Positions 1 through 64,000 are shown, counted from the stretch's first letter. The stretch: DNA of 64,000 nt from Cenarchaeum sp. (GCA_963693095.2 OY843768.1:1536001-1600000); one strand, 5' to 3'. The notes: generated from the sequence alone by a model not told the origin. A program made the numbers and translations.

Positions 1-656
1 TGCATCTCGGGTGCGGCGACGGGGCGGGCATCAGGATTGCGCTCGAGGAGTTTGACGTGGATGCGGCCATCGGCATAGAGATTGATTCCAAAAAGGCCGA
101 TGCGGCGCGCAAGTCACTAGAGTCTGTTCGCGGCAGGTTTGAGGTCATATGCGGTGACGCAGTGGGCGCAGACGTGTCGCGCGCCGACATTGTCCTCTTT
201 TGGTTTGCCGACGAGCGCGTCGTGGAGGGCCTGCGCGACACGCTCTCCTCGTTGCGCAAGGGCGCGCGCGTCGTGAGCGTGTGGGGCCCGCCGGCCGGAT
301 GCATGCCCGAGCGCGTCGACTTTCCCTTTGTCCTCAGCGTCGCGCCGTTCTGCGAGGCGCGCAGCGTGCGCGAGCAGCTCCTAGCGGTCCTCGGCGTGCG
401 GTGCGTCGACTTTGTCACGGCATGGGAGTACTCGGAGCGCTATACGCGCGCAATAGGGCCTGACGGCAACGAGGGCAACAGGTTTCTGACGATGATGCAG
501 GCAGTCACGATGTGGATAAACGCGAGGAACCTCGGCGTGTCATGCACCAAGGAGATGCCCGAGTCTATACGCACGTACATTGGCATACTGCGGACGTACT
601 TTGGCATAGAAGTCGAGCATCTCCTCGACGCCGACGCGGGCACTAGGGGCCAATGA
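1..656 (+). CDS. Class I SAM-dependent methyltransferase (5'-truncated by window)
   Basis: Frame is open from base 3 and reads HLGCGDGAGIRIAL..., a glycine-rich SAM motif I, then GIEID and GDA motifs. The true start lies upstream of the window. Confidence 0.8.
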   Translation, partial: HLGCGDGAGIRIALEEFDVDAAIGIEIDSKKADAARKSLESVRGRFEVICGDAVGADVSRADIVLFWFADERVVEGLRDTLSSLRKGARVVSVWGPPAGCMPERVDFPFVLSVAPFCEARSVREQLLAVLGVRCVDFVTAWEYSERYTRAIGPDGNEGNRFLTMMQAVTMWINARNLGVSCTKEMPESIRTYIGILRTYFGIEVEHLLDADAGTRGQ

Positions 657-1164
657 CGCGCTTCGAGTCCGCAGAGGGCACTATGCGCCGCTGCGCGCCG
701 GCAAACTCGGCGTCGAGCTCCTCGCCACGCTGCACGCGGTCAAGAAAGACTGCGAGTGCGGCAATCTCAGAGTGCGGCTGCGCGCCGACTGCGACGTTAT
801 AGTCAGCTGCGTCATAGACCTCGCGCGGAACCTTGCCTGCCCCGATGACCACTAGTATTGCCTCCTCGGAGGCGATCTCGGCCACGGCGTCATTGACGCG
901 CTGGCCGTACATTGTGAGGTGGACAACTCGCTCGCCGCGCGATGGCGCATCGGCGAGAACCTTGCGCCACGACGGGGTCGGCACGACCTCAAACTCTCCG
1001 CCCCACGTGCGCGCAACATCCTCTATCGTGCGAGGTATCGAGTCGTCAATGTCACTCATGTATATGCGCCCCGCGCCAAACGCGCGCGCGACTAGGGCCG
1101 CATGCGTCGTGACGCGGTCATCGCGCACGAGTCGCTCGCCGATTCGCAGCACGCTTATCTTCAC
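643..1164 (-). CDS. trm56: tRNA (cytidine(56)-2'-O)-methyltransferase aTrm56 (SPOUT)
   Basis: RDDRVTTH..LVARAFGA, VHLTMYG, GAGKVP and QPHSEIAALAVFLDR motifs of archaeal Trm56. Confidence 0.93.
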   Translation of the reverse strand: MKISVLRIGERLVRDDRVTTHAALVARAFGAGRIYMSDIDDSIPRTIEDVARTWGGEFEVVPTPSWRKVLADAPSRGERVVHLTMYGQRVNDAVAEIASEEAILVVIGAGKVPREVYDAADYNVAVGAQPHSEIAALAVFLDRVQRGEELDAEFAGAQRRIVPSADSKRVIGP

Positions 1165-2234
1165 GGCGCGCCACGCCCCATGACGTCACCGAGGAGTACG
1201 CCGAGCTTATCGAGCCCGTCACGCGAGAGTGCCGAGACGCGAACCGCCCTTGCGTCCTCGAGCCCGAGGGCCACTTCGAGATCGCCGAGCGTGTCATCAT
1301 CGACAAGGTCGGCCTTGTTTAGCGCGATAACCACGCGCGCCGGCTGCACGTCGAGCTCGCCGAGCGTGCGCCGACATGTCGAGAGCTTGGAGACGGCCAG
1401 GTCGATGGGATCGCTAGCGTCAACGACGAGTATGATCGCATCTGCATGCGTCATCTCCTCGAGCGTCGACCTGAACGCCTCGATCATGTACGTGGGCAGC
1501 TCGCTGATGAATCCAACCGTGTCAGAGACGAGGTGGGCCGAACCGTTGATCTCGGCGCGGCGAACCGTAGTTGAGAGTGTCGTGAACGGCTCATCGCCAC
1601 GCAGGCGATCCTCGCCGGTCAGCGCGTTAAAGAGCGTCGTCTTGCCGGCTGACGTGTATCCGGCAAGCGATATGGTGCGCAGGCCGAGGCGCTCGCGCGA
1701 CCTTCTGTGGAGCGCGCGTCGGCGTGCGGCGCCGCGCAGGCGGGCACGAACCGACTCCATCCTGTGGCGTATGTCATCATAGTACACGTCAACCCCAAAC
1801 TTGCCGATTCCCATGAATCCCGGCTGCTCGCCCATCCTCGCTAGGCGCACGCTCTCCCTTGCGCGCGACATCTCGTAGCGCATCTGCGCAAGCCTCACCT
1901 GCAGGCGAGACTCGTCACTTGACGCACGGAGGCCAAATATCTCTAGTATGAGCGCCTCGCGGTCAAGTATGCTCGCATGGAGGCGCGAGGCGAGGTTGTA
2001 GTTCTGGCTCGGCTTTAGGAGCTCGTCGAGCACGATGACATCGGGGCTCAGGCGGCCGGCGGCCTCCTCGAGGCGCTCGACTGTGCCCTCGCCTATCCCG
2101 TACTTGGCGCGGCGCGTCGGGCCGCGCTGTATCGTCGTGACCACGCGGTATCCGGCCGCCTCGCACAGGGAGACGGCCTCTTCTGCCCCATCACCGCGCG
2201 GGCGCGTGACTAGTATCGCAGACCTCTCGTCCAT
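1161..2234 (-). CDS. hflX: GTPase HflX
   Basis: GYTSAGKTTLFN (G1), FTTL (G2), DTVGFI (G3), NKAD (G4), and HflX N-terminal ILDREALILEIF. Start placed at MDERS. Confidence 0.93.
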   Translation of the reverse strand: MDERSAILVTRPRGDGAEEAVSLCEAAGYRVVTTIQRGPTRRAKYGIGEGTVERLEEAAGRLSPDVIVLDELLKPSQNYNLASRLHASILDREALILEIFGLRASSDESRLQVRLAQMRYEMSRARESVRLARMGEQPGFMGIGKFGVDVYYDDIRHRMESVRARLRGAARRRALHRRSRERLGLRTISLAGYTSAGKTTLFNALTGEDRLRGDEPFTTLSTTVRRAEINGSAHLVSDTVGFISELPTYMIEAFRSTLEEMTHADAIILVVDASDPIDLAVSKLSTCRRTLGELDVQPARVVIALNKADLVDDDTLGDLEVALGLEDARAVRVSALSRDGLDKLGVLLGDVMGRGAP

Positions 2235-2255
2235 CGTGCCGGCCCGCAGCCCCAC

Positions 2256-3302
2256 CTAGGCGCCCCCGCGCGAGGTGGCCTTTTCGATGTTCATGTTGAG
2301 AACCGTCTCGGCGATGTCGCCGGCGTACTCGGAGACGCGCCGGATGTCCTCGGCAACCCTCCTTGCGCGATAGCCCTCCTCGGTGCGCCCGCGCCGCGTC
2401 AGCTCGAGAACCTCCTTTTCGAGCTGCACGAGTCCGGTCGTGTCGACTGTCTGTTCGGCGAGCGCATAGTTGCCAGTAAAGAGTGCCGTGCACGCGTCAT
2501 CTAGCGCCGAGGAGGCATGCTCGGCCATCGCGCCAAGCTTGGACGAGAGTGTTGCGCCGATCGCCGACTTGAACTCTAGCGGGTCGCGCGCGATGGCCAC
2601 TGCGTGGTCACCAGACCGCTCGACGCACTTTACGACAAGTCGATAGTCGAGGCAGTTGGGCGCGTTGCCTATCCCGAGGTCTCCTAGAACGCCCTCATCA
2701 TCGACTGCGATCTTTAGCTGCCGTATTATGTAGAATCCAAAACGGTCGACCTCATCATCGGCGCTGATGACCTCGCGCGCAAGCGTCGCGTCATGGGACG
2801 CAACGGCGCTCACGGCGTCAGCTAGCATTGACTTTGAGAGGTGGAGCATGCGCTTGAACGCGCCATTGACCGAGAGCGCAACGGTGTTCACTAGTATCTG
2901 TATCGTGATCCCGTTGCGCGAGTCCGAGACGATCTCGGCGCCGACTAGCCTGCGCCGAACGGTGTCTTTTACGGCCGTGCGCTGTGAGGGTCCAAAGGCC
3001 GCCGTTCCGCGCACGACGTGTATTATCGCATATCCGCGCAGGTACAGCGAGATGACCTTGCGCACGATCGACGGCGGTGAGGAGCCCTTCTCGACGCTGA
3101 CGGTGACCTCTGATGCGCCGGCTCCGGCCGAGCCGACGGCCCGCTCGTGGGGAAGTGAGACGCGCATCGATGATGCCCCCTGTTTTGTGATGACTACCTG
3201 ATCACCGCTCCTTATGCCCATCTCCTCGGCCCACTGCTTTGGAAGCGAGACGATATACGACGAGTTTCCCGTAAATTGGATCTTGCGCGTCTCGCCCTTC
3301 AT
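2256..3302 (-). CDS. Phosphate uptake regulator, AbrB/MazE DNA-binding + PhoU domains
   Basis: RKIQFTGNSSYIVSLPKQW AbrB-like N-terminus, with DDEVDR and ERSGDHA PhoU motifs. Start trimmed to MKGETRK, which has a TATA-like element upstream. Confidence 0.88.
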   Translation of the reverse strand: MKGETRKIQFTGNSSYIVSLPKQWAEEMGIRSGDQVVITKQGASSMRVSLPHERAVGSAGAGASEVTVSVEKGSSPPSIVRKVISLYLRGYAIIHVVRGTAAFGPSQRTAVKDTVRRRLVGAEIVSDSRNGITIQILVNTVALSVNGAFKRMLHLSKSMLADAVSAVASHDATLAREVISADDEVDRFGFYIIRQLKIAVDDEGVLGDLGIGNAPNCLDYRLVVKCVERSGDHAVAIARDPLEFKSAIGATLSSKLGAMAEHASSALDDACTALFTGNYALAEQTVDTTGLVQLEKEVLELTRRGRTEEGYRARRVAEDIRRVSEYAGDIAETVLNMNIEKATSRGGA

Positions 3303-3420
3303 CAGGTATATAGGCCGACGGCACTCTATATAGAGTTTCGAGGGACGCTCAGGGCCTGGCGCGGCTGCGCGCAGGCGATGCTTAATAGCCGAACCGACCC
3401 GTCTTGCGGCCGTTGGCGGT

Positions 3421-4344
3421 GTGCTTTGCGGCAGTGTCATGGGGCGAGGGCGCGTGCGCCACCTAGGCCTCTCGCGCAGAAAGGGCGTGCGCGCACGAAC
3501 GGTCAGGATTCGCGCCACGGGGGAGACTGCCGAGAGCGTGGCGTACACGGGCGATGCGGCGAACCTGCTTGCCATGATCCCCGACAGGTCCATCAAGCTC
3601 ATAGTCACGTCGCCGCCGTACAACCTCGGAAAGGCCTATGAGAAGAGGGGCAGCATCGAGGACTATATCGCAGGCCAAGAGTCGATGATAGCTGCGTGCG
3701 CCAAAAAGCTTCGGCCGAGCGGATCCATCTGCTGGCAGACGGGAAACTATGTCAAGAACGGGCAGATAGAGCCGCTTGACATACTCCTCTATCCGATCTT
3801 TAGGCGGCTTGGGCTGAGTCTGCGAAACCGCATAGTCTGGCACTTTGGCCATGGCCTCCACTGCTCAAAGCGCCTCTCTGGCCGATACGAGACGATACTC
3901 TGGTTCACAAAGACTGACAGGTACACGTTCAGCCTGGATCCCATTCGCGTGCCGGCCAAATACCCCGGCAAAAAGTACGTTCACGGAAGCCGCAGGGGCG
4001 AGCTCTCATGCAACCCGCTGGGCAAGAACCCCACTGATGTCTGGGAGATTCCAAACGTAAAGCACAACCACTGCGAAAAGACGGCCCATCCGGCACAGTT
4101 TCCCGTCGAGCTCGTCGAGCGCCTCGTTCTGTCAATGACGAGGAGGGGCGACTATGTCCTCGATCCCTATATGGGATCAGGCTCCACTGCAGTGGCTGCG
4201 CTAAAGCACGGGAGGAGCTGCGTGGGCGCCGAGATGAGCGCCGAGTATTCTGCCATATGGCAGGAGAGAATTAGGCTCTTGGAGCGCGGCGAGCTTGCGA
4301 CGAGGCCAATGGGCCGACCCATATACGGAACCGTCGCGCAGTGA
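3421..4344 (+). CDS. Orphan beta-class N4-cytosine DNA methyltransferase (M.BglII/M.BstYI-like)
   Basis: TSPPYN catalytic motif precedes the DPYMGSGST SAM motif. The WHFGHGLH..KR.SGRYETILWFTK and HPAQFP segments resemble the BglII-family MTases. Exact start uncertain. Confidence 0.85.
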   Translation: MLCGSVMGRGRVRHLGLSRRKGVRARTVRIRATGETAESVAYTGDAANLLAMIPDRSIKLIVTSPPYNLGKAYEKRGSIEDYIAGQESMIAACAKKLRPSGSICWQTGNYVKNGQIEPLDILLYPIFRRLGLSLRNRIVWHFGHGLHCSKRLSGRYETILWFTKTDRYTFSLDPIRVPAKYPGKKYVHGSRRGELSCNPLGKNPTDVWEIPNVKHNHCEKTAHPAQFPVELVERLVLSMTRRGDYVLDPYMGSGSTAVAALKHGRSCVGAEMSAEYSAIWQERIRLLERGELATRPMGRPIYGTVAQ

Positions 4345-4353
4345 GCCGACTCG

Positions 4354-5316
4354 TCACGACAAGAGATGGCGCCATCCCGAGTTGCGGATCGTAATGTTTC
4401 CCGAGTGGCCTGTCGCACGCACTCCGTGCCCGCGCGTGATGCGGCCTATCTCCAGGAGGTCGATGCCCAGGCTCGCAGCACGTCGGCGCAGGGCCGCGCG
4501 CGATGACTGCCGGCACGTAAAGACCGTCTCGTACTCTTCGCCGCCATAGAGCACGAGATCCATTGCGTCAAGGCCGTTTAGCGCCGCAAACTCGCCCACG
4601 CCGGCGCCGACGGGCAGCGTGTCGATCTCGAGTCCAACGCGACCCTGCGAGGCGATCTCCCAGAGCGTCGCTGCAAGTCCGTCACTAGAGTCCATCGAGG
4701 ACGTGAACGCCGGCGCGCTCTTTACGCAGAACTCTAGCGGCGGTGTCGGGCGCACAAGGGCTCGGCGCGCCCTGGCCATAAAGCGCGCAGGGCCGACGAG
4801 GCGCCGACGCGACATCGCCACGGCAAGGCCGGCTGCGGCATGGCCAAAGGGGCCTGTGACCATGACTGCATCACCGGCGCGCGCGCCGGCCCTGCGCGGG
4901 GGGCGCGCCGGCGCATCACCTAGCATGCACACCGTGATCGACTCGTCGGCTCCCTCGTTCGTGTCTCCCCCGATGACCGAGACGCCAAACTCGGCGGCCG
5001 CTGCGGCCAGGCCTGAGGCGAGCTGCCTCACGCGGGCGCGCGGCGTGGCCTGCCGCAGCGTGACTGAGGCCAGGGCCAGGCGCGGCCGTGCCCCCTTTGC
5101 CGCAAAGTCGCTCACGCACGAGACGACTGACTTTCTTGCCGCCTCACGTGCCGTCATGCCCCGCGGCACGTCCGTGCTAGCAACTAGCGTGTCGACCTTT
5201 GCCACCAGGCGCGCACCGCCCAGGCGCAAGAGCTCGACGTCATCGCCGTCGCTTCCCAGCGCCAGCGCGCGCCTAAACTCGGCGATGACGCCGGCCTCAT
5301 CAAGAGTTCTGCGCAT
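4354..5316 (-). CDS. thiL: Thiamine-monophosphate kinase
   Basis: GDD, KVDTL, SDFAAKGA, GGDTN, DSSDGL and GGEEYE motifs. Start trimmed to MRRTLDE. Confidence 0.92.
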   Translation of the reverse strand: MRRTLDEAGVIAEFRRALALGSDGDDVELLRLGGARLVAKVDTLVASTDVPRGMTAREAARKSVVSCVSDFAAKGARPRLALASVTLRQATPRARVRQLASGLAAAAAEFGVSVIGGDTNEGADESITVCMLGDAPARPPRRAGARAGDAVMVTGPFGHAAAGLAVAMSRRRLVGPARFMARARRALVRPTPPLEFCVKSAPAFTSSMDSSDGLAATLWEIASQGRVGLEIDTLPVGAGVGEFAALNGLDAMDLVLYGGEEYETVFTCRQSSRAALRRRAASLGIDLLEIGRITRGHGVRATGHSGNITIRNSGWRHLLS

Positions 5317-6577
5317 GCCTCTCCACGGCCTCGCTTGCGACACGTGCGATCCTGCGCGCACGTTCGGCGTCATCAGACTCGACAGAGACGCGCACGGCAT
5401 CCTCGGTGTTTGACCCGCGAACCAGCATCCACGTCGACTCGCCATCAGTTCCCCTAAAGCCGCCAAGGCCCCCGGTCTCGGAGAACTCGCCGCGCATCTC
5501 CTCTCCCACGGCCGCAACGATACGCGCGTGATCTGGTGCGCGCGCACGAACCTTTTGCCTTATGCGATGGAGTTTCGAGACTCCGGCGATCGCCGCATCG
5601 AGCGTGCCGTCAGCTGACATTGATGCGACTATTGCGCCGGCGATCATCCCGTCACGGCACATGTTGAACTCGGAAATGACGAGTCCGGCACTGCTGCCCT
5701 CGCCTCCGGCATTGCACGAGGACGACTCGATCACGTCAACGACGTTGGCCTCGCCGACCATTGCGGGATACACCCGCCCGCCCGCATCGCGCACCATTGC
5801 GCCAACTGCGCCGCTGGTGTCCTCGCTTATCGCAAAGTTGCGCATTCCGCGCGCAAGCGACCAGGCGACCCCTGCGGCGAGCGTCGCGTCTGGTGGGCAT
5901 ATTGCGCCATTGCGCGCAATGACTGCGCGATCCCCGTCAAGGTCAAGGGCGACTCCCACGTCGCACTCTTTGCTAGCGTCTGCAAGCGCTTCCAGGCGCG
6001 CAGACGTGGGATCCGGCCCGCCGCCAGAGACAACGTCGATGACCGTGCATCCAACGCCCTCAAGAATTCTGCGCGCAGGTGCGGCTGCCGCACCGCCGGC
6101 AGCATCGAGTGCGACGCTCGTGCCGTCGGCCACCCTGCCAAGGAGGCCGATCGCCGCATTGGCGTATGACGACTCGAGGTCAGCCTCGGTTCCCACGCGG
6201 CCGTGGCTCCTGCCGGCTCGGCCCGAACTGCCCAGGCTCGAGGCGTCGATGCCCCTCCCGCGCAGCGCAAACTTTAGTCCGTTCCAGTCTGGCCCGTTGT
6301 GCGATGCCGTGACGGCAACTCCGGCGCCGGCGCTGCTCGACTCGTAGAATATTAGCGGTGTTGGCGCAACGCCGAGGCAGAGCACGTCGAGGCCAGAGGC
6401 CCTCAGAGCCGCAGATGCAGCATGCGTCAGCATTGGGCCGGACTCGCGCGTGTCCATGCCCAGAGCGCACGACGCGCCGGCGGCCATTGCGCCAAATGAC
6501 TCGCACAGGGCGGCGACCTCGCCGGGACCCATTCCGTCACCAACGATGCCCCTTGCGCCGGACACGCCCACCCTCAT
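5300..6577 (-). CDS. Phosphomannomutase/phosphoglucosamine mutase family
   Basis: TASHNG phosphoserine loop, DLDGDR metal loop, GGEGSS, VRGSNTE. Confidence 0.9.
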   Translation of the reverse strand: MRVGVSGARGIVGDGMGPGEVAALCESFGAMAAGASCALGMDTRESGPMLTHAASAALRASGLDVLCLGVAPTPLIFYESSSAGAGVAVTASHNGPDWNGLKFALRGRGIDASSLGSSGRAGRSHGRVGTEADLESSYANAAIGLLGRVADGTSVALDAAGGAAAAPARRILEGVGCTVIDVVSGGGPDPTSARLEALADASKECDVGVALDLDGDRAVIARNGAICPPDATLAAGVAWSLARGMRNFAISEDTSGAVGAMVRDAGGRVYPAMVGEANVVDVIESSSCNAGGEGSSAGLVISEFNMCRDGMIAGAIVASMSADGTLDAAIAGVSKLHRIRQKVRARAPDHARIVAAVGEEMRGEFSETGGLGGFRGTDGESTWMLVRGSNTEDAVRVSVESDDAERARRIARVASEAVERHAQNS

Positions 6578-6596
6578 GCGTGCATGGCCTCAAAGG

Positions 6597-6607
6597 CTTT
6601 TTATTAA
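6597..6607 (+). promoter_or_regulatory. TATA box of tRNA-Thr (probably shared with the divergent PMM gene)
   Basis: CTTTTTATTAA about 25 nt upstream of the tRNA 5' end, in a GC-rich context. Confidence 0.6.
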
Positions 6608-6629
6608 CTCTGGTCAGGCGCTTGCGCAC

Positions 6630-6703
6630 GCCTCGGTAGCTCAGTCTGGTAGAGCGAGCGCTTCGTAAGCGCTAGGTCGTGGGTTCAGATCCCATTCGAG
6701 GCT
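6630..6703 (+). tRNA. tRNA-Thr(CGT)
   Basis: Acceptor GCCTCGG/TCGAGGC, D-arm GCTC..GAGC, anticodon arm AGCGC-TT CGT AA-GCGCT, T-arm GTGGG-TTCAGAT-CCCAT. No intron. Confidence 0.95.
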
Positions 6704-6709
6704 TTAAAA

Positions 6710-6793
6710 TCAATTTCTGGCTCTGTAGTCCTCGATGTCGACCTCGAGCTCTTTGCCGAGATCCTTCCACCATTGTGCTGCCGTCTCGCCCAT
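6710..6793 (-). CDS. Putative 27-aa microprotein (MGETAAQWWKDLGKELEVDIEDYRARN)
   Basis: Hand-translated. TATAAA lies ~27 nt upstream of the ATG on the minus strand (6820-6825). Below the ORF-track cutoff. Confidence 0.45.
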   Translation of the reverse strand: MGETAAQWWKDLGKELEVDIEDYRARN

Positions 6794-6909
6794 CCTGACA
6801 CCGGCACGCAGGCGGGGCCTTTATAGATCTATCGGTGTGCGCGGATTAGGGCCATGGTGGATCGTGGATCCACCCAGTTTTGGCCATGTTTGGCTTTATT
6901 GCCCTGCGA

Positions 6910-7089
6910 TCACGTAGTCTTTGGCGTTCGCCGGGTCCACTTGCGGTACATGATGATTCCCAGTGCCCCTAGCGCGCATGACCAAAAGACCGGCCAGCCG
7001 GCCGGATCCCGCTGCGCAATCAGGCCCAAATACGCGTATACTGTGCCTGCGATCAGCCCAAAGCCGAGGAGCTCGAGTGCCTTGCCCAT
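6910..7089 (-). CDS. Small 2-TM membrane protein (59 aa)
   Basis: Hand-translated MGKALELLGFGLIAGTVYAYLGLIAQRDPAGWPVFWSCALGALGIIMYRKWTRRTPKTT: two hydrophobic helices and a basic tail. AT-rich divergent promoter at ~7102-7123. Confidence 0.65.
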   Translation of the reverse strand: MGKALELLGFGLIAGTVYAYLGLIAQRDPAGWPVFWSCALGALGIIMYRKWTRRTPKTT

Positions 7090-7144
7090 GGGGCTCGGGC
7101 CAAATCAAAAAGATATATTGTTTTGGTGCTGCCGCGTGCGCTGT

Positions 7145-7330
7145 ATGGATCGCTACCACATGATAGTCCTCATATTCATGGCCGGCGGGATGGGCATAGC
7201 GACGTACAGCGCAAATTGGGTCATGTTCTGGGTCATGGTCGCCGGTGCGGTGGGCATTATCCTCTATAGCTCGTACTCGGAGGGTCGCGAGAGGCGGGCC
7301 GAGCGCAGGCGCAAGCGGCGTGGCCTATAG
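7145..7330 (+). CDS. Small 2-TM membrane protein (61 aa)
   Basis: MDRYHMIVLIFMAGG...GAVGIILYSSYSEGRERRAERRRKRRGL: two TM helices and an Arg-rich tail. ATG is ~25-30 nt after the AT-rich box. Confidence 0.7.
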   Translation: MDRYHMIVLIFMAGGMGIATYSANWVMFWVMVAGAVGIILYSSYSEGRERRAERRRKRRGL

Positions 7331-7603
7331 CTCGAGGCCGAATGACTCGGCCATCGAGTGGAACTCGCGATAGAGCTCTAGGTACTGTATGCCCTTTGGC
7401 GTGATCGCAAACGCATGTCGCCCGTCGCTCTCTATCCGGGCCATGAGGCCGGCGCCGGTGAGGTTGGTCGTCAGCCTTCGGAGTCGCGAGTGCGTAATGT
7501 TGGTCTTTTTGAGGAGAAGCGTTGGGGTGATTCCCTCCATGCCGGACTCTTTGGTCGCGTCGAGCATCGCCGCGACGATCTGCGAACTGTTACGATAGGT
7601 CAT
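7325..7603 (-). CDS. Small winged-helix DNA-binding protein
   Basis: MTYRNSSQIVAAMLD...ITPKGIQYLELY matches the archaeal small wHTH regulator pattern. TATA-like TTATAT upstream. Confidence 0.85.
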   Translation of the reverse strand: MTYRNSSQIVAAMLDATKESGMEGITPTLLLKKTNITHSRLRRLTTNLTGAGLMARIESDGRHAFAITPKGIQYLELYREFHSMAESFGLEL

Positions 7604-7657
7604 TGCCAAGCAGGAGGCATGGTACAATATAACGTTATGTGGGGTTTTGCGGCATGG

Positions 7658-7773
7658 CCTGCGATCATTTTGGCCTTGTGGGGAAGATCCATGACCGCCG
7701 GCACGGGGAGGGCAGGTCGGCGAGTCCCTGCGATCACCGGACATCTCGCAGAGGTCCCTGCGATCATTTTGGC
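7658..7773. repeat. Three direct repeats of CCTGCGATCA (two extended to 17 bp)
   Basis: CCTGCGATCATTTTGGC at 7658-7674 and 7757-7773. GTCCCTGCGATCA at 7724-7736 and 7754-7766. Confidence 0.75.
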
Positions 7774-7977
7774 TGCGCTCATGGTCGAGCCCCAGGGATC
7801 TAGTGCGGGCGCGGGCGGGGCATGAGTGCGCCCCTGACGGCGCGGCCGGCGCGGGCACGCACCCCACCACAGGCGAGGCACGCAGGCCATCACCACCGTT
7901 CGATCCTGCAAAAGTCGGCGAACCCACTCGCGCACGCGTTTGCGTGTTAATATATGGAATGTCTGCGCAAGGCGGCC

Positions 7978-8550
7978 ATGGTCGCAGAGCGAATCCCATG
8001 GACGAGCGACTTTGTCGGCGTCGCGTACCGCTATTATGACCTGCGCATGAACGTCGCGCCGCTCTTTGAGAACCGCAAGGAGGCCGTCGCCGCATGGCAT
8101 GACACGATACGTTGGTGGATTGATCCGACCATACGCGTCAGGTTCATCGAGGCCGGCGACGTCTATTGGTTTGCCATGGGCGCAGACTCGAAAAAGCCAG
8201 AGCAGAACGCGTCGTTCTTTAGGACGATGCCAATGTCAGAGAACTATGAGAGGTTCAAGCGCGGCTGCGGTGGCGAGGCGTATGTGCGTCTCGGAATGTA
8301 CGAAAAAAAGTCGCTCTCTGAGTCAAAGGACGACGACGTCTGCGAGTGCGGCCACGAGGGCGAGGATCACGAGGGCGACGAGTGTCTCATGGACGACTGC
8401 AAGTGCGAGTCCTTTGAGACCGTGCGAGTCACGCTATTGCACAAGAAAAAGACCGTCGGCGATATCGCGTTCCTTGACGTGGAGGCCGCACGCGAGGACT
8501 CGCTTGCGTGGAACTGTATGTGCGCGCACCGCCTCGGCGGCGCGTCATGA
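7978..8550 (+). CDS. Hypothetical protein with Cys/His metal-binding insert
   Basis: Codon-typical ORF with a CECGH..DH...C..DDCKC cluster. TTAATATA ~25 nt before the ATG. Confidence 0.75.
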   Translation: MVAERIPWTSDFVGVAYRYYDLRMNVAPLFENRKEAVAAWHDTIRWWIDPTIRVRFIEAGDVYWFAMGADSKKPEQNASFFRTMPMSENYERFKRGCGGEAYVRLGMYEKKSLSESKDDDVCECGHEGEDHEGDECLMDDCKCESFETVRVTLLHKKKTVGDIAFLDVEAAREDSLAWNCMCAHRLGGAS

Positions 8551-8700
8551 GATGCGCGTGTGCTCGCCCTCATAGTGCTCGCCGATAAGGTACGAATAGC
8601 ACGCGCCGCACAGCGGGCTGCTGAGGTTCCATGACTCCATTGGGGCATAGCGCGGGCTTGCCGGTTTTGAGCACCGTGTGCACTTTTCTTTTCGAGCCAA
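8545..8700 (-). CDS. Small zinc-finger protein (51 aa, TTG start)
   Basis: Hand-translated MARKEKCTRCSKPASPRYAPMESWNLSSPLCGACYSYLIGEHYEGEHTRIS with two CxxC. TTTTTATA ~26 nt upstream. Absent from the ORF track. Confidence 0.75.
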   Translation of the reverse strand: MARKEKCTRCSKPASPRYAPMESWNLSSPLCGACYSYLIGEHYEGEHTRIS

Positions 8701-8794
8701 GCGTCAGGACGTGCGCGCGCATCGGTATAAAAACGCTGACAGGTGTCCGCACGGCAGCAGAGGGATAAATATGCGGGCAAGGCGGGGCGACCCC

Positions 8795-9616
8795 ATGAAG
8801 CGCGTGGCCCTCGTAACCGGATGCTCCTCGGGCATCGGCCTCGAGTCGGCCCTCGCGCTCGCAAGGGAGGGATACGCCGTGCGGGCAGGCGTTCGCGACG
8901 AGTCCCGTGCCGGCCCGCTCTCCGAGGCGGCGGCTGCCGAGTCCCTCGACGTGCAAACCGTGCGCCTCGACGTCGCCGACGGCGAGTCCGTGCGCGAGGC
9001 CACCGAGTCGGTTCTCAGGGACGCCGGTGCCGTCGACGTCCTAGTCAACAACGCCGGCTATGGCCTCTTTGGGTGCGTCGAGGACATCTCGCTTGATGAC
9101 ATGCGCGCGCAGTTTGAGACCAACTTTTTTGGGGCCGTTGCCCTCATACAGCGCCTCGCGCCGTCGATGCGAGCTCGCAAGGCGGGCCGCATAATCAACA
9201 TCAGCTCCGTGGCCGGCAGGATAGGCTTTCCATGCTCGCCGGCGTACGTGAGCTCAAAGTTTGCCCTAGAGGGCCTGAGCGAATGCATGAGGTACGAGCT
9301 CGGCCCGCACGGCATCGAGACAGTCATCATCGAGCCAGGGGTCATAAAGACGCCGTTCATGGACAACATAGTTGTGCCCGAGTCAGCCGACTCGCCGTAC
9401 GCCGAGATTACGCAAAAGGTCATCAGCGGGATAAAGATGATGGCAAGCCTCGGCACGCCGCCATCCGAGGTCGCGCGCACCGTCGTAAAGGCCGCCACCG
9501 AGGACAACCCGCCGCCGCGCTATGTGGTTGGCAACGACGCGAGCATGTTCCTAGAGACGCGCGCGTCGATGACTGACGCCGAGTTTGAGGAGTATATCAA
9601 AAAAGAGCTCTATTGA
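8795..9616 (+). CDS. Short-chain dehydrogenase/reductase
   Basis: TGCSSGIG, NNAGY and YVSSK (YxxxK) motifs. Confidence 0.92.
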   Translation: MKRVALVTGCSSGIGLESALALAREGYAVRAGVRDESRAGPLSEAAAAESLDVQTVRLDVADGESVREATESVLRDAGAVDVLVNNAGYGLFGCVEDISLDDMRAQFETNFFGAVALIQRLAPSMRARKAGRIINISSVAGRIGFPCSPAYVSSKFALEGLSECMRYELGPHGIETVIIEPGVIKTPFMDNIVVPESADSPYAEITQKVISGIKMMASLGTPPSEVARTVVKAATEDNPPPRYVVGNDASMFLETRASMTDAEFEEYIKKELY

Positions 9617-12600
9617 GACTGCTTGTCTGCCGCACTTCGCAGGAGGTTGAGCAGGTCGACTTCGACTAGTCTGTCAGCTGCGATCTTGCGCTCCTCCTCC
9701 AGTATTCCCTCAAAGAGCTCCGTTCCACGGGCCGGCCCGTGGGGCAGGTACTCTGTTCCCCAGTAGAGCGGCTCGTCGAGCTCGTGCAGGAGCGATGCGA
9801 GGTTGCGCAGCGGCTGGTACGTCCCGTCTACTGCGAGGCGGTACACGCGGTAGTCTGAGTCCAGCATGTACGTGACGTGGCGCACGTCATAGTCGTATAT
9901 GCCATCACCGTCGCCATCAACGTGGCCCGAGATGAGCGGGTAGAGCACGAGGTTGCCGTCGTTGACTGGGATGCCGTGGCGCGCGTTGAGCGACTCGCCA
10001 GTCACGTGCACGCCGTGGTTGAACGTGTTCTGCCACGCGTTGCGCCTGTCATCCCAGACTATCGTCGAGACGACGCTAAACTCAAGTGGCGTGCGGAACG
10101 TGTGGCGTATCATGACGAGGCGGCAGTCAGCATCCGAGCCGGCCATGCACTTTACGGTGTCAACATGGACGTCAAGCGTGTCAGCATCTATGGCGTTGTC
10201 CGGATCGTCGAGGCGAACCGTGTGACCACCGCCATAGGGCATATCGACGTGAATCTCGGCGCGCGACTCGGCAAAGTGCTGCCCGCGCTCCAGGCCAAAG
10301 CCGAGGCCCACGTGGCGCACGTTGCGCGGGCCGGTGTCCTCAAAGACCTTTAGGATCGCGACGTTCTCCTGGCCCGTCTCGACCGTGATTAGCGGGAGCG
10401 GCGTGTGATAGTACTCGGCATCCGTAACGTCCCCATTGTACTCAAAGCCGCCGCTCACGCGCCTCGTGCCCGTGCCATCAACGCCGAGCGTCGGCGGTGT
10501 GCAGTCGCTGCAGCCAGAGACCCTGTTCACTAGGCCCTGCAGGCTTGCGCCAAAGAGCGTGAGGTGGTTTGTCCAGATGACAACGTCAGCGTCATCACGC
10601 ACATAGCACTCGTCGGCCAGTGCCGCCGATGTCGCATCAGCGAGGGTAGGTGCGGTGGTCGCATCAGCATCCCCGTGTCCGGCCTCTGCGCACGTCCGCA
10701 TGCCATGCACGTCCCTCAGCTCGGCGCCGTCGATATAGAATATGTGCGAGGATCTCGATACGCCGTCGATCCTGATCGCAGCCGGACGTGAGAGGAGAAC
10801 CGGCGTCGAGGCGTCCTCCTTGCCGAGGACAACCAGTGTATGGGGCTCGCGCGAGTTTATTGCCGCAGCGACGAGCTCGTTATAGTCAGTCGCGTCTGCA
10901 TCGGCGGCGACTATGGCGCCGACGTACACCGTGGAAGCGGCCCGCTCGGTTAGCCTGGCCACTAGCGTGCCGGCAGTTGCCCCCGCGTCTGTCGGGCCGA
11001 GGTCGCGCAAGATGGTTCCCGAGCGTATCGTGAGCGAGACTCCGCCGACTGTGGCCGTGAGGTCGGCGCCAAACGTGCCGCTGGCATCTGCGACGAGGTC
11101 ATCGGTGAGTAGCGTGATCGGCGCGGGGCGCTCGCCTGGCGCCCTGAATGAGAGCGGGAGCGCTCCGGAGGCCGGTGCGGAGAGGGCGGGGGACTCGAAC
11201 TCGCCGTCATCGTCTATTGCCACCTCTTGTGCGGCGATCGCGTTGCCGGCCACGTCGGTGATTCCGGCGCCGAGCGTGAATGTGTGCGATCCCGCAAGCG
11301 CGAGGGCCGCCACGGCGATCCGGCCCGTCGGTGACGGCCTAATTAGCAGTGGGGCTGACGGATCCGTTGCGGGGTCGGGGCTCGAGTCGGCGCTCGCAGA
11401 CACTGTGCCCGTGCCGGTGACCTCCTCGGAGAAGACGAACTGGAGCGACGTTGATGACACGCGCAGCACGCTCTCTATCGTCGGCTCGTTGACGTCCACG
11501 TCGATTGGCTCGCCGGCAAGGTCGGCCTGCGTGAGTGTTGCGGTGTTGGCCGCGACTGTCGCGTCAGTTAGTACTATGCTGAACTCTAGTGGACCGTCAC
11601 GCGCCCATGTCGGCGGCACGGCGATCGCCCCTGTGGCAGTGGTGTCCGAGTTGCTAAGCGTCATCTCCTGCACCTCGCCGAGCGCGCCGAATGTCGGCGG
11701 GCTTGAGGACGAGGATGGCTCAGAGAGCGTGATCGTTGCGCTGATCGCATCACCAATGCTAGCCGTGCGCATGCCGGTGCCGGACTTTGGCGTGAACGTC
11801 CCGTCAGAGTCGGGATCCTCGACTACTATCACTGTGAGCGTGTCGGCCTCCGGCGGTGCGGCGTCGGCCACGTCTCGCGTTGCGATGCCTCCGGCCAGGC
11901 CGTTGGCCGCCGACGAGACATCGAGTATGTCTGGGGACTCGCCGGCAGGCACGCTGTAGCCGATCGTAGTAGGCACTGCCGCTGTGTCACCTGAACCCCA
12001 ACCTGTGACCGGCGCGTATGACCCGGGCAGCGTGAGCGTTAGCGTGCGGCCGTCTAGCTCGGCTGAGGCAAAGCTCGTGCCGGCGGCAACTGCGGCGTCG
12101 AGCTCGGCCTGTGTGGGAATCATGCCCGCCGAGTCATAGTGGTGCCAGCGCGAGGCGTCTGGCTCCCCGTCAGCGGCCATGACGTCCTCATCAAAGGTCA
12201 CCTCGAGCGTCCTTGATGTCGCCGTGGCCACCGCCGCAAACAGCGGAGCCAGGCCGTCAGATGCGAGAACGGCGCGCGAGGATATCGGCAGGCCGTTAAA
12301 GCCCGAGACTATTGGCGTTGCGCCCTGTGCCGTCGGCGCGGCATATGCCACGCGCGGCGTCGCCCCCGAGTCTGGCGCGTCATACTCGAGGTAGAACGTG
12401 CGCGGTTCGGGATCCTCGCCAGAGCAGATGTCAGCGACATTGACTGACGCTGCGGCCATGAGGCTGCCTCCAGAGGTGCAGCGCACAAGGATCGCGTCGG
12501 CCTGCGCGCCGCCGCTCCCGTCGACCCCCACGCCAATTGTCCACTCACTGGCGACTGTCGTGCCCCTGACGTCATCGCCAAAGACGACCATGATGTGCGT

Positions 12601-15600
12601 GCCCGAGCTGTCCCTCTGCGTTTTAGCCGCGAACGTGATCGTGTCCCTGTACTCGACGCCCGTGATTCTTGCATCGGCCTCGAGCTCGTTGCTTCCTCCG
12701 TCTCGCACGCTTGAGCGCGCGATCTCCACGGTGTGCGCCACGCCGGCCACTGCCGGAGGATTCACGTCGAGGACCACGGTGTCACCCGATCCACGCGTAA
12801 CGTCGGTGACGTCGAGGCCAGAGACTGACCAGCCGGTGCTTTCAAAGCTCACGTCCTCGTCGAATATGACGTGAATGCGCCCCTGCGTCACGAACAGCGC
12901 CGAGAGCACCGTCGGCGCAATGCCGTCACCAGCAGTCACGCTGCGGGTCGGCAGCGCCACGGACGTCTCGTCGGCGGCAACCACGTTGGTGAGGCCGTCG
13001 GAGGGCTCCGTGAACGTCACGACCGGCGTGGCGCCCGGTCCCCAGACGGGGAATGGGTTAACACTGGGATCCTTGTGGCCGACATAGAACGGGGTGGTGA
13101 ACTCGGATGACGCCAGTATCGTGTCATCGAGCCTCTGAGCACTCATCGGATGAGGCTCGTCAGCCACCGCGTTTACGGCCCGACCTGCGCCATCTGGCGT
13201 CACCAGGTCAGATGACGGCACGTCAAGTGTCCACTCGGAGGCCGCCGTCGTGCCCTGGACGGGCTCGCTGAACGTCACGATGACGTGCGAGGCGTTGTAC
13301 GTGCGTGCCGTGAACGTCAGCGGCAGCACGTTTAGCAGTGTGGCTGACACCGAATCGCGCGAGATGGCGTTGCGGGCCACGCCGTCGGGGTTGGCCACGT
13401 CAGTCACACTCGCCGGCAGCGTGAGCGAGTGCGTCGCGCCGGCCCGCGCCCTCTCTACCGTGCCCAGCATGAGCGATGTCGAGCCCTGCGTGTAGTCATG
13501 CCCTATGGCCCCAAGTCTGGGGCTCAGGCTGTTCGGCGGGATCGTCCCTAGCGTGTCACCGTCGATGGGCTCGCTTAGCGTGACTATGATCGTGCGGGAG
13601 CCGTCAAACTCCATAGATTCAAGTCGTGGGGGTATGCGGTCGACTGCCGCGACTGACGTGTCGGCAACGGGATTGCCGGCAACGTCGGCCAGGCCCCCCG
13701 TCGCGCGCGCAGTGAACACGACTGCCGGCCTGACGCTGCCGTCGGCGAGCGCACCGGCCTCTGAGAGGTGCAGCGTGAGCGTCTCACCATTAGTGAGGGA
13801 GAGCTCGCCGGCCTGCGCCGGACCGCCCGAGGAGATGCCAGTCGCCAGGGTGCCGCCGATGCGCCACTCAGACGCCACCGTGGCTCCTGACACGGGGTCG
13901 CTAAATGTCACAGAGATCTCGCGCAGGCCGGATGTCTGTGCCGAGATCGTCGGCACGATGTGGTCGATCGTTGGCGGTACGGTGGACAGTGACCGGTCCG
14001 TTATCGTGCCCGACACGCCACTCACGGCGCCGGTGACTGACATCGCAAAGGTGAACCTGCCGTCTATGTCCGGTGCGGCCGCAGCCGTCTCGACGGTATA
14101 CGTCGCGCGCCACTCGTCGGTGCTGCCAACTTGCGTCATGGTGACTGTGTCAGATGGTGCCGTATCGCCCACAAAGAGGACAGTCGGCGCCATGGAGACA
14201 CCCCCGTCAAGCGTCACTGACAGCCTTATCTGGTCGTCGGCGCGCGCGTATGCGGCCAGGGCACCCTGCCTCGCCGTTGAGCCGTCCTGCTCAAAGACCG
14301 TGTACGATATGGTCGTCGGCGCCACTGAAAAGCCCACGCTAATGTCCCTCGATGCCGCATCTAGGGGGTTCTCGTTCACGTCCTCCACGCTAGCCGGTAT
14401 CGCCACTCTCCACGCCCCCATCGGAAGGGCGCCATCAAGTGTCGCCGAGGCGGTGATGTCACCGTCGTCGTGGAAGAATGTTGGCGCGATCGTCTCGCCG
14501 TTGGGCTGCGTGAGCGTGAGCGTCGGCGTCACGCCGTTGACCGGCTCGCTGAACGTGATTGTGATGGTCTGGCCCGTAAATGCCGCCGTCGCCGTCGGCG
14601 CGACGCCGTCGGCGGTGGGCGTCGAGCTGCCAGACTGCAGGGCGTTGCGGCCGGCGTCGACTATGCCCGTGCCCGTGTACCTCACCGTTGGCGCAAATGA
14701 CGTGTCGTCTATTGTGCCGTACGTGAGCGTCACCGTGTCGCCCGAGACGTCCGCCGAGGAGATCACTGCAGTAGTCGAGCCGGATTCTGCAGACCACGTG
14801 CCGGTGCCCGTGACGTCCTCAGATAGCGTGACGGTGAGCGTTGTGGTGGATGCAGTCTCGGCAGACACGATGGTCGGCGTCGTGGCATCGACTGCCACAC
14901 GCGCCGCCGCGTCACCGTGCGTCAATGCGGAGGCCCCCGCGTTGCCGGCCCTGTCGCGGAACGTGACGCTGAACTCGATCTCGCCGCCCACGTCGCCTGA
15001 GGCGATCGTGCGCACGTACGCGTACGCGTTGGCGCCGACGCCCTCGACGGAGTCGGCATTGACGGTGCTGGCGCCCGTCAGGCCAAAGAGCGCAATGTCA
15101 GCGACCCGCGCGTCGAGCGCCTCGCTGGCCGTGAGCGTCACGCGAACCTCGTCGTCGATGCCGGCCGTGGTGACTGTCGACGAGTCAGACGACGCGTCCT
15201 CGAGCCTCACGCTAGTCGTCACCGTCGCCGTCGGCGCCGTCCTGTCCACGGTTGGCCGGCTGACCATCAGCGTGCCCATGTGGCCAGTCATCGCCGTTAT
15301 CGTGCCGGAGGTTGTGCCGTCAGTGACGTTTATCGTAAAGTCTAGCGATGTCGTCTCTGTCGTCGTGCTCGACACGACGAGGTCATAGCGCCATGTCGTC
15401 GCGTCGTCGTCTCCCCTGTCGGCCATCGATATGCCTGTCGCGCCGGCTATGTCTATGGTCGGCGTGCCGACGGCGTCCTCATTGAGCGTGACGTCCACGC
15501 GAACCGTGTCGTCGATGCCGGCAAAGTCGTCATACAGGCCAGTCTTTGCCGTGTTAGAGCCCGGCGTGCCGTCGTGGACTATGACGGAGAGCTCCGTGGC

Positions 15601-18600
15601 CCGCGGGGCAGTCATGTCGGTCTTTTGCACCGTGATGTCGCTGTCGTCAGTCGCGGGGTTATCATCGGGGTTCAATCGGGGAACGTACGCGTTGGTGTTT
15701 GTGTCAGTGACTAACGGCGAGATGACGACCTTGTACACGCCGTACGAGTCGTCCTCGTCCAGGCGGATCGCGAGCGTCGAGGGCTCAGAGGCCGAGGCGC
15801 CGGCCGTGTAGAGAACCCCGTCCGTGCCGTGATCAGAGTCGAGATCCAGCACGGCCGAGCGCGTCGAGGGCGCGGTAAACCCGCGCACCTCAAAGTTGGC
15901 CGCCACTGCGGTGGTCGCGAGAAGGCCCTCGCTGAACGTCAGCGTTATCGTGCGCATCGTGTCGCTGTGTGACATGGCAGTGACTGTCGGCGCGTCGGCG
16001 TCTACTGCCACGTTCGTGCCCGTCAGGTTGTCCTGCGTGAGCGTCGCCGTGTTGCCCGCAGTGTCGCGCATCGTCAGGCTGAACGTGAGCGTGCCGCTGG
16101 TGTCCGTGTCGAGTATCGTGCGGTCGTACGTGTGCAGGTTGGATCCGCCGTCGGTGACCATGTCGGCGTTCACGCCGGTACGGCCAAAGAACACAATGTC
16201 AGCCGCGTCGGTGACTAGCGTCTCGCTGGCCGTGAGGCGCACGAGGAGATCATCACTGATGGCCGCCACCGTGCCGGCTGCCGCGTCGACGGCCTGCCCC
16301 GCGAGCATCACGGCCACGGTGAGCGACATGGCCGTTGGCCTGACCGTGTCGATCTCGGGCAGCGTGACTGTCGTGCCCTGGGCAGGGTTCGTCGTCGGCG
16401 TCATATCGTAGGGAACGCCGTCATTGTCGGTAACGAGGATCGAGATCTCTAGTGGGCTCTCCGCAGACGTGCTTGCGTGCGAGCTGTCCACGCCGTGGTC
16501 ATGGCGCCACGTCGAGTCGTCGGAATCGCCGGCGTTGCCCATGGGGACTGACGTGGTGTCCCTGCCGGCCAGCGTTATGCGCGGTGGCGTCATCACGTCT
16601 ATGTCGAGATCGAGATCCACCCTGATCGTGTCGCCTATCCCCGCCATGTTGGCATGGGCGCCAGACTTTGATGTCTGCGAGACGGAGTCTAGCACCGTGA
16701 ACGTGAATGACGTGGTCGGAAGAGAGCCATACACCACCTCTTCTGTCAGGTCGACGATGGCAGTGCCGCCTTCATCGGCCAGGGTCGCCGGAAGCGTGAC
16801 GGTGTGGATCAAGCCGATCGGAACTGCAGAGGCCAGCGTTAGCGTGATCGTCTGTGATGCGGCGTCGTACGAGACTGGTCTCACAGGCGGGCTCGCCGAG
16901 GGGTCAGGCGCGGCCAGGGGAATCATGTCGGCATCGCCGTCGGCGTCATCCGGAGTGACGGTGCCGTCTGGCGCGCTCACCGCGTACGTGAGGCCCTCTA
17001 TGGAGGCCCTCGTGCCGCCCAGCGCCTCTGAGAACATTATGGCAATCATGTTGGCAGCAGTGAACTCAGCAGACACGATCGTCGGCGGTGCGCCGTCGGC
17101 GGCCTCGGGGTGCGGGACAGACGTGGAGAGCAGCGGGACGTCCGTGTCAGACGCAAAGGCTGACGCGTCGGCTCCCGTGCTGAGTCGCGCCTCGCGCGAG
17201 CTCGAATGCCTGACCTCGGGCACCGAGGCCGGAGAGGAGAGGGCCTCGTGGACGAGCGTGAGGCGCGGCGGGGAAGGCGCGGCGACACTGGTGTGCGTGT
17301 AGGAGGCCACCGGTTCGGTGGTGCCTGCCCCGACTCCCGTGACGGCCCTCGTGACGTCGGCTCCGTCAACGCGCTCGACGAGGGACCATTCGGACGCCAG
17401 CGTCGAGCCGCTCCAGAGCGCCAGGGATCCGCCGAGGTCGACTGTCGTGCGCGTCGAGGAGACGGTTCGTGCAGTCGAGACGTACATCCCGTCCTCGTAC
17501 GTCGCCGTCGTGGCCGCCGGCGGTACGGCAAACGGGTTGCCGGCGGCGTCCCTCACGTCGCGGAGCTCGACATTGTATTCGTCGCCGTCAGATGCGCTCG
17601 GCACGGTGACGGCGATGGCCCTCGAGTGGGCTGACTGCGCGGCCGCTGCGTCAGCCGCACTGGCGCGCTCTCCAGGCGGTGTCACGCTGGCCGTGGGCAG
17701 GACAGAGACCGGCTCGGAGAACCCCACGAGGACCGTCGTCGGGCCGGCAAAGCGCGCCCCCGTGAGGGCCGGCGCGATGCCGTCGTGGACCGGCACGGGG
17801 CCGGCCGATGCCATCGGCTCGCCGGCGATAGTCACGCCACCTGAGGACGGCGCCGAGTACGACAGGGTTGAGGACGGCGTGCTGTCTTCAAGGAGAGCCG
17901 AGGGGGGCAGGTGGAGCGTGATTGCGCCGGAGGCCGGCACGGTGACAGAGCCGGCCGCAGGTGCCGTGCCTGGAACCGAGACGGACGCAGGCGCGCCGCC
18001 GCCGACGGACCAGTCGGCCGCCGACGTCGTCCCGCCGGCAGCACCGCCGTGCAGCGTGACCTCTACTGTGCCGGGGGCCGTCGCGCGCGCGGTGAAGGGC
18101 AGGTCCGAGACGGTCTGCGCCTCGAGGAGCAGGCCGGCGGAGCCCAGGCGGCCGTCGAGCTTGGCAAAGCCGGCCGGAGCGGGCGGGACGTACTCGACGG
18201 TCAGCGCCGAGGACGACGAGACCGGCGCGTGGGAGAGCGTGACTCGGTAGGCGACGACGACGGCGACGTCTGCCAGGCCACCGGCCGTCGCGTCGGGCGC
18301 CGGTGCGGCGCGGCCGGCGGCGACGCCGACGGCGCGTGCCCTGGGCTCGCCTGTCCCCTCGCCGGAGACGAACCAGTGGCCCGCCCTGGTGGTGCCCGAG
18401 ACCGGCTCGCTCAGGACCACGACTGTCCTGGACCGCCCCTCGCGCTCGACGGAGGCGATGGCCGGCTTTACCGAGACGTTGCCCACCGGGTCGGCCAGGC
18501 CGACCAGCTCGACGTGGTCCGTCGCTGCCAGCGGCGGCGTGGCCGTGAGCGAGAACGCGTAGGAGAATGACCCCGGAGTCGAGGCGCGCGAGGTGCCGGA

Positions 18601-21600
18601 CGCGGCGACGGGCTCCCTGGCGCCGCCGACCGGCGTGCGCCAGACCTCCACGCCGTCGAGTATGCCGGGGCCGTCCGCCACGGCCGGATCCTCGGTGAGG
18701 AACAGCGTGTTCGGGCCGGTTTCCCTCGGGGCCTCCGACATGGCCGGCGGCATGCCGTCGGTGACTGCGAGCGTGGGCGGGACGGCTATGTTCCTGGAGA
18801 GCGGCGCGTTCGTGCCCAAGACGGCGTCGTTGGCGCGCAGTATGCCCGAGGACGCCGCGGTCGAGACCCAGGTGACCTCGAACCTGCCCAATGCTGACCA
18901 CACGTCATAAGTCGCCGTCGGGAAGCCCACGTGCCCCGTCGGCTCGATCGTGAGCGAGTCAGAGCCGGGGCCGACCGAGATGCCCCTGGCGGTGTACGAG
19001 ATGCACGCGTTGGGCACCGAGCAGTCCTGGCCAAACGTGGTGCGCGTGTGTCCTGCCTGGGCGGCCGGGGTGGTGCGCAGCGCGATGTCCTCCCCAAAGG
19101 AGACGACTATGCGGTCCGCCCTTATGCCGAATGCACTAGTGGTCGCCGTGTACGCCGTGATCTCGACGTGGTCGTTCCGGTCTGCAAGGTACGCGCACCC
19201 CTTGTAGGAGTCCTGCGTGTTGGGAACAGACGGCGAGGAGTCTGGGTCGTATATCGCGTGGAGGCGCGAGGCCGTCGAGGAGAGCGCGTCGTGCACGATG
19301 ACGACGCCGGCGCCAGAGCGCACGGAGACGACGCCGAGGAGAGCCCTCGGCGTTCCGGCGCCGGCCACCCTCTCGCACGACCCGTCCACGTCGCTGGCCG
19401 CCCCCTCGATGAGCTCCCACTCCGAGGTGTCCTGCGTCGGCGTAGTCGTCGCGCGGTCCCCAAAGTTCGGCTCAAAGTTGACCACCGAGATCTGCGCCGT
19501 GCCTGCTGCAAGGCCGGCTAGCGCGCCGGATATGGAGGAGAGCGAGGCAAACTCGGCGTCGCTCTCCAGGACCGACACGGAGGCGCGCGCGAGGGAGGCC
19601 TCGGCGGTGCCTGCCCACGAGTTGTGGGCAACATAGCCGACGTCGCCGGATGTGCGTATCGTGAAGGGAATGCGGTTTGCCGCCATGATTGGCCCGCCGG
19701 CCACAGTGTTGCCCCCCACGTCATGAATCGTGTCTGGTGGGATCGTTATCGTGTATATGTCACCGGTGACAAAGGCGAGTGTTGACGGTATAGTCATTGT
19801 GGCCGTGCTGTCCCCGTCTACGTGCGTGACGGCAACGCTGGGCGTGGCAGTTGCGCCTGACTTTGAGAGGGCCATTGTTGGAGGAACGCCGTACACGGGA
19901 TCGCCAAAGTCGATCGTTATCTCGTTGTTCACAACTGACAGCGACGCACTCGGTGATGGCGGAACCGTCAGGTCAAACGTGACGGCCTGCGCGAGGTCGG
20001 CCGCAGACGCAGTCACTTCGTTGGCTCCGCCGTCTGCTGCGCTGAGCGCAAACGCAAGTGTCGTGGGATCCGTGGCAGTCACCGTGTGCGTGGCCGACCA
20101 TGCCTCCCTATAGCCGCCGGAGACCCAGCGCATCAGAGTCGGCGTATCCCCAAAGAAGCCCAATGTTGGCGCATTGTCCCCGTAGCCGGCCGCCTCAGAA
20201 AGGGTCGCCGTTATCACAATGTCGCTGCCGATGCCGGCCGTGAGCGCGTTGGCTCCCGTGCGTTCCACCTTGTCCGTCACGCCGTCGGTCGGATCGTCCC
20301 AGAGGACGCGTGCCGAGACGGTCAGGGTCGGCACCGTCGAGTCGGCCGGAAGGTCAGCGTCCGCATACGCGCCGGTGTTGCTTCCAAGAATCGCAGACGT
20401 CATCGAGTCCGACGATCCGCTCCGGATGAGCTCAAGGAAGTCGGCAAGTCTGTCACCAGACGCATAGTCGGTAAAGTCGACGGCGTAGCGAACCAAGAGG
20501 CCGTCGGCATCTGCGGGCAGCGCGCTGCCCTCCGGAAGCGTGAGCGTGAGGATGCGCCCGTCAGGTGACAGGTCTGGCGACGCGCCGTTGAGGCGCAGCG
20601 GGTGCGCGTCGAGCGTCTCGGCGTCCACGGCACTCGCATTGGGCTCGACGACTGGCACGAGCGTGGAGGGCGTCTCGTCGATCCACCAGTTGTCACCGCT
20701 GAGCGCACTCACGCCAGGGCGCAGCGCGAGCGGCTCGCTGAACTTTACTATCACCTGCGTTGGCGAGGCAATGTATGCCGTGAACACTGGCCGCCCGTGC
20801 TCAAAGGCTCTCGTGAACGGGTATGCGACATAGCTGCCAAGAGTGCCGGCTGCCTCCGGATCCAGCGTGATGCGGTACTCGCCTGTGGCCGACTCGCCAG
20901 AGTTGTATGCAAAGTCGACACTCGCCGCGGATCTCGCGCGCTCGGAGACCGGAATGGTCTCGCCAGACGGCGAGCGCAGCGTGACGTCATCATCAAGGCT
21001 GAGCTCCGATATGGGCGAGGCGTCCGGAAAGGCCAGCTGGCGAACCGGTCCGGCTATGGTCAGCGGTGTGGTCAGGACGCCAAACGGGGCGGTTCTGTCG
21101 ATCGTGACTGCCGGGGCCGTGACAGTCTGGCTTGCAGTCGTTGCGGCGCCGTTGGCGTCCATAATTCCGGCGCCCAAGACCACAGAGTGGGCAGTTCCCG
21201 ACTCTACGGCATCAACGCTGAGCGTAAAGGCCGCGGGGTTGTCGGCGTTGTGCCTCACCTGCGCGACTGTGGCGGTCCCGCCGGCAGGCGTGACGCTGAT
21301 CGTCTCGCCGAGCGCATCGTAGGCCATCGCCTCGTCAAAGACTAGCGTGAACTCGTCTGGCGCCGAGACGTAAAACCCGCCCGTGGAGAGAACCGCAGGC
21401 GGCGACGCGTCGTACGTGGCAGTGACCGTGACCGCAACTGAGGACTGCGTGCCGGTTCGCGCGGCCACCGAGGGCACAACCACCGTGGCGACTGTGCCTT
21501 CGACGATTTCCATCTCGGCTGTAAATGACCGGACCACTGTCGTGTACGGATCGAACAGTGTGACGGTGCCGCTTCTGTACGCCGACGGTATCGACACGCT

Positions 21601-24600
21601 ATACTGGGCCTCCACCGCCGAGTTTGCGAGTGGCTCGCTAAAGTGTATCCTGATGGTCGACGCGCTTCCAAACGTGACGCGAACGAGCTTTGGCACGACA
21701 CCGTCAGTGGCGGTGATCGCAGGTGACGTGGCCATGAGGTGGCCGGCGTCACCGAGGAGGAGCGCGGTGCCGTCGTACGCCACAGTCGGAGTCGACGCCG
21801 TCGACCGGAGGCGCTCGTGCGTCAGCGTTGCGGACATGCCGTCGGCGGCGAGCGCGAATCCCGTGACGCGCCTAGTGTCGTCAGTTGTGCTGACGCTGTC
21901 GGGATCCGTCATGGTCCACCCCGTGATCCCCACTGTTCCGCGCACTGCCGCGCTGAACGTGACAGTCGTCGTCGTCAGCGACGACGTTTCCGCGCCGGTG
22001 ACAGTTGGCGCCGGTTCATACGTGGCAGTTTGCGAGCTGGCCGACGCGGCGTTGTCTGCCCTGTCGAGGAACGAGTTGGAAGGTATTGCGACTGTGTGCA
22101 CGACTCCCGCACTAGCCGACGATGCGAGGTTGATCCGAATGGCCGACGAGCCGACAGTGTGTGACGTGGACGGCGACGTTGCCGTGCCGCCTGCCGGAGT
22201 CACCGAGATCGTCGAAGGCGCCGCATAGATCTGCTCACTGAACCGGATTATGAGCGTGTCGGCGTCCTCAAAGGCCGTTTCAAGGTGCGCCGGTGCCGTC
22301 GTGTCCACCGTCGCGCCGCCAGACGTGATGTCATCTTCTGAGGCCGTACTTGTGGCCTGCGCGTTCTTTGTGGTCAGCGTGAACGTGACGGGACCCTCGG
22401 TGCTGCTAGCATCCACCATATGATCTGATGTCCATTGCGTGCGCGCAGGCGGCGCAGGTGAGCCGACGGTCACCTCGGCCATGTTAGAGGCCGATCCGCC
22501 AAGAATGGCAATTGTGGGCACGTTGGCCGCACCAGCCGGAGCCGCAGTGGCAAGTGTCGCAGTGACGCGTATGAGATCACCGACCCTCGCAAGCTCGGCA
22601 CGGCTGCCCATGCGCACAGTTGGATTGACAACAGAGTCATCGGTGTCATCGCGCAGGACCGTCACCTCCAGCGAGGCGAGCGCCGGTGCGCTCTGCGAGT
22701 ATCTTGCGGTGATCTGTGCGCCAGGCTCCACGGCGTTTGCCGACGTTGATCTGTCGCGAACGACGTTGGTCGTATCAGGTGTCGCGGGGGCAGGAACCGT
22801 GAACGCGTATCCCAGGTTCAGCTGTGCACCTGTGACAGTCAGGGCCACCACGTGGGGCGCCGGGCCCTCTGCGGCAGACGTTATGGAAAGACTCCCCGTT
22901 GTGGTCCAGCCCGATGACGGTGTCGTGACGGGCTCGCTGAACGTCACGTGAACCGTCGTCGCGCTGAGGAACTCTGCCTGCAGAATCGACGGCGCTATTC
23001 TGTCAGCGATGGTCGCCGGGCTCGCAGGCGCGGTGGCGGCAACTGTAAAGGAGAACGCGTCAGTTATGCGTGTGCCCGAGTAGGCCAGCGTGGCCGTGGG
23101 GTTCGCCGAGGAGAGGCTCTCGTGCGCAACTGTGAACACGCGTGTCGCACCAGTCGCGGCGATCGTCACCGGAGCACCAGGCGTGGCCGTGACTGTCATG
23201 CCGTTGGCGTCGATATAGGACATTGCCGTGATGGCCCGTGAAACGGCCCGCATGGGACCGGCCGCGCCGTCAGGATCGTCGCGGATCGCCCAGTCTGACG
23301 TGTCGAGCGTGCCGTGAACCGGCTCGGAGAACTCGATCGCCGTTGTTCCCAGGGACGTTGCGCCCGCCGTGAACGTGGGTCGTGTCGTGTCCATCGTCGC
23401 CATCTCGACGTCGGCCTCATGTGCGAGTCCCGCACTGTCCGTTATCGTGCTGGCCAGGCGCAGGCTGTACACCCCGTCAGCGACTGGCGAGGCCAACGAC
23501 AGCGTGATCACCGTTGAGGCAGTCTGTGGGTTCGCCGCACTCACGGTTCCCGCAGGCTGCGTGTTCTCCGAGTTGTACAGGGCGAACGCCGCAAGGCGCT
23601 CGGCAGGATCCGACGGCAGGCTGACTGCCTCGCTGAACGCAACGGTGATCGTCGAGGCGTCAGTGAACGAGATCGACGTGGCGCGCGGGCGGATCCCGTC
23701 GGTGGCTGCCATCTCGTCGTCATCGGCCAGCACGTTGCCGTCAGCTGCCGAGACCAGGCGGCCGGCTGCATCCCCGCGCGTGTACGAGGCCAGCGGCGTT
23801 GTTCCCGTGTCCGGAAGGTTTGCGTGCGAGAGGACCACCGTTGAGCCAGAGACGGCCGCGCCGGTCACCATCTGCATTGTCGAGACCCCGTTGACGCTCC
23901 AAGAGACGCCCCAGTGGCCCGCAATCTCGCCTGCAGTCGGTGAGCCCTGCACTGCGGCGGCCTCAGACAGCGTAACTACAGTCTCGTGCGTGTATGTCCC
24001 GTCGCCATTGTCAGTCTCCCTCGTGGCCACCGAGACGATTTCCGGACCGGCACCGTCGGCCAGGGGCGCACTAGCCACCGACGCGAGCGGCTTTGAGGCA
24101 GTGTCGAGTATTCGACCGGCAACGTTTGTGCCGGGATCCGTGTACGCAAGCGTCGCGCCCACTGCTGCAGTGGGCAGCGAGTCGGCCGCGAATGTCAGCG
24201 TGAGGATCAGGTCATCAACGCTGGCGTCAATTGGCGTGTGGGCCACGCCACCGATGGTAGCCCTCCACGGGGCTCCGCGCTGGGCTGCGGTGGGTTCCCC
24301 GCCAAAGACGACATCCTCGCTCATCGTCACCTCGATCACGCTAGCCGACGTCGTCCTGGCCGACGAGATCATCGGCGATATGGTGTCATGAAAGAACCGT
24401 GCAGTCGGCGAGGCGTTTGACCCCATGTCGGTAAACCCTGCCGGCGGTCTGATCGTGTACTCGACACCCTCGGCGAGCCCCGTGACATCCAGGGTCACTA
24501 TAGAGTCCGTGGAGCCATACATTACGGATGTAAACTCTGGAGAGCCCCTAGAGCCGGTGATCGACCAGCCCACAAATGATGCAGTCATTGGCTCGCTGAA

Positions 24601-27600
24601 TTGCAAAAGTATGCGCGTTGGGGTGGTAAACGTGACAAGCAAGACCGTCGGCGCCACGCCGTCGGCGGCCTCGGGATGCGGGACAGATGTGGAGAGCAGT
24701 GGGACGTCCGCATCAGACGCAAAGGCTGACGCGTCGGCTCCCGTGCTGAGGCGCGCCTCGCGCGAGCTCGAGTGCCTGACCTCGGGCACCGAGGCCGGAG
24801 AGGAGAGGGCCTCGTGGACTAGCGTGAGGCGCGGCGGGGACGGCGCGATGATGCTTGTGTGCGTGTAGGAGGCCACCGGTTCGGCGGTGCCTGCCCCGAC
24901 TCCCGTGACGGCCCTCGTGACGTCGGCTCCGTCAACGCGCTCGACGAGGGACCATTCGGACGCCAGCGTCGAGCCGCCCCAGAGCGCCAGGGATCCGCCG
25001 AGGTCGACTGTCGTGCGCGTCGAGGAGACGGTTCGCGCGGTAGAGACGTACATCCCGTCCTCGTACGTCGCCGTCGTGGCCGCCGGCGGTACGGCAAACG
25101 GGTTGCCGGCGGCGTCCCTCACGTCGCGGAGCTCGAGATCGTATTCGTCGCCGTCAGATGCGCTCGGCACGGTGACGGCGATGGCCCTCGAGTGGGCTGA
25201 CTGCGCGGCCGGTGCGTCAGCCGCACGCGCGCTCTCCCCAGGCGGCGTCACGCTGGCCGTGGGCAGGACAGAGACCGGCTCGGAGAACCCCACGAGGACC
25301 GTCGTCGGGCCGGCAAAACGCGCCCCCGTGAGGGTCGGCGCGATGCCGTCGTGGACCGGCACGGGACCGGCCGATGCCATCGGCTCGCCGGCGATAGTCA
25401 CGCCGCCGGAGCGCGGTGCCGAGTACGACAGGGTCGAGGACGGCGCGAGGCCGTCAAGGATGGCCGAGGCGGGCAGGTGGAGCGTGATTGCGCCGGAGGC
25501 CGGCACGGTGACAGAGCCGGCCGCAGGTGCCGTTCCGGGAACCGAGACGGACGCAGGCGCGCCGCCGCCGACGGACCAGTCGGCCGCCGACGTCGTCCCG
25601 CCGGCGGTGCCGCCGTGCAGCGAGACCTCGACTGTGCCGGGGGCCGTCGCGCGCGCGGTGAATGGCAGGCCCGAGACGGTCTGCGCCTCGAGGAGCAGGC
25701 CGCTGGAGCCCAGGCGGCCGTCGAGCTTGCCAAAGCCGGCCGGAGCGGGCGGGACGTACTCGACGGTCAGCGCCGAGGACGACGAGACCGGCGCGTGGGA
25801 GAGCGCGATGTGGTCGGCGACGACGACGGCGACGTCTGCCAGGCCGCCGGCCGTCGCGTCGGGCGCCGGCGTGGTGCGGCCTGATGAGACGCCGACGGCT
25901 CGGACCCTGGGCTCGCCTGCCCCCTCGCCGGAGACGAACCAGTGGCCCGCCCTGGTGGTGCCCGAGACCGGCTCGCTCAGGACCACGACTGTCCTGGACC
26001 GCCCCTCGCGCTCGACGGAGGCGATGGCCGGCTTTACCGAGACGTTGCCCTCCGAGTCGGCCAGGCCGACCAGCTCGACGTGGTCCGTCGCGGCCAGCGG
26101 CGGCGTGGCCGTGAGCGAGAACGCGTAGGAGAATGACCCCGGAGTCGAGATGCGCGAGGTGCCGGACACGGCGACGGGCTCCCTGGCGCCGCCGACCGGC
26201 GTGCGCCAGACATCCACGCCTTCGAGTATGCCGGGGCCGTCCGCCACGGCCGGCTCATCGGCGAGGATCAGCGTGTTCGGGCCGGTTTCCCTCGGGAAAT
26301 CCGACACGGCCGGCGGCAGGCCGTCGGTGACTGCTAGCGTGGGCGGGACGGCTATGTTCCTGGAGAGCGGCGCGTTCGTGCCCAAGACTGCGTCGTTGGC
26401 GCGCAGTATGCCCGAGGACGCCGAGTTCGAGACCCAGGTGACCTCAAACCTGCCCGATGTGGACCACACGTCAAAAGGCGCCGTCGGGAAGCCCGTGTGC
26501 CCAACCGGCTCGATCGTGAGCGAGTCAGAGCCGGGGCCGACCGAGATGCCCATGGCGGTACGCGAGATGCACGCGTTGGGCAGCGAGCAGTCCTGGCCAA
26601 ACGTGGTGCGCGTGGCTCGTGCCTGGGCGTCCGGAGTGGTGCGCAGCGCGATGTCCTCACTAAAGGAGACGACGATGCGGTCCGCTGTTATGCCGAGTGC
26701 ACTAGTTGCCGCCGTGTACGCCGTGATCTCTACGTGGTCGTTCCGGTCCGCGAGGTACGCGCACCCCTTGTAGGAGTCCTGTGTGCCGGGAACGGACGGC
26801 GAGGAGTCTGGGTCGTATATCGCGTGGAGGCGCGAGGCCGTCGATGATAGCGCGTCGTGCACGATGACGACACCGGAGCCAGAACGCACGGAGACGACGC
26901 CGAGGAGATCCCTCGGCGTTCCGGCGCCGGCCACCCTCTCGCACGACCCGTCCACGTCGCCGGCCGCCCCCTCGATGAGCTCCCACTCCGAGGTGTCCTG
27001 CGTCGGCGCAGTAGTCGCACGGTCCCCAAAGTTCGGCTCAAAGTTGACCACCGAGATCTGCGCCGTGCCGGCTGCAAGGCCGGCTAGCGCGCCGGATATG
27101 GAGGAGAGCGAGGCAAACTCGGCGTCGCTCTCCAGGACCGACACGGAGGCGCGCGCGAGGGAGGCCTCGGCGGTGCCGACCCACGAGTTGTGGGCAACAT
27201 AGCCGACGTCGCCGGACGTGCGTATCGTGACGGCAGCTCCGTCCGTGGTCTGTGCATACGCCACAGGACTCGCTGCCAGAATCGGGTTCTCCTCCAGATA
27301 ATCCAGAATATCGGCAAATAGCTGATCCGCAGGGGAGTCAGGATCAACTGGCGGGGATTCCATAGAGACTGTTGCCTTGCCGATGGCTGCGTTGCCCGGC
27401 ACCCCCTCCCACGCGTACCACAAGCTGACTGGAAACGGCACGCCTGCTGTGATGGTCTCTGGCGTCTCGCTGTGGGTTCCCATTGGCCACTGGCACTCAA
27501 GGTCGCATGGTATTTCCGGAGGCGTCGCGTGGGCCATCGTAGCCGAGCCGGACACGGCCAGCACGGCGGCCACAATGAGCGCGAGCGCCAGTGTTCTGAC

Positions 27601-27606
27601 CCCCAT
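9610..27606 (-). CDS. Giant (~5998 aa) secreted surface protein with many Ig-like (Big/SwmB-type) repeats
   Basis: Signal peptide MGVRTLALALIVAAVLAVSGSATMAHA and TTATATA ~25 nt upstream. Dozens of D..AP...(V/I).FSE beta-sandwich repeats; Thr/Ala/Asp-rich and Lys-poor. C-terminal DCTPPTLG domain. Confidence 0.88.
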   Translation of the reverse strand: MGVRTLALALIVAAVLAVSGSATMAHATPPEIPCDLECQWPMGTHSETPETITAGVPFPVSLWYAWEGVPGNAAIGKATVSMESPPVDPDSPADQLFADILDYLEENPILAASPVAYAQTTDGAAVTIRTSGDVGYVAHNSWVGTAEASLARASVSVLESDAEFASLSSISGALAGLAAGTAQISVVNFEPNFGDRATTAPTQDTSEWELIEGAAGDVDGSCERVAGAGTPRDLLGVVSVRSGSGVVIVHDALSSTASRLHAIYDPDSSPSVPGTQDSYKGCAYLADRNDHVEITAYTAATSALGITADRIVVSFSEDIALRTTPDAQARATRTTFGQDCSLPNACISRTAMGISVGPGSDSLTIEPVGHTGFPTAPFDVWSTSGRFEVTWVSNSASSGILRANDAVLGTNAPLSRNIAVPPTLAVTDGLPPAVSDFPRETGPNTLILADEPAVADGPGILEGVDVWRTPVGGAREPVAVSGTSRISTPGSFSYAFSLTATPPLAATDHVELVGLADSEGNVSVKPAIASVEREGRSRTVVVLSEPVSGTTRAGHWFVSGEGAGEPRVRAVGVSSGRTTPAPDATAGGLADVAVVVADHIALSHAPVSSSSALTVEYVPPAPAGFGKLDGRLGSSGLLLEAQTVSGLPFTARATAPGTVEVSLHGGTAGGTTSAADWSVGGGAPASVSVPGTAPAAGSVTVPASGAITLHLPASAILDGLAPSSTLSYSAPRSGGVTIAGEPMASAGPVPVHDGIAPTLTGARFAGPTTVLVGFSEPVSVLPTASVTPPGESARAADAPAAQSAHSRAIAVTVPSASDGDEYDLELRDVRDAAGNPFAVPPAATTATYEDGMYVSTARTVSSTRTTVDLGGSLALWGGSTLASEWSLVERVDGADVTRAVTGVGAGTAEPVASYTHTSIIAPSPPRLTLVHEALSSPASVPEVRHSSSREARLSTGADASAFASDADVPLLSTSVPHPEAADGVAPTVLLVTFTTPTRILLQFSEPMTASFVGWSITGSRGSPEFTSVMYGSTDSIVTLDVTGLAEGVEYTIRPPAGFTDMGSNASPTARFFHDTISPMISSARTTSASVIEVTMSEDVVFGGEPTAAQRGAPWRATIGGVAHTPIDASVDDLILTLTFAADSLPTAAVGATLAYTDPGTNVAGRILDTASKPLASVASAPLADGAGPEIVSVATRETDNGDGTYTHETVVTLSEAAAVQGSPTAGEIAGHWGVSWSVNGVSTMQMVTGAAVSGSTVVLSHANLPDTGTTPLASYTRGDAAGRLVSAADGNVLADDDEMAATDGIRPRATSISFTDASTITVAFSEAVSLPSDPAERLAAFALYNSENTQPAGTVSAANPQTASTVITLSLASPVADGVYSLRLASTITDSAGLAHEADVEMATMDTTRPTFTAGATSLGTTAIEFSEPVHGTLDTSDWAIRDDPDGAAGPMRAVSRAITAMSYIDANGMTVTATPGAPVTIAATGATRVFTVAHESLSSANPTATLAYSGTRITDAFSFTVAATAPASPATIADRIAPSILQAEFLSATTVHVTFSEPVTTPSSGWTTTGSLSITSAAEGPAPHVVALTVTGAQLNLGYAFTVPAPATPDTTNVVRDRSTSANAVEPGAQITARYSQSAPALASLEVTVLRDDTDDSVVNPTVRMGSRAELARVGDLIRVTATLATAAPAGAANVPTIAILGGSASNMAEVTVGSPAPPARTQWTSDHMVDASSTEGPVTFTLTTKNAQATSTASEDDITSGGATVDTTAPAHLETAFEDADTLIIRFSEQIYAAPSTISVTPAGGTATSPSTSHTVGSSAIRINLASSASAGVVHTVAIPSNSFLDRADNAASASSQTATYEPAPTVTGAETSSLTTTTVTFSAAVRGTVGITGWTMTDPDSVSTTDDTRRVTGFALAADGMSATLTHERLRSTASTPTVAYDGTALLLGDAGHLMATSPAITATDGVVPKLVRVTFGSASTIRIHFSEPLANSAVEAQYSVSIPSAYRSGTVTLFDPYTTVVRSFTAEMEIVEGTVATVVVPSVAARTGTQSSVAVTVTATYDASPPAVLSTGGFYVSAPDEFTLVFDEAMAYDALGETISVTPAGGTATVAQVRHNADNPAAFTLSVDAVESGTAHSVVLGAGIMDANGAATTASQTVTAPAVTIDRTAPFGVLTTPLTIAGPVRQLAFPDASPISELSLDDDVTLRSPSGETIPVSERARSAASVDFAYNSGESATGEYRITLDPEAAGTLGSYVAYPFTRAFEHGRPVFTAYIASPTQVIVKFSEPLALRPGVSALSGDNWWIDETPSTLVPVVEPNASAVDAETLDAHPLRLNGASPDLSPDGRILTLTLPEGSALPADADGLLVRYAVDFTDYASGDRLADFLELIRSGSSDSMTSAILGSNTGAYADADLPADSTVPTLTVSARVLWDDPTDGVTDKVERTGANALTAGIGSDIVITATLSEAAGYGDNAPTLGFFGDTPTLMRWVSGGYREAWSATHTVTATDPTTLAFALSAADGGANEVTASAADLAQAVTFDLTVPPSPSASLSVVNNEITIDFGDPVYGVPPTMALSKSGATATPSVAVTHVDGDSTATMTIPSTLAFVTGDIYTITIPPDTIHDVGGNTVAGGPIMAANRIPFTIRTSGDVGYVAHNSWAGTAEASLARASVSVLESDAEFASLSSISGALAGLAAGTAQISVVNFEPNFGDRATTTPTQDTSEWELIEGAASDVDGSCERVAGAGTPRALLGVVSVRSGAGVVIVHDALSSTASRLHAIYDPDSSPSVPNTQDSYKGCAYLADRNDHVEITAYTATTSAFGIRADRIVVSFGEDIALRTTPAAQAGHTRTTFGQDCSVPNACISYTARGISVGPGSDSLTIEPTGHVGFPTATYDVWSALGRFEVTWVSTAASSGILRANDAVLGTNAPLSRNIAVPPTLAVTDGMPPAMSEAPRETGPNTLFLTEDPAVADGPGILDGVEVWRTPVGGAREPVAASGTSRASTPGSFSYAFSLTATPPLAATDHVELVGLADPVGNVSVKPAIASVEREGRSRTVVVLSEPVSGTTRAGHWFVSGEGTGEPRARAVGVAAGRAAPAPDATAGGLADVAVVVAYRVTLSHAPVSSSSALTVEYVPPAPAGFAKLDGRLGSAGLLLEAQTVSDLPFTARATAPGTVEVTLHGGAAGGTTSAADWSVGGGAPASVSVPGTAPAAGSVTVPASGAITLHLPPSALLEDSTPSSTLSYSAPSSGGVTIAGEPMASAGPVPVHDGIAPALTGARFAGPTTVLVGFSEPVSVLPTASVTPPGERASAADAAAAQSAHSRAIAVTVPSASDGDEYNVELRDVRDAAGNPFAVPPAATTATYEDGMYVSTARTVSSTRTTVDLGGSLALWSGSTLASEWSLVERVDGADVTRAVTGVGAGTTEPVASYTHTSVAAPSPPRLTLVHEALSSPASVPEVRHSSSREARLSTGADASAFASDTDVPLLSTSVPHPEAADGAPPTIVSAEFTAANMIAIMFSEALGGTRASIEGLTYAVSAPDGTVTPDDADGDADMIPLAAPDPSASPPVRPVSYDAASQTITLTLASAVPIGLIHTVTLPATLADEGGTAIVDLTEEVVYGSLPTTSFTFTVLDSVSQTSKSGAHANMAGIGDTIRVDLDLDIDVMTPPRITLAGRDTTSVPMGNAGDSDDSTWRHDHGVDSSHASTSAESPLEISILVTDNDGVPYDMTPTTNPAQGTTVTLPEIDTVRPTAMSLTVAVMLAGQAVDAAAGTVAAISDDLLVRLTASETLVTDAADIVFFGRTGVNADMVTDGGSNLHTYDRTILDTDTSGTLTFSLTMRDTAGNTATLTQDNLTGTNVAVDADAPTVTAMSHSDTMRTITLTFSEGLLATTAVAANFEVRGFTAPSTRSAVLDLDSDHGTDGVLYTAGASASEPSTLAIRLDEDDSYGVYKVVISPLVTDTNTNAYVPRLNPDDNPATDDSDITVQKTDMTAPRATELSVIVHDGTPGSNTAKTGLYDDFAGIDDTVRVDVTLNEDAVGTPTIDIAGATGISMADRGDDDATTWRYDLVVSSTTTETTSLDFTINVTDGTTSGTITAMTGHMGTLMVSRPTVDRTAPTATVTTSVRLEDASSDSSTVTTAGIDDEVRVTLTASEALDARVADIALFGLTGASTVNADSVEGVGANAYAYVRTIASGDVGGEIEFSVTFRDRAGNAGASALTHGDAAARVAVDATTPTIVSAETASTTTLTVTLSEDVTGTGTWSAESGSTTAVISSADVSGDTVTLTYGTIDDTSFAPTVRYTGTGIVDAGRNALQSGSSTPTADGVAPTATAAFTGQTITITFSEPVNGVTPTLTLTQPNGETIAPTFFHDDGDITASATLDGALPMGAWRVAIPASVEDVNENPLDAASRDISVGFSVAPTTISYTVFEQDGSTARQGALAAYARADDQIRLSVTLDGGVSMAPTVLFVGDTAPSDTVTMTQVGSTDEWRATYTVETAAAAPDIDGRFTFAMSVTGAVSGVSGTITDRSLSTVPPTIDHIVPTISAQTSGLREISVTFSDPVSGATVASEWRIGGTLATGISSGGPAQAGELSLTNGETLTLHLSEAGALADGSVRPAVVFTARATGGLADVAGNPVADTSVAAVDRIPPRLESMEFDGSRTIIVTLSEPIDGDTLGTIPPNSLSPRLGAIGHDYTQGSTSLMLGTVERARAGATHSLTLPASVTDVANPDGVARNAISRDSVSATLLNVLPLTFTARTYNASHVIVTFSEPVQGTTAASEWTLDVPSSDLVTPDGAGRAVNAVADEPHPMSAQRLDDTILASSEFTTPFYVGHKDPSVNPFPVWGPGATPVVTFTEPSDGLTNVVAADETSVALPTRSVTAGDGIAPTVLSALFVTQGRIHVIFDEDVSFESTGWSVSGLDVTDVTRGSGDTVVLDVNPPAVAGVAHTVEIARSSVRDGGSNELEADARITGVEYRDTITFAAKTQRDSSGTHIMVVFGDDVRGTTVASEWTIGVGVDGSGGAQADAILVRCTSGGSLMAAASVNVADICSGEDPEPRTFYLEYDAPDSGATPRVAYAAPTAQGATPIVSGFNGLPISSRAVLASDGLAPLFAAVATATSRTLEVTFDEDVMAADGEPDASRWHHYDSAGMIPTQAELDAAVAAGTSFASAELDGRTLTLTLPGSYAPVTGWGSGDTAAVPTTIGYSVPAGESPDILDVSSAANGLAGGIATRDVADAAPPEADTLTVIVVEDPDSDGTFTPKSGTGMRTASIGDAISATITLSEPSSSSSPPTFGALGEVQEMTLSNSDTTATGAIAVPPTWARDGPLEFSIVLTDATVAANTATLTQADLAGEPIDVDVNEPTIESVLRVSSTSLQFVFSEEVTGTGTVSASADSSPDPATDPSAPLLIRPSPTGRIAVAALALAGSHTFTLGAGITDVAGNAIAAQEVAIDDDGEFESPALSAPASGALPLSFRAPGERPAPITLLTDDLVADASGTFGADLTATVGGVSLTIRSGTILRDLGPTDAGATAGTLVARLTERAASTVYVGAIVAADADATDYNELVAAAINSREPHTLVVLGKEDASTPVLLSRPAAIRIDGVSRSSHIFYIDGAELRDVHGMRTCAEAGHGDADATTAPTLADATSAALADECYVRDDADVVIWTNHLTLFGASLQGLVNRVSGCSDCTPPTLGVDGTGTRRVSGGFEYNGDVTDAEYYHTPLPLITVETGQENVAILKVFEDTGPRNVRHVGLGFGLERGQHFAESRAEIHVDMPYGGGHTVRLDDPDNAIDADTLDVHVDTVKCMAGSDADCRLVMIRHTFRTPLEFSVVSTIVWDDRRNAWQNTFNHGVHVTGESLNARHGIPVNDGNLVLYPLISGHVDGDGDGIYDYDVRHVTYMLDSDYRVYRLAVDGTYQPLRNLASLLHELDEPLYWGTEYLPHGPARGTELFEGILEEERKIAADRLVEVDLLNLLRSAADKQSQ
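17091..19664. repeat. 2574-bp internal duplication, copy B
   Basis: Near-identical to 24657-27230 with the same 7566-bp offset at both ends. Confidence 0.92.
24657..27230. repeat. 2574-bp internal duplication, copy A
   Basis: Encodes TIRTSGDVGYVAHNSW...PHPEAADG, repeated 2522 codons later. Confidence 0.92.
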
Positions 27607-27727
27607 TACGGCACGAAACGTCGAGGCCTTATATAATAAGAGATCTCTATCAGGGGGCCGTTTCATAACCGGCGGCCATGCGCGTGGCATATACACCCTG
27701 CCCATGTTGACCCTCCACACCTGTGAC

Positions 27728-29527
27728 CTATGCGGCGATTGCCGTGGCGTCAGGGTTTTTTGCGCGCGCCTCTGCCTCAAGCGCCTCGTTGTGGCGTCCG
27801 AGTTTGCGCAGTATCATGGCCCTGTTCTTGTGCCATTCGGCACGGTCAGAGTTCATCGAGATCGCGTGGTTTATTGTATCAAGCGCCTCGTTGTGGCGTC
27901 CAAGTTTGTGTAGTATCATGGCCTTGCTCAGGTGCCATTCGGCACGGTCAGAGTCCATCGAGATCGCGCGAACCACTGTCTTAAGTGCCTCGTTGCTGCG
28001 CTCGAGGTCGTTCAAGATGACTGCCTTGTTGGCATATGTCACACTGCTTGGATCCAGCTCAAGCGCGCGGTCTATTGCCTTAAGCGCATCGTTGTCGCGC
28101 CCGAGGCCGCGCAGTGCAAATGTCCTGTACCTGTGCAATACGGCATCATCGGACGTCTTTGCGACCATCTTGTCAAGGATCTCAAGCGCATCGGCATGGC
28201 GGCCAAGCAGGCAGTTATAGACGGACATGGCCGCATCCACATCATCTGCGCCAACAATAACTGCAGAGCCGCCGGCTACAAGGTCGATGTTCAGCGGGTT
28301 ATAAGATATTGAGAGTCCCTGCGTGCCGTTCTTCTGAACTCTGTGACCTAGGTCGTACGCCCTTAGGGTTGTTGCGGCCGGATCAAAGACCAGGTCTGGC
28401 GGCGGCGTCAGGGCAAACGTCCGCTTGCCTCTGTTGCGCCCGCAGAGCTCTTCGGCCATGACACCGCCGAGCTCGCCTGCCGGAACGCGCTCCGTGCCGC
28501 AGACGATGCACTCGTCAGCGCGAAACGTCCTCGTTGTCGAAAAGTCCATTGTGTCAATGTCAACGTGGAGTATGCGGCCTGCTAGCGCAGGCTCCTTGCC
28601 GGTCAAGAGGCGCGCGGCCTCAGATGCCTCTATTCCGCCAACGATCGACAGGACTGCGGGGTTTACGCCCTCTATGCTGCACGTCGGCATGGCGTCCTCG
28701 TCAAGCGCGGGGAACACGCAGTGATAGCACGCAGTCTTTTCTGGCACTATGGTGAGTGCCTGGCCGCTCACGCCGACGGCAGCGCCACTGACGAACGGTA
28801 TGCCGGCTCCGACGCATGCGCGGTTTAGCGCGTATCGCGCGTTTACACTATCAAGTGCGTCTATAACTACGTCGCAGCCCGCAATGACGCCAGCTGCGTT
28901 GGCCGCGTTCACCGAGACTGCCCTCTCCTCGACGATCACATTGGTGTTCATGGCGCGTAGGCGCTTGGCGGCGGCCTCTACCTTTACCTTTCCCACGTCA
29001 TCTTCCGTAAAGAGCACCTGTCTGTGGAGGTTTGAGAACTCGATGACGTCGCGGTCGACTAGACGCACGTGGCCAACGCCCATGCCAACTAGCCTGGCCG
29101 CTATCGGGTGACCGAGTCCGCCGACGCCGACGATGCATACGTGTGAGGCTCGCAGCTTTAGCTGACCCTCATATCCAATTCCCTCTAGCATGACCTGGCG
29201 CGAGTACCTGTCGAGATCACGAGGCGATAGCTCACCAGAGCCGCCGGCGACGGCCGGCAGGAGATAGACCTCATCACCGTCACTGAGCGCAGTGCCTAGG
29301 CCGCCAGAGAACTGGGCGTTCTTGCCGTTGACGTACATGTTTACAAGCGCGCGCGGCACGGGCTCGGGGGCCTTTGGGTCCTCGAGAACCTTGCGCGCAA
29401 AGTCCTCGCCCATCTCGCCGACGGCTACGCGAAGCGCGTCTCGCAGCGTGGTCGCATCGATCTCTAGCTTTTTCTCGCCGCCACCGGCATTGAGCACAGA
29501 GGGCACGACAAAGCTGATCTTGGCCAT
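27728..29527 (-). CDS. ThiS/MoaD ubiquitin-like + ThiF/MoeB (E1-like) fusion with C-terminal TPR repeats
   Basis: Beta-grasp domain ending PAVAGG; RYSRQ, GVGGLG, SNLHRQ, CYHC and PTC (E1 Cys) motifs; about four 34-aa TPR units at the C-terminus. Confidence 0.9.
   Translation of the reverse strand: MAKISFVVPSVLNAGGGEKKLEIDATTLRDALRVAVGEMGEDFARKVLEDPKAPEPVPRALVNMYVNGKNAQFSGGLGTALSDGDEVYLLPAVAGGSGELSPRDLDRYSRQVMLEGIGYEGQLKLRASHVCIVGVGGLGHPIAARLVGMGVGHVRLVDRDVIEFSNLHRQVLFTEDDVGKVKVEAAAKRLRAMNTNVIVEERAVSVNAANAAGVIAGCDVVIDALDSVNARYALNRACVGAGIPFVSGAAVGVSGQALTIVPEKTACYHCVFPALDEDAMPTCSIEGVNPAVLSIVGGIEASEAARLLTGKEPALAGRILHVDIDTMDFSTTRTFRADECIVCGTERVPAGELGGVMAEELCGRNRGKRTFALTPPPDLVFDPAATTLRAYDLGHRVQKNGTQGLSISYNPLNIDLVAGGSAVIVGADDVDAAMSVYNCLLGRHADALEILDKMVAKTSDDAVLHRYRTFALRGLGRDNDALKAIDRALELDPSSVTYANKAVILNDLERSNEALKTVVRAISMDSDRAEWHLSKAMILHKLGRHNEALDTINHAISMNSDRAEWHKNRAMILRKLGRHNEALEAEARAKNPDATAIAA
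27777..27980. repeat. Two tandem 102-bp TPR-coding repeats
   Basis: TCAAGCGCCTCGTTGTGGCGTCC... recurs at 27777 and 27879 with high identity. Confidence 0.85.
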
Positions 29528-29872
29528 CTAGGAGACCACCCACTCCGTAACATCCTTTTTGCACGTGGGGCACCACACGCTCAGGCTCTCCCCAAAGATA
29601 CTCATCGCAGCTGGCAGCCCTATGCCATCCTTGTCCTCGCCCCACCTTGTCACGGGCTTTTTGCACGTGCGGCAGTGCCACAGTGTCTCCTTGACACCGG
29701 CCATCTTGGCCACAAGGTTGCTCACGCCTGAGTTACGCGTGTTGCAGTCGCCGCATATTCGGCGCACAGAAGCGCCATGTATTCTGTTCTTGCCTGGAGG
29801 AACTTTGGTTCCACAGTGGCCGCATCGAAAGAACGTGACGCAGTCGTCAGTCATGCGCTCCATCTCGGCCAT
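29528..29872 (-). CDS. Double zinc-ribbon protein (4 x CxxC)
   Basis: CGHC, CGDC, CRTC, CPTC. Abuts thrC and the Ubl-E1 gene with zero-gap TAG/ATG junctions. Confidence 0.75.
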   Translation of the reverse strand: MAEMERMTDDCVTFFRCGHCGTKVPPGKNRIHGASVRRICGDCNTRNSGVSNLVAKMAGVKETLWHCRTCKKPVTRWGEDKDGIGLPAAMSIFGESLSVWCPTCKKDVTEWVVS

Positions 29873-31075
29873 CTAGCGTGCCACCGCCTCCATGACCGGC
29901 ACGGGTGTCGGCGCCTTTAGTAGCGGCGAGAGCGGCTCGATGGCCTTTAGGCCGTTGCCCGTCACATAGCACACGACAGTCTCATCACGCTCGACGAGGC
30001 CCGACTCGACCATCTTTTTGAGGACCGCGACGGACACGCCGCCGGCCGGCTCGGTGAATATGCCCTCGGTCCGCGCGAGGAGCAGTATGGCATCGAGTAT
30101 CTCGGCGTCGCCGGCCTCCTCGGCAGTCCCCGAGCTCGCCCTTAGCCTGCGCACGACGTACGGCCCGTCGCCGGGGTCGCCTATCGCCAGGCTCTTGGCG
30201 ACAGTCTCTGGCCTCTCAACGGGCACCACACGGCCACCGTTGCGAAACGCCGTGACTACTGGCGCGCATCCCGTGGGCTGGGCCGCGTCGACCTTCATGC
30301 CAGAGATCTCGCCGACGAGTGAGTGCTCGTGGAGCTCCTCAAAGCCCTTGCATATCGCGTTGAGCATCGCGCCGCTGCCAACGGGCACGACGAGGCGGTC
30401 GGGAACCTCCCAGCCGAGCTGCTCGGCGGCCTCGTAGGCCAGCGTCTTTGAGCCCTCGACATAATATGACCTCATGTTGATGTTGACGATGCCGTGGCCC
30501 TCGCGGTCACCGGCACGCGCGGCCATCCTGTTGGCGTCATCATACGTGCCATCAACTGAGATGAGCTCGGCGCCGTACGAGAGGGCCTGCACGACCTTTG
30601 GCGGCTCGATCTCAGCCGGTGCCCAAACCCTGCAGCGCAGGCCGGCGGCGGCCGCATGGGCCGCAGTTGCCGAGGCGAGGTTGCCTGTCGACGCGCAGCC
30701 GACTGCCGGCAGGCCGAGCTCGACGGATTTCGAGACTGCAACGCCAGCAGGCCTGTCCTTGAACGAGAATGTTGGGTTCATCGAGTCGTTCTTTATGTAG
30801 AGCCGGTCCAGGCCGATGGCCTTGCCGAGCCTCTTTGCGTGCGTGAGTGGCGTCATGCCGGCGCCAATGTTGATGATGTTTGAGCTTGACATGATGGGCA
30901 GCAGCTCGGCGTAGCGCCAGTACGTCGGCTCGCGAGACGCGATGGCCTCACGCGAGACTGTCACGCCGCTGTATTTCACGTCTAGTGGCCCAAAGCACGT
31001 GTCGCACACGTAGCGAAACGTCGGCTCGTGCTCGGCCCCGCACTCGCGGCACACGAGCGATATTGCCCTCTCCAT
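29873..31075 (-). CDS. thrC: Threonine synthase (PLP, Zn-ribbon N-terminus)
   Basis: NPTFSFKDR PLP lysine, ASTGN, PVGSG, TEPAGG, TGNGLK. Confidence 0.88.
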   Translation of the reverse strand: MERAISLVCRECGAEHEPTFRYVCDTCFGPLDVKYSGVTVSREAIASREPTYWRYAELLPIMSSSNIINIGAGMTPLTHAKRLGKAIGLDRLYIKNDSMNPTFSFKDRPAGVAVSKSVELGLPAVGCASTGNLASATAAHAAAAGLRCRVWAPAEIEPPKVVQALSYGAELISVDGTYDDANRMAARAGDREGHGIVNINMRSYYVEGSKTLAYEAAEQLGWEVPDRLVVPVGSGAMLNAICKGFEELHEHSLVGEISGMKVDAAQPTGCAPVVTAFRNGGRVVPVERPETVAKSLAIGDPGDGPYVVRRLRASSGTAEEAGDAEILDAILLLARTEGIFTEPAGGVSVAVLKKMVESGLVERDETVVCYVTGNGLKAIEPLSPLLKAPTPVPVMEAVAR

Positions 31076-31151
31076 GGCTGCGCTATTCACGCGTGAACCT
31101 CTTAAAGGGCGCTAATATCAAGTTTAGTGTGACTTAACACGCACGCGTGCG

Positions 31152-31799
31152 CTATATGGCCGCAGATGCGGCCCCGTCAACTGCTATGGTCTGGCCCGAG
31201 AGGTACTTTACGCGGTTCTCGACGATCCCGCGCACCAGGCCCCCAATCTCGGCGGGCTCGCCGACGCGGCCGGCTGGCAGGTCTTTTGCATAGGTGTCCA
31301 CGTCGCCGACGAGCTCGCGCAGGCGATCCGTGTTGATGGGTCCGGGCGCAATGTTGATCACGCTGACCTGCCTCCTTGCAAGTGTCCTGCTCAGGACCTT
31401 TAGCACGCTAGAGAGCGCTGACCTGTATGCGCCAGACATGACAAGCCTCTCGGATGGTTCGCGCACAACGCTAGAGCTTATGAGAAATATGTACCCACCG
31501 TCGCGAATGCGCACCTCCTTGAGCAGGATGCACATTCCCAAAAAGAGCTGGTTGTGATACTTTAGCCACTCGTTCACTGCAATGTCGGCGAACTCTTTTG
31601 GCGGCGGGCCGCCCGTGTTGAGAACTAGTATGTCAGTCTCGGGGTGCGAGCGCGCAAACGCCATGACACTGTCGAGATCAGACGTGTCAATCTCGTTTCG
31701 TGATGTCGCAGTGACTGTGTGTCCGACGGCCCGCAGCGACTCGGCGATCGCGCCGCCAATCCCGCGCGAGCCGCCAATGACTATCGCCTCATCGGCCAT
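31152..31799 (-). CDS. SDR family oxidoreductase
   Basis: GGSRGIG, NTGGPP, APGPINTDR, VDGA. Confidence 0.88.
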   Translation of the reverse strand: MADEAIVIGGSRGIGGAIAESLRAVGHTVTATSRNEIDTSDLDSVMAFARSHPETDILVLNTGGPPPKEFADIAVNEWLKYHNQLFLGMCILLKEVRIRDGGYIFLISSSVVREPSERLVMSGAYRSALSSVLKVLSRTLARRQVSVINIAPGPINTDRLRELVGDVDTYAKDLPAGRVGEPAEIGGLVRGIVENRVKYLSGQTIAVDGAASAAI

Positions 31800-31802
31800 G
31801 CG

Positions 31803-32051
31803 CTATTCTCCGGCGAGCTCCGTTATCTCCGTCACTGTCGCCATTACAGAGTCCATGCGGACAACTGCGCGGCCATCGGCCCAGCCGAGCGCGACGTACC
31901 AGTCGCCAGAGTCATCATGGTATTTCGTCTCTAGCGTCTCTATGGAGGCCGGCTCGACGCCCTCGCGCCGCGCTATGGCCGAGACGGCAAGCGAGACGGC
32001 GTCTGACTCTTTCTCGAGGCGGCGCTTCATGAGCCCTATTCCCGGTGCCAT
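31803..32051 (-). CDS. Small hypothetical protein
   Basis: Operonic with the SDR; TATATA ~25 nt upstream. Confidence 0.7.
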   Translation of the reverse strand: MAPGIGLMKRRLEKESDAVSLAVSAIARREGVEPASIETLETKYHDDSGDWYVALGWADGRAVVRMDSVMATVTEITELAGE

Positions 32052-32139
32052 GGCAGGCAGCGCCGAGGGGGCCGTATATACACCTTGGAGGCGCGCACAG
32101 GTGCGCCTTTATATCATGGATTTCTAGACGCGCGCATCG

Positions 32140-32736
32140 ATGCTCGGGACACTATACCGGATTCTCGGCGCGAGGCCACGCGCGAACTCGCTGCTCGGCG
32201 CAGCGGCGCTCCTCGCGACGTTTGGGACCTCGCAGACGGTGGCTAGCGGCGTGTGGGACGCGATATCGCACATAATGCGCGAGCCAGAGCAGTTTTGGTC
32301 CATACAGCACGTAGCCGTCTATGCCGGAGTCGCCCTAGTCGCCGGCTCGGCCGCACTCGCATACACCCTCCTCGTGTGGCAGCGCGACTCGCTTTCAGGC
32401 CCACAGAGGCGCGCGCTAGCCATAGTCATAGCCGGCGCAATGCTGCAGATAGTCTCCGGATATGCCGACTCGGTCTCGCATGACACGTACGGCATCGACG
32501 GACTCGTGTCGTGGTCGCACCAGCCCCTTGAGGCCGGCCTCGTGGCAAGCTCGCTTGGCGGCGTGCTCCTCTTGCGCCATGCCGGCCCGCGCGTGCGTCT
32601 CCTGGCTCCCGTCTCGGCAGTGGTCCTCGTCGCCTCCTCGATGTGGCTTGCCTTTAACCTCCTCCTAGTGCCGGCTGCAACAATGCTCTGCCTTCCGGTC
32701 TACAAGGTGTTCTCATCAGGCTGCGCTGTGATGTAG
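32140..32736 (+). CDS. Integral membrane protein with two D-x3-H-x12-H motifs
   Basis: About five hydrophobic helices; D40/H44/H57 and D110/H114/H127; TTTATA upstream. Confidence 0.8.
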   Translation: MLGTLYRILGARPRANSLLGAAALLATFGTSQTVASGVWDAISHIMREPEQFWSIQHVAVYAGVALVAGSAALAYTLLVWQRDSLSGPQRRALAIVIAGAMLQIVSGYADSVSHDTYGIDGLVSWSHQPLEAGLVASSLGGVLLLRHAGPRVRLLAPVSAVVLVASSMWLAFNLLLVPAATMLCLPVYKVFSSGCAVM

Positions 32737-33194
32737 CGCACTATTGCGACGCATGACCACACGACAACTGCAACGACGCCGATGACGAGTGCGGCTGCCG
32801 GATACATTGTCTGCGCAGAGCTTGTCTGGCCAACCTCGAGTGAGACCGTTGATGGGGCAGCCGAGGCGAGTGTCGCGCGAACAGTGTGCTCACCAGACCT
32901 TGTCACCATGAAATAGTCCACAGAGCTCATAGTCGACACAACGTCATCAAAGAGTTCATCACCAGTCGGCGAGATGACGGTGATCCTGGCCGCCGTGCGC
33001 GGCGAGTCGAGCTTTACGCCAATGAACGCCGTGTCAGGCGCCTCGAGGTTTGCGCGCATCTCGGCATGGCGACCCTGGCCCAACGGGAATGATCCCAGTG
33101 TCGGCTCGCCTGCGCCCATCTGCATGATGGCCACGCCGATGATGCCGGCTGCCATCATGACGAGTCCCGCATAGAGGAGTGCGCGCATTTGCAT
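32700..33194 (-). CDS. Membrane-anchored beta-sandwich (GOLD-like) protein
   Basis: N- and C-terminal TM helices flank a beta-rich domain (ITVISPTG...SGEHTV). Start trimmed to MQMRALL. Confidence 0.7.
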   Translation of the reverse strand: MQMRALLYAGLVMMAAGIIGVAIMQMGAGEPTLGSFPLGQGRHAEMRANLEAPDTAFIGVKLDSPRTAARITVISPTGDELFDDVVSTMSSVDYFMVTRSGEHTVRATLASAAPSTVSLEVGQTSSAQTMYPAAALVIGVVAVVVWSCVAIVRYITAQPDENTL

Positions 33195-33319
33195 GCGGCG
33201 CAGGCCCGCAGGCGCACAAATAAACCAAGGGGGCGACGTGCCAGGACCGGTCAGTTGTCGGCGGGAGCCGGCCACGCAGCACACCCCATCTCGCAGCACA
33301 CACCCATAGACCTGCCAAG

Positions 33320-33394
33320 AGGGCTCGGAGGGCTTCGATCCCTCGATCTGGCGGTCCGAAGCCGCCCGCACTATCCTGACTGTGCCACGAGTCC
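33320..33394 (-). tRNA. tRNA-Arg(TCG)
   Basis: GGACTCG/CGAGCCC acceptor (one mismatch), D-arm GCAC/GTGC, anticodon arm GGCGG-CT TCG GA-CCGCC, T-arm GAGGG-ATCGAAG-CCCTC. Confidence 0.88.
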
Positions 33395-33434
33395 GCCCAA
33401 GCGATAATATCAGAGTGCTAAAAGTCTTGCACCG

Positions 33435-34610
33435 ATGAAGGTCTCAAGAAAGGTAATGGGCGTAGAGTATGCCATACGCGACATAGTCGCCGAGGCCCAG
33501 AGGCTCGAGGCCGCAGGCCGGCAGGTCACGTACCTCAACATCGGCGACCCGCCGTGGTACGGTTTTCAGCCGCCGCGCGTGGTCCTCGAGGCCCTCACGC
33601 GGGCCGCACTAGACGGCCACACGCACTATGCGCCATCAGAGGGAATCGCCGAGCTGCGATCCGAGATTGCAAAAAAAGAGGCCTCAAAGGGCCTCGAGTG
33701 CGGGCCGGATGACATTCTCGTGACAAACGGCGTCTCAGAAGCCCTTGACATGGTCATATCCTCGATAGTCGAGGACGGCGACGAGGTTCTCCTGCCCGGC
33801 CCGTACTATCCGCCATACGCGTCGTACATTCGCCTCCATGGCGGCGTGCCAGTAGAGTTTGCCACGAACCTCGAGTCCTCGAGTCCGGACATTGATGACA
33901 TTCGCTCAAAGATAACCGAGCGAACCGTTGCAATCTGCCTCATAAACCCAAACAACCCGTCAGGCACTGTCTTTGGCAAGGCCGACCTTGCGCGCATAGT
34001 TGACATTGCCGCAGAGCATGACATGTATGTCATATGCGACGAGATATACGACGAGATCGTCTTTGATGCTGAGTTTGCCGGCATTGGCAGCGTTGCGCGT
34101 GACGCCGGAGTCATCGTCCTCAACGGGTTCTCCAAGGGTCACCTGATGACGGGCTTTCGCGCCGGATACATGGCGTTCTCGCAAACCCCAAAGCTCGACG
34201 CAATCCGCGAGCACCTGCCAAAGCTTGCGCGCGTGCGCATTGCCGCATGCCTTCCCGTCCAACACGCCGCGCTAGCCTCGCTGCGCGGTTCGCGCGAACA
34301 CCTTGGCGAGTTCGTCTCGCAGGTCAAGGAGAGGCGCGATGTCATTGTGCGCGGATTGAACTCCATTCCCGGCATATCTTGCTCTAGCCCGCGCGGCGCG
34401 TTCTATGCGTTTCCGCGCATAGAGGATGCGCGGTTTTCTGATGACCGCAAGTTTGTCCTAGGCCTCCTCGAGTCAAAGGGCATACTCACCGTCCATGGGT
34501 CAGGATTTGGCAAGACGTACGGCTCGGGGCACTTTCGCGTCGTGTTTCTCGCGCCTCCTAGCACGCTAGAGGGCGCAGTCGAGGCCATACGCTCGTACAT
34601 GGCTCAATAG
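33435..34610 (+). CDS. Class I/II PLP aminotransferase (Asp/Ala type)
   Basis: LNIGDP, NPNNPSG, DEIY, FSKGHLMTGFRAG. Confidence 0.92.
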   Translation: MKVSRKVMGVEYAIRDIVAEAQRLEAAGRQVTYLNIGDPPWYGFQPPRVVLEALTRAALDGHTHYAPSEGIAELRSEIAKKEASKGLECGPDDILVTNGVSEALDMVISSIVEDGDEVLLPGPYYPPYASYIRLHGGVPVEFATNLESSSPDIDDIRSKITERTVAICLINPNNPSGTVFGKADLARIVDIAAEHDMYVICDEIYDEIVFDAEFAGIGSVARDAGVIVLNGFSKGHLMTGFRAGYMAFSQTPKLDAIREHLPKLARVRIAACLPVQHAALASLRGSREHLGEFVSQVKERRDVIVRGLNSIPGISCSSPRGAFYAFPRIEDARFSDDRKFVLGLLESKGILTVHGSGFGKTYGSGHFRVVFLAPPSTLEGAVEAIRSYMAQ

Positions 34611-35005
34611 GACCACGAGGAGACGCGCCCTATGGATATCTCGATGGCACAGTCGGTTCCCTCAAGCAGCTCGCGCGCGCTGTCTGAGTCAGCATCCATG
34701 TATCTTGAGATTATGCGCCTAGCTATCTCCCTGGCCCTGTCCGGCTCGTCGACGAGCTGTGCGGAGCCAGAGCCGGCAACGCCGCGCACGCCGGGCGAGC
34801 GCACGCCGACGTCAACGCAGAATGCGGCGCGCCGGCTCGCGGCGACGTTCTTTGCCTTTATTGTGCTCGAGTGCGTCCCGATGCGTATCGTGTCACCGTC
34901 GAGCTCGTACCAGACCGGCACGACGTGCGGCTCACCGGCCGCAGACACCGTTGCGAGGCGCATCGTCACGCCATCTCGCAAGAATGCCGCTATCTCCTCA
35001 TCCAT
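34604..35005 (-). CDS. Pyridoxamine 5'-phosphate oxidase / F420-dependent split-barrel protein
   Basis: RLATVSAAGEPHVVPVWY and K.KN..A motifs. Confidence 0.85.
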   Translation of the reverse strand: MDEEIAAFLRDGVTMRLATVSAAGEPHVVPVWYELDGDTIRIGTHSSTIKAKNVAASRRAAFCVDVGVRSPGVRGVAGSGSAQLVDEPDRAREIARRIISRYMDADSDSARELLEGTDCAIEISIGRVSSWSY

Positions 35006-35220
35006 CGCCTGCGAACCCCATAGAGTGCAAGTGCTGCGCCAAAGCCGGCCATTGCGGCAGACACCTTTTCGTTTGTCAGCTCATCATTGACAAGATAGTC
35101 ATAAAAGAACTCTGGCCCCACCAGAACGAGCTGGCGGACGACGACGATGCCTGCTGAAACGATAAAGAGAATTCCCATTGCGACATGCCAGGTCATGCGG
35201 GTATGTTCGCCGTCGCGCAT
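34990..35220 (-). CDS. Small 2-TM membrane protein
   Basis: Two hydrophobic segments; operonic between npdG and the PPOX gene. Confidence 0.65.
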   Translation of the reverse strand: MRDGEHTRMTWHVAMGILFIVSAGIVVVRQLVLVGPEFFYDYLVNDELTNEKVSAAMAGFGAALALYGVRRRWMRR

Positions 35221-35226
35221 TCTCGC

Positions 35227-35901
35227 TCAAACGAGCTTTATTCCAGGACTCTTTAGCTTGTTGCGGATCATTGCGTTGAGGAGAAGCGGTGTGGCGACCT
35301 CGGCCATGTACGCAAGGCCGCCGCCGCCGAGGCGCAGCGCGCGAAGCCCCTCAATGTCAGAGACGAGCGAGCAGACTGCATCAACGCACTCTGCAGAGTC
35401 GCCGCACACGAATATGTCATAGTCAAGCGCGCGCGTGGGGTCGGCGAGCTTTTTCTCGGATATGACATGGAACGCCGAGACGAGCCTTGCCGCATCGCGC
35501 ATGTGGGCCGCGACTGACTCGTGGGCAGTCTTTTTGCGGTCGCGAAACGGCACAAACTCAAATCCGACATCTGTCTTTTCCATCGGCACGATCGGCGATA
35601 TGACGATGCACGAGTCGCGCGTTAGGGGAAGGAGGCTCGAGCACACGGCATCAATGTTCTCGTATGGTATCGAGAGGACGAGCGCATCAGAGGCGGCGGC
35701 GACATCCTCGTTGGACGCCCCAGAGATGTTGGCTGCTGCCTGTGAGCCCACCGCGTCGCCGGCGATCGTCGCATACTCGGAGGCCGCCGTGCGCGCCCGC
35801 TCGGCGTCGCGTGAGCCTATGATGACCTCGTGGCGCGCGGCCCATCGGAGCGCAAATCCCTTGCCCATCGCGCCGGTTCCGCCGATAATTCCAATCTTCA
35901 C
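35227..35901 (-). CDS. npdG: NADPH-dependent F420 reductase
   Basis: GTG start KIGIIGGTGAMGKG; IIGSRD; SAFH; CGD. Confidence 0.88.
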   Translation of the reverse strand: MKIGIIGGTGAMGKGFALRWAARHEVIIGSRDAERARTAASEYATIAGDAVGSQAAANISGASNEDVAAASDALVLSIPYENIDAVCSSLLPLTRDSCIVISPIVPMEKTDVGFEFVPFRDRKKTAHESVAAHMRDAARLVSAFHVISEKKLADPTRALDYDIFVCGDSAECVDAVCSLVSDIEGLRALRLGGGGLAYMAEVATPLLLNAMIRNKLKSPGIKLV

Positions 35902-35958
35902 GGTGCGACAGGCGATAATCTTATTATTATCTCTAGCGGGCAGGCACGATAAGTCCCA

Positions 35959-36582
35959 ATGGCATCTATCGTCTTTATGCGCCACGGGCAGGCCGAGAAC
36001 AACACAAAACGCGTGCTCGCGGGGCGCACTGGGGGAGTCAAGCTCACAGAGCTCGGAAGGAGGCAGGCCGAGGGCGCAGCACGCCTAGTCGAGGAGATGG
36101 GCATCGGCGCGATATACTGCAGCCCGATCGAGCGGACCCTCCATACTGCTGAGATCGTCGGCGGGCGGGCCGGCATACAGCCCACCGTCGATGAGCGCCT
36201 CACGGAGCTGGAGATGGGCCAGTTCACCGGCATGCGCTATGACGAGATAGCCTCGCTCCACGGAAACGTCTTTTTCAAGTTCTACAGCGGCGACGTCGAG
36301 ATAGCGCGCAGTGGTGTCGAGACCTTTGAGAGCGTCCGCGAGCGCGTGCGCTCGGTCGCCGCCGACGTTGCCGCAAGGCATCCGGACACCGGCGTTCTCC
36401 TCGTGACCCACATGGACCCAATAAAGGCGATGCTTGCTGACACGATGGGCCTGTCTGCGGAACTCCTCACCAAGATGATCATCGCCAACGCGTCGATGAC
36501 CGTGTTTGGCCGGGGCACGGACTCGCTTTATGCGCGCGCCGTCAACGTCGTCGAGCCTGCGCGCTATGCGCAGGACTGGTAG
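35959..36582 (+). CDS. Histidine phosphatase / phosphoglycerate mutase family
   Basis: RHGQ, SPIERT..TA and VTH motifs. Confidence 0.9.
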   Translation: MASIVFMRHGQAENNTKRVLAGRTGGVKLTELGRRQAEGAARLVEEMGIGAIYCSPIERTLHTAEIVGGRAGIQPTVDERLTELEMGQFTGMRYDEIASLHGNVFFKFYSGDVEIARSGVETFESVRERVRSVAADVAARHPDTGVLLVTHMDPIKAMLADTMGLSAELLTKMIIANASMTVFGRGTDSLYARAVNVVEPARYAQDW

Positions 36583-37306
36583 GATCAGGATCGTCCTCTA
36601 GTGCGGCCTCGCCAATCTCGCACATTTGCCGAACCGTGCGAGTCACCTTTTCGCTTGCCATCTCGCGCATCCACGGGCCTGCATCACGGACTGTTGGGAC
36701 GCACACGTGCGCGTCTGCGACGAGTATGACTAGGGACTCGGGAATGTCGCCCATGGTCTCTGACCACATGTGCGCATATGCGGCAGCCTGGAGAAATGCG
36801 TCAGGGTGTGCCGGCGCAGTGCCTGCGTTGCGCGGTGGCCTTGCAGGGGCGGTCACGGATCTGCGCGTCTTGTGATCGATTACTGCGAGCTTGCCATCCC
36901 AGAACGCGACTAGATCCACGGTTCCGCCAATCCGGCGAGCCACGCTCACGAGATTCTGCTCGACGGCCTGCACGTCAGCAGCAGAACGGTCCAGCTCGCG
37001 CGCTATGTTTCTTGCAATGTGTGTGGCCTCTGGCGGATCGCCGTCGTGTGGCACCATCCCTGCGCCGCGCGCGTGCTCGGCGACCATCCGGTGGGTCGCA
37101 TTGCCGACGCTGATCCTCGCCTTGTCAGGTGCGCGCCGGCGCGCAGTGAACGTGCGCCGTGCGGAGTCGATGCAGAGGCGGCCGGTGAGGGCATCGATGA
37201 GCGTGCGAACCGTGACGAGGAGGCGCGCATCAGGATCGCGATAAAACCGCGCATCGCCGACATAGGCCATCGTGTGGCCTGCCAGGCCCCCGACCCTCTC
37301 ACTCAT
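36542..37306 (-). CDS. PD-(D/E)XK exonuclease (phage exonuclease/MGME1/Cas4-like fold, no Fe-S Cys set)
   Basis: GNATH, VEQ.L, GTVD, IDHKT and Q..AY motifs. Confidence 0.75.
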   Translation of the reverse strand: MSERVGGLAGHTMAYVGDARFYRDPDARLLVTVRTLIDALTGRLCIDSARRTFTARRRAPDKARISVGNATHRMVAEHARGAGMVPHDGDPPEATHIARNIARELDRSAADVQAVEQNLVSVARRIGGTVDLVAFWDGKLAVIDHKTRRSVTAPARPPRNAGTAPAHPDAFLQAAAYAHMWSETMGDIPESLVILVADAHVCVPTVRDAGPWMREMASEKVTRTVRQMCEIGEAALEDDPDPTSPAHSAQARRR

Positions 37307-37381
37307 GGCAGGGCATGCCACCTAGGGGCAGGTTATGTGTTGCGGGGACGTGCGGCCGGTCTCTGGCCGCATGGCCTGCTA

Positions 37382-37400
37382 GGAAAAATAGGAAAAGGGT
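37382..37400 (-). terminator. Oligo-T terminator after amt
   Basis: Minus-strand CCCTTTTCCTATTTTTC immediately after the amt stop. Confidence 0.5.
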
Positions 37401-37407
37401 TTTGAGC

Positions 37408-38973
37408 CTATTCGTTGACGTATGCGCGCTCGCCGTGCTGTGCAAGGTCGAGGCCGAGCTCCTCCTCTTTTGGAGTGACTCGAATCCCGCCAGGCCAGAC
37501 TGCATCCATGATCTTTAGGATCACGACTGTGACGCCAAAGGCATAACCTATCGAGATGGCAGCGCCGATTATGCTAATCGCCTGCTGTTCCATCCCTTCG
37601 GGCGTGCCCGTCCATGCGCCTATTCCGTCGCCGGTATCCCAGATATGGGGACTTGCAAGTGTTCCTGTCAGTATTGCGCCAGTCAGGCCGCCCATTCCAT
37701 GGACACCCCAGACATCAAGTGCGTCGTCCCACTTGCGTGCATTCTTGAAAGAGATGCATGCATAGCAGATGGTACCTGCCGCGATCCCGATGATTATCGA
37801 GGCCATCGGGCCAACCCAGCCAGAGGCTGGGGTGATTGCGACGAGTCCCGCGACTGCGCCTGTTGCTGCGCCGACTATGCTAGGCTTGCCGGTGTGTGCC
37901 CACGACATGAGGACCCACGTCACTGCTGCAACGCCGGTGGCGGTGTTTGTCACCACCCACGCGCTAACCGTGATTCCGTCCACCATGACCTCGCTGCCAG
38001 CGTTAAAGCCAAACCAGCCAAACCATAGAATCGAGGCTCCAAGGACGACCATCGGGATGTTGTGGGGCTCCATTGGAACCTTGCCAAACCCGAGTCTTCG
38101 TCCCAGTATCATTGCTCCGGCCAAAGCCGAAAAGCCCGATGATATGTGGACAACGGTGCCGCCTGCAAAGTCAAGTGCGTAGCTAGGGGAGAGTTCTGGA
38201 TTTAGGTCCAGCGATCCGCCGCCGATATATCCGCCGCCCCATACCCAGTGGGCAATGGGGTCATAGACGAATGTCCCCCAGAGGAGGACAAATATCACCA
38301 GCGCGCTGAACTTTATGCGGTCGATCAGTCCACCAACAATTAGTGCCGGCGTTATGATCGCAAAGGTTCCCTGGAATGCAGCGAATAGCTGGTGCGGGAT
38401 TGTCCCTGGCCAACTTACACTGCATACCTCGCCTTCCTTGAACTCCTGCATCTGGTACGCGTACGACCAAGTGTCCTCACATGGCCCCGCCTCGCCAATT
38501 GGCGCATAGGGTGAGACCATATTCAGTCCAACATAATCGAGGCTTCCCATGAACAGGTTTGCGTCGCTGCCTTCCGGTATCGGCCCAAAGGCCAGAGAGT
38601 ACCCAAAGGCAACCCACTGGAACGCCATGAGACCCATTATTACAAAGGTCATTCCGATGACGTTTACAGCGTTCTTTGATCGTGCAAGGCCGCCATAGAA
38701 GAAGGCAACTCCGGGCGTCATAAAGAGAACCATCGAGGATGCGGTCAGCATCCAGGCGGTATCACCGGTGTCGATCTTGCATGGCAGCATTGAGCCATCC
38801 TCCTCGTACCAGCACTCGTTTTCGTTGCCCGTGTAGATGCCGCTAGTTCCCATGACATAGCCGTCCATTCCGTCCGTGACTTGCTGCGCATATGCCTGAC
38901 CCATGGCCGCTGTCGCCGTTAGGGCGACTGCTGCCACGAGCAGTATTGCATACTTGCGGTTGTGTGTAGTCAT
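37408..38973 (-). CDS. amt: Ammonium transporter (AOA long-N-terminus type)
   Basis: Signal peptide (..QAYAQ), GDTAW, FYGGL, DFAGGTVVH, WFGWFGFNAGS, DDALDVWGVHG. Confidence 0.96.
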   Translation of the reverse strand: MTTHNRKYAILLVAAVALTATAAMGQAYAQQVTDGMDGYVMGTSGIYTGNENECWYEEDGSMLPCKIDTGDTAWMLTASSMVLFMTPGVAFFYGGLARSKNAVNVIGMTFVIMGLMAFQWVAFGYSLAFGPIPEGSDANLFMGSLDYVGLNMVSPYAPIGEAGPCEDTWSYAYQMQEFKEGEVCSVSWPGTIPHQLFAAFQGTFAIITPALIVGGLIDRIKFSALVIFVLLWGTFVYDPIAHWVWGGGYIGGGSLDLNPELSPSYALDFAGGTVVHISSGFSALAGAMILGRRLGFGKVPMEPHNIPMVVLGASILWFGWFGFNAGSEVMVDGITVSAWVVTNTATGVAAVTWVLMSWAHTGKPSIVGAATGAVAGLVAITPASGWVGPMASIIIGIAAGTICYACISFKNARKWDDALDVWGVHGMGGLTGAILTGTLASPHIWDTGDGIGAWTGTPEGMEQQAISIIGAAISIGYAFGVTVVILKIMDAVWPGGIRVTPKEEELGLDLAQHGERAYVNE

Positions 38974-38995
38974 TGACTCGTTAAGAGGGCGATAT

Positions 38996-39003
38996 TTATT
39001 TAA
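38996..39003 (-). promoter_or_regulatory. TATA box of amt
   Basis: TTTAAATA 23-30 nt upstream of the amt ATG, in an AT-rich divergent intergenic region. Confidence 0.65.
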
Positions 39004-39072
39004 ACATTGGTCAATTTTATGGCCATTTCTAGAAAATAATTATATTCTAGTGGATTGTGATACTATGACATC

Positions 39073-39780
39073 ATGGCGGGCACGAGGCGCAGCGGGGGCT
39101 CACGGGGGCACCTCTCGGTGCTAGACGAGTTCAAGACACGGCGGGGAGCGCCCACGGGGACGGCCCTCAGGCAGAGGGCGATCCTCGGCGCGCTTGCCGC
39201 AGGCGGCGAGCCGGCCGAGAGGACCCGGACCGGCATAGCGCAGCGCGTCACCGACGGGGGGAGTGCGAGGTGGAAGAACGTCTACTCGGGGGTGTTCCAG
39301 GACATCGACGGAGCCCTCGTCCCCCTGGGCCTCGTCGAGGAGGCCGGACGCATCCCGCCGCGCCGCGGGCCGCGGGCCCTTCGCGAGAGCGGCATACCAT
39401 ACTATCACCTGACGCGTGCCGGCGCGCTAGTTGCACTGGCCTTTGGCGATGACGAGGGCCTCGAGGGGCGCGTTGCGGCGTTCTTTGCCGAGTCTAGCGG
39501 CGAGGAGGCGCGCGTCGGGCGCGCCCTGGCAATCCTGGCCGGATTTGCGCCGCGCCTTGCGCGCACGATCCTTGCCGGACACGTCAAGGAGTTCTGCGAG
39601 GGCCGTCAGCGCCGGCTCGTTCCCGTAACGACTGAAAAGCTTGACGCGTCTACTGGCGCAGAGACGCGCGCAACTGCAGAGTTTCTCTCTGGCGCACTAG
39701 AGCTCGACGATGATGCGCGCACGCGGGTCATCGCGCTATTGCGCGCAATATCTGGCGGCGAGCCTACGGCGCAAGCATAG
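39073..39780 (+). CDS. Hypothetical, probable winged-helix protein divergent from amt
   Basis: TRTGIAQR...LVPLGLVEE...YYHLT wHTH-like pattern. Confidence 0.7.
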   Translation: MAGTRRSGGSRGHLSVLDEFKTRRGAPTGTALRQRAILGALAAGGEPAERTRTGIAQRVTDGGSARWKNVYSGVFQDIDGALVPLGLVEEAGRIPPRRGPRALRESGIPYYHLTRAGALVALAFGDDEGLEGRVAAFFAESSGEEARVGRALAILAGFAPRLARTILAGHVKEFCEGRQRRLVPVTTEKLDASTGAETRATAEFLSGALELDDDARTRVIALLRAISGGEPTAQA

Positions 39781-39835
39781 GTGTGTGCCGAACAAGGACA
39801 ATGCCATTTCTGTGAGCTTGCGCAAGCAGGGCTCT

Positions 39836-40741
39836 TTATTGCAGCGCATCTGCAAGCAGGCCTGACACGTCCACTACATCAACGGATCCCGGAATTGTGT
39901 TCGTCGCGACGACCTTTGATATTCCGGCTCGCCTCATGCGCGTGCGTGCCGTGCCGATGAGAAGTGCATGCGTGCATGCGGCATAGACACGCGCGCAACC
40001 AGATGACTTTAGAAACTCAGCAGCGCGCGATATGCTGCCTCCCGTGCTTATCATGTCATCAACTAGTATGACGTCGCGGCCAGAGACTCCGGCGTCGCGG
40101 CGCGTCGTGATCTTTACCTCGCCTGTGCGGCGGTCACGCTTTTTGGAGAGTGCGATCATGTCACAGCCGAGCTCGCGCGCAAAGAGTGCGGCCCGCTGTT
40201 CGCCGCCGGCATCAGGTGAGACGACGAGCCTGTCGCGCATGCGCATCGACGCAAAGTAGGCAGCGAGGACAGGAGCCGCCGGCACGCTCAGCGCGCGAAT
40301 CCCAAAGTGCGAGCGTGCCGCCTCGCTGTGCAGGTCGACGGTGAGGAGTCCGGCAGCGCCAGCGGCCCGCAAAAGGCGCGCGATCTCCCTCATCGTGACT
40401 AGCTCGCCGGAGAGAAACGCGCGATCCTGGCGCGCATACCCCATATAGGGCACGACTGCTATCGTGCGGCGCGCCGAGGAGGCCACGGCCGACACTAGTG
40501 TCAGCGCATGGAGGAGGTTTGTGTCAACTGGTGGATGCGTCGACTGGACGACGATCGCAGTCGAGCCGCGCGGGATCGCAGCGCGCAGCGTGAGCCTCGA
40601 CTCGCCATCAGAGAACGCGCGAAGCGTCGTGCCGACATATGTCGCGCGCAGCCTGCGCGCGATGCGCCGCGCGAGCTCAGAAGACGCCGGCCCGCCTATC
40701 ACCGTGAGCGGCCCTGCTGCTCGCAGCGAGTCGCGCCTCAC
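39836..40741 (-). CDS. prs: Ribose-phosphate pyrophosphokinase
   Basis: FSDGE, PYMGYARQDR, VDLH, SPDAGG, VDDMISTGGS. Confidence 0.95.
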   Translation of the reverse strand: MRRDSLRAAGPLTVIGGPASSELARRIARRLRATYVGTTLRAFSDGESRLTLRAAIPRGSTAIVVQSTHPPVDTNLLHALTLVSAVASSARRTIAVVPYMGYARQDRAFLSGELVTMREIARLLRAAGAAGLLTVDLHSEAARSHFGIRALSVPAAPVLAAYFASMRMRDRLVVSPDAGGEQRAALFARELGCDMIALSKKRDRRTGEVKITTRRDAGVSGRDVILVDDMISTGGSISRAAEFLKSSGCARVYAACTHALLIGTARTRMRRAGISKVVATNTIPGSVDVVDVSGLLADALQ

Positions 40742-42474
40742 TCCTCGCCACCGCCACGCGAGATGTCGCCGATCCCATACTCGTCGACTACGGCGTTGCG
40801 GCTCTTGTCGAGTGAGGCGATCTCGCCGGCCTCGCGGCGCTCGTCACCATTGTAGACGGTCCGTATCGGCCACGGTATCCGTATGTCATATTTCTTGAAC
40901 TCCTCGTGCATGAACACCCTCATGTCCGTCTTTGCCTTGAACTGCGAGCCATAGTCGCGTACATACACCCACATGGCAAAGTCAAGGGACGAGTCGTTGA
41001 ACTTTGTAAAGCGCACGACAGGCTGGTCAATGCTGACGTGGAGGTCACGATCGCAGCCGCAGCTCGGGCGGTTCACGAGGACGTATGGGCACTTTTTCTG
41101 CCTGATGAGGTGCCGTCCGCGCTCGTCGATGCACTCGACCATTGCGCGCCGGCCCACCTTTACGAGGATCGCCGAGACCTGGCGCGGGTCGTTGAGGTAC
41201 GACACGCCGACCTCGACGGTCGCCGGAACGAGCATCGTCTCGCGCGAATAGTTGACTAGCTGCGAGCTGACTAGCTGCCTAGTGGGCACTATGGCGATCG
41301 ACTCATAGAGCGCATGGCGCACGTATGTCACGCGCGGCGTGATGCGGTGTATGTAGCCCTCATAGCCGCTCTCGAGCTTTACCCTGTCGCCCTCGACCAT
41401 TATGCGATCCTTGCGGATAAACATGTACGCAAACCAGTTCTGCATCGTCTCCTGCAGCGCAAGGCCAACGCCCACGGCCATGCCGCCTGTCGCAGTCGCC
41501 AGAACCCAGAGGTCGACGCCCCACCAGCTCACAAGGCCAAGTGAGACGCCGCCAATTAGCGCAACTCGCAAGAGGCGCGTGGCTGACCTTGGGACGTCCT
41601 TGCGCTTTTTTCTTGCGTGGCCCGGCGGCCGCGCGCCGGCGAGAATCGGCACGTATCCCGTGTTGCGCCTTTCTTCTCGCCACGTGTCTATCGCATAGAC
41701 CTCCTCGTCACGCCGACCAAGGCGCAGGCGCTTGCCAGACTCGTTGGTTCCGTCAAGGCACGATGAAAGATATGCGTTGTACTTGGTGCGCTCCATTGCG
41801 CGCCATTTCGCAAACGCGTCATCGACTAGTGACTCGTGGCTTCCGACCTCGGTGCCCTTTTCTGTCCTGTATGTCTCGAGGCGTGCCCTGCCGGCATCAG
41901 TCTTCATTAGCTCGTCGAACTCGGATTCATCCATGCCCTCAGGCGCATGCTTTGGCGGAACCCACCTAAAGAGCGAATGGAACGCGTTGGCATCATCGTC
42001 GGGAAACCCGCGCATGTCGCGCCATTGCGCATAGTCGACCTCCTCCTCAGACGCCTTTTGGCGCTGCATGATAACGATCGGAATTAGCGTTGCTATCGTG
42101 TACCCTATGACGAATATGTTTATCGTGTTGAGCATCTTTGCAAACGTCTCGCGCGGTGAGGACTCGTCAGCCTGTGTGTCGCCAAAGAGCGCAAATGACT
42201 GCGAGTACGCGTTGACCGAGGAGACTAGCGCGATTGCAAATATCGGCAGGACCGCGACTCGCACAAAGCGCGCAAGGTGCGGCCGGACGTACGTGAAGCG
42301 GCGCGAGCGCGTCCATGACGAGAGGCTGCGGTACGCCATGCCTATGGCGACTAGTCCCACGACGAGGGCGACGAGGGCCGCCTGGAGCGACGGCGAGGCC
42401 GAGACGAGCTGCGTGACTGACTCGATCTGGCCGGCCTGCGCGACGACTGCGTCGATTATCTCGTGCTCGGTCAT
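40738..42474 (-). CDS. mscS: Mechanosensitive channel MscS family, extended
   Basis: GLALQETMQNW, EGDRV, VGVSY, DSSLDF, IRIPWP. Start trimmed to MTEHEII. Confidence 0.87.
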   Translation of the reverse strand: MTEHEIIDAVVAQAGQIESVTQLVSASPSLQAALVALVVGLVAIGMAYRSLSSWTRSRRFTYVRPHLARFVRVAVLPIFAIALVSSVNAYSQSFALFGDTQADESSPRETFAKMLNTINIFVIGYTIATLIPIVIMQRQKASEEEVDYAQWRDMRGFPDDDANAFHSLFRWVPPKHAPEGMDESEFDELMKTDAGRARLETYRTEKGTEVGSHESLVDDAFAKWRAMERTKYNAYLSSCLDGTNESGKRLRLGRRDEEVYAIDTWREERRNTGYVPILAGARPPGHARKKRKDVPRSATRLLRVALIGGVSLGLVSWWGVDLWVLATATGGMAVGVGLALQETMQNWFAYMFIRKDRIMVEGDRVKLESGYEGYIHRITPRVTYVRHALYESIAIVPTRQLVSSQLVNYSRETMLVPATVEVGVSYLNDPRQVSAILVKVGRRAMVECIDERGRHLIRQKKCPYVLVNRPSCGCDRDLHVSIDQPVVRFTKFNDSSLDFAMWVYVRDYGSQFKAKTDMRVFMHEEFKKYDIRIPWPIRTVYNGDERREAGEIASLDKSRNAVVDEYGIGDISRGGGEE

Positions 42475-42592
42475 GCGTGCGCGCGGGCGTGCCATGTCGG
42501 TATAAGGTTTTTTGCGGCCCTGCGCCGGATCCCGCGCCCGTGCGTGCGCAGAGCCCAACACTTAACACGCCCACCCGTGCGCACCGGCTCAC

Positions 42593-43930
42593 ATGTCCGC
42601 GCAGGAGTGGGAATGGGGGACGAGCCCGAGGCTAGCCTCGTACACGCTGGCCAACGTGAGGAAGCTCGAGCAGGCACGCGCCCTCGGGGAGGAGCGCCTC
42701 GCCGAGATGGACGTCGTCGCGCACGTCCTGCCCTTCAAGGCCAACAACTATGTCGTTGACAATCTGATCGACTGGTCACGCGCCGAGTCTGATCCCATGT
42801 TCGTCCTCACGTTTCCGCAGCGCGGAATGCTCAGCGAGGCCAACTATGCCGAGATGGCCGCCGCGCTTGAGACCGGCGACAAGAAGCACATAGACGAGAC
42901 GGCCAACACAATAAGGCTCCGGCTAAACCCGCACCCCGCCGGACAGATGGAGCTAAACGTGCCGCACCTTGCCGACGGGACTGCGCTCCACGGAATGCAG
43001 CACAAGTACCGCGAGACGTGCCTCTTTTTCCCGAGCCAGAGCCAGACGTGCCACGCATACTGCAGCTTTTGCTTTAGGTGGCCCCAGTTTGTCGGCATGG
43101 ACGGCCTAAAGTTCGCGATGCGCGAGTCCGAGCAGCTCGTGCAGTATTTGCGCGAACATCCCGAGATAACTGACGTCCTGTTCACGGGCGGCGACCCCAT
43201 GATAATGCGCGCCGGCGTGTTTGCGACATATGTCAACGCGCTCCTTGAGGCAAAGATCCCGACACTAAACACGATACGAATCGGCACAAAGGCACTCTCG
43301 TACTGGCCATACAAGTTTCTCACCGACGAGGATGCCGGAGACATGCTCGAGCTCTTTGGCAACATAACAAAGGCCGGAGTCCACCTCTCCATAATGGCCC
43401 ACTTTAACCACCTCGTGGAGATGCGCACGCGCGCGGCAACTGAGGCGATCGCGCGCATACGCGCGACTGGCGCGCAGATAAGGACACAGTCACCGCTCCT
43501 CGCGCACATTAATGATGACGGCGACATGTGGGCAAAAATGTGGACAGAGCAGGTCAATCGCGGGTGCATTCCATACTATATGTTCGTCGTGCGCGACACG
43601 GGCGCGCAGCACTACTTTGGCGTGCCCCTTGTGCGCGCGCACGAGATATTCACGCGCGCATACACGCAGGTCAGCGGCCTCGCGCGGACCGTGAGGGGCC
43701 CGAGCATGTCGGCGACTCCGGGCAAGGTCACAGTCGACGGGACAGTCGAGGTCGGGGGCCGGCGCGCCATCGCGCTGCGCTTCTTGCAGGCTCGCGATCC
43801 CTCATGGGCAGGCAGGCCGTTCTATGCCGAGTACGACGCCGGCGCGGCCTGGCTTGACGACCTAAAGCCCCTAGATGGCGGAGAGTTCTTTTTCGAGGCA
43901 GGCCTCAAGGAGATACGCGCGTCGCGCTAG
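42593..43930 (+). CDS. KamA-family radical SAM protein (lysine 2,3-aminomutase-like)
   Basis: HKY, CHAYCSFCFR (CxxxCxxC), TGGDP, HFNH, PYY. Confidence 0.88.
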   Translation: MSAQEWEWGTSPRLASYTLANVRKLEQARALGEERLAEMDVVAHVLPFKANNYVVDNLIDWSRAESDPMFVLTFPQRGMLSEANYAEMAAALETGDKKHIDETANTIRLRLNPHPAGQMELNVPHLADGTALHGMQHKYRETCLFFPSQSQTCHAYCSFCFRWPQFVGMDGLKFAMRESEQLVQYLREHPEITDVLFTGGDPMIMRAGVFATYVNALLEAKIPTLNTIRIGTKALSYWPYKFLTDEDAGDMLELFGNITKAGVHLSIMAHFNHLVEMRTRAATEAIARIRATGAQIRTQSPLLAHINDDGDMWAKMWTEQVNRGCIPYYMFVVRDTGAQHYFGVPLVRAHEIFTRAYTQVSGLARTVRGPSMSATPGKVTVDGTVEVGGRRAIALRFLQARDPSWAGRPFYAEYDAGAAWLDDLKPLDGGEFFFEAGLKEIRASR

Positions 43931-44006
43931 TCAGCACCATTTGCCAATATGGGCAAAACTAGCTTACCAATGCGCCGTATATGCATCGCGCAGCGCCACG
44001 CGTGCC

Positions 44007-45452
44007 ATGGATGCGGTGGGGGTGATGAAGCGCCTAGGCGAGGATGAGATTGCGTTTATCGACTTTTGGTTCGTCGATATCATGGGCGAGCTCCACCGCA
44101 TGGGAATGCCAAGCTATGGCGTCTCTGAGGACGACTTTGAGAACGGCCTAGAAAAGCTCGATGCGAGCTCCATAGTGGGATTCGCCTCGGTCAACAAGTC
44201 AGACATGGTCATGAAGCCTGACCCCACGAGCTATTGCGTGCTCCCGCCAGACTATGACAACGGCAAGCGGCGCAACGCGAGGATGTTCTGCGACATCTAT
44301 GAAGGAAGCACGGATGCGACGTCGCGCTTTAATCGTGACTCGCGCGGAATAGTCCAAAAGGCCGAGGGCGAGCTCGAAAAATATGGCGTCACGCACGCAA
44401 TGTTCGGGCCAGAGATCGAGTTTTTCATCTTTGATGCGATAAACGTCTACCCCTCGCCGTATGCCGCAACGCACTCGTACGGCGGATCCGGATACTCGAT
44501 CGAGTCAAAAGAGTCGCCGTGGGCAAAGGGAAACGTGAGCACGGCAATAGACCTGCGCGAGGGATACTATCCGTCGCAGCCAAAGGACACGATGGACAGC
44601 CTGCGAAAGGACATCTGCGATGACCTCCACAACTATTTTGGAGTGATGATCGAGGCCGAGCACCACGAGGTCGCCACGTCAGGCCAGAGCGAGATAAACC
44701 TGCGCTATGGCAGCATGGTCGAGATGGCAGACGCCGTAGTCACCGCAAAGAACGTCATAAAGGTAAAGGCAAAGCGCGCAGGCAAGGTCGCCACGTTCAT
44801 GTCGAAGCCGATATTTGGCGACAACGCCTCGGCAATGCACACGCACCAGAGCCTCTGGAAAGGCGGCTCGAACCTCATGTTTGATTCCAACGACCCGATC
44901 GCGCAGCTCTCGCAGGTGGGGAGATACTATATCGGCGGCCTCCTCGACCACGCGCCAGCCCTCTGCGCGATAACAAACCCAACGACAAACTCGTACAAGC
45001 GCCTAGTGCCAAACTTTGAGGCGCCAGTCAACATATGCTGGGGCGTAGGCAACCGTTCGGCGGCCATACGCGTGCCAATGTACCTGCGCAACCAGGAGAA
45101 GAGCAAGAGGATAGAGTACCGCGTGCCAGACCCGACTGCCAATGTCTACCTCCTAGAGGCGGCCCTCGTCCTCGCCGGCCTTGACGGCATACGCCGCAAG
45201 CTCGACCCCGGCGATCCCATATACGACAATGTCTACAAGATGAGCGCGCAGAAAAAGCGAGAGCACCGCATAGGCTCGCTGCCGACTACGCTCCGGGGCA
45301 CGCTTGATGCGCTAGGCTCGGATCGCGAATTTTTGGAGCGCGTCTTTACTGCGGACTTTTTGGACGCGTATATCGCGCTAAAGTATGAAGAGTATTCGGC
45401 GTTTGCGCAGACCCCCACGACCTGGGAGGTCTCAATGTACGCCGATGCGTGA
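44007..45452 (+). CDS. glnA: Glutamine synthetase type I
   Basis: GPEIEFF, EHHEVA, ATFMSKP, NSYKRLVP, NRSAAIRVP, EYRVPDP. Confidence 0.96.
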   Translation: MDAVGVMKRLGEDEIAFIDFWFVDIMGELHRMGMPSYGVSEDDFENGLEKLDASSIVGFASVNKSDMVMKPDPTSYCVLPPDYDNGKRRNARMFCDIYEGSTDATSRFNRDSRGIVQKAEGELEKYGVTHAMFGPEIEFFIFDAINVYPSPYAATHSYGGSGYSIESKESPWAKGNVSTAIDLREGYYPSQPKDTMDSLRKDICDDLHNYFGVMIEAEHHEVATSGQSEINLRYGSMVEMADAVVTAKNVIKVKAKRAGKVATFMSKPIFGDNASAMHTHQSLWKGGSNLMFDSNDPIAQLSQVGRYYIGGLLDHAPALCAITNPTTNSYKRLVPNFEAPVNICWGVGNRSAAIRVPMYLRNQEKSKRIEYRVPDPTANVYLLEAALVLAGLDGIRRKLDPGDPIYDNVYKMSAQKKREHRIGSLPTTLRGTLDALGSDREFLERVFTADFLDAYIALKYEEYSAFAQTPTTWEVSMYADA

Positions 45453-46301
45453 CTATTGCCCGTGCGCGTCCATGCACGCGACCATGCCGCCGAGGCGCAG
45501 GATCGCCTCGTCAGCCTCCCTGACTGTCTCCCAGAGGAGGCCGGCATCAAACGTGTACTTTTTCTTTTTTTCGTGAAACGTGTGGCCCGAGACGACGGTG
45601 CCCGAGTCATCGACTGCAAGGCGCACGTGCGCGACTCGGTTTCGGGCCTCAGCGACTGACTGGATTAGCCCCAAGAGCTCGCCATCAATGCAGCCGTCGA
45701 CTGTCATGACCAGCTTTAGAAACGCCCACTTTTGCGACATCGAGAGCGACTGGTTATAGAGTGCCTCATAGCACGCCTCAAGCGTCTCGCCGCCCGGTGC
45801 GGGCCGGCCCATCGAGAGGCGCCGTATGATGCAGTCATCCATTGCGCCCTCTAAGTCAAGTGCGCGCGATATGAGCAGGCCGCGAACAAAGCGCGGGTTG
45901 CGCCAGCGCGGCGTGTCAGCTGCCATCACGGCGAGCGTGTCGGCCGGATCGTCTGATGCCGAGATGCTGACCGTCGAGTTTGCAAGTAGGCGCGAGCGCG
46001 CGACCGGATCGAATGACTTGCCATAGCAGAGGACATCGAGGGGGTACTGTTTTGCGATCTTGCGTATTGCTGCCTCGAATGCGGGATCGCCGGCCATCTC
46101 TGATGAGGCCGCAAGGATGTCTGCCCTGTCAGCGCCCATGCTCGCAACTAGGCTATCGATCGTAGCGTACTCTAGTATAGCCGGCTCTAGGCCGCGCGAG
46201 GCGAGGCTGGCCGCAATCCTGTCGCGAAGGGCCGCGTCGTGCGAGGCGGCAAGCCACTTTAGCGTAATCGGCCTGCGTGTCTCGTCGGTCTCGCCGCCCA
46301 T
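45453..46301 (-). CDS. Hypothetical protein with C-terminal HEPN-like domain
   Basis: Helical domain with ...DLEGAMD...SMSQKW...ARNRVAH (R-x4-H); alpha/beta N-terminal half. Confidence 0.65.
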   Translation of the reverse strand: MGGETDETRRPITLKWLAASHDAALRDRIAASLASRGLEPAILEYATIDSLVASMGADRADILAASSEMAGDPAFEAAIRKIAKQYPLDVLCYGKSFDPVARSRLLANSTVSISASDDPADTLAVMAADTPRWRNPRFVRGLLISRALDLEGAMDDCIIRRLSMGRPAPGGETLEACYEALYNQSLSMSQKWAFLKLVMTVDGCIDGELLGLIQSVAEARNRVAHVRLAVDDSGTVVSGHTFHEKKKKYTFDAGLLWETVREADEAILRLGGMVACMDAHGQ

Positions 46302-46398
46302 GGGAGAGTGCGCGCGTCGTGCGTAATTAAAGCGTGCGCACGTGCGCAGCCACCGGGACACTGGTGTGGGCGCTGATCCTTGGCATCAGGCACTAGTC

Positions 46399-46653
46399 TC
46401 ACTGGGGTTTCTTGTCAACCCTGATTGTAAAGCGCCTGTCCAGATATGACAGCAGGGGGGCAAGAAGGAGAAGGGCAAAGGCGATGTACAAGCCTCGATC
46501 ATCCTGTGACAAAAAGTTCCACACCATGGTCGCCTCTGCAGAAAAGGGCGAGGGGACGTCTACAAATGCCATAATAAGCAAAACGCCGAGTACAACACAG
46601 ATTGACGCGGACAGTGAAAGGTTTGATATGCTCAATTTGTCACCCCAGATCAC
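46399..46653 (-). CDS. Small 2-TM membrane protein
   Basis: Two TM segments; GTGA overlap with the upstream gene. Confidence 0.6.
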   Translation of the reverse strand: MIWGDKLSISNLSLSASICVVLGVLLIMAFVDVPSPFSAEATMVWNFLSQDDRGLYIAFALLLLAPLLSYLDRRFTIRVDKKPQ

Positions 46654-47021
46654 CTAGCGTTCAGTGCGTCCCTGACGCCTCCCCATATACCACAAAGACG
46701 TGTCCGCGTGGATGGCTCGGGAGCGCGTTTCGTGGCAGGGTCTGCAGATAGCCGATGCCGAAACCTTGATAGCTCACGCGTCTCCAGGGTCTCCACACGA
46801 GTCAGGGCAGCGCGCGTAATGCCGTACATGCCAAGCGCAAGGAGGCCAATGCACACTAGTGCGGCACCAAATTTGACACCGGCATGGTCGTGTCTCAGGT
46901 CACGCCACAGATCAGGATCGTCTGTAAACAGCGGCGCATAGGCATCACTGATGCTCACCTCTATGAACATAATGCCCGGAAATATCAACAATGAGAATAT
47001 GAGCGCGACGGGCAGGATCAA
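46650..47021 (-). CDS. Membrane protein, paralogue B (TTG start inferred)
   Basis: Two TM helices; C-terminus DPATKR.PEPS.RTRL.GIWGGV shared with the 47183 gene. Confidence 0.55.
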   Translation of the reverse strand: MILPVALIFSLLIFPGIMFIEVSISDAYAPLFTDDPDLWRDLRHDHAGVKFGAALVCIGLLALGMYGITRAALTRVETLETRELSRFRHRLSADPATKRAPEPSTRTRLCGIWGGVRDALNAR

Positions 47022-47182
47022 GCCAGGATCTGGACCTCCTGATGGAACAAGCAGGGCGTAGTCGCCCCCACAGCCTGCACACGCATACCCCGCACCCCAG
47101 TGCACCGAGTATTAATTGGTGCTGCGCGTGAGGGCTCTGTCCACGAATAGGAGGTTTGATATGCCCAATTTGCTACTGCAGC

Positions 47183-47578
47183 TCACTGGACGTTCAATGC
47201 GTTCTTGACGCCTCCCCATATGCCACCAAGACGTGTCCGCATTGATGGCTCGGGATCGCGTTTCGTGGCAGGGTCCTCAGATGGCCGGTTCAAGAATGGC
47301 TCTAGTTCGTCTAATTTTTTCAGTATAGTCCTGAGAGGCTGCGTGACGGAGTATATGCCAAGTACAAAGATGCCAGTGCATAGCCACATTATGCCCAATT
47401 TTAGCCCCGCATGGTTATTTGTCAAGCTGTCCCACAATGTAGGCGCTCCTGCGAACAGTGGCGCAAAGACATCACTAGAGCCAATTGCCATCAGCATAAT
47501 ACCTGGAAGTATCCCCAGTGCGCATATGAGCTGGACAGGCGTGATCCATGGAGAGCTCTGGCTCCCAGACGGCCTCAA
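47183..47578 (-). CDS. Membrane protein, paralogue A (TTG start inferred)
   Basis: Paralogue of the 46650 gene; DNA-level tandem duplication. Confidence 0.55.
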   Translation of the reverse strand: MRPSGSQSSPWITPVQLICALGILPGIMLMAIGSSDVFAPLFAGAPTLWDSLTNNHAGLKLGIMWLCTGIFVLGIYSVTQPLRTILKKLDELEPFLNRPSEDPATKRDPEPSMRTRLGGIWGGVKNALNVQ

Positions 47579-47909
47579 GGGGCACCACCGGCGAGTCTCA
47601 CTGGTGGGCGCAGTTTCTGATAACCCCTGTCCCCTATATCCGACCCAACAGTCCGCATATTCATACTCGCCCCATAGTGTGCCGTATATTAATTTGTGCC
47701 GTGCAAAACGTGGTTTATGGTCTCGAAGCGACTGTAATGTGCCCATGTCTCAGTTTGTCAACAGTTAGGGGTTGGGAGGGGTCATCAACTTGCGAGGACT
47801 AGGATTGCGCAAGAACGCGCCGCTGAGCTCGTCACGGATGCCTGTGATATGTCAGGGCCTACTGACTGGTGCGTTGTGCAGGCCATGGCCATGACGGCCT
47901 CCACGCGCG

Positions 47910-48503
47910 TCATGCCAGGTCAGTAAAGTGCGCGTGTTTGGCTTCCGGAGACAGGCGTATCACAATATTCCGTAATTCCTTAAAATGACGCAGGAGTAAC
48001 TGTACATCACGCCTAGAGATCTCGCCTGTGGAAAACATGGAAATCGCACGATCAACTGTTGTTAGAGGCGATGTTTTTTTAGAATCTTGCACACGAAGGT
48101 TGATGATCGAGGCTCGTATGCCATGCATATTAGTCACTATGGCACTAGCATTTTGGGGTGTGACGGTACGAGCTCCACTCTCAAACTCTGCAAGTAATAG
48201 TGAGCAATGGTAAGTCGCGAGATCCAGTAGACGAGCCAGTGATCTCATCTCTATGTTCCCATAAATGTCCCTAGCAACAATAGTTTGGACTATGCGAGCT
48301 ACAGCTTTGCCAATCTTGCGGTTCATGTAATAGCCGAGGATTGCAAGTGCGGCACCAAGCGGCCCAATCTGTAAGAAAAGACCCCAGAATGACGTCGCAT
48401 CAGTATAAAGTGAGGCAAGATCGCCAATAAGGGCAACCATAACAATTGCAAAGGCCACTATGCTGCCAAAGATCAGCACGCTGACCGGTATTGTGCTGCT
48501 CAT
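47910..48503 (-). CDS. Hypothetical 2-TM protein with helical soluble domain
   Basis: Lower GC than flanks; ATGA overlap with the upstream gene. Confidence 0.65.
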   Translation of the reverse strand: MSSTIPVSVLIFGSIVAFAIVMVALIGDLASLYTDATSFWGLFLQIGPLGAALAILGYYMNRKIGKAVARIVQTIVARDIYGNIEMRSLARLLDLATYHCSLLLAEFESGARTVTPQNASAIVTNMHGIRASIINLRVQDSKKTSPLTTVDRAISMFSTGEISRRDVQLLLRHFKELRNIVIRLSPEAKHAHFTDLA

Positions 48504-49069
48504 CTGCAGTTACCCCCATGGTATGAGCTTGACGTGGGAAGAAACGTGTCCTTGATCTCATCGTATATGCCGGCGATATAGTCTGGGTCGACTGACAGGT
48601 ATCGAAATTCGGCCATTCGAAGAATCCAGGTGCGCCGATCCCGGCCGCTGGTGGGCTTTGAGTAGCCCTCGATGACTAGGTCGTTGAATCGCGATAGGCT
48701 CGCGGCCATCTCGATCCAGTTCCTGTCATGATTGGCGGCGAACTGGCGAAACTCGTCGATGCGCGGCCAATAGCTGTGATCGGGCGGAGATGCGGCGAGC
48801 GCGTCGTCGATATAGTCAAGATCGCCGAACAGATCCATTGCGCATGGACCCTCCTCAAAGAGTGAATACATGTAATCTAGTCCGGGGTGGCCAAAGTGCC
48901 TCACCGCAAAGTACGCAAGGTGCTGCACCCTTTTGCTTGTCTTGAGGTCCGGCTCTATGAGAGGCCTATTGCCGTCTAGAATGCCCTCATCGCAGAGGAG
49001 CCTGACGAACGGGGCGAGATCCGGACTATAGGCGACCTTTGGTCTCTGCGGCATCATGTCTGCCTCCAT
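48500..49069 (-). CDS. YwgA/Panacea(SocA, DUF4065)-like protein
   Basis: KRVQHLAYFA...LDYMYSLFEEGPCAMDL...WIEMAASL resembles the KLQKLVY...Y.F..Y..GPYS.EL...LELAAT pattern. Confidence 0.6.
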   Translation of the reverse strand: MEADMMPQRPKVAYSPDLAPFVRLLCDEGILDGNRPLIEPDLKTSKRVQHLAYFAVRHFGHPGLDYMYSLFEEGPCAMDLFGDLDYIDDALAASPPDHSYWPRIDEFRQFAANHDRNWIEMAASLSRFNDLVIEGYSKPTSGRDRRTWILRMAEFRYLSVDPDYIAGIYDEIKDTFLPTSSSYHGGNCR

Positions 49070-49196
49070 GGGCGCCGGAAACGCGGTACACTATATTACT
49101 GTTAACTATGGTATGGCCGTAGGCACAGATTTGGCCGACTCACGCCTAGATCGCGCGGCCAGGTTTAAATACCACATACTTAAGAGGGTCGTCATT

Positions 49197-50183
49197 ATGG
49201 TCGCCCAAGGCATACGCGCCAAAGAATCCTGCCCACGTTGCGCAAAGGGCAAGCTCGTCACGGACAACGAGTCTGGCGAGCTCTTTTGCTCAAAGTGCGG
49301 CTATGTGATAACCGAAAAGATCGAAGAGTCCGGTCCGGAGTGGCGCTCGTTCACGCAGGATGACCACGGTGACAGGGCACGCGCCGGCGCGCCGACGTCA
49401 CTCACGATGCACGACATGGGCCTTGCCACGATAATAAATCCCGTCAACAAGGACGCATCAGGCCGTCCGCTTGCCGCATCGATGAAGTCCACGATCGAGC
49501 GACTCCGCACATGGGACAGCCGCAGCCAGGTTCACGAGCCAGTCGACCGCAACTTTAGGCAGGCGTTCTCGGAGCTCAACCGCCTAAAGGACAAGCTCGC
49601 AATATCAGATGCGGTGATCGAAAAGGCAGCATACATTTACAGGAAAGCACTGGAGAAGGGTCTTGTTCGCGGCAGGTCAATATCCGCACTCATGGCATCT
49701 GCGCTGTATGCGGCATGCCGTGACACGGCGACGCCACGAAACCTAAAGGATGTGGAACACGCGGCGAACATAAAGCGAAAGGACATTGCGCGCTGCTACC
49801 GCCTACTCGTAAAGGAGCTCGACCTAAAGATGCCCGTGACTGACTCTGTCCAGTGCGTCTCGCGCATCGCAAGCAAGATCGGCATTGCCGAAAAGACAAA
49901 GCGCCACGCGACTAATGTCCTAAAGCAGGCCAAAAAGAACGAGGTCTCCGCCGGCAAGGATCCTATGGGCCTGGCAGCGGCCGCACTGTACCTTGCGTGC
50001 GTAAAGAACAACGAGGACAAGACGCAGCGCGACATTGCCGAGGCGGCAAACGTGACAGAGGTGACGATACGCAACCGCTACAAGGGCCTAAAGCAGTCGA
50101 TCGACGAGGCCGAGGGCGTCTCTAGTGACACGGCCGCGACGAGCTCTACGCCGGCAAAGCCAAAGAAAGCCGACAGCAAGTGA
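49197..50183 (+). CDS. tfb: Transcription initiation factor IIB
   Basis: Zn ribbon CPRC..CSKCG, GPEWRSF, two cyclin repeats, TEVTIRNRY; TTTAAATA upstream. Confidence 0.96.
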   Translation: MVAQGIRAKESCPRCAKGKLVTDNESGELFCSKCGYVITEKIEESGPEWRSFTQDDHGDRARAGAPTSLTMHDMGLATIINPVNKDASGRPLAASMKSTIERLRTWDSRSQVHEPVDRNFRQAFSELNRLKDKLAISDAVIEKAAYIYRKALEKGLVRGRSISALMASALYAACRDTATPRNLKDVEHAANIKRKDIARCYRLLVKELDLKMPVTDSVQCVSRIASKIGIAEKTKRHATNVLKQAKKNEVSAGKDPMGLAAAALYLACVKNNEDKTQRDIAEAANVTEVTIRNRYKGLKQSIDEAEGVSSDTAATSSTPAKPKKADSK

Positions 50184-50243
50184 GACGCAGCGGCGCACCT
50201 TGCGCGCGCGCATGATTTCTGCAATTCCATATGTCCTGGATAT

Positions 50244-51686
50244 CTAGACTGACTTTTGCGGAAAGCCAGACTCTTCAGTCTCGGGTTCTGGATCCTTTTG
50301 CGGCGCATCAGGCTCTGGCGTCACAAAGCCGCCTTCGTCCGGGTCAGGCGGGGCTATCTTTTTGGCGCCGCCAAGGCCCACAGTCGTGATTATGACCGTC
50401 GATAATATGACAAAGAACGCGACTTGCGGGTACGCCTCGGCGTTTGGCAGGCCGTACGTCAGGGGCAGCGTCGCAAGAACTGCAGCGGCTAGGCCGCGCG
50501 GGATCATGACCGAGGTCACCTTGCGATCAAGCTTTGAAAAGCTGTTCAAGAGTATGACGCGCGCCAGGACTATGCGCGCGATGTATATCGCGACTGCAGC
50601 AGCTATCCCAAAGGCCGTAAGGCGCCAGTCGCCAAAGCTCGCCAAGAGGCCGACGAAGACGAAAAAGAACGCGCGCACGAGAAACGTCAGCTGGTTGTGC
50701 ATCGAGTCATCGCGCTCTATGGATGGCATCTTGAAGCGAAAGAGGCGCGCGATGCGGTCCTTGTTGCCCAAGAGAATGCCAAAGACGAGGGCCGTGAGCG
50801 CGCCAGACTCGCCGAGCGTGTTTGCCAGGAAAAAGAGGAAAAAGAGAACGCCTAGCGTGAGCATGTACCCGTGGCGCGCGTTTGCGAGCTTTGCCGTGAT
50901 GAACAGCCATGGGAGTCCGACGACGAGGCCGAGTGATATTCCGACTGCGAGGTTGTGGCCGACTGACTGGCTCAGGCCCGTTATGGTCAGCGAGTTGGCC
51001 ATTATCGCGCCAAACATGATAAAGGCGATAATAGTCGAGAGTATGTCAGTTATTGCCGATTCGAATGACAGCATGTTCTTTGCGCTCTCTGAAATGCGCA
51101 AGTTGCGCACGAGGCCAAAGACGATGACAGAGCTAGAGCCGCCGACGATGGAGCCCAGGAGAATGCTGCCGTACCAGTCCCAGCCGAGCATAAAGTGCGC
51201 CATTACGGTGACGATGAATACCGAGATGACAAACCCAATGACTGCGAGAAGTATCGCAAAGTGTGCCGTGCGGATCATGTGCTTTAGGTCAAGGTTGAGG
51301 CCGCCATCAAACATGATGATGATCAGCGCAATGGCCGCGAAATATGGCACTATCTGCGTGACGACATCAGGCTGAATTATGCCAAGGAGCGGCCCAAAGA
51401 TGACGCCGAGCATCATCAAAAAGGCGACATCTGGGATTCCCGTCTTTTTGAAAAACGTCTCGCCGATAACGCCAAAGAATATCGTGACTGCCGCCGCAAG
51501 GAGGACGACTGGAGCCGAGGCGATTCCGGCATCGCTTCCGGAAAATGCGGCAAAGGCCTCCTGCAGCCTAGAGACCGCACCGGCGAGCGGCTCGATTCCC
51601 GTCGAGTCGGTCAGCTCACCGGCCATCGAAAAGGCCCTCTCGACGAGGCCGTCCCAGACGGCCAGGACCACAAAGGGCAGATTCAC
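50244..51686 (-). CDS. Cation:proton antiporter (CPA1/NhaP type)
   Basis: About 13 TM helices; FDGGL, ESAITD, PRGLAAAVLA. Start uncertain. Confidence 0.9.
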   Translation of the reverse strand: MNLPFVVLAVWDGLVERAFSMAGELTDSTGIEPLAGAVSRLQEAFAAFSGSDAGIASAPVVLLAAAVTIFFGVIGETFFKKTGIPDVAFLMMLGVIFGPLLGIIQPDVVTQIVPYFAAIALIIIMFDGGLNLDLKHMIRTAHFAILLAVIGFVISVFIVTVMAHFMLGWDWYGSILLGSIVGGSSSVIVFGLVRNLRISESAKNMLSFESAITDILSTIIAFIMFGAIMANSLTITGLSQSVGHNLAVGISLGLVVGLPWLFITAKLANARHGYMLTLGVLFFLFFLANTLGESGALTALVFGILLGNKDRIARLFRFKMPSIERDDSMHNQLTFLVRAFFFVFVGLLASFGDWRLTAFGIAAAVAIYIARIVLARVILLNSFSKLDRKVTSVMIPRGLAAAVLATLPLTYGLPNAEAYPQVAFFVILSTVIITTVGLGGAKKIAPPDPDEGGFVTPEPDAPQKDPEPETEESGFPQKSV

Positions 51687-51783
51687 GCGCCACGCGCGGC
51701 CCGCGTGCGCTTAAAAGGTGTCCGTGTCAAGACTTGGAGCGCGACGGGTTATAACGGAGATAGGGTGCGCGCTGCGCGTGGCA

Positions 51784-52338
51784 ATGGGAGCAACTGACCT
51801 CCTGCGCGAGGACCATCGCCTCGCCTGGCGTCTTGAGGCCGTCATAGTGTCATGCTGCGAGCGCCTCGAGGCGGGCCGCGACGTTCCGCTAGGTGACATT
51901 GAGGCGATCTCGGGTATTATCGAGGGCTTTTTGGACAGCGTGCATCACGCGCGCGAGGAGGGGACGTACTTTGCGTGCGTCGGCGCGTACGGGATGGGTG
52001 CGGACATTCGCAAGTTTCTCATAGAGCACGAGTTTGCGCGTCGCGTCGCCGCAAAGGTCGCCCACCACGTCTCGCGCTGGCGGGCCGGCGAGGATGCGCG
52101 CGAGCCTGTCGCGAGGTTTCTGCGCGCGTATGCGGTATTCCTGCGCGACCACATGACAAAGGAGGAGGCGTTCTTTGAGGAGGCCGAGGCGGCCCTCACT
52201 GCCGAGGAGGAGGCCGAGATGAAAGAGTATCTGGTGTCCGTGGCCTCTGACGCAAGAACGGTCCGGCGCGCCGAGGCCGAGATTGCCGCACTCGAGGTGG
52301 CCGGATGGAACTGCGCTGCGGGTGGCGGGCCGGAATAG
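51784..52338 (+). CDS. Hemerythrin/HHE domain protein
   Basis: EDH, HHAREE, EHE and HMTKEE motifs. Confidence 0.87.
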   Translation: MGATDLLREDHRLAWRLEAVIVSCCERLEAGRDVPLGDIEAISGIIEGFLDSVHHAREEGTYFACVGAYGMGADIRKFLIEHEFARRVAAKVAHHVSRWRAGEDAREPVARFLRAYAVFLRDHMTKEEAFFEEAEAALTAEEEAEMKEYLVSVASDARTVRRAEAEIAALEVAGWNCAAGGGPE

Positions 52339-52353
52339 CGATCTTTTGTGCGG

Positions 52354-52451
52354 TGCGATCTAGGGTTGGTTGCGATCTAGGGTTGGTTGCGATCTAGGGT
52401 TGGTTGCGATCTAGGGTTGGTTGCGATCTAGGGTTGGTTGCGATCTAGGGT
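52354..52451. repeat. Perfect 17-bp tandem repeat (TGCGATCTAGGGTTGGT) x5 plus a partial sixth
   Basis: Units start at 52354, 52371, 52388, 52405, 52422 and 52439; no spacers. Confidence 0.95.
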
Positions 52452-52573
52452 GATCTGGGTATGCCGTATGCGTAATTACGGCCACGCACTCGGCAGGATC
52501 GATCGATCGTCAGCTGATCATGCACTCTCTGCGATCAGAAATGCTTAACTACTAATGGGTAGAAGGGTAACCA

Positions 52574-53071
52574 ATGGGGGAGCAGGGTAGCGCGCCGGAG
52601 CGATCAGATGAGGTTCTAAACGGCGATCAGGATTATGATGAGGAGCGGTGTCGCGTGCTCGATCTTGTGGTTCGCATAATCATGTGCGTAAGCCTCATAG
52701 ACCACTATATTGAGGAGTATCTTGCAGACGCAAATGCAAAGGCCATAAAAGCAGAAAACAAAACTCGTGAACAGTTTATTCAAGACCTACGTAGAAAGAG
52801 CATAGATGATCGCTACGGTATGATTAAGAGTGGTATCCATGACCGACATACCAGCGAAGTTCTAGAGGCAATAAAGCAAGTCAGGGGCATCAGAAATGAT
52901 CTGGCACACTCTACTGTTGAAGTGAATCCCACTGGAACCACAGGAATTACCATGAAGAAAAGTGGGCATAACGTCAGTATTCTAAGAGACGCTTTAAAGA
53001 ACGCCGAGGAGTGCGAAAGGCATCTGAAACAGGTTCTTCAGCTCCCAGAGCGAGAGCAGGGTGGGCGATGA
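52574..53071 (+). CDS. Stand-alone HEPN-like protein
   Basis: All-helical; ...IDHYIEEYL...IRNDLAH (R-x4-H). Confidence 0.7.
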   Translation: MGEQGSAPERSDEVLNGDQDYDEERCRVLDLVVRIIMCVSLIDHYIEEYLADANAKAIKAENKTREQFIQDLRRKSIDDRYGMIKSGIHDRHTSEVLEAIKQVRGIRNDLAHSTVEVNPTGTTGITMKKSGHNVSILRDALKNAEECERHLKQVLQLPEREQGGR

Positions 53072-53168
53072 ATTGACGGCCTCAACACCATTTATGCAAG
53101 ACAAGAAAACCACGCGGCGACGCATCATACAATTTAATAAACACCGCCCAAACACGCCATCAAGCGAA

Positions 53169-55100
53169 ATGGCGATGATCAAGCCCGGCATGAGTGTGGA
53201 TCTCCTAGATGAGTGGAGGGGGGCGTTGGCGAGATGGAAGTTCCAAAAATGGGAGCATTTTAACGGCGCAGAGTGCGATAGGCTTGTACAGAGCATTGTA
53301 GATGACGCTAATGTTCGAGAACGCGAATCAGGCAAGATGATCGACGAGATGGCCACGATTATTGCAGGCACGAGGGGGGAGTTTAGGAGCAAGATTGTGC
53401 ATGGCATGGTATTGAATTGTATGTTGAACAAGGTGTATGTGACAAGAGACCATCGTGGTGGCCTTCATGCATTATTTGACAGTATCAATATCGATGATAA
53501 AACAAGTGATGAAAACGCATATTTTGCACTAGACACGGTTCGCATAGTCTTGCGGCATGTGATTGTGCGTGAGGAAGAACTCTGCGAAGTAAAGCGCGAG
53601 ATTCTTGAATTGTGTTATGATACGATACAGAGGGCAGCCTGGCGTAACGGACTAGTCAGGCTTGCCGAGCTCATGGGCGATAAAAAGGTGCGTGATGAGT
53701 TTTGTGGTGTCAATGCTCAAATTGTCAACATGGCCATGTTGCGCGTTAGTGTGTATGACAAGCGTGACATTCCTCCAGATGACGGGATTCGTGAGATACT
53801 AGCTGAATATCCAGCGCTCAAAAAAATACTGGGCGCAGATGACGTCGTTGGGTCAAAGTCTCATATTACACAACTCATTCACCACATATCGGCAAACTAT
53901 CTAGTAAAGCGCGAGAACTATGAAAAGATCCATGCGGTTGTGTATGAGAGCAACATTCGAATTCGTTACTGGATTAACCAGATTTATGTCCAGCACAACT
54001 CCTCACTTCAACCAATTCGAGACAGTCCGGAGAGGGCCATGCTCCAGCCCTCTCTGAGATTTCTAAACGTGCTGTCCTCGATCAGGTACCTCGTTTTAGA
54101 GATTTGTGAGTTTTTGGAGCTGTGCGAGCGTGATCACCGTGTTGTGGGAAGGGCGGAACTCAAAGATCCCGGAGGCATTTACAGGATTATACAAGAGCAG
54201 GGCAGGGTCAGAGACGACATAAAAAAAATGCGCGATGGGTTTGGCGCCCGTCCAGCCTGGACATTTAAGGAGATTTCTGAGCAGGTCGAGTCAATGGGTC
54301 TGGACACGTTTGTCCTGTACGCGCACCTTGTGCTAATGTTTCAGGATGCGGTATATGGAACCATACCATCAAGATATCACAGGGATGAGAGGCCGGTGAA
54401 GCCATGGCAAGTTCCCGTGTCATGGATGCCGGTAACTGTAGAAGAGGTACGAGAAATAGAAAAGGCGTACGAAGGAATGTCCGTGTCCCCTAAAAAAGAA
54501 CACCAGTGTGAATGTGCCACTATGCACGAGTCACTCTTGTGTCTAATGATGTTGGACATAAATTTCACAAATGTCTCAGAGCACATAGGAGAGGAAACCC
54601 TAGACGCCCACATGAAGTTTAGTAATGAGGTGTATAATCTAAAATATATGATCCTAGAGCTGGCCAACTTTGTTGAGCAGTATGAGAAGCTAGCCCCAGA
54701 AGTAAAGACGCGTACGGGAAAAGAGATTGTGCCTGACTTTCTTGTGCGCAAGGAAAAATATTTCGCTCTTCGTGACCTCTATTCAGCGCATACACAATTT
54801 GATGATAGTCCAGGAATTCAGCAGATCATAACTGAAAACCCCGATCTAGTCTCCAAAATGTTGCGGGATGTGCAGGAAGCGCGGATTATTGTCACAAAAA
54901 TGTCTCCAGAGTTTCAAGAGTACGAGGCGTGTGCCGTTTCGCTCATGACCGACATGGAGATGGATGGTGTAGAGAGAGAGCTTGACTACATACGCGGGGA
55001 ATTCAACGAGTGTAACGGAAACGGATTCGGCGAGATAAGCCGGGATCAGGCACTACAAAAGAAGAGGGAGAGGATGAAAAAGATCCTCGGTGTGGAATAG
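53169..55100 (+). CDS. Large helical protein with two HEPN-like repeats
   Basis: RYLVLEICEF...MRDGFGAR and KYMILELANF...LRDLYSAH. Start is either 53061 (GTG) or 53169 (ATG, ~29 nt after TTTAATAA). Confidence 0.65.
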   Translation: MAMIKPGMSVDLLDEWRGALARWKFQKWEHFNGAECDRLVQSIVDDANVRERESGKMIDEMATIIAGTRGEFRSKIVHGMVLNCMLNKVYVTRDHRGGLHALFDSINIDDKTSDENAYFALDTVRIVLRHVIVREEELCEVKREILELCYDTIQRAAWRNGLVRLAELMGDKKVRDEFCGVNAQIVNMAMLRVSVYDKRDIPPDDGIREILAEYPALKKILGADDVVGSKSHITQLIHHISANYLVKRENYEKIHAVVYESNIRIRYWINQIYVQHNSSLQPIRDSPERAMLQPSLRFLNVLSSIRYLVLEICEFLELCERDHRVVGRAELKDPGGIYRIIQEQGRVRDDIKKMRDGFGARPAWTFKEISEQVESMGLDTFVLYAHLVLMFQDAVYGTIPSRYHRDERPVKPWQVPVSWMPVTVEEVREIEKAYEGMSVSPKKEHQCECATMHESLLCLMMLDINFTNVSEHIGEETLDAHMKFSNEVYNLKYMILELANFVEQYEKLAPEVKTRTGKEIVPDFLVRKEKYFALRDLYSAHTQFDDSPGIQQIITENPDLVSKMLRDVQEARIIVTKMSPEFQEYEACAVSLMTDMEMDGVERELDYIRGEFNECNGNGFGEISRDQALQKKRERMKKILGVE

Positions 55101-55932
55101 CCATGGTTATGAAAGGTCGTGGGCGTGCGCCGTGGTGGCAATTAGTCACGCAGTGCCCACAGGGATATCTAGCCCCCATGGAGCGTGGCATGCGATGAGG
55201 GACGGCTCGGCTGCAATCGGGATACATGCTGACGAGCTCCGGCTAGCCAATGACGTGATTGCCGAGATTGGTGCCGAAGAGTGCGTGCCAGAGTGGGGGG
55301 ACGGGCTGCTCCACGGGAGATTCAAGGAGACTGTCGCAAAGATGCGCGCGTACGCGCAGTTTAGCGCCGCAGCCAGGACTGTCAGGGATCCCATATGCCC
55401 CGGCCAGCGCGAGGAGATTGCGCTGGACTTTAAGGCCGAGATCGATGGTGTTGAGTGCTGGTTTGAGTCAGCCATGCTGGATAATGAGCTGTGGTGGCTG
55501 TCTGACAATGACCGCAGCACAATGTTCCACTCTACTGGAGGCATCGGGATCTCGGCGTGGCGCATACTGGCACGCAACCTAGTCGCGGCCGCATCTAGGC
55601 GAGTCGGCAGGCTAGAGGGGTGGGGAGCCCAGACCGTAATGATTGTCAACGATCCGCTCGGGGAGATCGGCCACTGTGGGGGACTAGACAGGGCGCTAGA
55701 GAAGCTTGGCAGGGCGTGTCCGCAGCTAGGAGCTCTGATCGTCGTAAAGAGGGACAGGTACACGATACACGAGATTGCCGGCTCGGCCAACCCGCTCTCG
55801 GCGGGTGTTCGTGCCGGCATACTGCGCATAAATGAGGAGTATCTTGCCAAAAGGAACGGTGCGGCAGATCGCCGTGTGCCGACTCTTGCAGGATCTGACA
55901 AAGGCAAGACTGCACCGGATCGTGCACGCTAG
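55090..55932 (+). CDS. Hypothetical, possible restriction-endonuclease-like fold
   Basis: LDFKAEIDGVECWFESA resembles a PD...E-x-K-type core but lacks the Lys. Start may be 55195. Confidence 0.5.
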   Translation: MWNSHGYERSWACAVVAISHAVPTGISSPHGAWHAMRDGSAAIGIHADELRLANDVIAEIGAEECVPEWGDGLLHGRFKETVAKMRAYAQFSAAARTVRDPICPGQREEIALDFKAEIDGVECWFESAMLDNELWWLSDNDRSTMFHSTGGIGISAWRILARNLVAAASRRVGRLEGWGAQTVMIVNDPLGEIGHCGGLDRALEKLGRACPQLGALIVVKRDRYTIHEIAGSANPLSAGVRAGILRINEEYLAKRNGAADRRVPTLAGSDKGKTAPDRAR

Positions 55933-55947
55933 TCCCTCGCCGCTTCT

Positions 55948-56145
55948 TTAACTATTCTTATAGTGCGCAAAAATCCGCTCAAGGCCGTCAAGGACGGCGT
56001 AACCACAGTCCGCATCACCGAACGAGCCACATTCGGCCTCCAGGGCAAACAGCGTCATAAAGAGCATCGTCAGGCCGGTGAGCACAATTATCACCGAGCC
56101 GTTCAGCAAGCCTTTCAGCTCGCAAAAGAGCCTATTCCGGTCCAT
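55948..56145 (-). CDS. Small single-TM protein
   Basis: MDRNRLFCELKG then a hydrophobic helix; last gene of a coupled chain. Confidence 0.5.
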   Translation of the reverse strand: MDRNRLFCELKGLLNGSVIIVLTGLTMLFMTLFALEAECGSFGDADCGYAVLDGLERIFAHYKNS

Positions 56146-56314
56146 ATCGCCTGCCGTATCCTGTTTTGGCCGAGCTGCCCATGTCAAGGAACGCCCGAGG
56201 CAGGGAGTGGATTGCGCGCCCCATCCCGTCTGTTCGGACGTGCTGCCACTCCAGACTCTGTGCCGTTATTGCACGTGGGGTGAGGCACATTGCGGATCCT
56301 GGCGCAGGGTTCAT
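56132..56314 (-). CDS. Small hypothetical protein
   Basis: ATGA overlap with the Zn-finger gene; overlaps the start of the next gene. Confidence 0.35.
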   Translation of the reverse strand: MNPAPGSAMCLTPRAITAQSLEWQHVRTDGMGRAIHSLPRAFLDMGSSAKTGYGRRYGPE

Positions 56315-56721
56315 GCCGGTGCCCTGCTAGGGGAATTCCACCCCGACTCTGCGCCGACGGCATCCTTGACCTCCTGGGGAAGCGCCTTGAACTGGATCGC
56401 ACCGAACTTTAGCCCAACTATGATCTCCTTAACTGTCATTGTGCGGTTTTTCATGTTGGGCGCGAACGTGTTCTTGAACGTTCTGACACGCACCGGTCTC
56501 ATCAGCTTGTCGCAATTGTGGCACCTCGTTCCCTCCAGCGCCCCTGTCAGCTCGGCGTTTGTGACCGGCTTGTTGGCCCATACGACAACGCTGTTGCACC
56601 CAGAGCACAGCACTGTCCTCGTCTGCACCAGGGGACGATCCCTGATGCACTGCGACCAGGTCTTGCCGCACTCCCCGCACAGTGCCTCTTTCTTGCTTTT
56701 GCGTGCCAAATGGATCGCCAT
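56311..56721 (-). CDS. Zinc-finger protein (3 x CxxC), virus/plasmid-like
   Basis: CGEC, CSGC, CHNC; TTTATA ~25 nt upstream of the ATG. Confidence 0.7.
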   Translation of the reverse strand: MAIHLARKSKKEALCGECGKTWSQCIRDRPLVQTRTVLCSGCNSVVVWANKPVTNAELTGALEGTRCHNCDKLMRPVRVRTFKNTFAPNMKNRTMTVKEIIVGLKFGAIQFKALPQEVKDAVGAESGWNSPSRAPA

Positions 56722-57089
56722 GGCAGACCCCTACACACATACCCTATAAAACTCCTTCGAACACGCCAGATATGATGTCTCCAGTCCCCATTCGGCGCCT
56801 CACGTCCCCCCAATCGTCTCCTGGACCGCCGTGCGGCTAGTCCACTCGCCGTCCTGCAGGACAAAGCACGTGACTGCCGTGCGCATCGGCTCGGGAACCC
56901 TCTCGCGCAGGCTCACGACGGCGGGGTTGGCAGACCATGTGTCGCAGCCGACAAACCCCATGGCATCCCACTTTGTCATGTTGTATATGACGTGCTCGGG
57001 TTCCTGAAACAGGCCAACAACGTCCCAGAAGCCGCCATGTCCAAGATCCGACGTGAGCCTTATTAGAGAGCGCTTTGGGCGACAGCGTG

Positions 57090-57622
57090 TTGACGATCAA
57101 GCGGATTCGGTCAGATCACATAGACTTGCGACTAATCAAGCGTGGTGAAACGGAGGCAAGGCAGGCCGAGATCAATGTTGGCCTTGATGACTTAACGTCT
57201 AGCATTGTCAGATACGGTCTTTTAAATCCCGTCTTGCTAGTTGAACACGGAAAAGACGGAACTTTTGAGCTAATAGCCGGCCAAAGGAGACTCTTGGCGT
57301 ATCAAAATCTAGCAAAAACGGATCAGAGTTATTCAAAAATTCATGCGGCCATATATGAAAACACCATGGAAGAGTGGGAAAAGAGGGCCATCTCGATCAG
57401 CTCAAACATCACGCAAGAGCCATTGAAGGAGACAGACAGGATAAACGCCATCACGGCAGTTTACAGCCACTTTGACAGAGATATTCCAGAGATGGCCAGA
57501 ACGGCCTAACTGCCTCTGATATGTTGGGGAGGCACGCCAAATGCACAAGGTTGCCGAGGCGAATGGAAGGGTTTGAACGGTTGCTTAAGGTTCGATGTGA
57601 TACTCAACCCCAGGCAATATGA
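57090..57622 (+). pseudogene. parB: ParB/Spo0J-like gene, frameshifted
   Basis: ParBc motifs L..SI...GLLNPV and LIAGQRR, then a stop at 57509 at the start of the expected HTH. Another frame continues GLTASDMLGRHAKCTRLP. Confidence 0.65.
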
Positions 57623-57935
57623 CAAGGTCATCGACGTTTGCGGCCTTGCGATCGGCGAAGAGTTTAGGCGGAGGATTTCATGTTGCACAATTGCGCAGAG
57701 CTACTATGTCATGGGCGTGGTGCTTGCAAGGTCGTGGCGCAAGTCTGAGACACAACACTAGTGTGGTTCTGCCGTTGAGAACAATGGCTCGCAGTCATAC
57801 GAGGCGTTCGTTGAGTATTGGTGATTTCAATGCAATCACAAACATCTCGTGTGCCAGAGGTAAGCGTTATTGTACATAAATTAGTGGTGTGACGACATTA
57901 TCATTCACACATATATTACACTAAGTAGAAAAATT

Positions 57936-58421
57936 TCATGAATCAGGAAGAGTTTCAATCAACTTTTCGATTTCTAGTTCAAACGGACGTTGTTTATCAC
58001 CACCCGTCTGGCGATCCAGAGCAATAAGGCGATAAATGCCGGCATTAGCATATTCTTCGCATATTCGAGCTATTTCTTTTTCTTTTTGATTTTCAAGCGT
58101 ATGTAAATCTGCTTCTTTTGTACTCATTGCAACTGAGATCATTACCCAGACTTCATCTTCAAGAAAAACAGATTTTGGTATTGATATGCTACGTTGTTTT
58201 AACGGTTTACGCTCATCAAGTGTTTTACCGATGGCCATGGCATACAAAAAGATGTCAGAGAGGTGTTTTTCATAAAAAAATGATTCAGAGCGTTTAATAG
58301 CGCCTGATTCAGAATTAAAGTAATCCACAACTTGTTTGTCAGATTTGTCATAGCTGAGATAATCAGGCCAGTCTGCAATAAGACGCCGGGATTTTTGTAT
58401 TGGTGATTTGGCAGAATTCAA
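57936..58421 (-). CDS. pbeD: Dnd-associated protein 4 / PbeD-like
   Basis: DIFLYAMAIG...RKPL...EEYANAGI motif; last gene of the helicase-small-SMC operon. Confidence 0.7.
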   Translation of the reverse strand: MNSAKSPIQKSRRLIADWPDYLSYDKSDKQVVDYFNSESGAIKRSESFFYEKHLSDIFLYAMAIGKTLDERKPLKQRSISIPKSVFLEDEVWVMISVAMSTKEADLHTLENQKEKEIARICEEYANAGIYRLIALDRQTGGDKQRPFELEIEKLIETLPDS

Positions 58422-60520
58422 TTGACACCCTCCAATATTTCTGTATGAGTGTTATTATTTTTGTCTTTTTTGATTGCAAGCTTGTATTCTTTCCACACAG
58501 AATTATTAGCAAAGAGCACATCACGCACAGATCTTGATAATGGGCCAGTAATATCAGAACGCGCGATGCCAGTATATTCCTGATCAGTGACAAGCAAGGT
58601 CAGTTGTGTTTTTTTGAGATAATGGGGAAAACGTTCGGCCAATTCAACTTTGGCTTCTTGCGAGATATTATGCAGAGGAGAATCGATCATAATAAAGTAA
58701 TTGTGTTTAGTAATTTCACGAATAGCAGAAATGTAGGCTAGACCAAGGCAGTGACTCTGTCCCATTGAAAGATTTTTAGAGACGCCATGCTTATCAAGCG
58801 CGCGTAATTGAAATCCAGAAAGAATTTTAACGGCGCTGAAATCTTCTTTGCGAGGCGCAATTTTTAAGAAATATTCTGATGTAATTTCTTCAGTTCTTGT
58901 TTTGAATTCATCTAAAAGAGCGATTCGGATTTGGCGTAGTCGTGACGCAGCGATTTCACAAAGGGCAATTTTTTGGTGTATAGCTTTGTTTTTTCCTTCA
59001 GCAGTTTCAGCATTTTTTATTTTAGTTTGATTAGCATCATGCAGTTTAGCAATTGATTTAATTTCGTTGTTGAGCTCACCAATTTCTATAAATAGACGTG
59101 CTTGTTCATTTTTGTTTTGTTCTTGTTTGGTCAAGACATCACGAGCTTCATCAAACGAATGATCCTGCAGTTCTTTTTTGATAGTTTTACGAGAGGCCGT
59201 AAGTGACATGAGCTTGTTTCTGTTCAAAGCAAGGTCTTTAGAATAACTGTAATATTGTGAACTAATTTTAGATTTTGTCGCATTTTCTAACATTATAGAT
59301 AATCGTGCCCGCCCATGCATAATATCTTGTGTAATTGCAGAATCAACAATTCGATCTTTCATCTTCTGTAATCGGAGAAGTTCATCACTACCCTCTTCAA
59401 GTGAACGACCACAAATACACACAGCAGGTTGAGAGTTAGTCATTTGATCTAGAGCTGATTTGTTGATTGCAGGCGGTATTCGACCATCTTGTTCCCATTG
59501 TCGAAATTTATCTTCGGTAAAAACTATTGTTGGTCGTAAATGTAATTTATAAATATTTTCGCAAAGAAAAGTACGGAAACGTTCGTTAGTCTCGTTAATG
59601 GTTTTAGTGAGAGTTTTTTCTTCTTTTTCTATTTCTTGTAGTCTTTTTGCTTTCTCGTTAATGCTAGCTACAGAATGGTTGATGAGGTAATCCTGGTAAT
59701 TTGCAGCTTCTTTAACAAGTTTTTTAAGAAGTTCGGCTAGCGTAGCGTGCTTTTCTTGGCAATCATTATACCGTTGTTCAAGCTCCTCTGATTGGGAAAT
59801 CAAACCACGATATGGAAGTTGATCTTTTAGCTCCTGGGTAATTTTTCTCTGGGCTTTTTTTAAGTTAGAGACTGTAGTGTCGAGTAAAGGCAAACCAGAG
59901 ATTTCTTCTATGCCATTTTTTACTAGTTCTTCTTCTTTTTGTGTCAAAAAGTGGGATAATAGCTCAGCATCAAATAGGATATACGAGGATAGTGCTTTTG
60001 GAAAAATATTTTCGATCGTTTGTTGTGCATGATCCTGATTGTCCATTTTGATGGGTTGGGGATCAGTCCCTGAACGATAGTGGACTGACAGAATTGGAGG
60101 TTGAAAGTGAATTCCTTCACGTACAAGTGAGCCATTCACGCTGTTAAATCGTTGTTCAAGTAGATCAGTGCTTTTGAATGCTTTGATGCTTCTTTTTATA
60201 CGATATAATAATCCTTCGTCGTCATTAAGCCATAGCTCAACATATGTTTCAATATCATCATTAAGAGGGAGTCGCTCTAATGCATGTTTGTTCATACGTC
60301 CCTCACCTGTATGTTCTGTGTCAAGCTGAACTCGCTCACTACCGTATAACGCCCACATTATTGCATTCAATATGGTGGTTTTACCCAGACCACTTGGGCC
60401 ATGAATAACAGTTATAGGTTTATCAGCATCCTGCGATATGGTTAGCTTATGAGTTCCAAGGTATGTGCGGTAATTATGCAAGATAATTCTATCAATGTTT
60501 AGAGCCGATTTATCAGTCAA
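58418..60520 (-). CDS. pbeC: SMC/Rad50-like ABC ATPase (DndD-like, PbeC)
   Basis: Walker A GPSGLGKTT, coiled coils, CICG hook, LSMGQ signature, IMIDSP Walker B. Confidence 0.78.
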   Translation of the reverse strand: MTDKSALNIDRIILHNYRTYLGTHKLTISQDADKPITVIHGPSGLGKTTILNAIMWALYGSERVQLDTEHTGEGRMNKHALERLPLNDDIETYVELWLNDDEGLLYRIKRSIKAFKSTDLLEQRFNSVNGSLVREGIHFQPPILSVHYRSGTDPQPIKMDNQDHAQQTIENIFPKALSSYILFDAELLSHFLTQKEEELVKNGIEEISGLPLLDTTVSNLKKAQRKITQELKDQLPYRGLISQSEELEQRYNDCQEKHATLAELLKKLVKEAANYQDYLINHSVASINEKAKRLQEIEKEEKTLTKTINETNERFRTFLCENIYKLHLRPTIVFTEDKFRQWEQDGRIPPAINKSALDQMTNSQPAVCICGRSLEEGSDELLRLQKMKDRIVDSAITQDIMHGRARLSIMLENATKSKISSQYYSYSKDLALNRNKLMSLTASRKTIKKELQDHSFDEARDVLTKQEQNKNEQARLFIEIGELNNEIKSIAKLHDANQTKIKNAETAEGKNKAIHQKIALCEIAASRLRQIRIALLDEFKTRTEEITSEYFLKIAPRKEDFSAVKILSGFQLRALDKHGVSKNLSMGQSHCLGLAYISAIREITKHNYFIMIDSPLHNISQEAKVELAERFPHYLKKTQLTLLVTDQEYTGIARSDITGPLSRSVRDVLFANNSVWKEYKLAIKKDKNNNTHTEILEGVN

Positions 60521-60729
60521 TCATCATCAGACTCCTGATTTACCCAATTTAATATTTCTGGATCATCATGGTATCGATTGATAATTTTGTTATACGCTTC
60601 AATTTTATTTCCTTTTTCAACTGTGATAGATTCAGCTTCCAAAATTTCTTTAAAAAAGAGTTGGACTTTGGGGGAGAGATCCTGCATACTATCAATTTTC
60701 TTGAGGATTTCTGGATTTATCTGATCCAC
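60517..60729 (-). CDS. pbeB: Small acidic protein (PbeB-like by position)
   Basis: 70 aa, overlapping the ATPase start; position matches pbeB; TTTTAAA ~25 nt upstream. Confidence 0.55.
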   Translation of the reverse strand: MDQINPEILKKIDSMQDLSPKVQLFFKEILEAESITVEKGNKIEAYNKIINRYHDDPEILNWVNQESDDD

Positions 60730-60896
60730 GCGCCAACGTAAATAAGGTACTTTAAAAGCCTTGACATGAATTTAGCCGCTAGACACACATAATGAGACGG
60801 TCTAGGGTTTGTCCTCACGCCCCATCATCAAAAGCTTCAAGGACTGCGCGGCAGGCGCTAGCCATCGGCCGTAGCACCCGGGGGTCTAATTAACGC

Positions 60897-62984
60897 CTAG
60901 GAAGATGCACCATGAAGTTTACGGCGCTGTTCTTCAACAATAGGCAAGCACTCGTCAGCATTGATAGCCAGCCGAGCCATATCATATTGCCGATCAAACT
61001 GTGAACGAATAATGCTCATTTCAATACTTTTAGTGGCGGGAGTCAAGCGTTCATCTAGGCCAGGAAGAATCAATATGTCGTGAATAGTGGAATGATCTTT
61101 TGAGCTTTTGTCACTATATTTACCAAAAAATTGTCTTAATACACGGCCACGACGCTGAATGAATTGTTTAGGATTTCCGCTGCTGGATAATAAAATGCAG
61201 TGTTTTGCTTCAGGGATATCAACACCTTCATCTAACACCCCAATTGCTACAATTGCGTGATAATCTTCATTTGCAAAATCACGTAGTATTTGCATACGTT
61301 CTATGGGATTTTTTGGGTTATCCGCAGTTATTTTTCTTGAGAGTATAGGCGGAGCTGATTGCATAAGTATAGTTTGAACATCACGCATTTGTTTTTCAGA
61401 ACAGTAAATTAAGGTGTGTTTTAAATCAGGGTGATTTTTGATGATCTCACGAAATTGTGGAATTTTGTTTTCGGCATCACGGATTATCCGAGAACGATAA
61501 ATTAGAGCCATCTCGAGTTCGGCTTCGACATCTTCATCTTTGCGGCGATCCAACAACATGACGATACGATTAGTTGCAGATATGTATTTATCATATTCAT
61601 CAATAGTTAAATCAACATAATATGGATAATAATAATATCCAACTAAAATTTTGGTTTTAATAGCATGTTCAAGATCATATTTGAAAACAGTTTTACCAAA
61701 ATAATCAGACAGCGTTGTAGTGCCAAACTCATCATAATATCGATCAAAGGTTGCAGTGAGTCCAAGACGGTAGGTATAATCTGGCAATAGGCCTCGATGT
61801 CTTTGGGGCGCGCCAGCGTGATGAACTTCATCAGCTAACAACATGATCGGTACCTGGCAAGTTTGGATCAAGTCAATAAAATCTTGAGTTGCATACGTTA
61901 CATAAGAAGTAATTATAGCATTAACGCCAGAGGAAGCTTCTAAATTTAAAAGAGTTATAACGTCACGGACGTTGCGTTTCCAATTAGGGTTGTTCAGAGT
62001 AGAAACATGATCAAATCCTGCAGCCATGAACTGAGATTGCCATTGGTCAGCAATAGTGTTAAAAGGAGAAACAACCACAACAAGAAGACTATCACATTGT
62101 TCAGATATTTTATCGAGTGCATACATGGCAGTTATGGTTTTTCCGGTTCCAGTAGCCATTTCAAAAACACCCGTTCCGTTATTGGCAAGCCAAGATTCAA
62201 CGGCCTGTTTTTGATAAGAGCGTGGCTGGGGTCGATATTTTAAATTCAATAGATCTTTTGATTCAGGCGCTTTGGCGATTAAATTATCTCGAATTGCAGT
62301 AGGCAGATCGATTACGGTTATTATGCGCTTGTTATCATCATCATCACATATTGCATTATTCCAATATTTCAAAAATGTTTCGTAATGTTGGTCGACTCGT
62401 AAACGTTCACTATTATCCCAAGAACGAAAAACATCAAAATTATAGACTTCGCCTATTGTCGGATCGTCAAAGTCTATATTGCCTTTAAATGAGACAAACT
62501 CACTATTGTTTTTCCCATGAAAAACACCAATTTTTGTTTTAAGAGCGCTCACATTAGGGAGATGTTGGGCATCAATTGGGCGTCCAGATTGGTCTTTAAG
62601 TATGGCAACTTTGATTTCAAGGTGTTTATTTTTCAAGAGCCACGCTAAGGCCTTGGTATGATCTTCTTCAAATTTATCTTTAATTTCGTCAATTTGTTTA
62701 ATCCAAGTTTCAGCGATTTTGTCTTCCTGAGTGATGACTTCATTATATATTGCGTCAGCGTCTTCAGGAGAAAATATGGGTGAAAGCACAAGCTCCATCT
62801 TTCCATCATTTTGAATAAAATCTTGCATTCCTGCTGCACACGCTGCAAAATTTTTAGAGGTGAACACGCCGCCAATCCTGTGGCACAAATAAGAGTTTGA
62901 TAAAACCTTGTTAAAAAAATCGTTATAGATATCATCAATGCGTGAATCATACGTATTTTTGAGATTTAGATTATTTAGGCTCAT
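60897..62984 (-). CDS. pbeA: PLD-like domain + SF2 DEAD/H helicase (Dnd-associated, PbeA)
   Basis: N-terminus YDS..DDIYNDFF..VL, MATGTGKT, DEVH, SSSGNPKQFIQRRGRVLR. Confidence 0.8.
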   Translation of the reverse strand: MSLNNLNLKNTYDSRIDDIYNDFFNKVLSNSYLCHRIGGVFTSKNFAACAAGMQDFIQNDGKMELVLSPIFSPEDADAIYNEVITQEDKIAETWIKQIDEIKDKFEEDHTKALAWLLKNKHLEIKVAILKDQSGRPIDAQHLPNVSALKTKIGVFHGKNNSEFVSFKGNIDFDDPTIGEVYNFDVFRSWDNSERLRVDQHYETFLKYWNNAICDDDDNKRIITVIDLPTAIRDNLIAKAPESKDLLNLKYRPQPRSYQKQAVESWLANNGTGVFEMATGTGKTITAMYALDKISEQCDSLLVVVVSPFNTIADQWQSQFMAAGFDHVSTLNNPNWKRNVRDVITLLNLEASSGVNAIITSYVTYATQDFIDLIQTCQVPIMLLADEVHHAGAPQRHRGLLPDYTYRLGLTATFDRYYDEFGTTTLSDYFGKTVFKYDLEHAIKTKILVGYYYYPYYVDLTIDEYDKYISATNRIVMLLDRRKDEDVEAELEMALIYRSRIIRDAENKIPQFREIIKNHPDLKHTLIYCSEKQMRDVQTILMQSAPPILSRKITADNPKNPIERMQILRDFANEDYHAIVAIGVLDEGVDIPEAKHCILLSSSGNPKQFIQRRGRVLRQFFGKYSDKSSKDHSTIHDILILPGLDERLTPATKSIEMSIIRSQFDRQYDMARLAINADECLPIVEEQRRKLHGASS

Positions 62985-63841
62985 GCGGGAGTCAACCGTT
63001 CCAGATTATATTTAATATTTTTGAGAGATATGTGGTGAGGCACCTTTATAGTAAAATTCCCAACTTTGTTAAAGCGTCTGTCAATTATGCCAGTCGCCTG
63101 TTCGTTCACACAAATGATCCCGTAGTCAAATTCAGCGTGGTGTGTTGGACATAATACAATCATATTATCAAAATCGTCGTCACCGCCGTCATGTAAAGGC
63201 CATATATGATGCACTTCAGAGTAATGTGTTTGTGCATCAATTTCTAGACGATATTCGCAAATTTGGCATTTATTGTCGTATAACGTTTTTAATTCACGGG
63301 ATTTTTTAGTGTCACGAATAAACCGGACTGTGTCATGCTTAATTTGGTCAGGGGGGCCGTTTAGATCAATAGGTAAAACAGTGAAACCAGATGTCGTAGG
63401 GCTGACTGGAACCTGCCTATTCATAATATTATCAATTTTATGTTCTTGTATTTTGTGCAATCCTGGAGCGTGTTTGGTGTGAGGATCATCGGCATGGTCA
63501 AGCAGCTCATGGCGCGGTATTTGAACAGTCCGAGTGGCATTAAAATAAACAATGTGAACCATCATTCTTGTTCTAAAGCTACTGCCCCACTGCTTTGGGA
63601 GATCAGGGTTAATTTCTGTTTGAGATACCGAACCCTGGATTGAAAATCGGTGATCACCTTCAAGCATCATGTAGATAACATCACCACGGCGAAGTTGTTC
63701 CCAAAGGGTTTTGTCATGCTGGCGAAGTCCCCATTTGGGTGTATCGTCTGTAGAAAGCATGAGTGACTGAAAGAGGGAAGCATCTCTCCGGTCAACAATG
63801 ACGAAATAGAGTTTTGCTTGCAGATCAGCGGATAACGTCAT
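62981..63841 (-). CDS. PUA/EVE-like domain + HNH endonuclease
   Basis: WG......W..L.RGD.I aromatic N-domain; CQIC...EVHHIWPL..GG.D..DNMIVLCPTHH HNH motif. Confidence 0.82.
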   Translation of the reverse strand: MTLSADLQAKLYFVIVDRRDASLFQSLMLSTDDTPKWGLRQHDKTLWEQLRRGDVIYMMLEGDHRFSIQGSVSQTEINPDLPKQWGSSFRTRMMVHIVYFNATRTVQIPRHELLDHADDPHTKHAPGLHKIQEHKIDNIMNRQVPVSPTTSGFTVLPIDLNGPPDQIKHDTVRFIRDTKKSRELKTLYDNKCQICEYRLEIDAQTHYSEVHHIWPLHDGGDDDFDNMIVLCPTHHAEFDYGIICVNEQATGIIDRRFNKVGNFTIKVPHHISLKNIKYNLERLTPA

Positions 63842-64000
63842 GCTCGGATCTTCTCCAACATTGTGATCGTTGAGCTGATTTTGTCAATTGCAAAGTCAAT
63901 TTCATCACTGGTGTTAAATCTGCCAAATCCCAGGCGAATCGACGTGTGAGCCTGCTCCTCGCTCAGTCCAATGGATAGCAGCACGTGTGACGGTTCAGTC
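63838..64000 (-). CDS. dndA: Cysteine desulfurase C-terminus (DndA/IscS; partial)
   Basis: Hand-translated TEPSHVLLSIGLSEEQAHTSIRLGFGRFNTSDEIDFAIDKISSTITMLEKIRA*; ATGA overlap with the HNH gene. Confidence 0.82.
   Translation of the reverse strand, partial: TEPSHVLLSIGLSEEQAHTSIRLGFGRFNTSDEIDFAIDKISSTITMLEKIRA

Follow-up and report, generated by a model that had tools for sequence, protein, structure and literature searches.

A Dnd-Pbe island of an ammonia-oxidizing archaeon with an HNH partner gene and a PbeA lacking the HKD motif

Introduction

What would an additional HNH nuclease gene contribute to a Dnd-Pbe island in which the adjoining helicase gene, pbeA, encodes a protein without the catalytic motif of its own nuclease domain? 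The question is raised by one end of a 64,000-nt window from Cenarchaeum sp. (GCA_963693095.2 OY843768.1:1536001-1600000), the whole stretch of DNA analyzed here, in which an earlier note made from the sequence alone had placed a horizontally acquired Dnd-Pbe antiviral system with an extra component in an ammonia-oxidizing archaeon. The haloarchaeal DndCDEA-PbeABCD system (Xiong et al. 2019, PMC6459918) has pbeA, a small pbeB, pbeC and a small pbeD in one direction beside dnd, an order repeated by the genes described here, among which pbeB and pbeD are putative; its Pbe proteins block virus replication in a phosphorothioate (PT)-dependent manner without DNA degradation, a phenotype known from haloarchaea only, and its dnd and pbe genes were inferred to have been acquired separately (rho 0.107). 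In a reappraisal of the PT modification machinery that re-annotates CxC ABC ATPase-DndE systems (NAR 2024, PMC10853773), PbeA is annotated as PLD + SF2, PbeB as a small fast-evolving protein, PbeC as a CxC ABC ATPase, and PbeD as a DndE cognate, and nucleases, HNH among them, are reported directly downstream of dnd genes.

Results and discussion

The host assignment is borne out by the genome, which encodes archaeal amoA (389 bits) together with a 16S gene of archaeal type, and all six minus-strand ORFs of the co-directional run are present where the earlier note had placed them. They make up the downstream half (57936-64000, minus strand) of an island of ~14 kb at window-equivalent positions of about 57,900-72,000, with the gene order dndI-like (divergent), then dndB-dndC-dndD-dndE-dndA-[PUA-HNH]-pbeA-pbeB-pbeC-pbeD; positions on locus L002 are converted to window positions by adding 63000. 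The run is AT-rich, as had been noted (33-42% GC per gene versus 62.8% in window positions 1-52000), and the island as a whole is compositionally foreign, with 33-56% GC versus about 60-63%; of the 29 among 988 2-kb chromosome windows that fall below 45% GC, four lie inside it. The dnd and pbe genes are ~15 GC points apart, matching the separate acquisition inferred for haloarchaea. In G020, a genome of the same genus, the same site holds a different, inverted dndBCDEA with a DUF262/DUF1524 gene and no Pbe, and in G319 a gap of ~0.55 kb separates the pair of genes that flank it. Foreign composition, together with the differing content of this site in two same-genus genomes, supports the reading of the locus as a horizontally acquired, putative Dnd-Pbe defense island, in which all ten operon genes are intact ORFs coupled through overlaps.

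The prediction that dndC, dndD and dndE would lie just past base 64000 was correct: dndE-dndD-dndC-dndB occupy L002 1986-6942, directly beyond the window end and within 7 kb. The dndC product (L002 4347-5957), a PAPS-reductase-like sulfurtransferase, scores 503.4 bits against TIGR03183 (cut-off 290.4), the dndD product (L002 2350-4290), an ABC ATPase, 431.1 bits against TIGR03185 (cut-off 245.85), and the dndB regulator, with its DGQHR domain, 438 bits against TIGR03233 (cut-off 328). DndE is recognized by PADLOC (E 8.6e-44) and falls slightly below the cut-off of TIGR03184 (70.6 bits; cut-off 71.85); its identity to the DndE proteins encoded in other islands is 49-72%. Within the window, only the 3' end of dndA is present (63838-64000, minus strand), and PADLOC matches this partial product to both DndA (3.1e-12) and SspA (1.3e-12); the whole gene (383 aa, minus strand, L002 838-1989, up to window-equivalent 64989) matches DndA at E 2.7e-152. 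It overlaps dndE and the HNH gene by 4 nt each. Because the NCBIfam models for IscS (467 bits) and DndA (TIGR03235, 390 bits) are both below their own cut-offs, the assignment to the DndA subfamily rests on context. Grouping of this desulfurase with housekeeping IscS/SufS, which the earlier note had named as grounds for refutation, is not indicated: the gene is an extra, in-operon copy whose product is 56-68% identical to DndA of other dnd islands, and the two other IscS-like genes of this genome share only 43-44% identity with it.

Divergent from the adjoining dndB lies a DndI-like gene (L002 7229-8986) that matches PF03235 (E 7e-27) and PF07510 (E 3.5e-25). The best solved match of its DUF262+DUF1524 product, in which DUF1524 forms an HNH-type C-domain, is DndI, a PT-sensing NTPase/nickase (9jfl, E 6.3e-30), and the DGQQR motif is aligned and kept. 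The same type of gene stands beside dndB in IscS-DndBCDE-DndI systems (NAR 2024, PMC11662687); unlike those, the present island also has Pbe. The G020 island likewise joins dndBCDEA with a DUF262/DUF1524 gene, though the DndI-like genes of G000 and G020 share only ~25% identity. The gene is a candidate second restriction partner, as judged from sequence, and since Pbe is present beside it, the island would hold two candidate PT-dependent effectors.

Matches to the Pbe and Dnd-associated profiles were uneven, being strong for PbeA and PbeC, below cut-off for a 161-aa protein, and absent for a 70-aa ORF. The protein that had been described as an SMC-like ATPase, encoded by pbeC (58418-60520, minus strand, 700 aa), matches the PADLOC PbeC profile over its full length (E 1e-74, profile 1-618/618) and also Pfam AAA_23 (E 2e-15). 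Its translation carries Walker A (GPSGLGKT), the CxC motif (VCICG), the signature LSMGQ, and IMIDSPL, making PbeC a predicted CxC-type ABC ATPase, sister of DndD, in keeping with the annotation of PbeC in PMC10853773. The pbeB-like ORF (60517-60729, minus strand, 70 aa), situated between pbeA and pbeC and overlapping the start of pbeC by 4 nt, encodes an acidic C-terminus; it had no family match in Pfam, PADLOC or NCBIfam HMM searches, and tblastn found same-position ORFs of 31-37% identity in four loci only (L017, L115, L116 and L117). This scarcity of homologues agrees with PMC10853773, where PbeB is characterized as a small protein that evolves rapidly. The pbeD-like gene (57936-58421, minus strand, 161 aa) overlaps pbeC by 4 nt, and its product matches TIGR04062 (dnd_assoc_4) at E 9.8e-10, although its 38.8 bits fall short of the 74.25 required; PADLOC returned no match for it, and BLASTP no similarity to the DndE of the same island. 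Homologues of 28-50% identity follow pbeC at the corresponding place in most related loci. The putative PbeB and PbeD assignments draw on position and one sub-threshold HMM match.

The pbeA gene (60897-62984, minus strand, 695 aa) matches the PADLOC PbeA profile nearly end to end (E 2.9e-178, profile 1-667/672) and TIGR04095 at E 1e-115 (387 bits; cut-off 600). Its description as a PLD-SF2 helicase holds for the fold and for the helicase, which is intact, but not for the HKD catalytic motif. Residues 1-250 were modeled by AF2 with a pLDDT of 91.2 as a PLD-superfamily fold, whose structural matches include Streptomyces PLD, SauUSI, NucT and NgoAVII (SauUSI PLD domain, PDB 7clg: Foldseek E 8.5e-5). 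Where PbeA proteins not linked to an HNH gene read H-x-K...G-S-x-N, the protein here reads K149-T-K151...G168-N-I-D171. His at column 149 is missing from all 53 PbeA proteins with HNH linkage (49 distinct), and Lys151 and Asn171 are retained in 18/53 and 5/53, whereas the helicase motifs Walker A (GTGKT), DEVHH and QRRGR show no variation across 40 HNH-linked proteins. Among unlinked PbeA proteins with genomic context, an archaeal-only set of 28, the H-x-K...N motif is intact in 7/8 from ammonia oxidizers and in 20/20 haloarchaeal homologues (27/28 in all), and an HNH gene was sought in the 20 haloarchaeal loci and found in none. The best 150 representatives of the PbeA family comprise 137 with an intact motif and 13 without the His; since these come without genomic context, linkage was assigned by nearest neighbor, and all 13 His-less proteins fell nearest to HNH-linked PbeA and all 137 intact ones nearest to unlinked PbeA. 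HNH-linked proteins lie on one side of a single split in the PbeA tree, both at full length (FastTree, support 100) and on helicase columns only (IQ-TREE, SH-aLRT 97). As far as the sequences go, the HNH gene marks one PbeA clade that lacks the catalytic His/Lys/Asn and keeps the helicase motifs. Loss of HKD and gain of HNH fall on one branch and so count as one evolutionary event rather than independent replicates.

The HNH gene itself (62981-63841, minus strand) is joined to dndA and to pbeA by ATGA start/stop overlaps and encodes 286 aa (Pfam HNH E 1e-7; AF2 model pLDDT 89.3). Residues 175-286 superpose on TagI (Z 17.5, rmsd 2.0 over 110 aa, 28% identity), and phmmer detects TagI over residues 148-283 (E 1.2e-11). 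Residues 5-147 match YTH domains, the m5C-DNA-bound N-domain of T. gammatolerans McrB, and PH1033/MJECL36 at Z 10.7-11.3; these matches fit the PUA superfamily and, being tied, do not separate EVE from YTH. Pfam HNH was matched by 52/52 family members, and the Pfam EVE, YTH and PUA models were reached by none of the 52 scanned. Eight residues (C192, C195, H211, H212, N226, C231, H235 and W37) are invariant in 52/52 homologues. In Foldseek, the whole model finds TagI (4e-8) and VcaM4I (1.4e-6), the latter an EVE-HNH enzyme; both, TagI being SRA-HNH, share a PUA/SRA-kind reader, a linker, and an HNH domain that is extended at its C-terminus. The model is best described as a putative modified-base reader of the PUA superfamily (EVE/YTH-like) fused to a TagI-like HNH nuclease.

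Since TagI and VcaM4I, with the same architecture, act alone, the HNH protein could act alone as well, as an autonomous type IV enzyme that rides in the island against modified-base viruses, with the loss of HKD in PbeA being unrelated. Defense genes commonly cluster, and the island has another stand-alone-type nuclease in the DndI-like gene. TagI and VcaM4I are, however, encoded by stand-alone genes, whereas members of this HNH family turn up almost exclusively ahead of pbeA. Among loci in which the match covers the N-domain and is followed by at least 150 nt, pbeA directly follows the HNH gene in 67/70 (13/14 from genomes and 54/56 from metagenomes), with codons overlapping or nearly so (median gap between tblastn matches, 8 nt); a complete N-domain protein apart from pbeA occurs only in L091, at 25% identity, and neither PbeA nor Dnd was found near any of 66 genome loci matching the HNH domain alone. 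The pairing persists where dnd lies 2-3.5 kb away (L016, L018, L021, L022 and L028) or is absent from the 20-kb locus (L020 and L023). Divergence of the HNH protein likewise follows PbeA and PbeC and not Dnd: when identities to the proteins of the window are correlated across loci, the Spearman coefficient of HNH is 0.79 with PbeA (n=41) and 0.79 with PbeC (n=31), versus 0.22 with DndA (n=16) and 0.16 with DndC (n=13). The extra component of the earlier note is thus present, though gene order and divergence place it in the Pbe module rather than with dnd. The host genome also has, scoring above cut-off, homologues of C5-cytosine (8) and N6/N4 (5) methyltransferases, so a simple, ungated 5mC-triggered nuclease would risk self-cutting, a caution for the favored reading below as well. 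Given these patterns and the restriction of the HNH gene to the HKD-dead PbeA clade, we regard autonomy as unlikely, albeit the strongest competitor.

We favor, with a probability of roughly 70%, the reading that the PUA-HNH protein replaces the lost PLD nuclease of PbeA within a five-gene Pbe subtype carried on a horizontally acquired island. Going by their families, DndACDE would mark host DNA with PT, under regulation by DndB; the SF2 translocase PbeA, the small PbeB, the CxC ABC ATPase PbeC and the DndE-like PbeD would then spare PT-marked self DNA and block viruses. The PUA-HNH protein may supply in trans the nuclease that PbeA has lost and contribute a reading head for flipped, modified bases, such that HNH and PbeA would act as a split, ATP-dependent, modification-reading restriction enzyme gated by PT status via PbeC and PbeD. 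SauUSI and McrBC would be analogues for such an enzyme. Among ATP-dependent type IV restriction enzymes, SauUSI (PDB 7clg), of PLD-helicase-reader composition, likewise combines a PLD-fold domain, an SF2 motor and a modified-base reader, but in a single chain whose PLD is active. In the island, a second protein carries the reader and the HNH nuclease, the PLD domain has degenerated, and a predicted PT writer is added together with an ABC ATPase and a DndE-like protein. Against the favored reading, haloarchaeal Pbe is reported not to degrade viral DNA (PMC6459918), so Pbe function may not depend centrally on a nuclease.

The degenerate PLD site could alternatively mean that the island is silent or decaying, or that any PT marks serve a non-defense (epigenetic or redox) role with Pbe and HNH as non-functional passengers; dnd clusters are often without a restriction partner (PMC10853773). 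We consider this very improbable: the ten ORFs are intact with translational-coupling overlaps, conservation extends to the catalytic motifs of the helicase, the ABC ATPase and the HNH domain, and the HKD-dead state persists throughout a clade whose members, with identities down to 33%, keep full-length ORFs, which points to purifying selection and not decay. Least credible, and rejected here, is a PT-cutting endonuclease resembling ScoMcrA/SprMcrA, in which a sulfur-binding domain is joined to HNH: such wHTH(SBD)+SAD+HNH genes are common shortly downstream of dnd (PMC10853773), and the best NCBIfam match is NF045808 ('phosphorothioated DNA-binding restriction endonuclease', E 5e-13), but that match reaches 48.8 bits where the cut-off is 180 and covers only the HNH part (profile 157-245 of 284), leaving the N-terminal wHTH part unmatched, the model has a PUA-type barrel at residues 5-147 and no winged-helix domain, and a PT-cutter whose translation is coupled to that of dndA would damage the very host that carries it.

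Conclusions

The island differs from its haloarchaeal counterpart in having dndB, in the extra PUA-HNH gene between dndA and pbeA, in a PbeA that has lost the HKD motif kept by all 20 haloarchaeal homologues examined, and in its host, a Nitrosopumilaceae-type ammonia oxidizer; HNH is not mentioned in the main text of PMC6459918. The HNH proteins described in PMC10853773 have three domains, wHTH(SBD)+SAD(SRA)+HNH, whereas the protein here joins a PUA (EVE/YTH-like) reader to HNH and goes with pbeA; EVE, PUA and YTH are not mentioned in that paper's main text, and none of 12 passages on inactivity or degeneration, among 18 such passages in the paper, mentions an inactive HKD in PbeA. The Dnd-Pbe system as such is already known, and what is new is the variant with an HNH partner and an HKD-less PbeA. 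On the best reading of the available loci, this variant is a five-gene Pbe subtype almost confined to Nitrosopumilaceae.

Results

Six co-directional minus-strand ORFs occupy window 57936–64000, and the AT-rich run that the earlier note had described there was borne out, with GC at 33–42% per gene versus 62.8% for window 1–52000. Read along their own strand, these ORFs are the 3' end of a cysteine desulfurase gene (dndA; 63838–64000), a gene for a 286-aa HNH protein (62981–63841; Pfam HNH), pbeA (695 aa, 60897–62984; PADLOC PbeA, E 2.9e-178; TIGR04095, E 1e-115), a 70-aa acidic ORF matching no family (60517–60729), pbeC (700 aa, 58418–60520; PADLOC PbeC, E 1e-74) and a pbeD-like gene (161 aa, 57936–58421; sub-threshold match to TIGR04062 dnd_assoc_4, E 9.8e-10). 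The PbeC translation contains Walker A, VCICG 'CxC' and ABC signature motifs, and PbeD has no BLASTP similarity to the DndE of the same island. The dndA/HNH and HNH/pbeA junctions are both ATGA overlaps.

The phosphorothioate (PT) genes dndCDE, which the note had placed just past base 64000, do lie in the next 16 kb (locus L002): dndE, dndD (TIGR03185, 431 bits) and dndC (TIGR03183, 503 bits) are joined there by dndB (TIGR03233, 438 bits) and by dndA, which encodes 383 aa, all on the same strand as the window genes. The desulfurase is not the housekeeping IscS, a reading that we considered and reject, since two further IscS-like genes elsewhere in the genome are 43–44% identical to it versus 56–68% for the DndA proteins of other islands. 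Upstream of dndB, a divergent plus-strand gene of 35% GC (L002 7229–8986, equivalent to window 70229–71986) encodes a 585-aa DUF262+DUF1524 protein; among solved structures it matches DndI best (9jfl, E 6.3e-30), with DGQQR conserved. DndI is described as the PT-sensing NTPase/nickase of the IscS-DndBCDE-DndI system (PMC11662687), and the DndI-like gene is probably a second candidate PT-dependent effector of the island. Several related loci (L125, L141, L163, L166 and L183) have similar genes inserted after dndA and ahead of the HNH gene.

The HNH protein belongs to a family of ~285-aa proteins for which we found 90 homologues. An AF2 model built from 52 of them (pLDDT 89.3) has two domains with a disordered linker between. 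In this model, residues 175–286 are predicted to share the fold of TagI (Z 17.5, rmsd 2.0, 110 aa, 28% identity), and residues 5–147 resemble PUA-superfamily readers, with tied matches (Z 10.7–11.3) to YTH domains, the Thermococcus gammatolerans McrB N-domain with m5C DNA, PH1033 and MJECL36. All 52 homologues share the HNH residues and W37 without variation. The Pfam EVE, YTH and PUA models matched 0/52 family members, and the putative assignment of the N-domain as a PUA-type reader is drawn solely from the predicted fold. A ScoMcrA-like PT-cutting enzyme was considered and rejected: the match to the NCBIfam PT-DNA-binding endonuclease profile is confined to the HNH part and falls far under the cut-off, and a winged-helix sulfur-binding domain is missing from the AF2 model, which together point to a modification-dependent reader-nuclease architecture.

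Presence of the HNH gene coincides with loss of the PbeA nuclease site. We aligned 61 PbeA proteins, 53 (49 distinct) encoded with the HNH gene directly upstream (HNH-linked) and eight without it (unlinked); a match that was too short (L033) and a split gene (L028) fall outside this set. The unlinked proteins carry the canonical PLD motif H-x-K...G-S-x-N-E (HKD), with His in 7/8, Lys in 8/8 and Asn in 8/8. The catalytic His occurs in 0/53 HNH-linked proteins, where that column holds K 19 times, Q 11, R 10 and D 6, among others, and Lys is retained in 18/53 and Asn in 5/53. The helicase motifs are invariant in 40 HNH-linked PbeA proteins, and the N-domain of the window protein is still predicted to adopt the PLD fold (pLDDT 91.2), matching Streptomyces PLD, SauUSI, NucT, NgoAVII and BfiI as well as the pseudo-PLDs FAM83 and TrmBL2. 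The 20 full-length haloarchaeal homologues, drawn from 40 of 301 genomes with a match, all retain the three residues H, K and N, and the HNH gene is absent from every one of their 14-kb loci. More broadly, an N-domain profile recovered 1,601 representative clusters at E <= 1e-30, the best 150 of which comprise 137 reading H-K-G-S-N and 13 without His. The nearest neighbour was an HNH-linked PbeA for 13/13 of the His-less clusters and an unlinked PbeA for 137/137 of the intact ones. One 985-aa representative (P0191), considered as a possible HNH-PbeA fusion, was rejected: its N-terminal 263 residues do not match that of the HNH family, and it retains an intact HKD.

PbeA-type matches (E <= 1e-60) occurred in 23/400 other Nitrososphaeria genomes sampled and in neither of two same-genus genomes; five genomes (G364, G282, G326, G132 and G231) enter solely the 400-genome denominator. 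From 19 of the 23 we fetched 20 loci, omitting four genomes with short contigs (G175, G079, G072 and G204) and the second loci of G291 and G349. Ten of these 20 loci have the HNH gene immediately before pbeA, and an eleventh (L032) has it there as an HNH-only match; the nine loci that lack the gene are those with PbeA <=37% identical to the window PbeA. Where present in these loci, the HNH gene stays beside pbeA whether the dnd genes are adjacent, 2–3.5 kb off or outside the locus. A family-alignment scan, counting matches that cover the N-domain with at least 150 nt downstream, found pbeA next in 13/14 genome loci (the exception, L091, is 25% identical) and in 54/56 metagenome loci (the exceptions, L157 and L165, have <180 nt downstream), although genome and metagenome loci may share an origin and the counts are thus not independent. 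The median HNH-pbeA gap is 8 nt between tblastn matches. Among 66 genome loci matching the HNH domain alone, none has PbeA or Dnd nearby.

All but one of the 13 positive genome loci bear the title Nitrosopumilus, Nitrosopumilaceae or Nitrososphaerota; the exception, an 18.9-kb MAG contig (L035), is labelled Deltaproteobacteria. L035 is the closest syntenic copy of the island (DndB 83%, DndC 77%, HNH 47% and PbeA 55% identical), and in its flank, at 59% GC, lie two HNH-domain ORFs together with a TPR gene with tblastx segments 57–65% identical to the TPR gene beside our island. The flank GC and the similar TPR gene indicate that the label may reflect binning, and the source of the contig may be a relative of the host archaeon with high GC instead of a bacterium. 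We consider mis-binning and interdomain transfer equally likely and do not infer a donor from the label.

The host genome (2.0 Mb, two contigs) encodes archaeal amoA (389 bits) and archaeal 16S. GC drops from ~60% to 38% at pbeD (~window 57,800) and is back above 60% at window-equivalent 72,000, and within the island it forms a mosaic: 51–56% in dndBCDEA, 42% in the HNH gene, 33–38% in pbeABCD and 35% in the dndI-like gene. Such a pattern is consistent with dnd and pbe having been transferred separately, as Xiong et al. 2019 (PMC6459918) inferred. The flanking hemerythrin and inositol-monophosphatase genes, 26.4 kb apart here, are 16.3 kb apart in a genome of the same genus (G020; flanking genes 94–96% aa identity to ours) and ~0.55 kb apart in a third genome (G319; 60–65%). 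At the same site, G020 (L216, G020:C1:1306001-1325500, positions 2400–14400) has a 358-aa ORF, a dndBCDEA cluster in the opposite orientation (50–62% aa identity) and a convergent DUF262/DUF1524 gene; this island has neither the HNH gene nor Pbe. Differing islands at one chromosomal site therefore mark a hot spot with changing PT-based cargo. A small ParB_N ORF (window 57075–57509, plus strand; Pfam E 2.3e-7) directly abuts our island; its counterpart next to the differing G020 island is 93% identical at the nucleotide level. We found no tRNA genes in window 45000–64000 or L002, and no direct repeats of at least 13 nt flanking the island.

Separately, a 4.66-kb segment (window 52384–57043) is missing from G020, whose flanks are 92–93% identical. 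It holds a 165-aa ORF with weak PADLOC CARF/HEPN matches (52574–53071; E 1.6e-4), a 679-aa ORF of 47% GC without Pfam or PADLOC match (53061–55100) and two ORFs without matches (55090–55932 and 56078–56749), and may be another variable or defence cassette. In sequencing run X1, one 14,700-nt contig is identical across window-equivalent 57450–72149, i.e., the entire island, and contigs end at both island borders (L215, window-equivalent 55001–75000). About 2 kb before the island, in the left flank (L215 95–418), an identical contig is accompanied by a second with 32 differences in 324 nt. This weakly hints that co-occurring strains differ at the island site, in a run that may be the source sample and not independent support.

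Discussion

The earlier note identified the island correctly, but the system to which it belongs is known, as is the occurrence of dnd in this lineage. Genes for dnd have been reported in ammonia-oxidising archaea, especially sponge symbionts (PMC6790972, PMC7848895), and Xiong et al. 2019 (PMC6459918) counted six Thaumarchaeota with DndCD, so an island of this sort is no novelty in itself. The novelty lies in a coherent Pbe subtype that combines a dead PbeA nuclease site with a reader-nuclease gene joined to the pbeA start codon and that, within the collections searched, occurs almost only in Nitrosopumilaceae. The available portions of the Pbe and phosphorothioation literature describe neither a PUA/EVE-HNH gene tied to pbeA nor an HKD-dead PbeA, though the supplementary neighbourhood tables of PMC10853773 might hold such loci.

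Alongside the observed gene content, fold assignments, linkage and motif loss, we offer a functional model of which every statement about the island is a prediction. From their families, DndACDE would place PT marks on host DNA; the Pbe module would spare DNA so marked and block viruses. The PUA-HNH protein would probably supply this subtype with both a nuclease and a base-modification reader in place of the dead PLD site, such that HNH and PbeA would resemble a split ATP-dependent reader-motor-nuclease enzyme. We tentatively propose, at a probability of roughly 35%, that five proteins (the PUA-HNH protein, HKD-dead PbeA, PbeB, PbeC and PbeD) work together as a single machine. It would define a separate Pbe subtype that cleaves DNA and is essentially restricted to Nitrosopumilaceae that are marine or live with sponges. 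In it, the built-in PLD nuclease would have given way to a flipped-base reader plus an HNH nuclease, both acting in trans. ATP-driven translocation by PbeA and the sensing of PT by PbeC/PbeD would restrict cleavage to DNA that lacks the host PT mark or bears a foreign base modification.

The main rival to the PUA-HNH protein as the nuclease of this Pbe subtype holds that it acts on its own as a type IV enzyme, a mere hitch-hiker in the island. Foldseek with the whole model ranked TagI and VcaM4I at the top. Identities to the window proteins over 41 distinct loci, in Spearman correlations that are descriptive because the loci are mutually related, co-vary for HNH-PbeA (rho 0.79, n=41) and HNH-PbeC (0.79, n=31), as they do for PbeC-PbeA (0.86, n=31) and PbeD-PbeA (0.83, n=21); the values are 0.22 (n=16) for HNH-DndA and 0.16 (n=13) for HNH-DndC. 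One branch of the PbeA tree separates the HNH-linked proteins from the others, with a support of 100 in the full-length FastTree phylogeny, and the same split appears on the helicase columns only, with the PLD region excluded (IQ-TREE SH-aLRT 97). A single branch implies one change in one event, retained down to 33% identity.

The host genome is unusually rich in restriction-modification cargo. Above cut-off, it has homologues of five N6/N4 methyltransferases and eight C5-cytosine methyltransferases, the latter intact (contig C1: 34068, 388698, 699428, 813663, 816141, 1416073, 1468492 and 1746338), and several methyltransferase homologues lie in rare low-GC 2-kb chromosome windows. With such C5-methyltransferases in the host, ungated cutting at 5mC would be self-destructive, which implies that the reader has another specificity or is gated by the Pbe complex.

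Few microbes in the sea are as abundant as the ammonia-oxidising archaea of the Nitrosopumilaceae, and to our knowledge little is known of their resistance to viruses. Within this genus, one chromosomal site holds differing PT-based islands across species. If the five-protein reading is true, survival of a nuclease through the swap would speak for nuclease action as an essential and conserved element of how Pbe defends. Such persistence would bear on the disagreement between Xiong et al. 2019 (PMC6459918), who report no DNA degradation by Pbe, and NAR 2024 (PMC10853773), which predicts HKD cleavage. The subtype would represent a natural case of non-orthologous nuclease replacement within a defence complex, and it offers a testable handle on whether Pbe systems must cut DNA.
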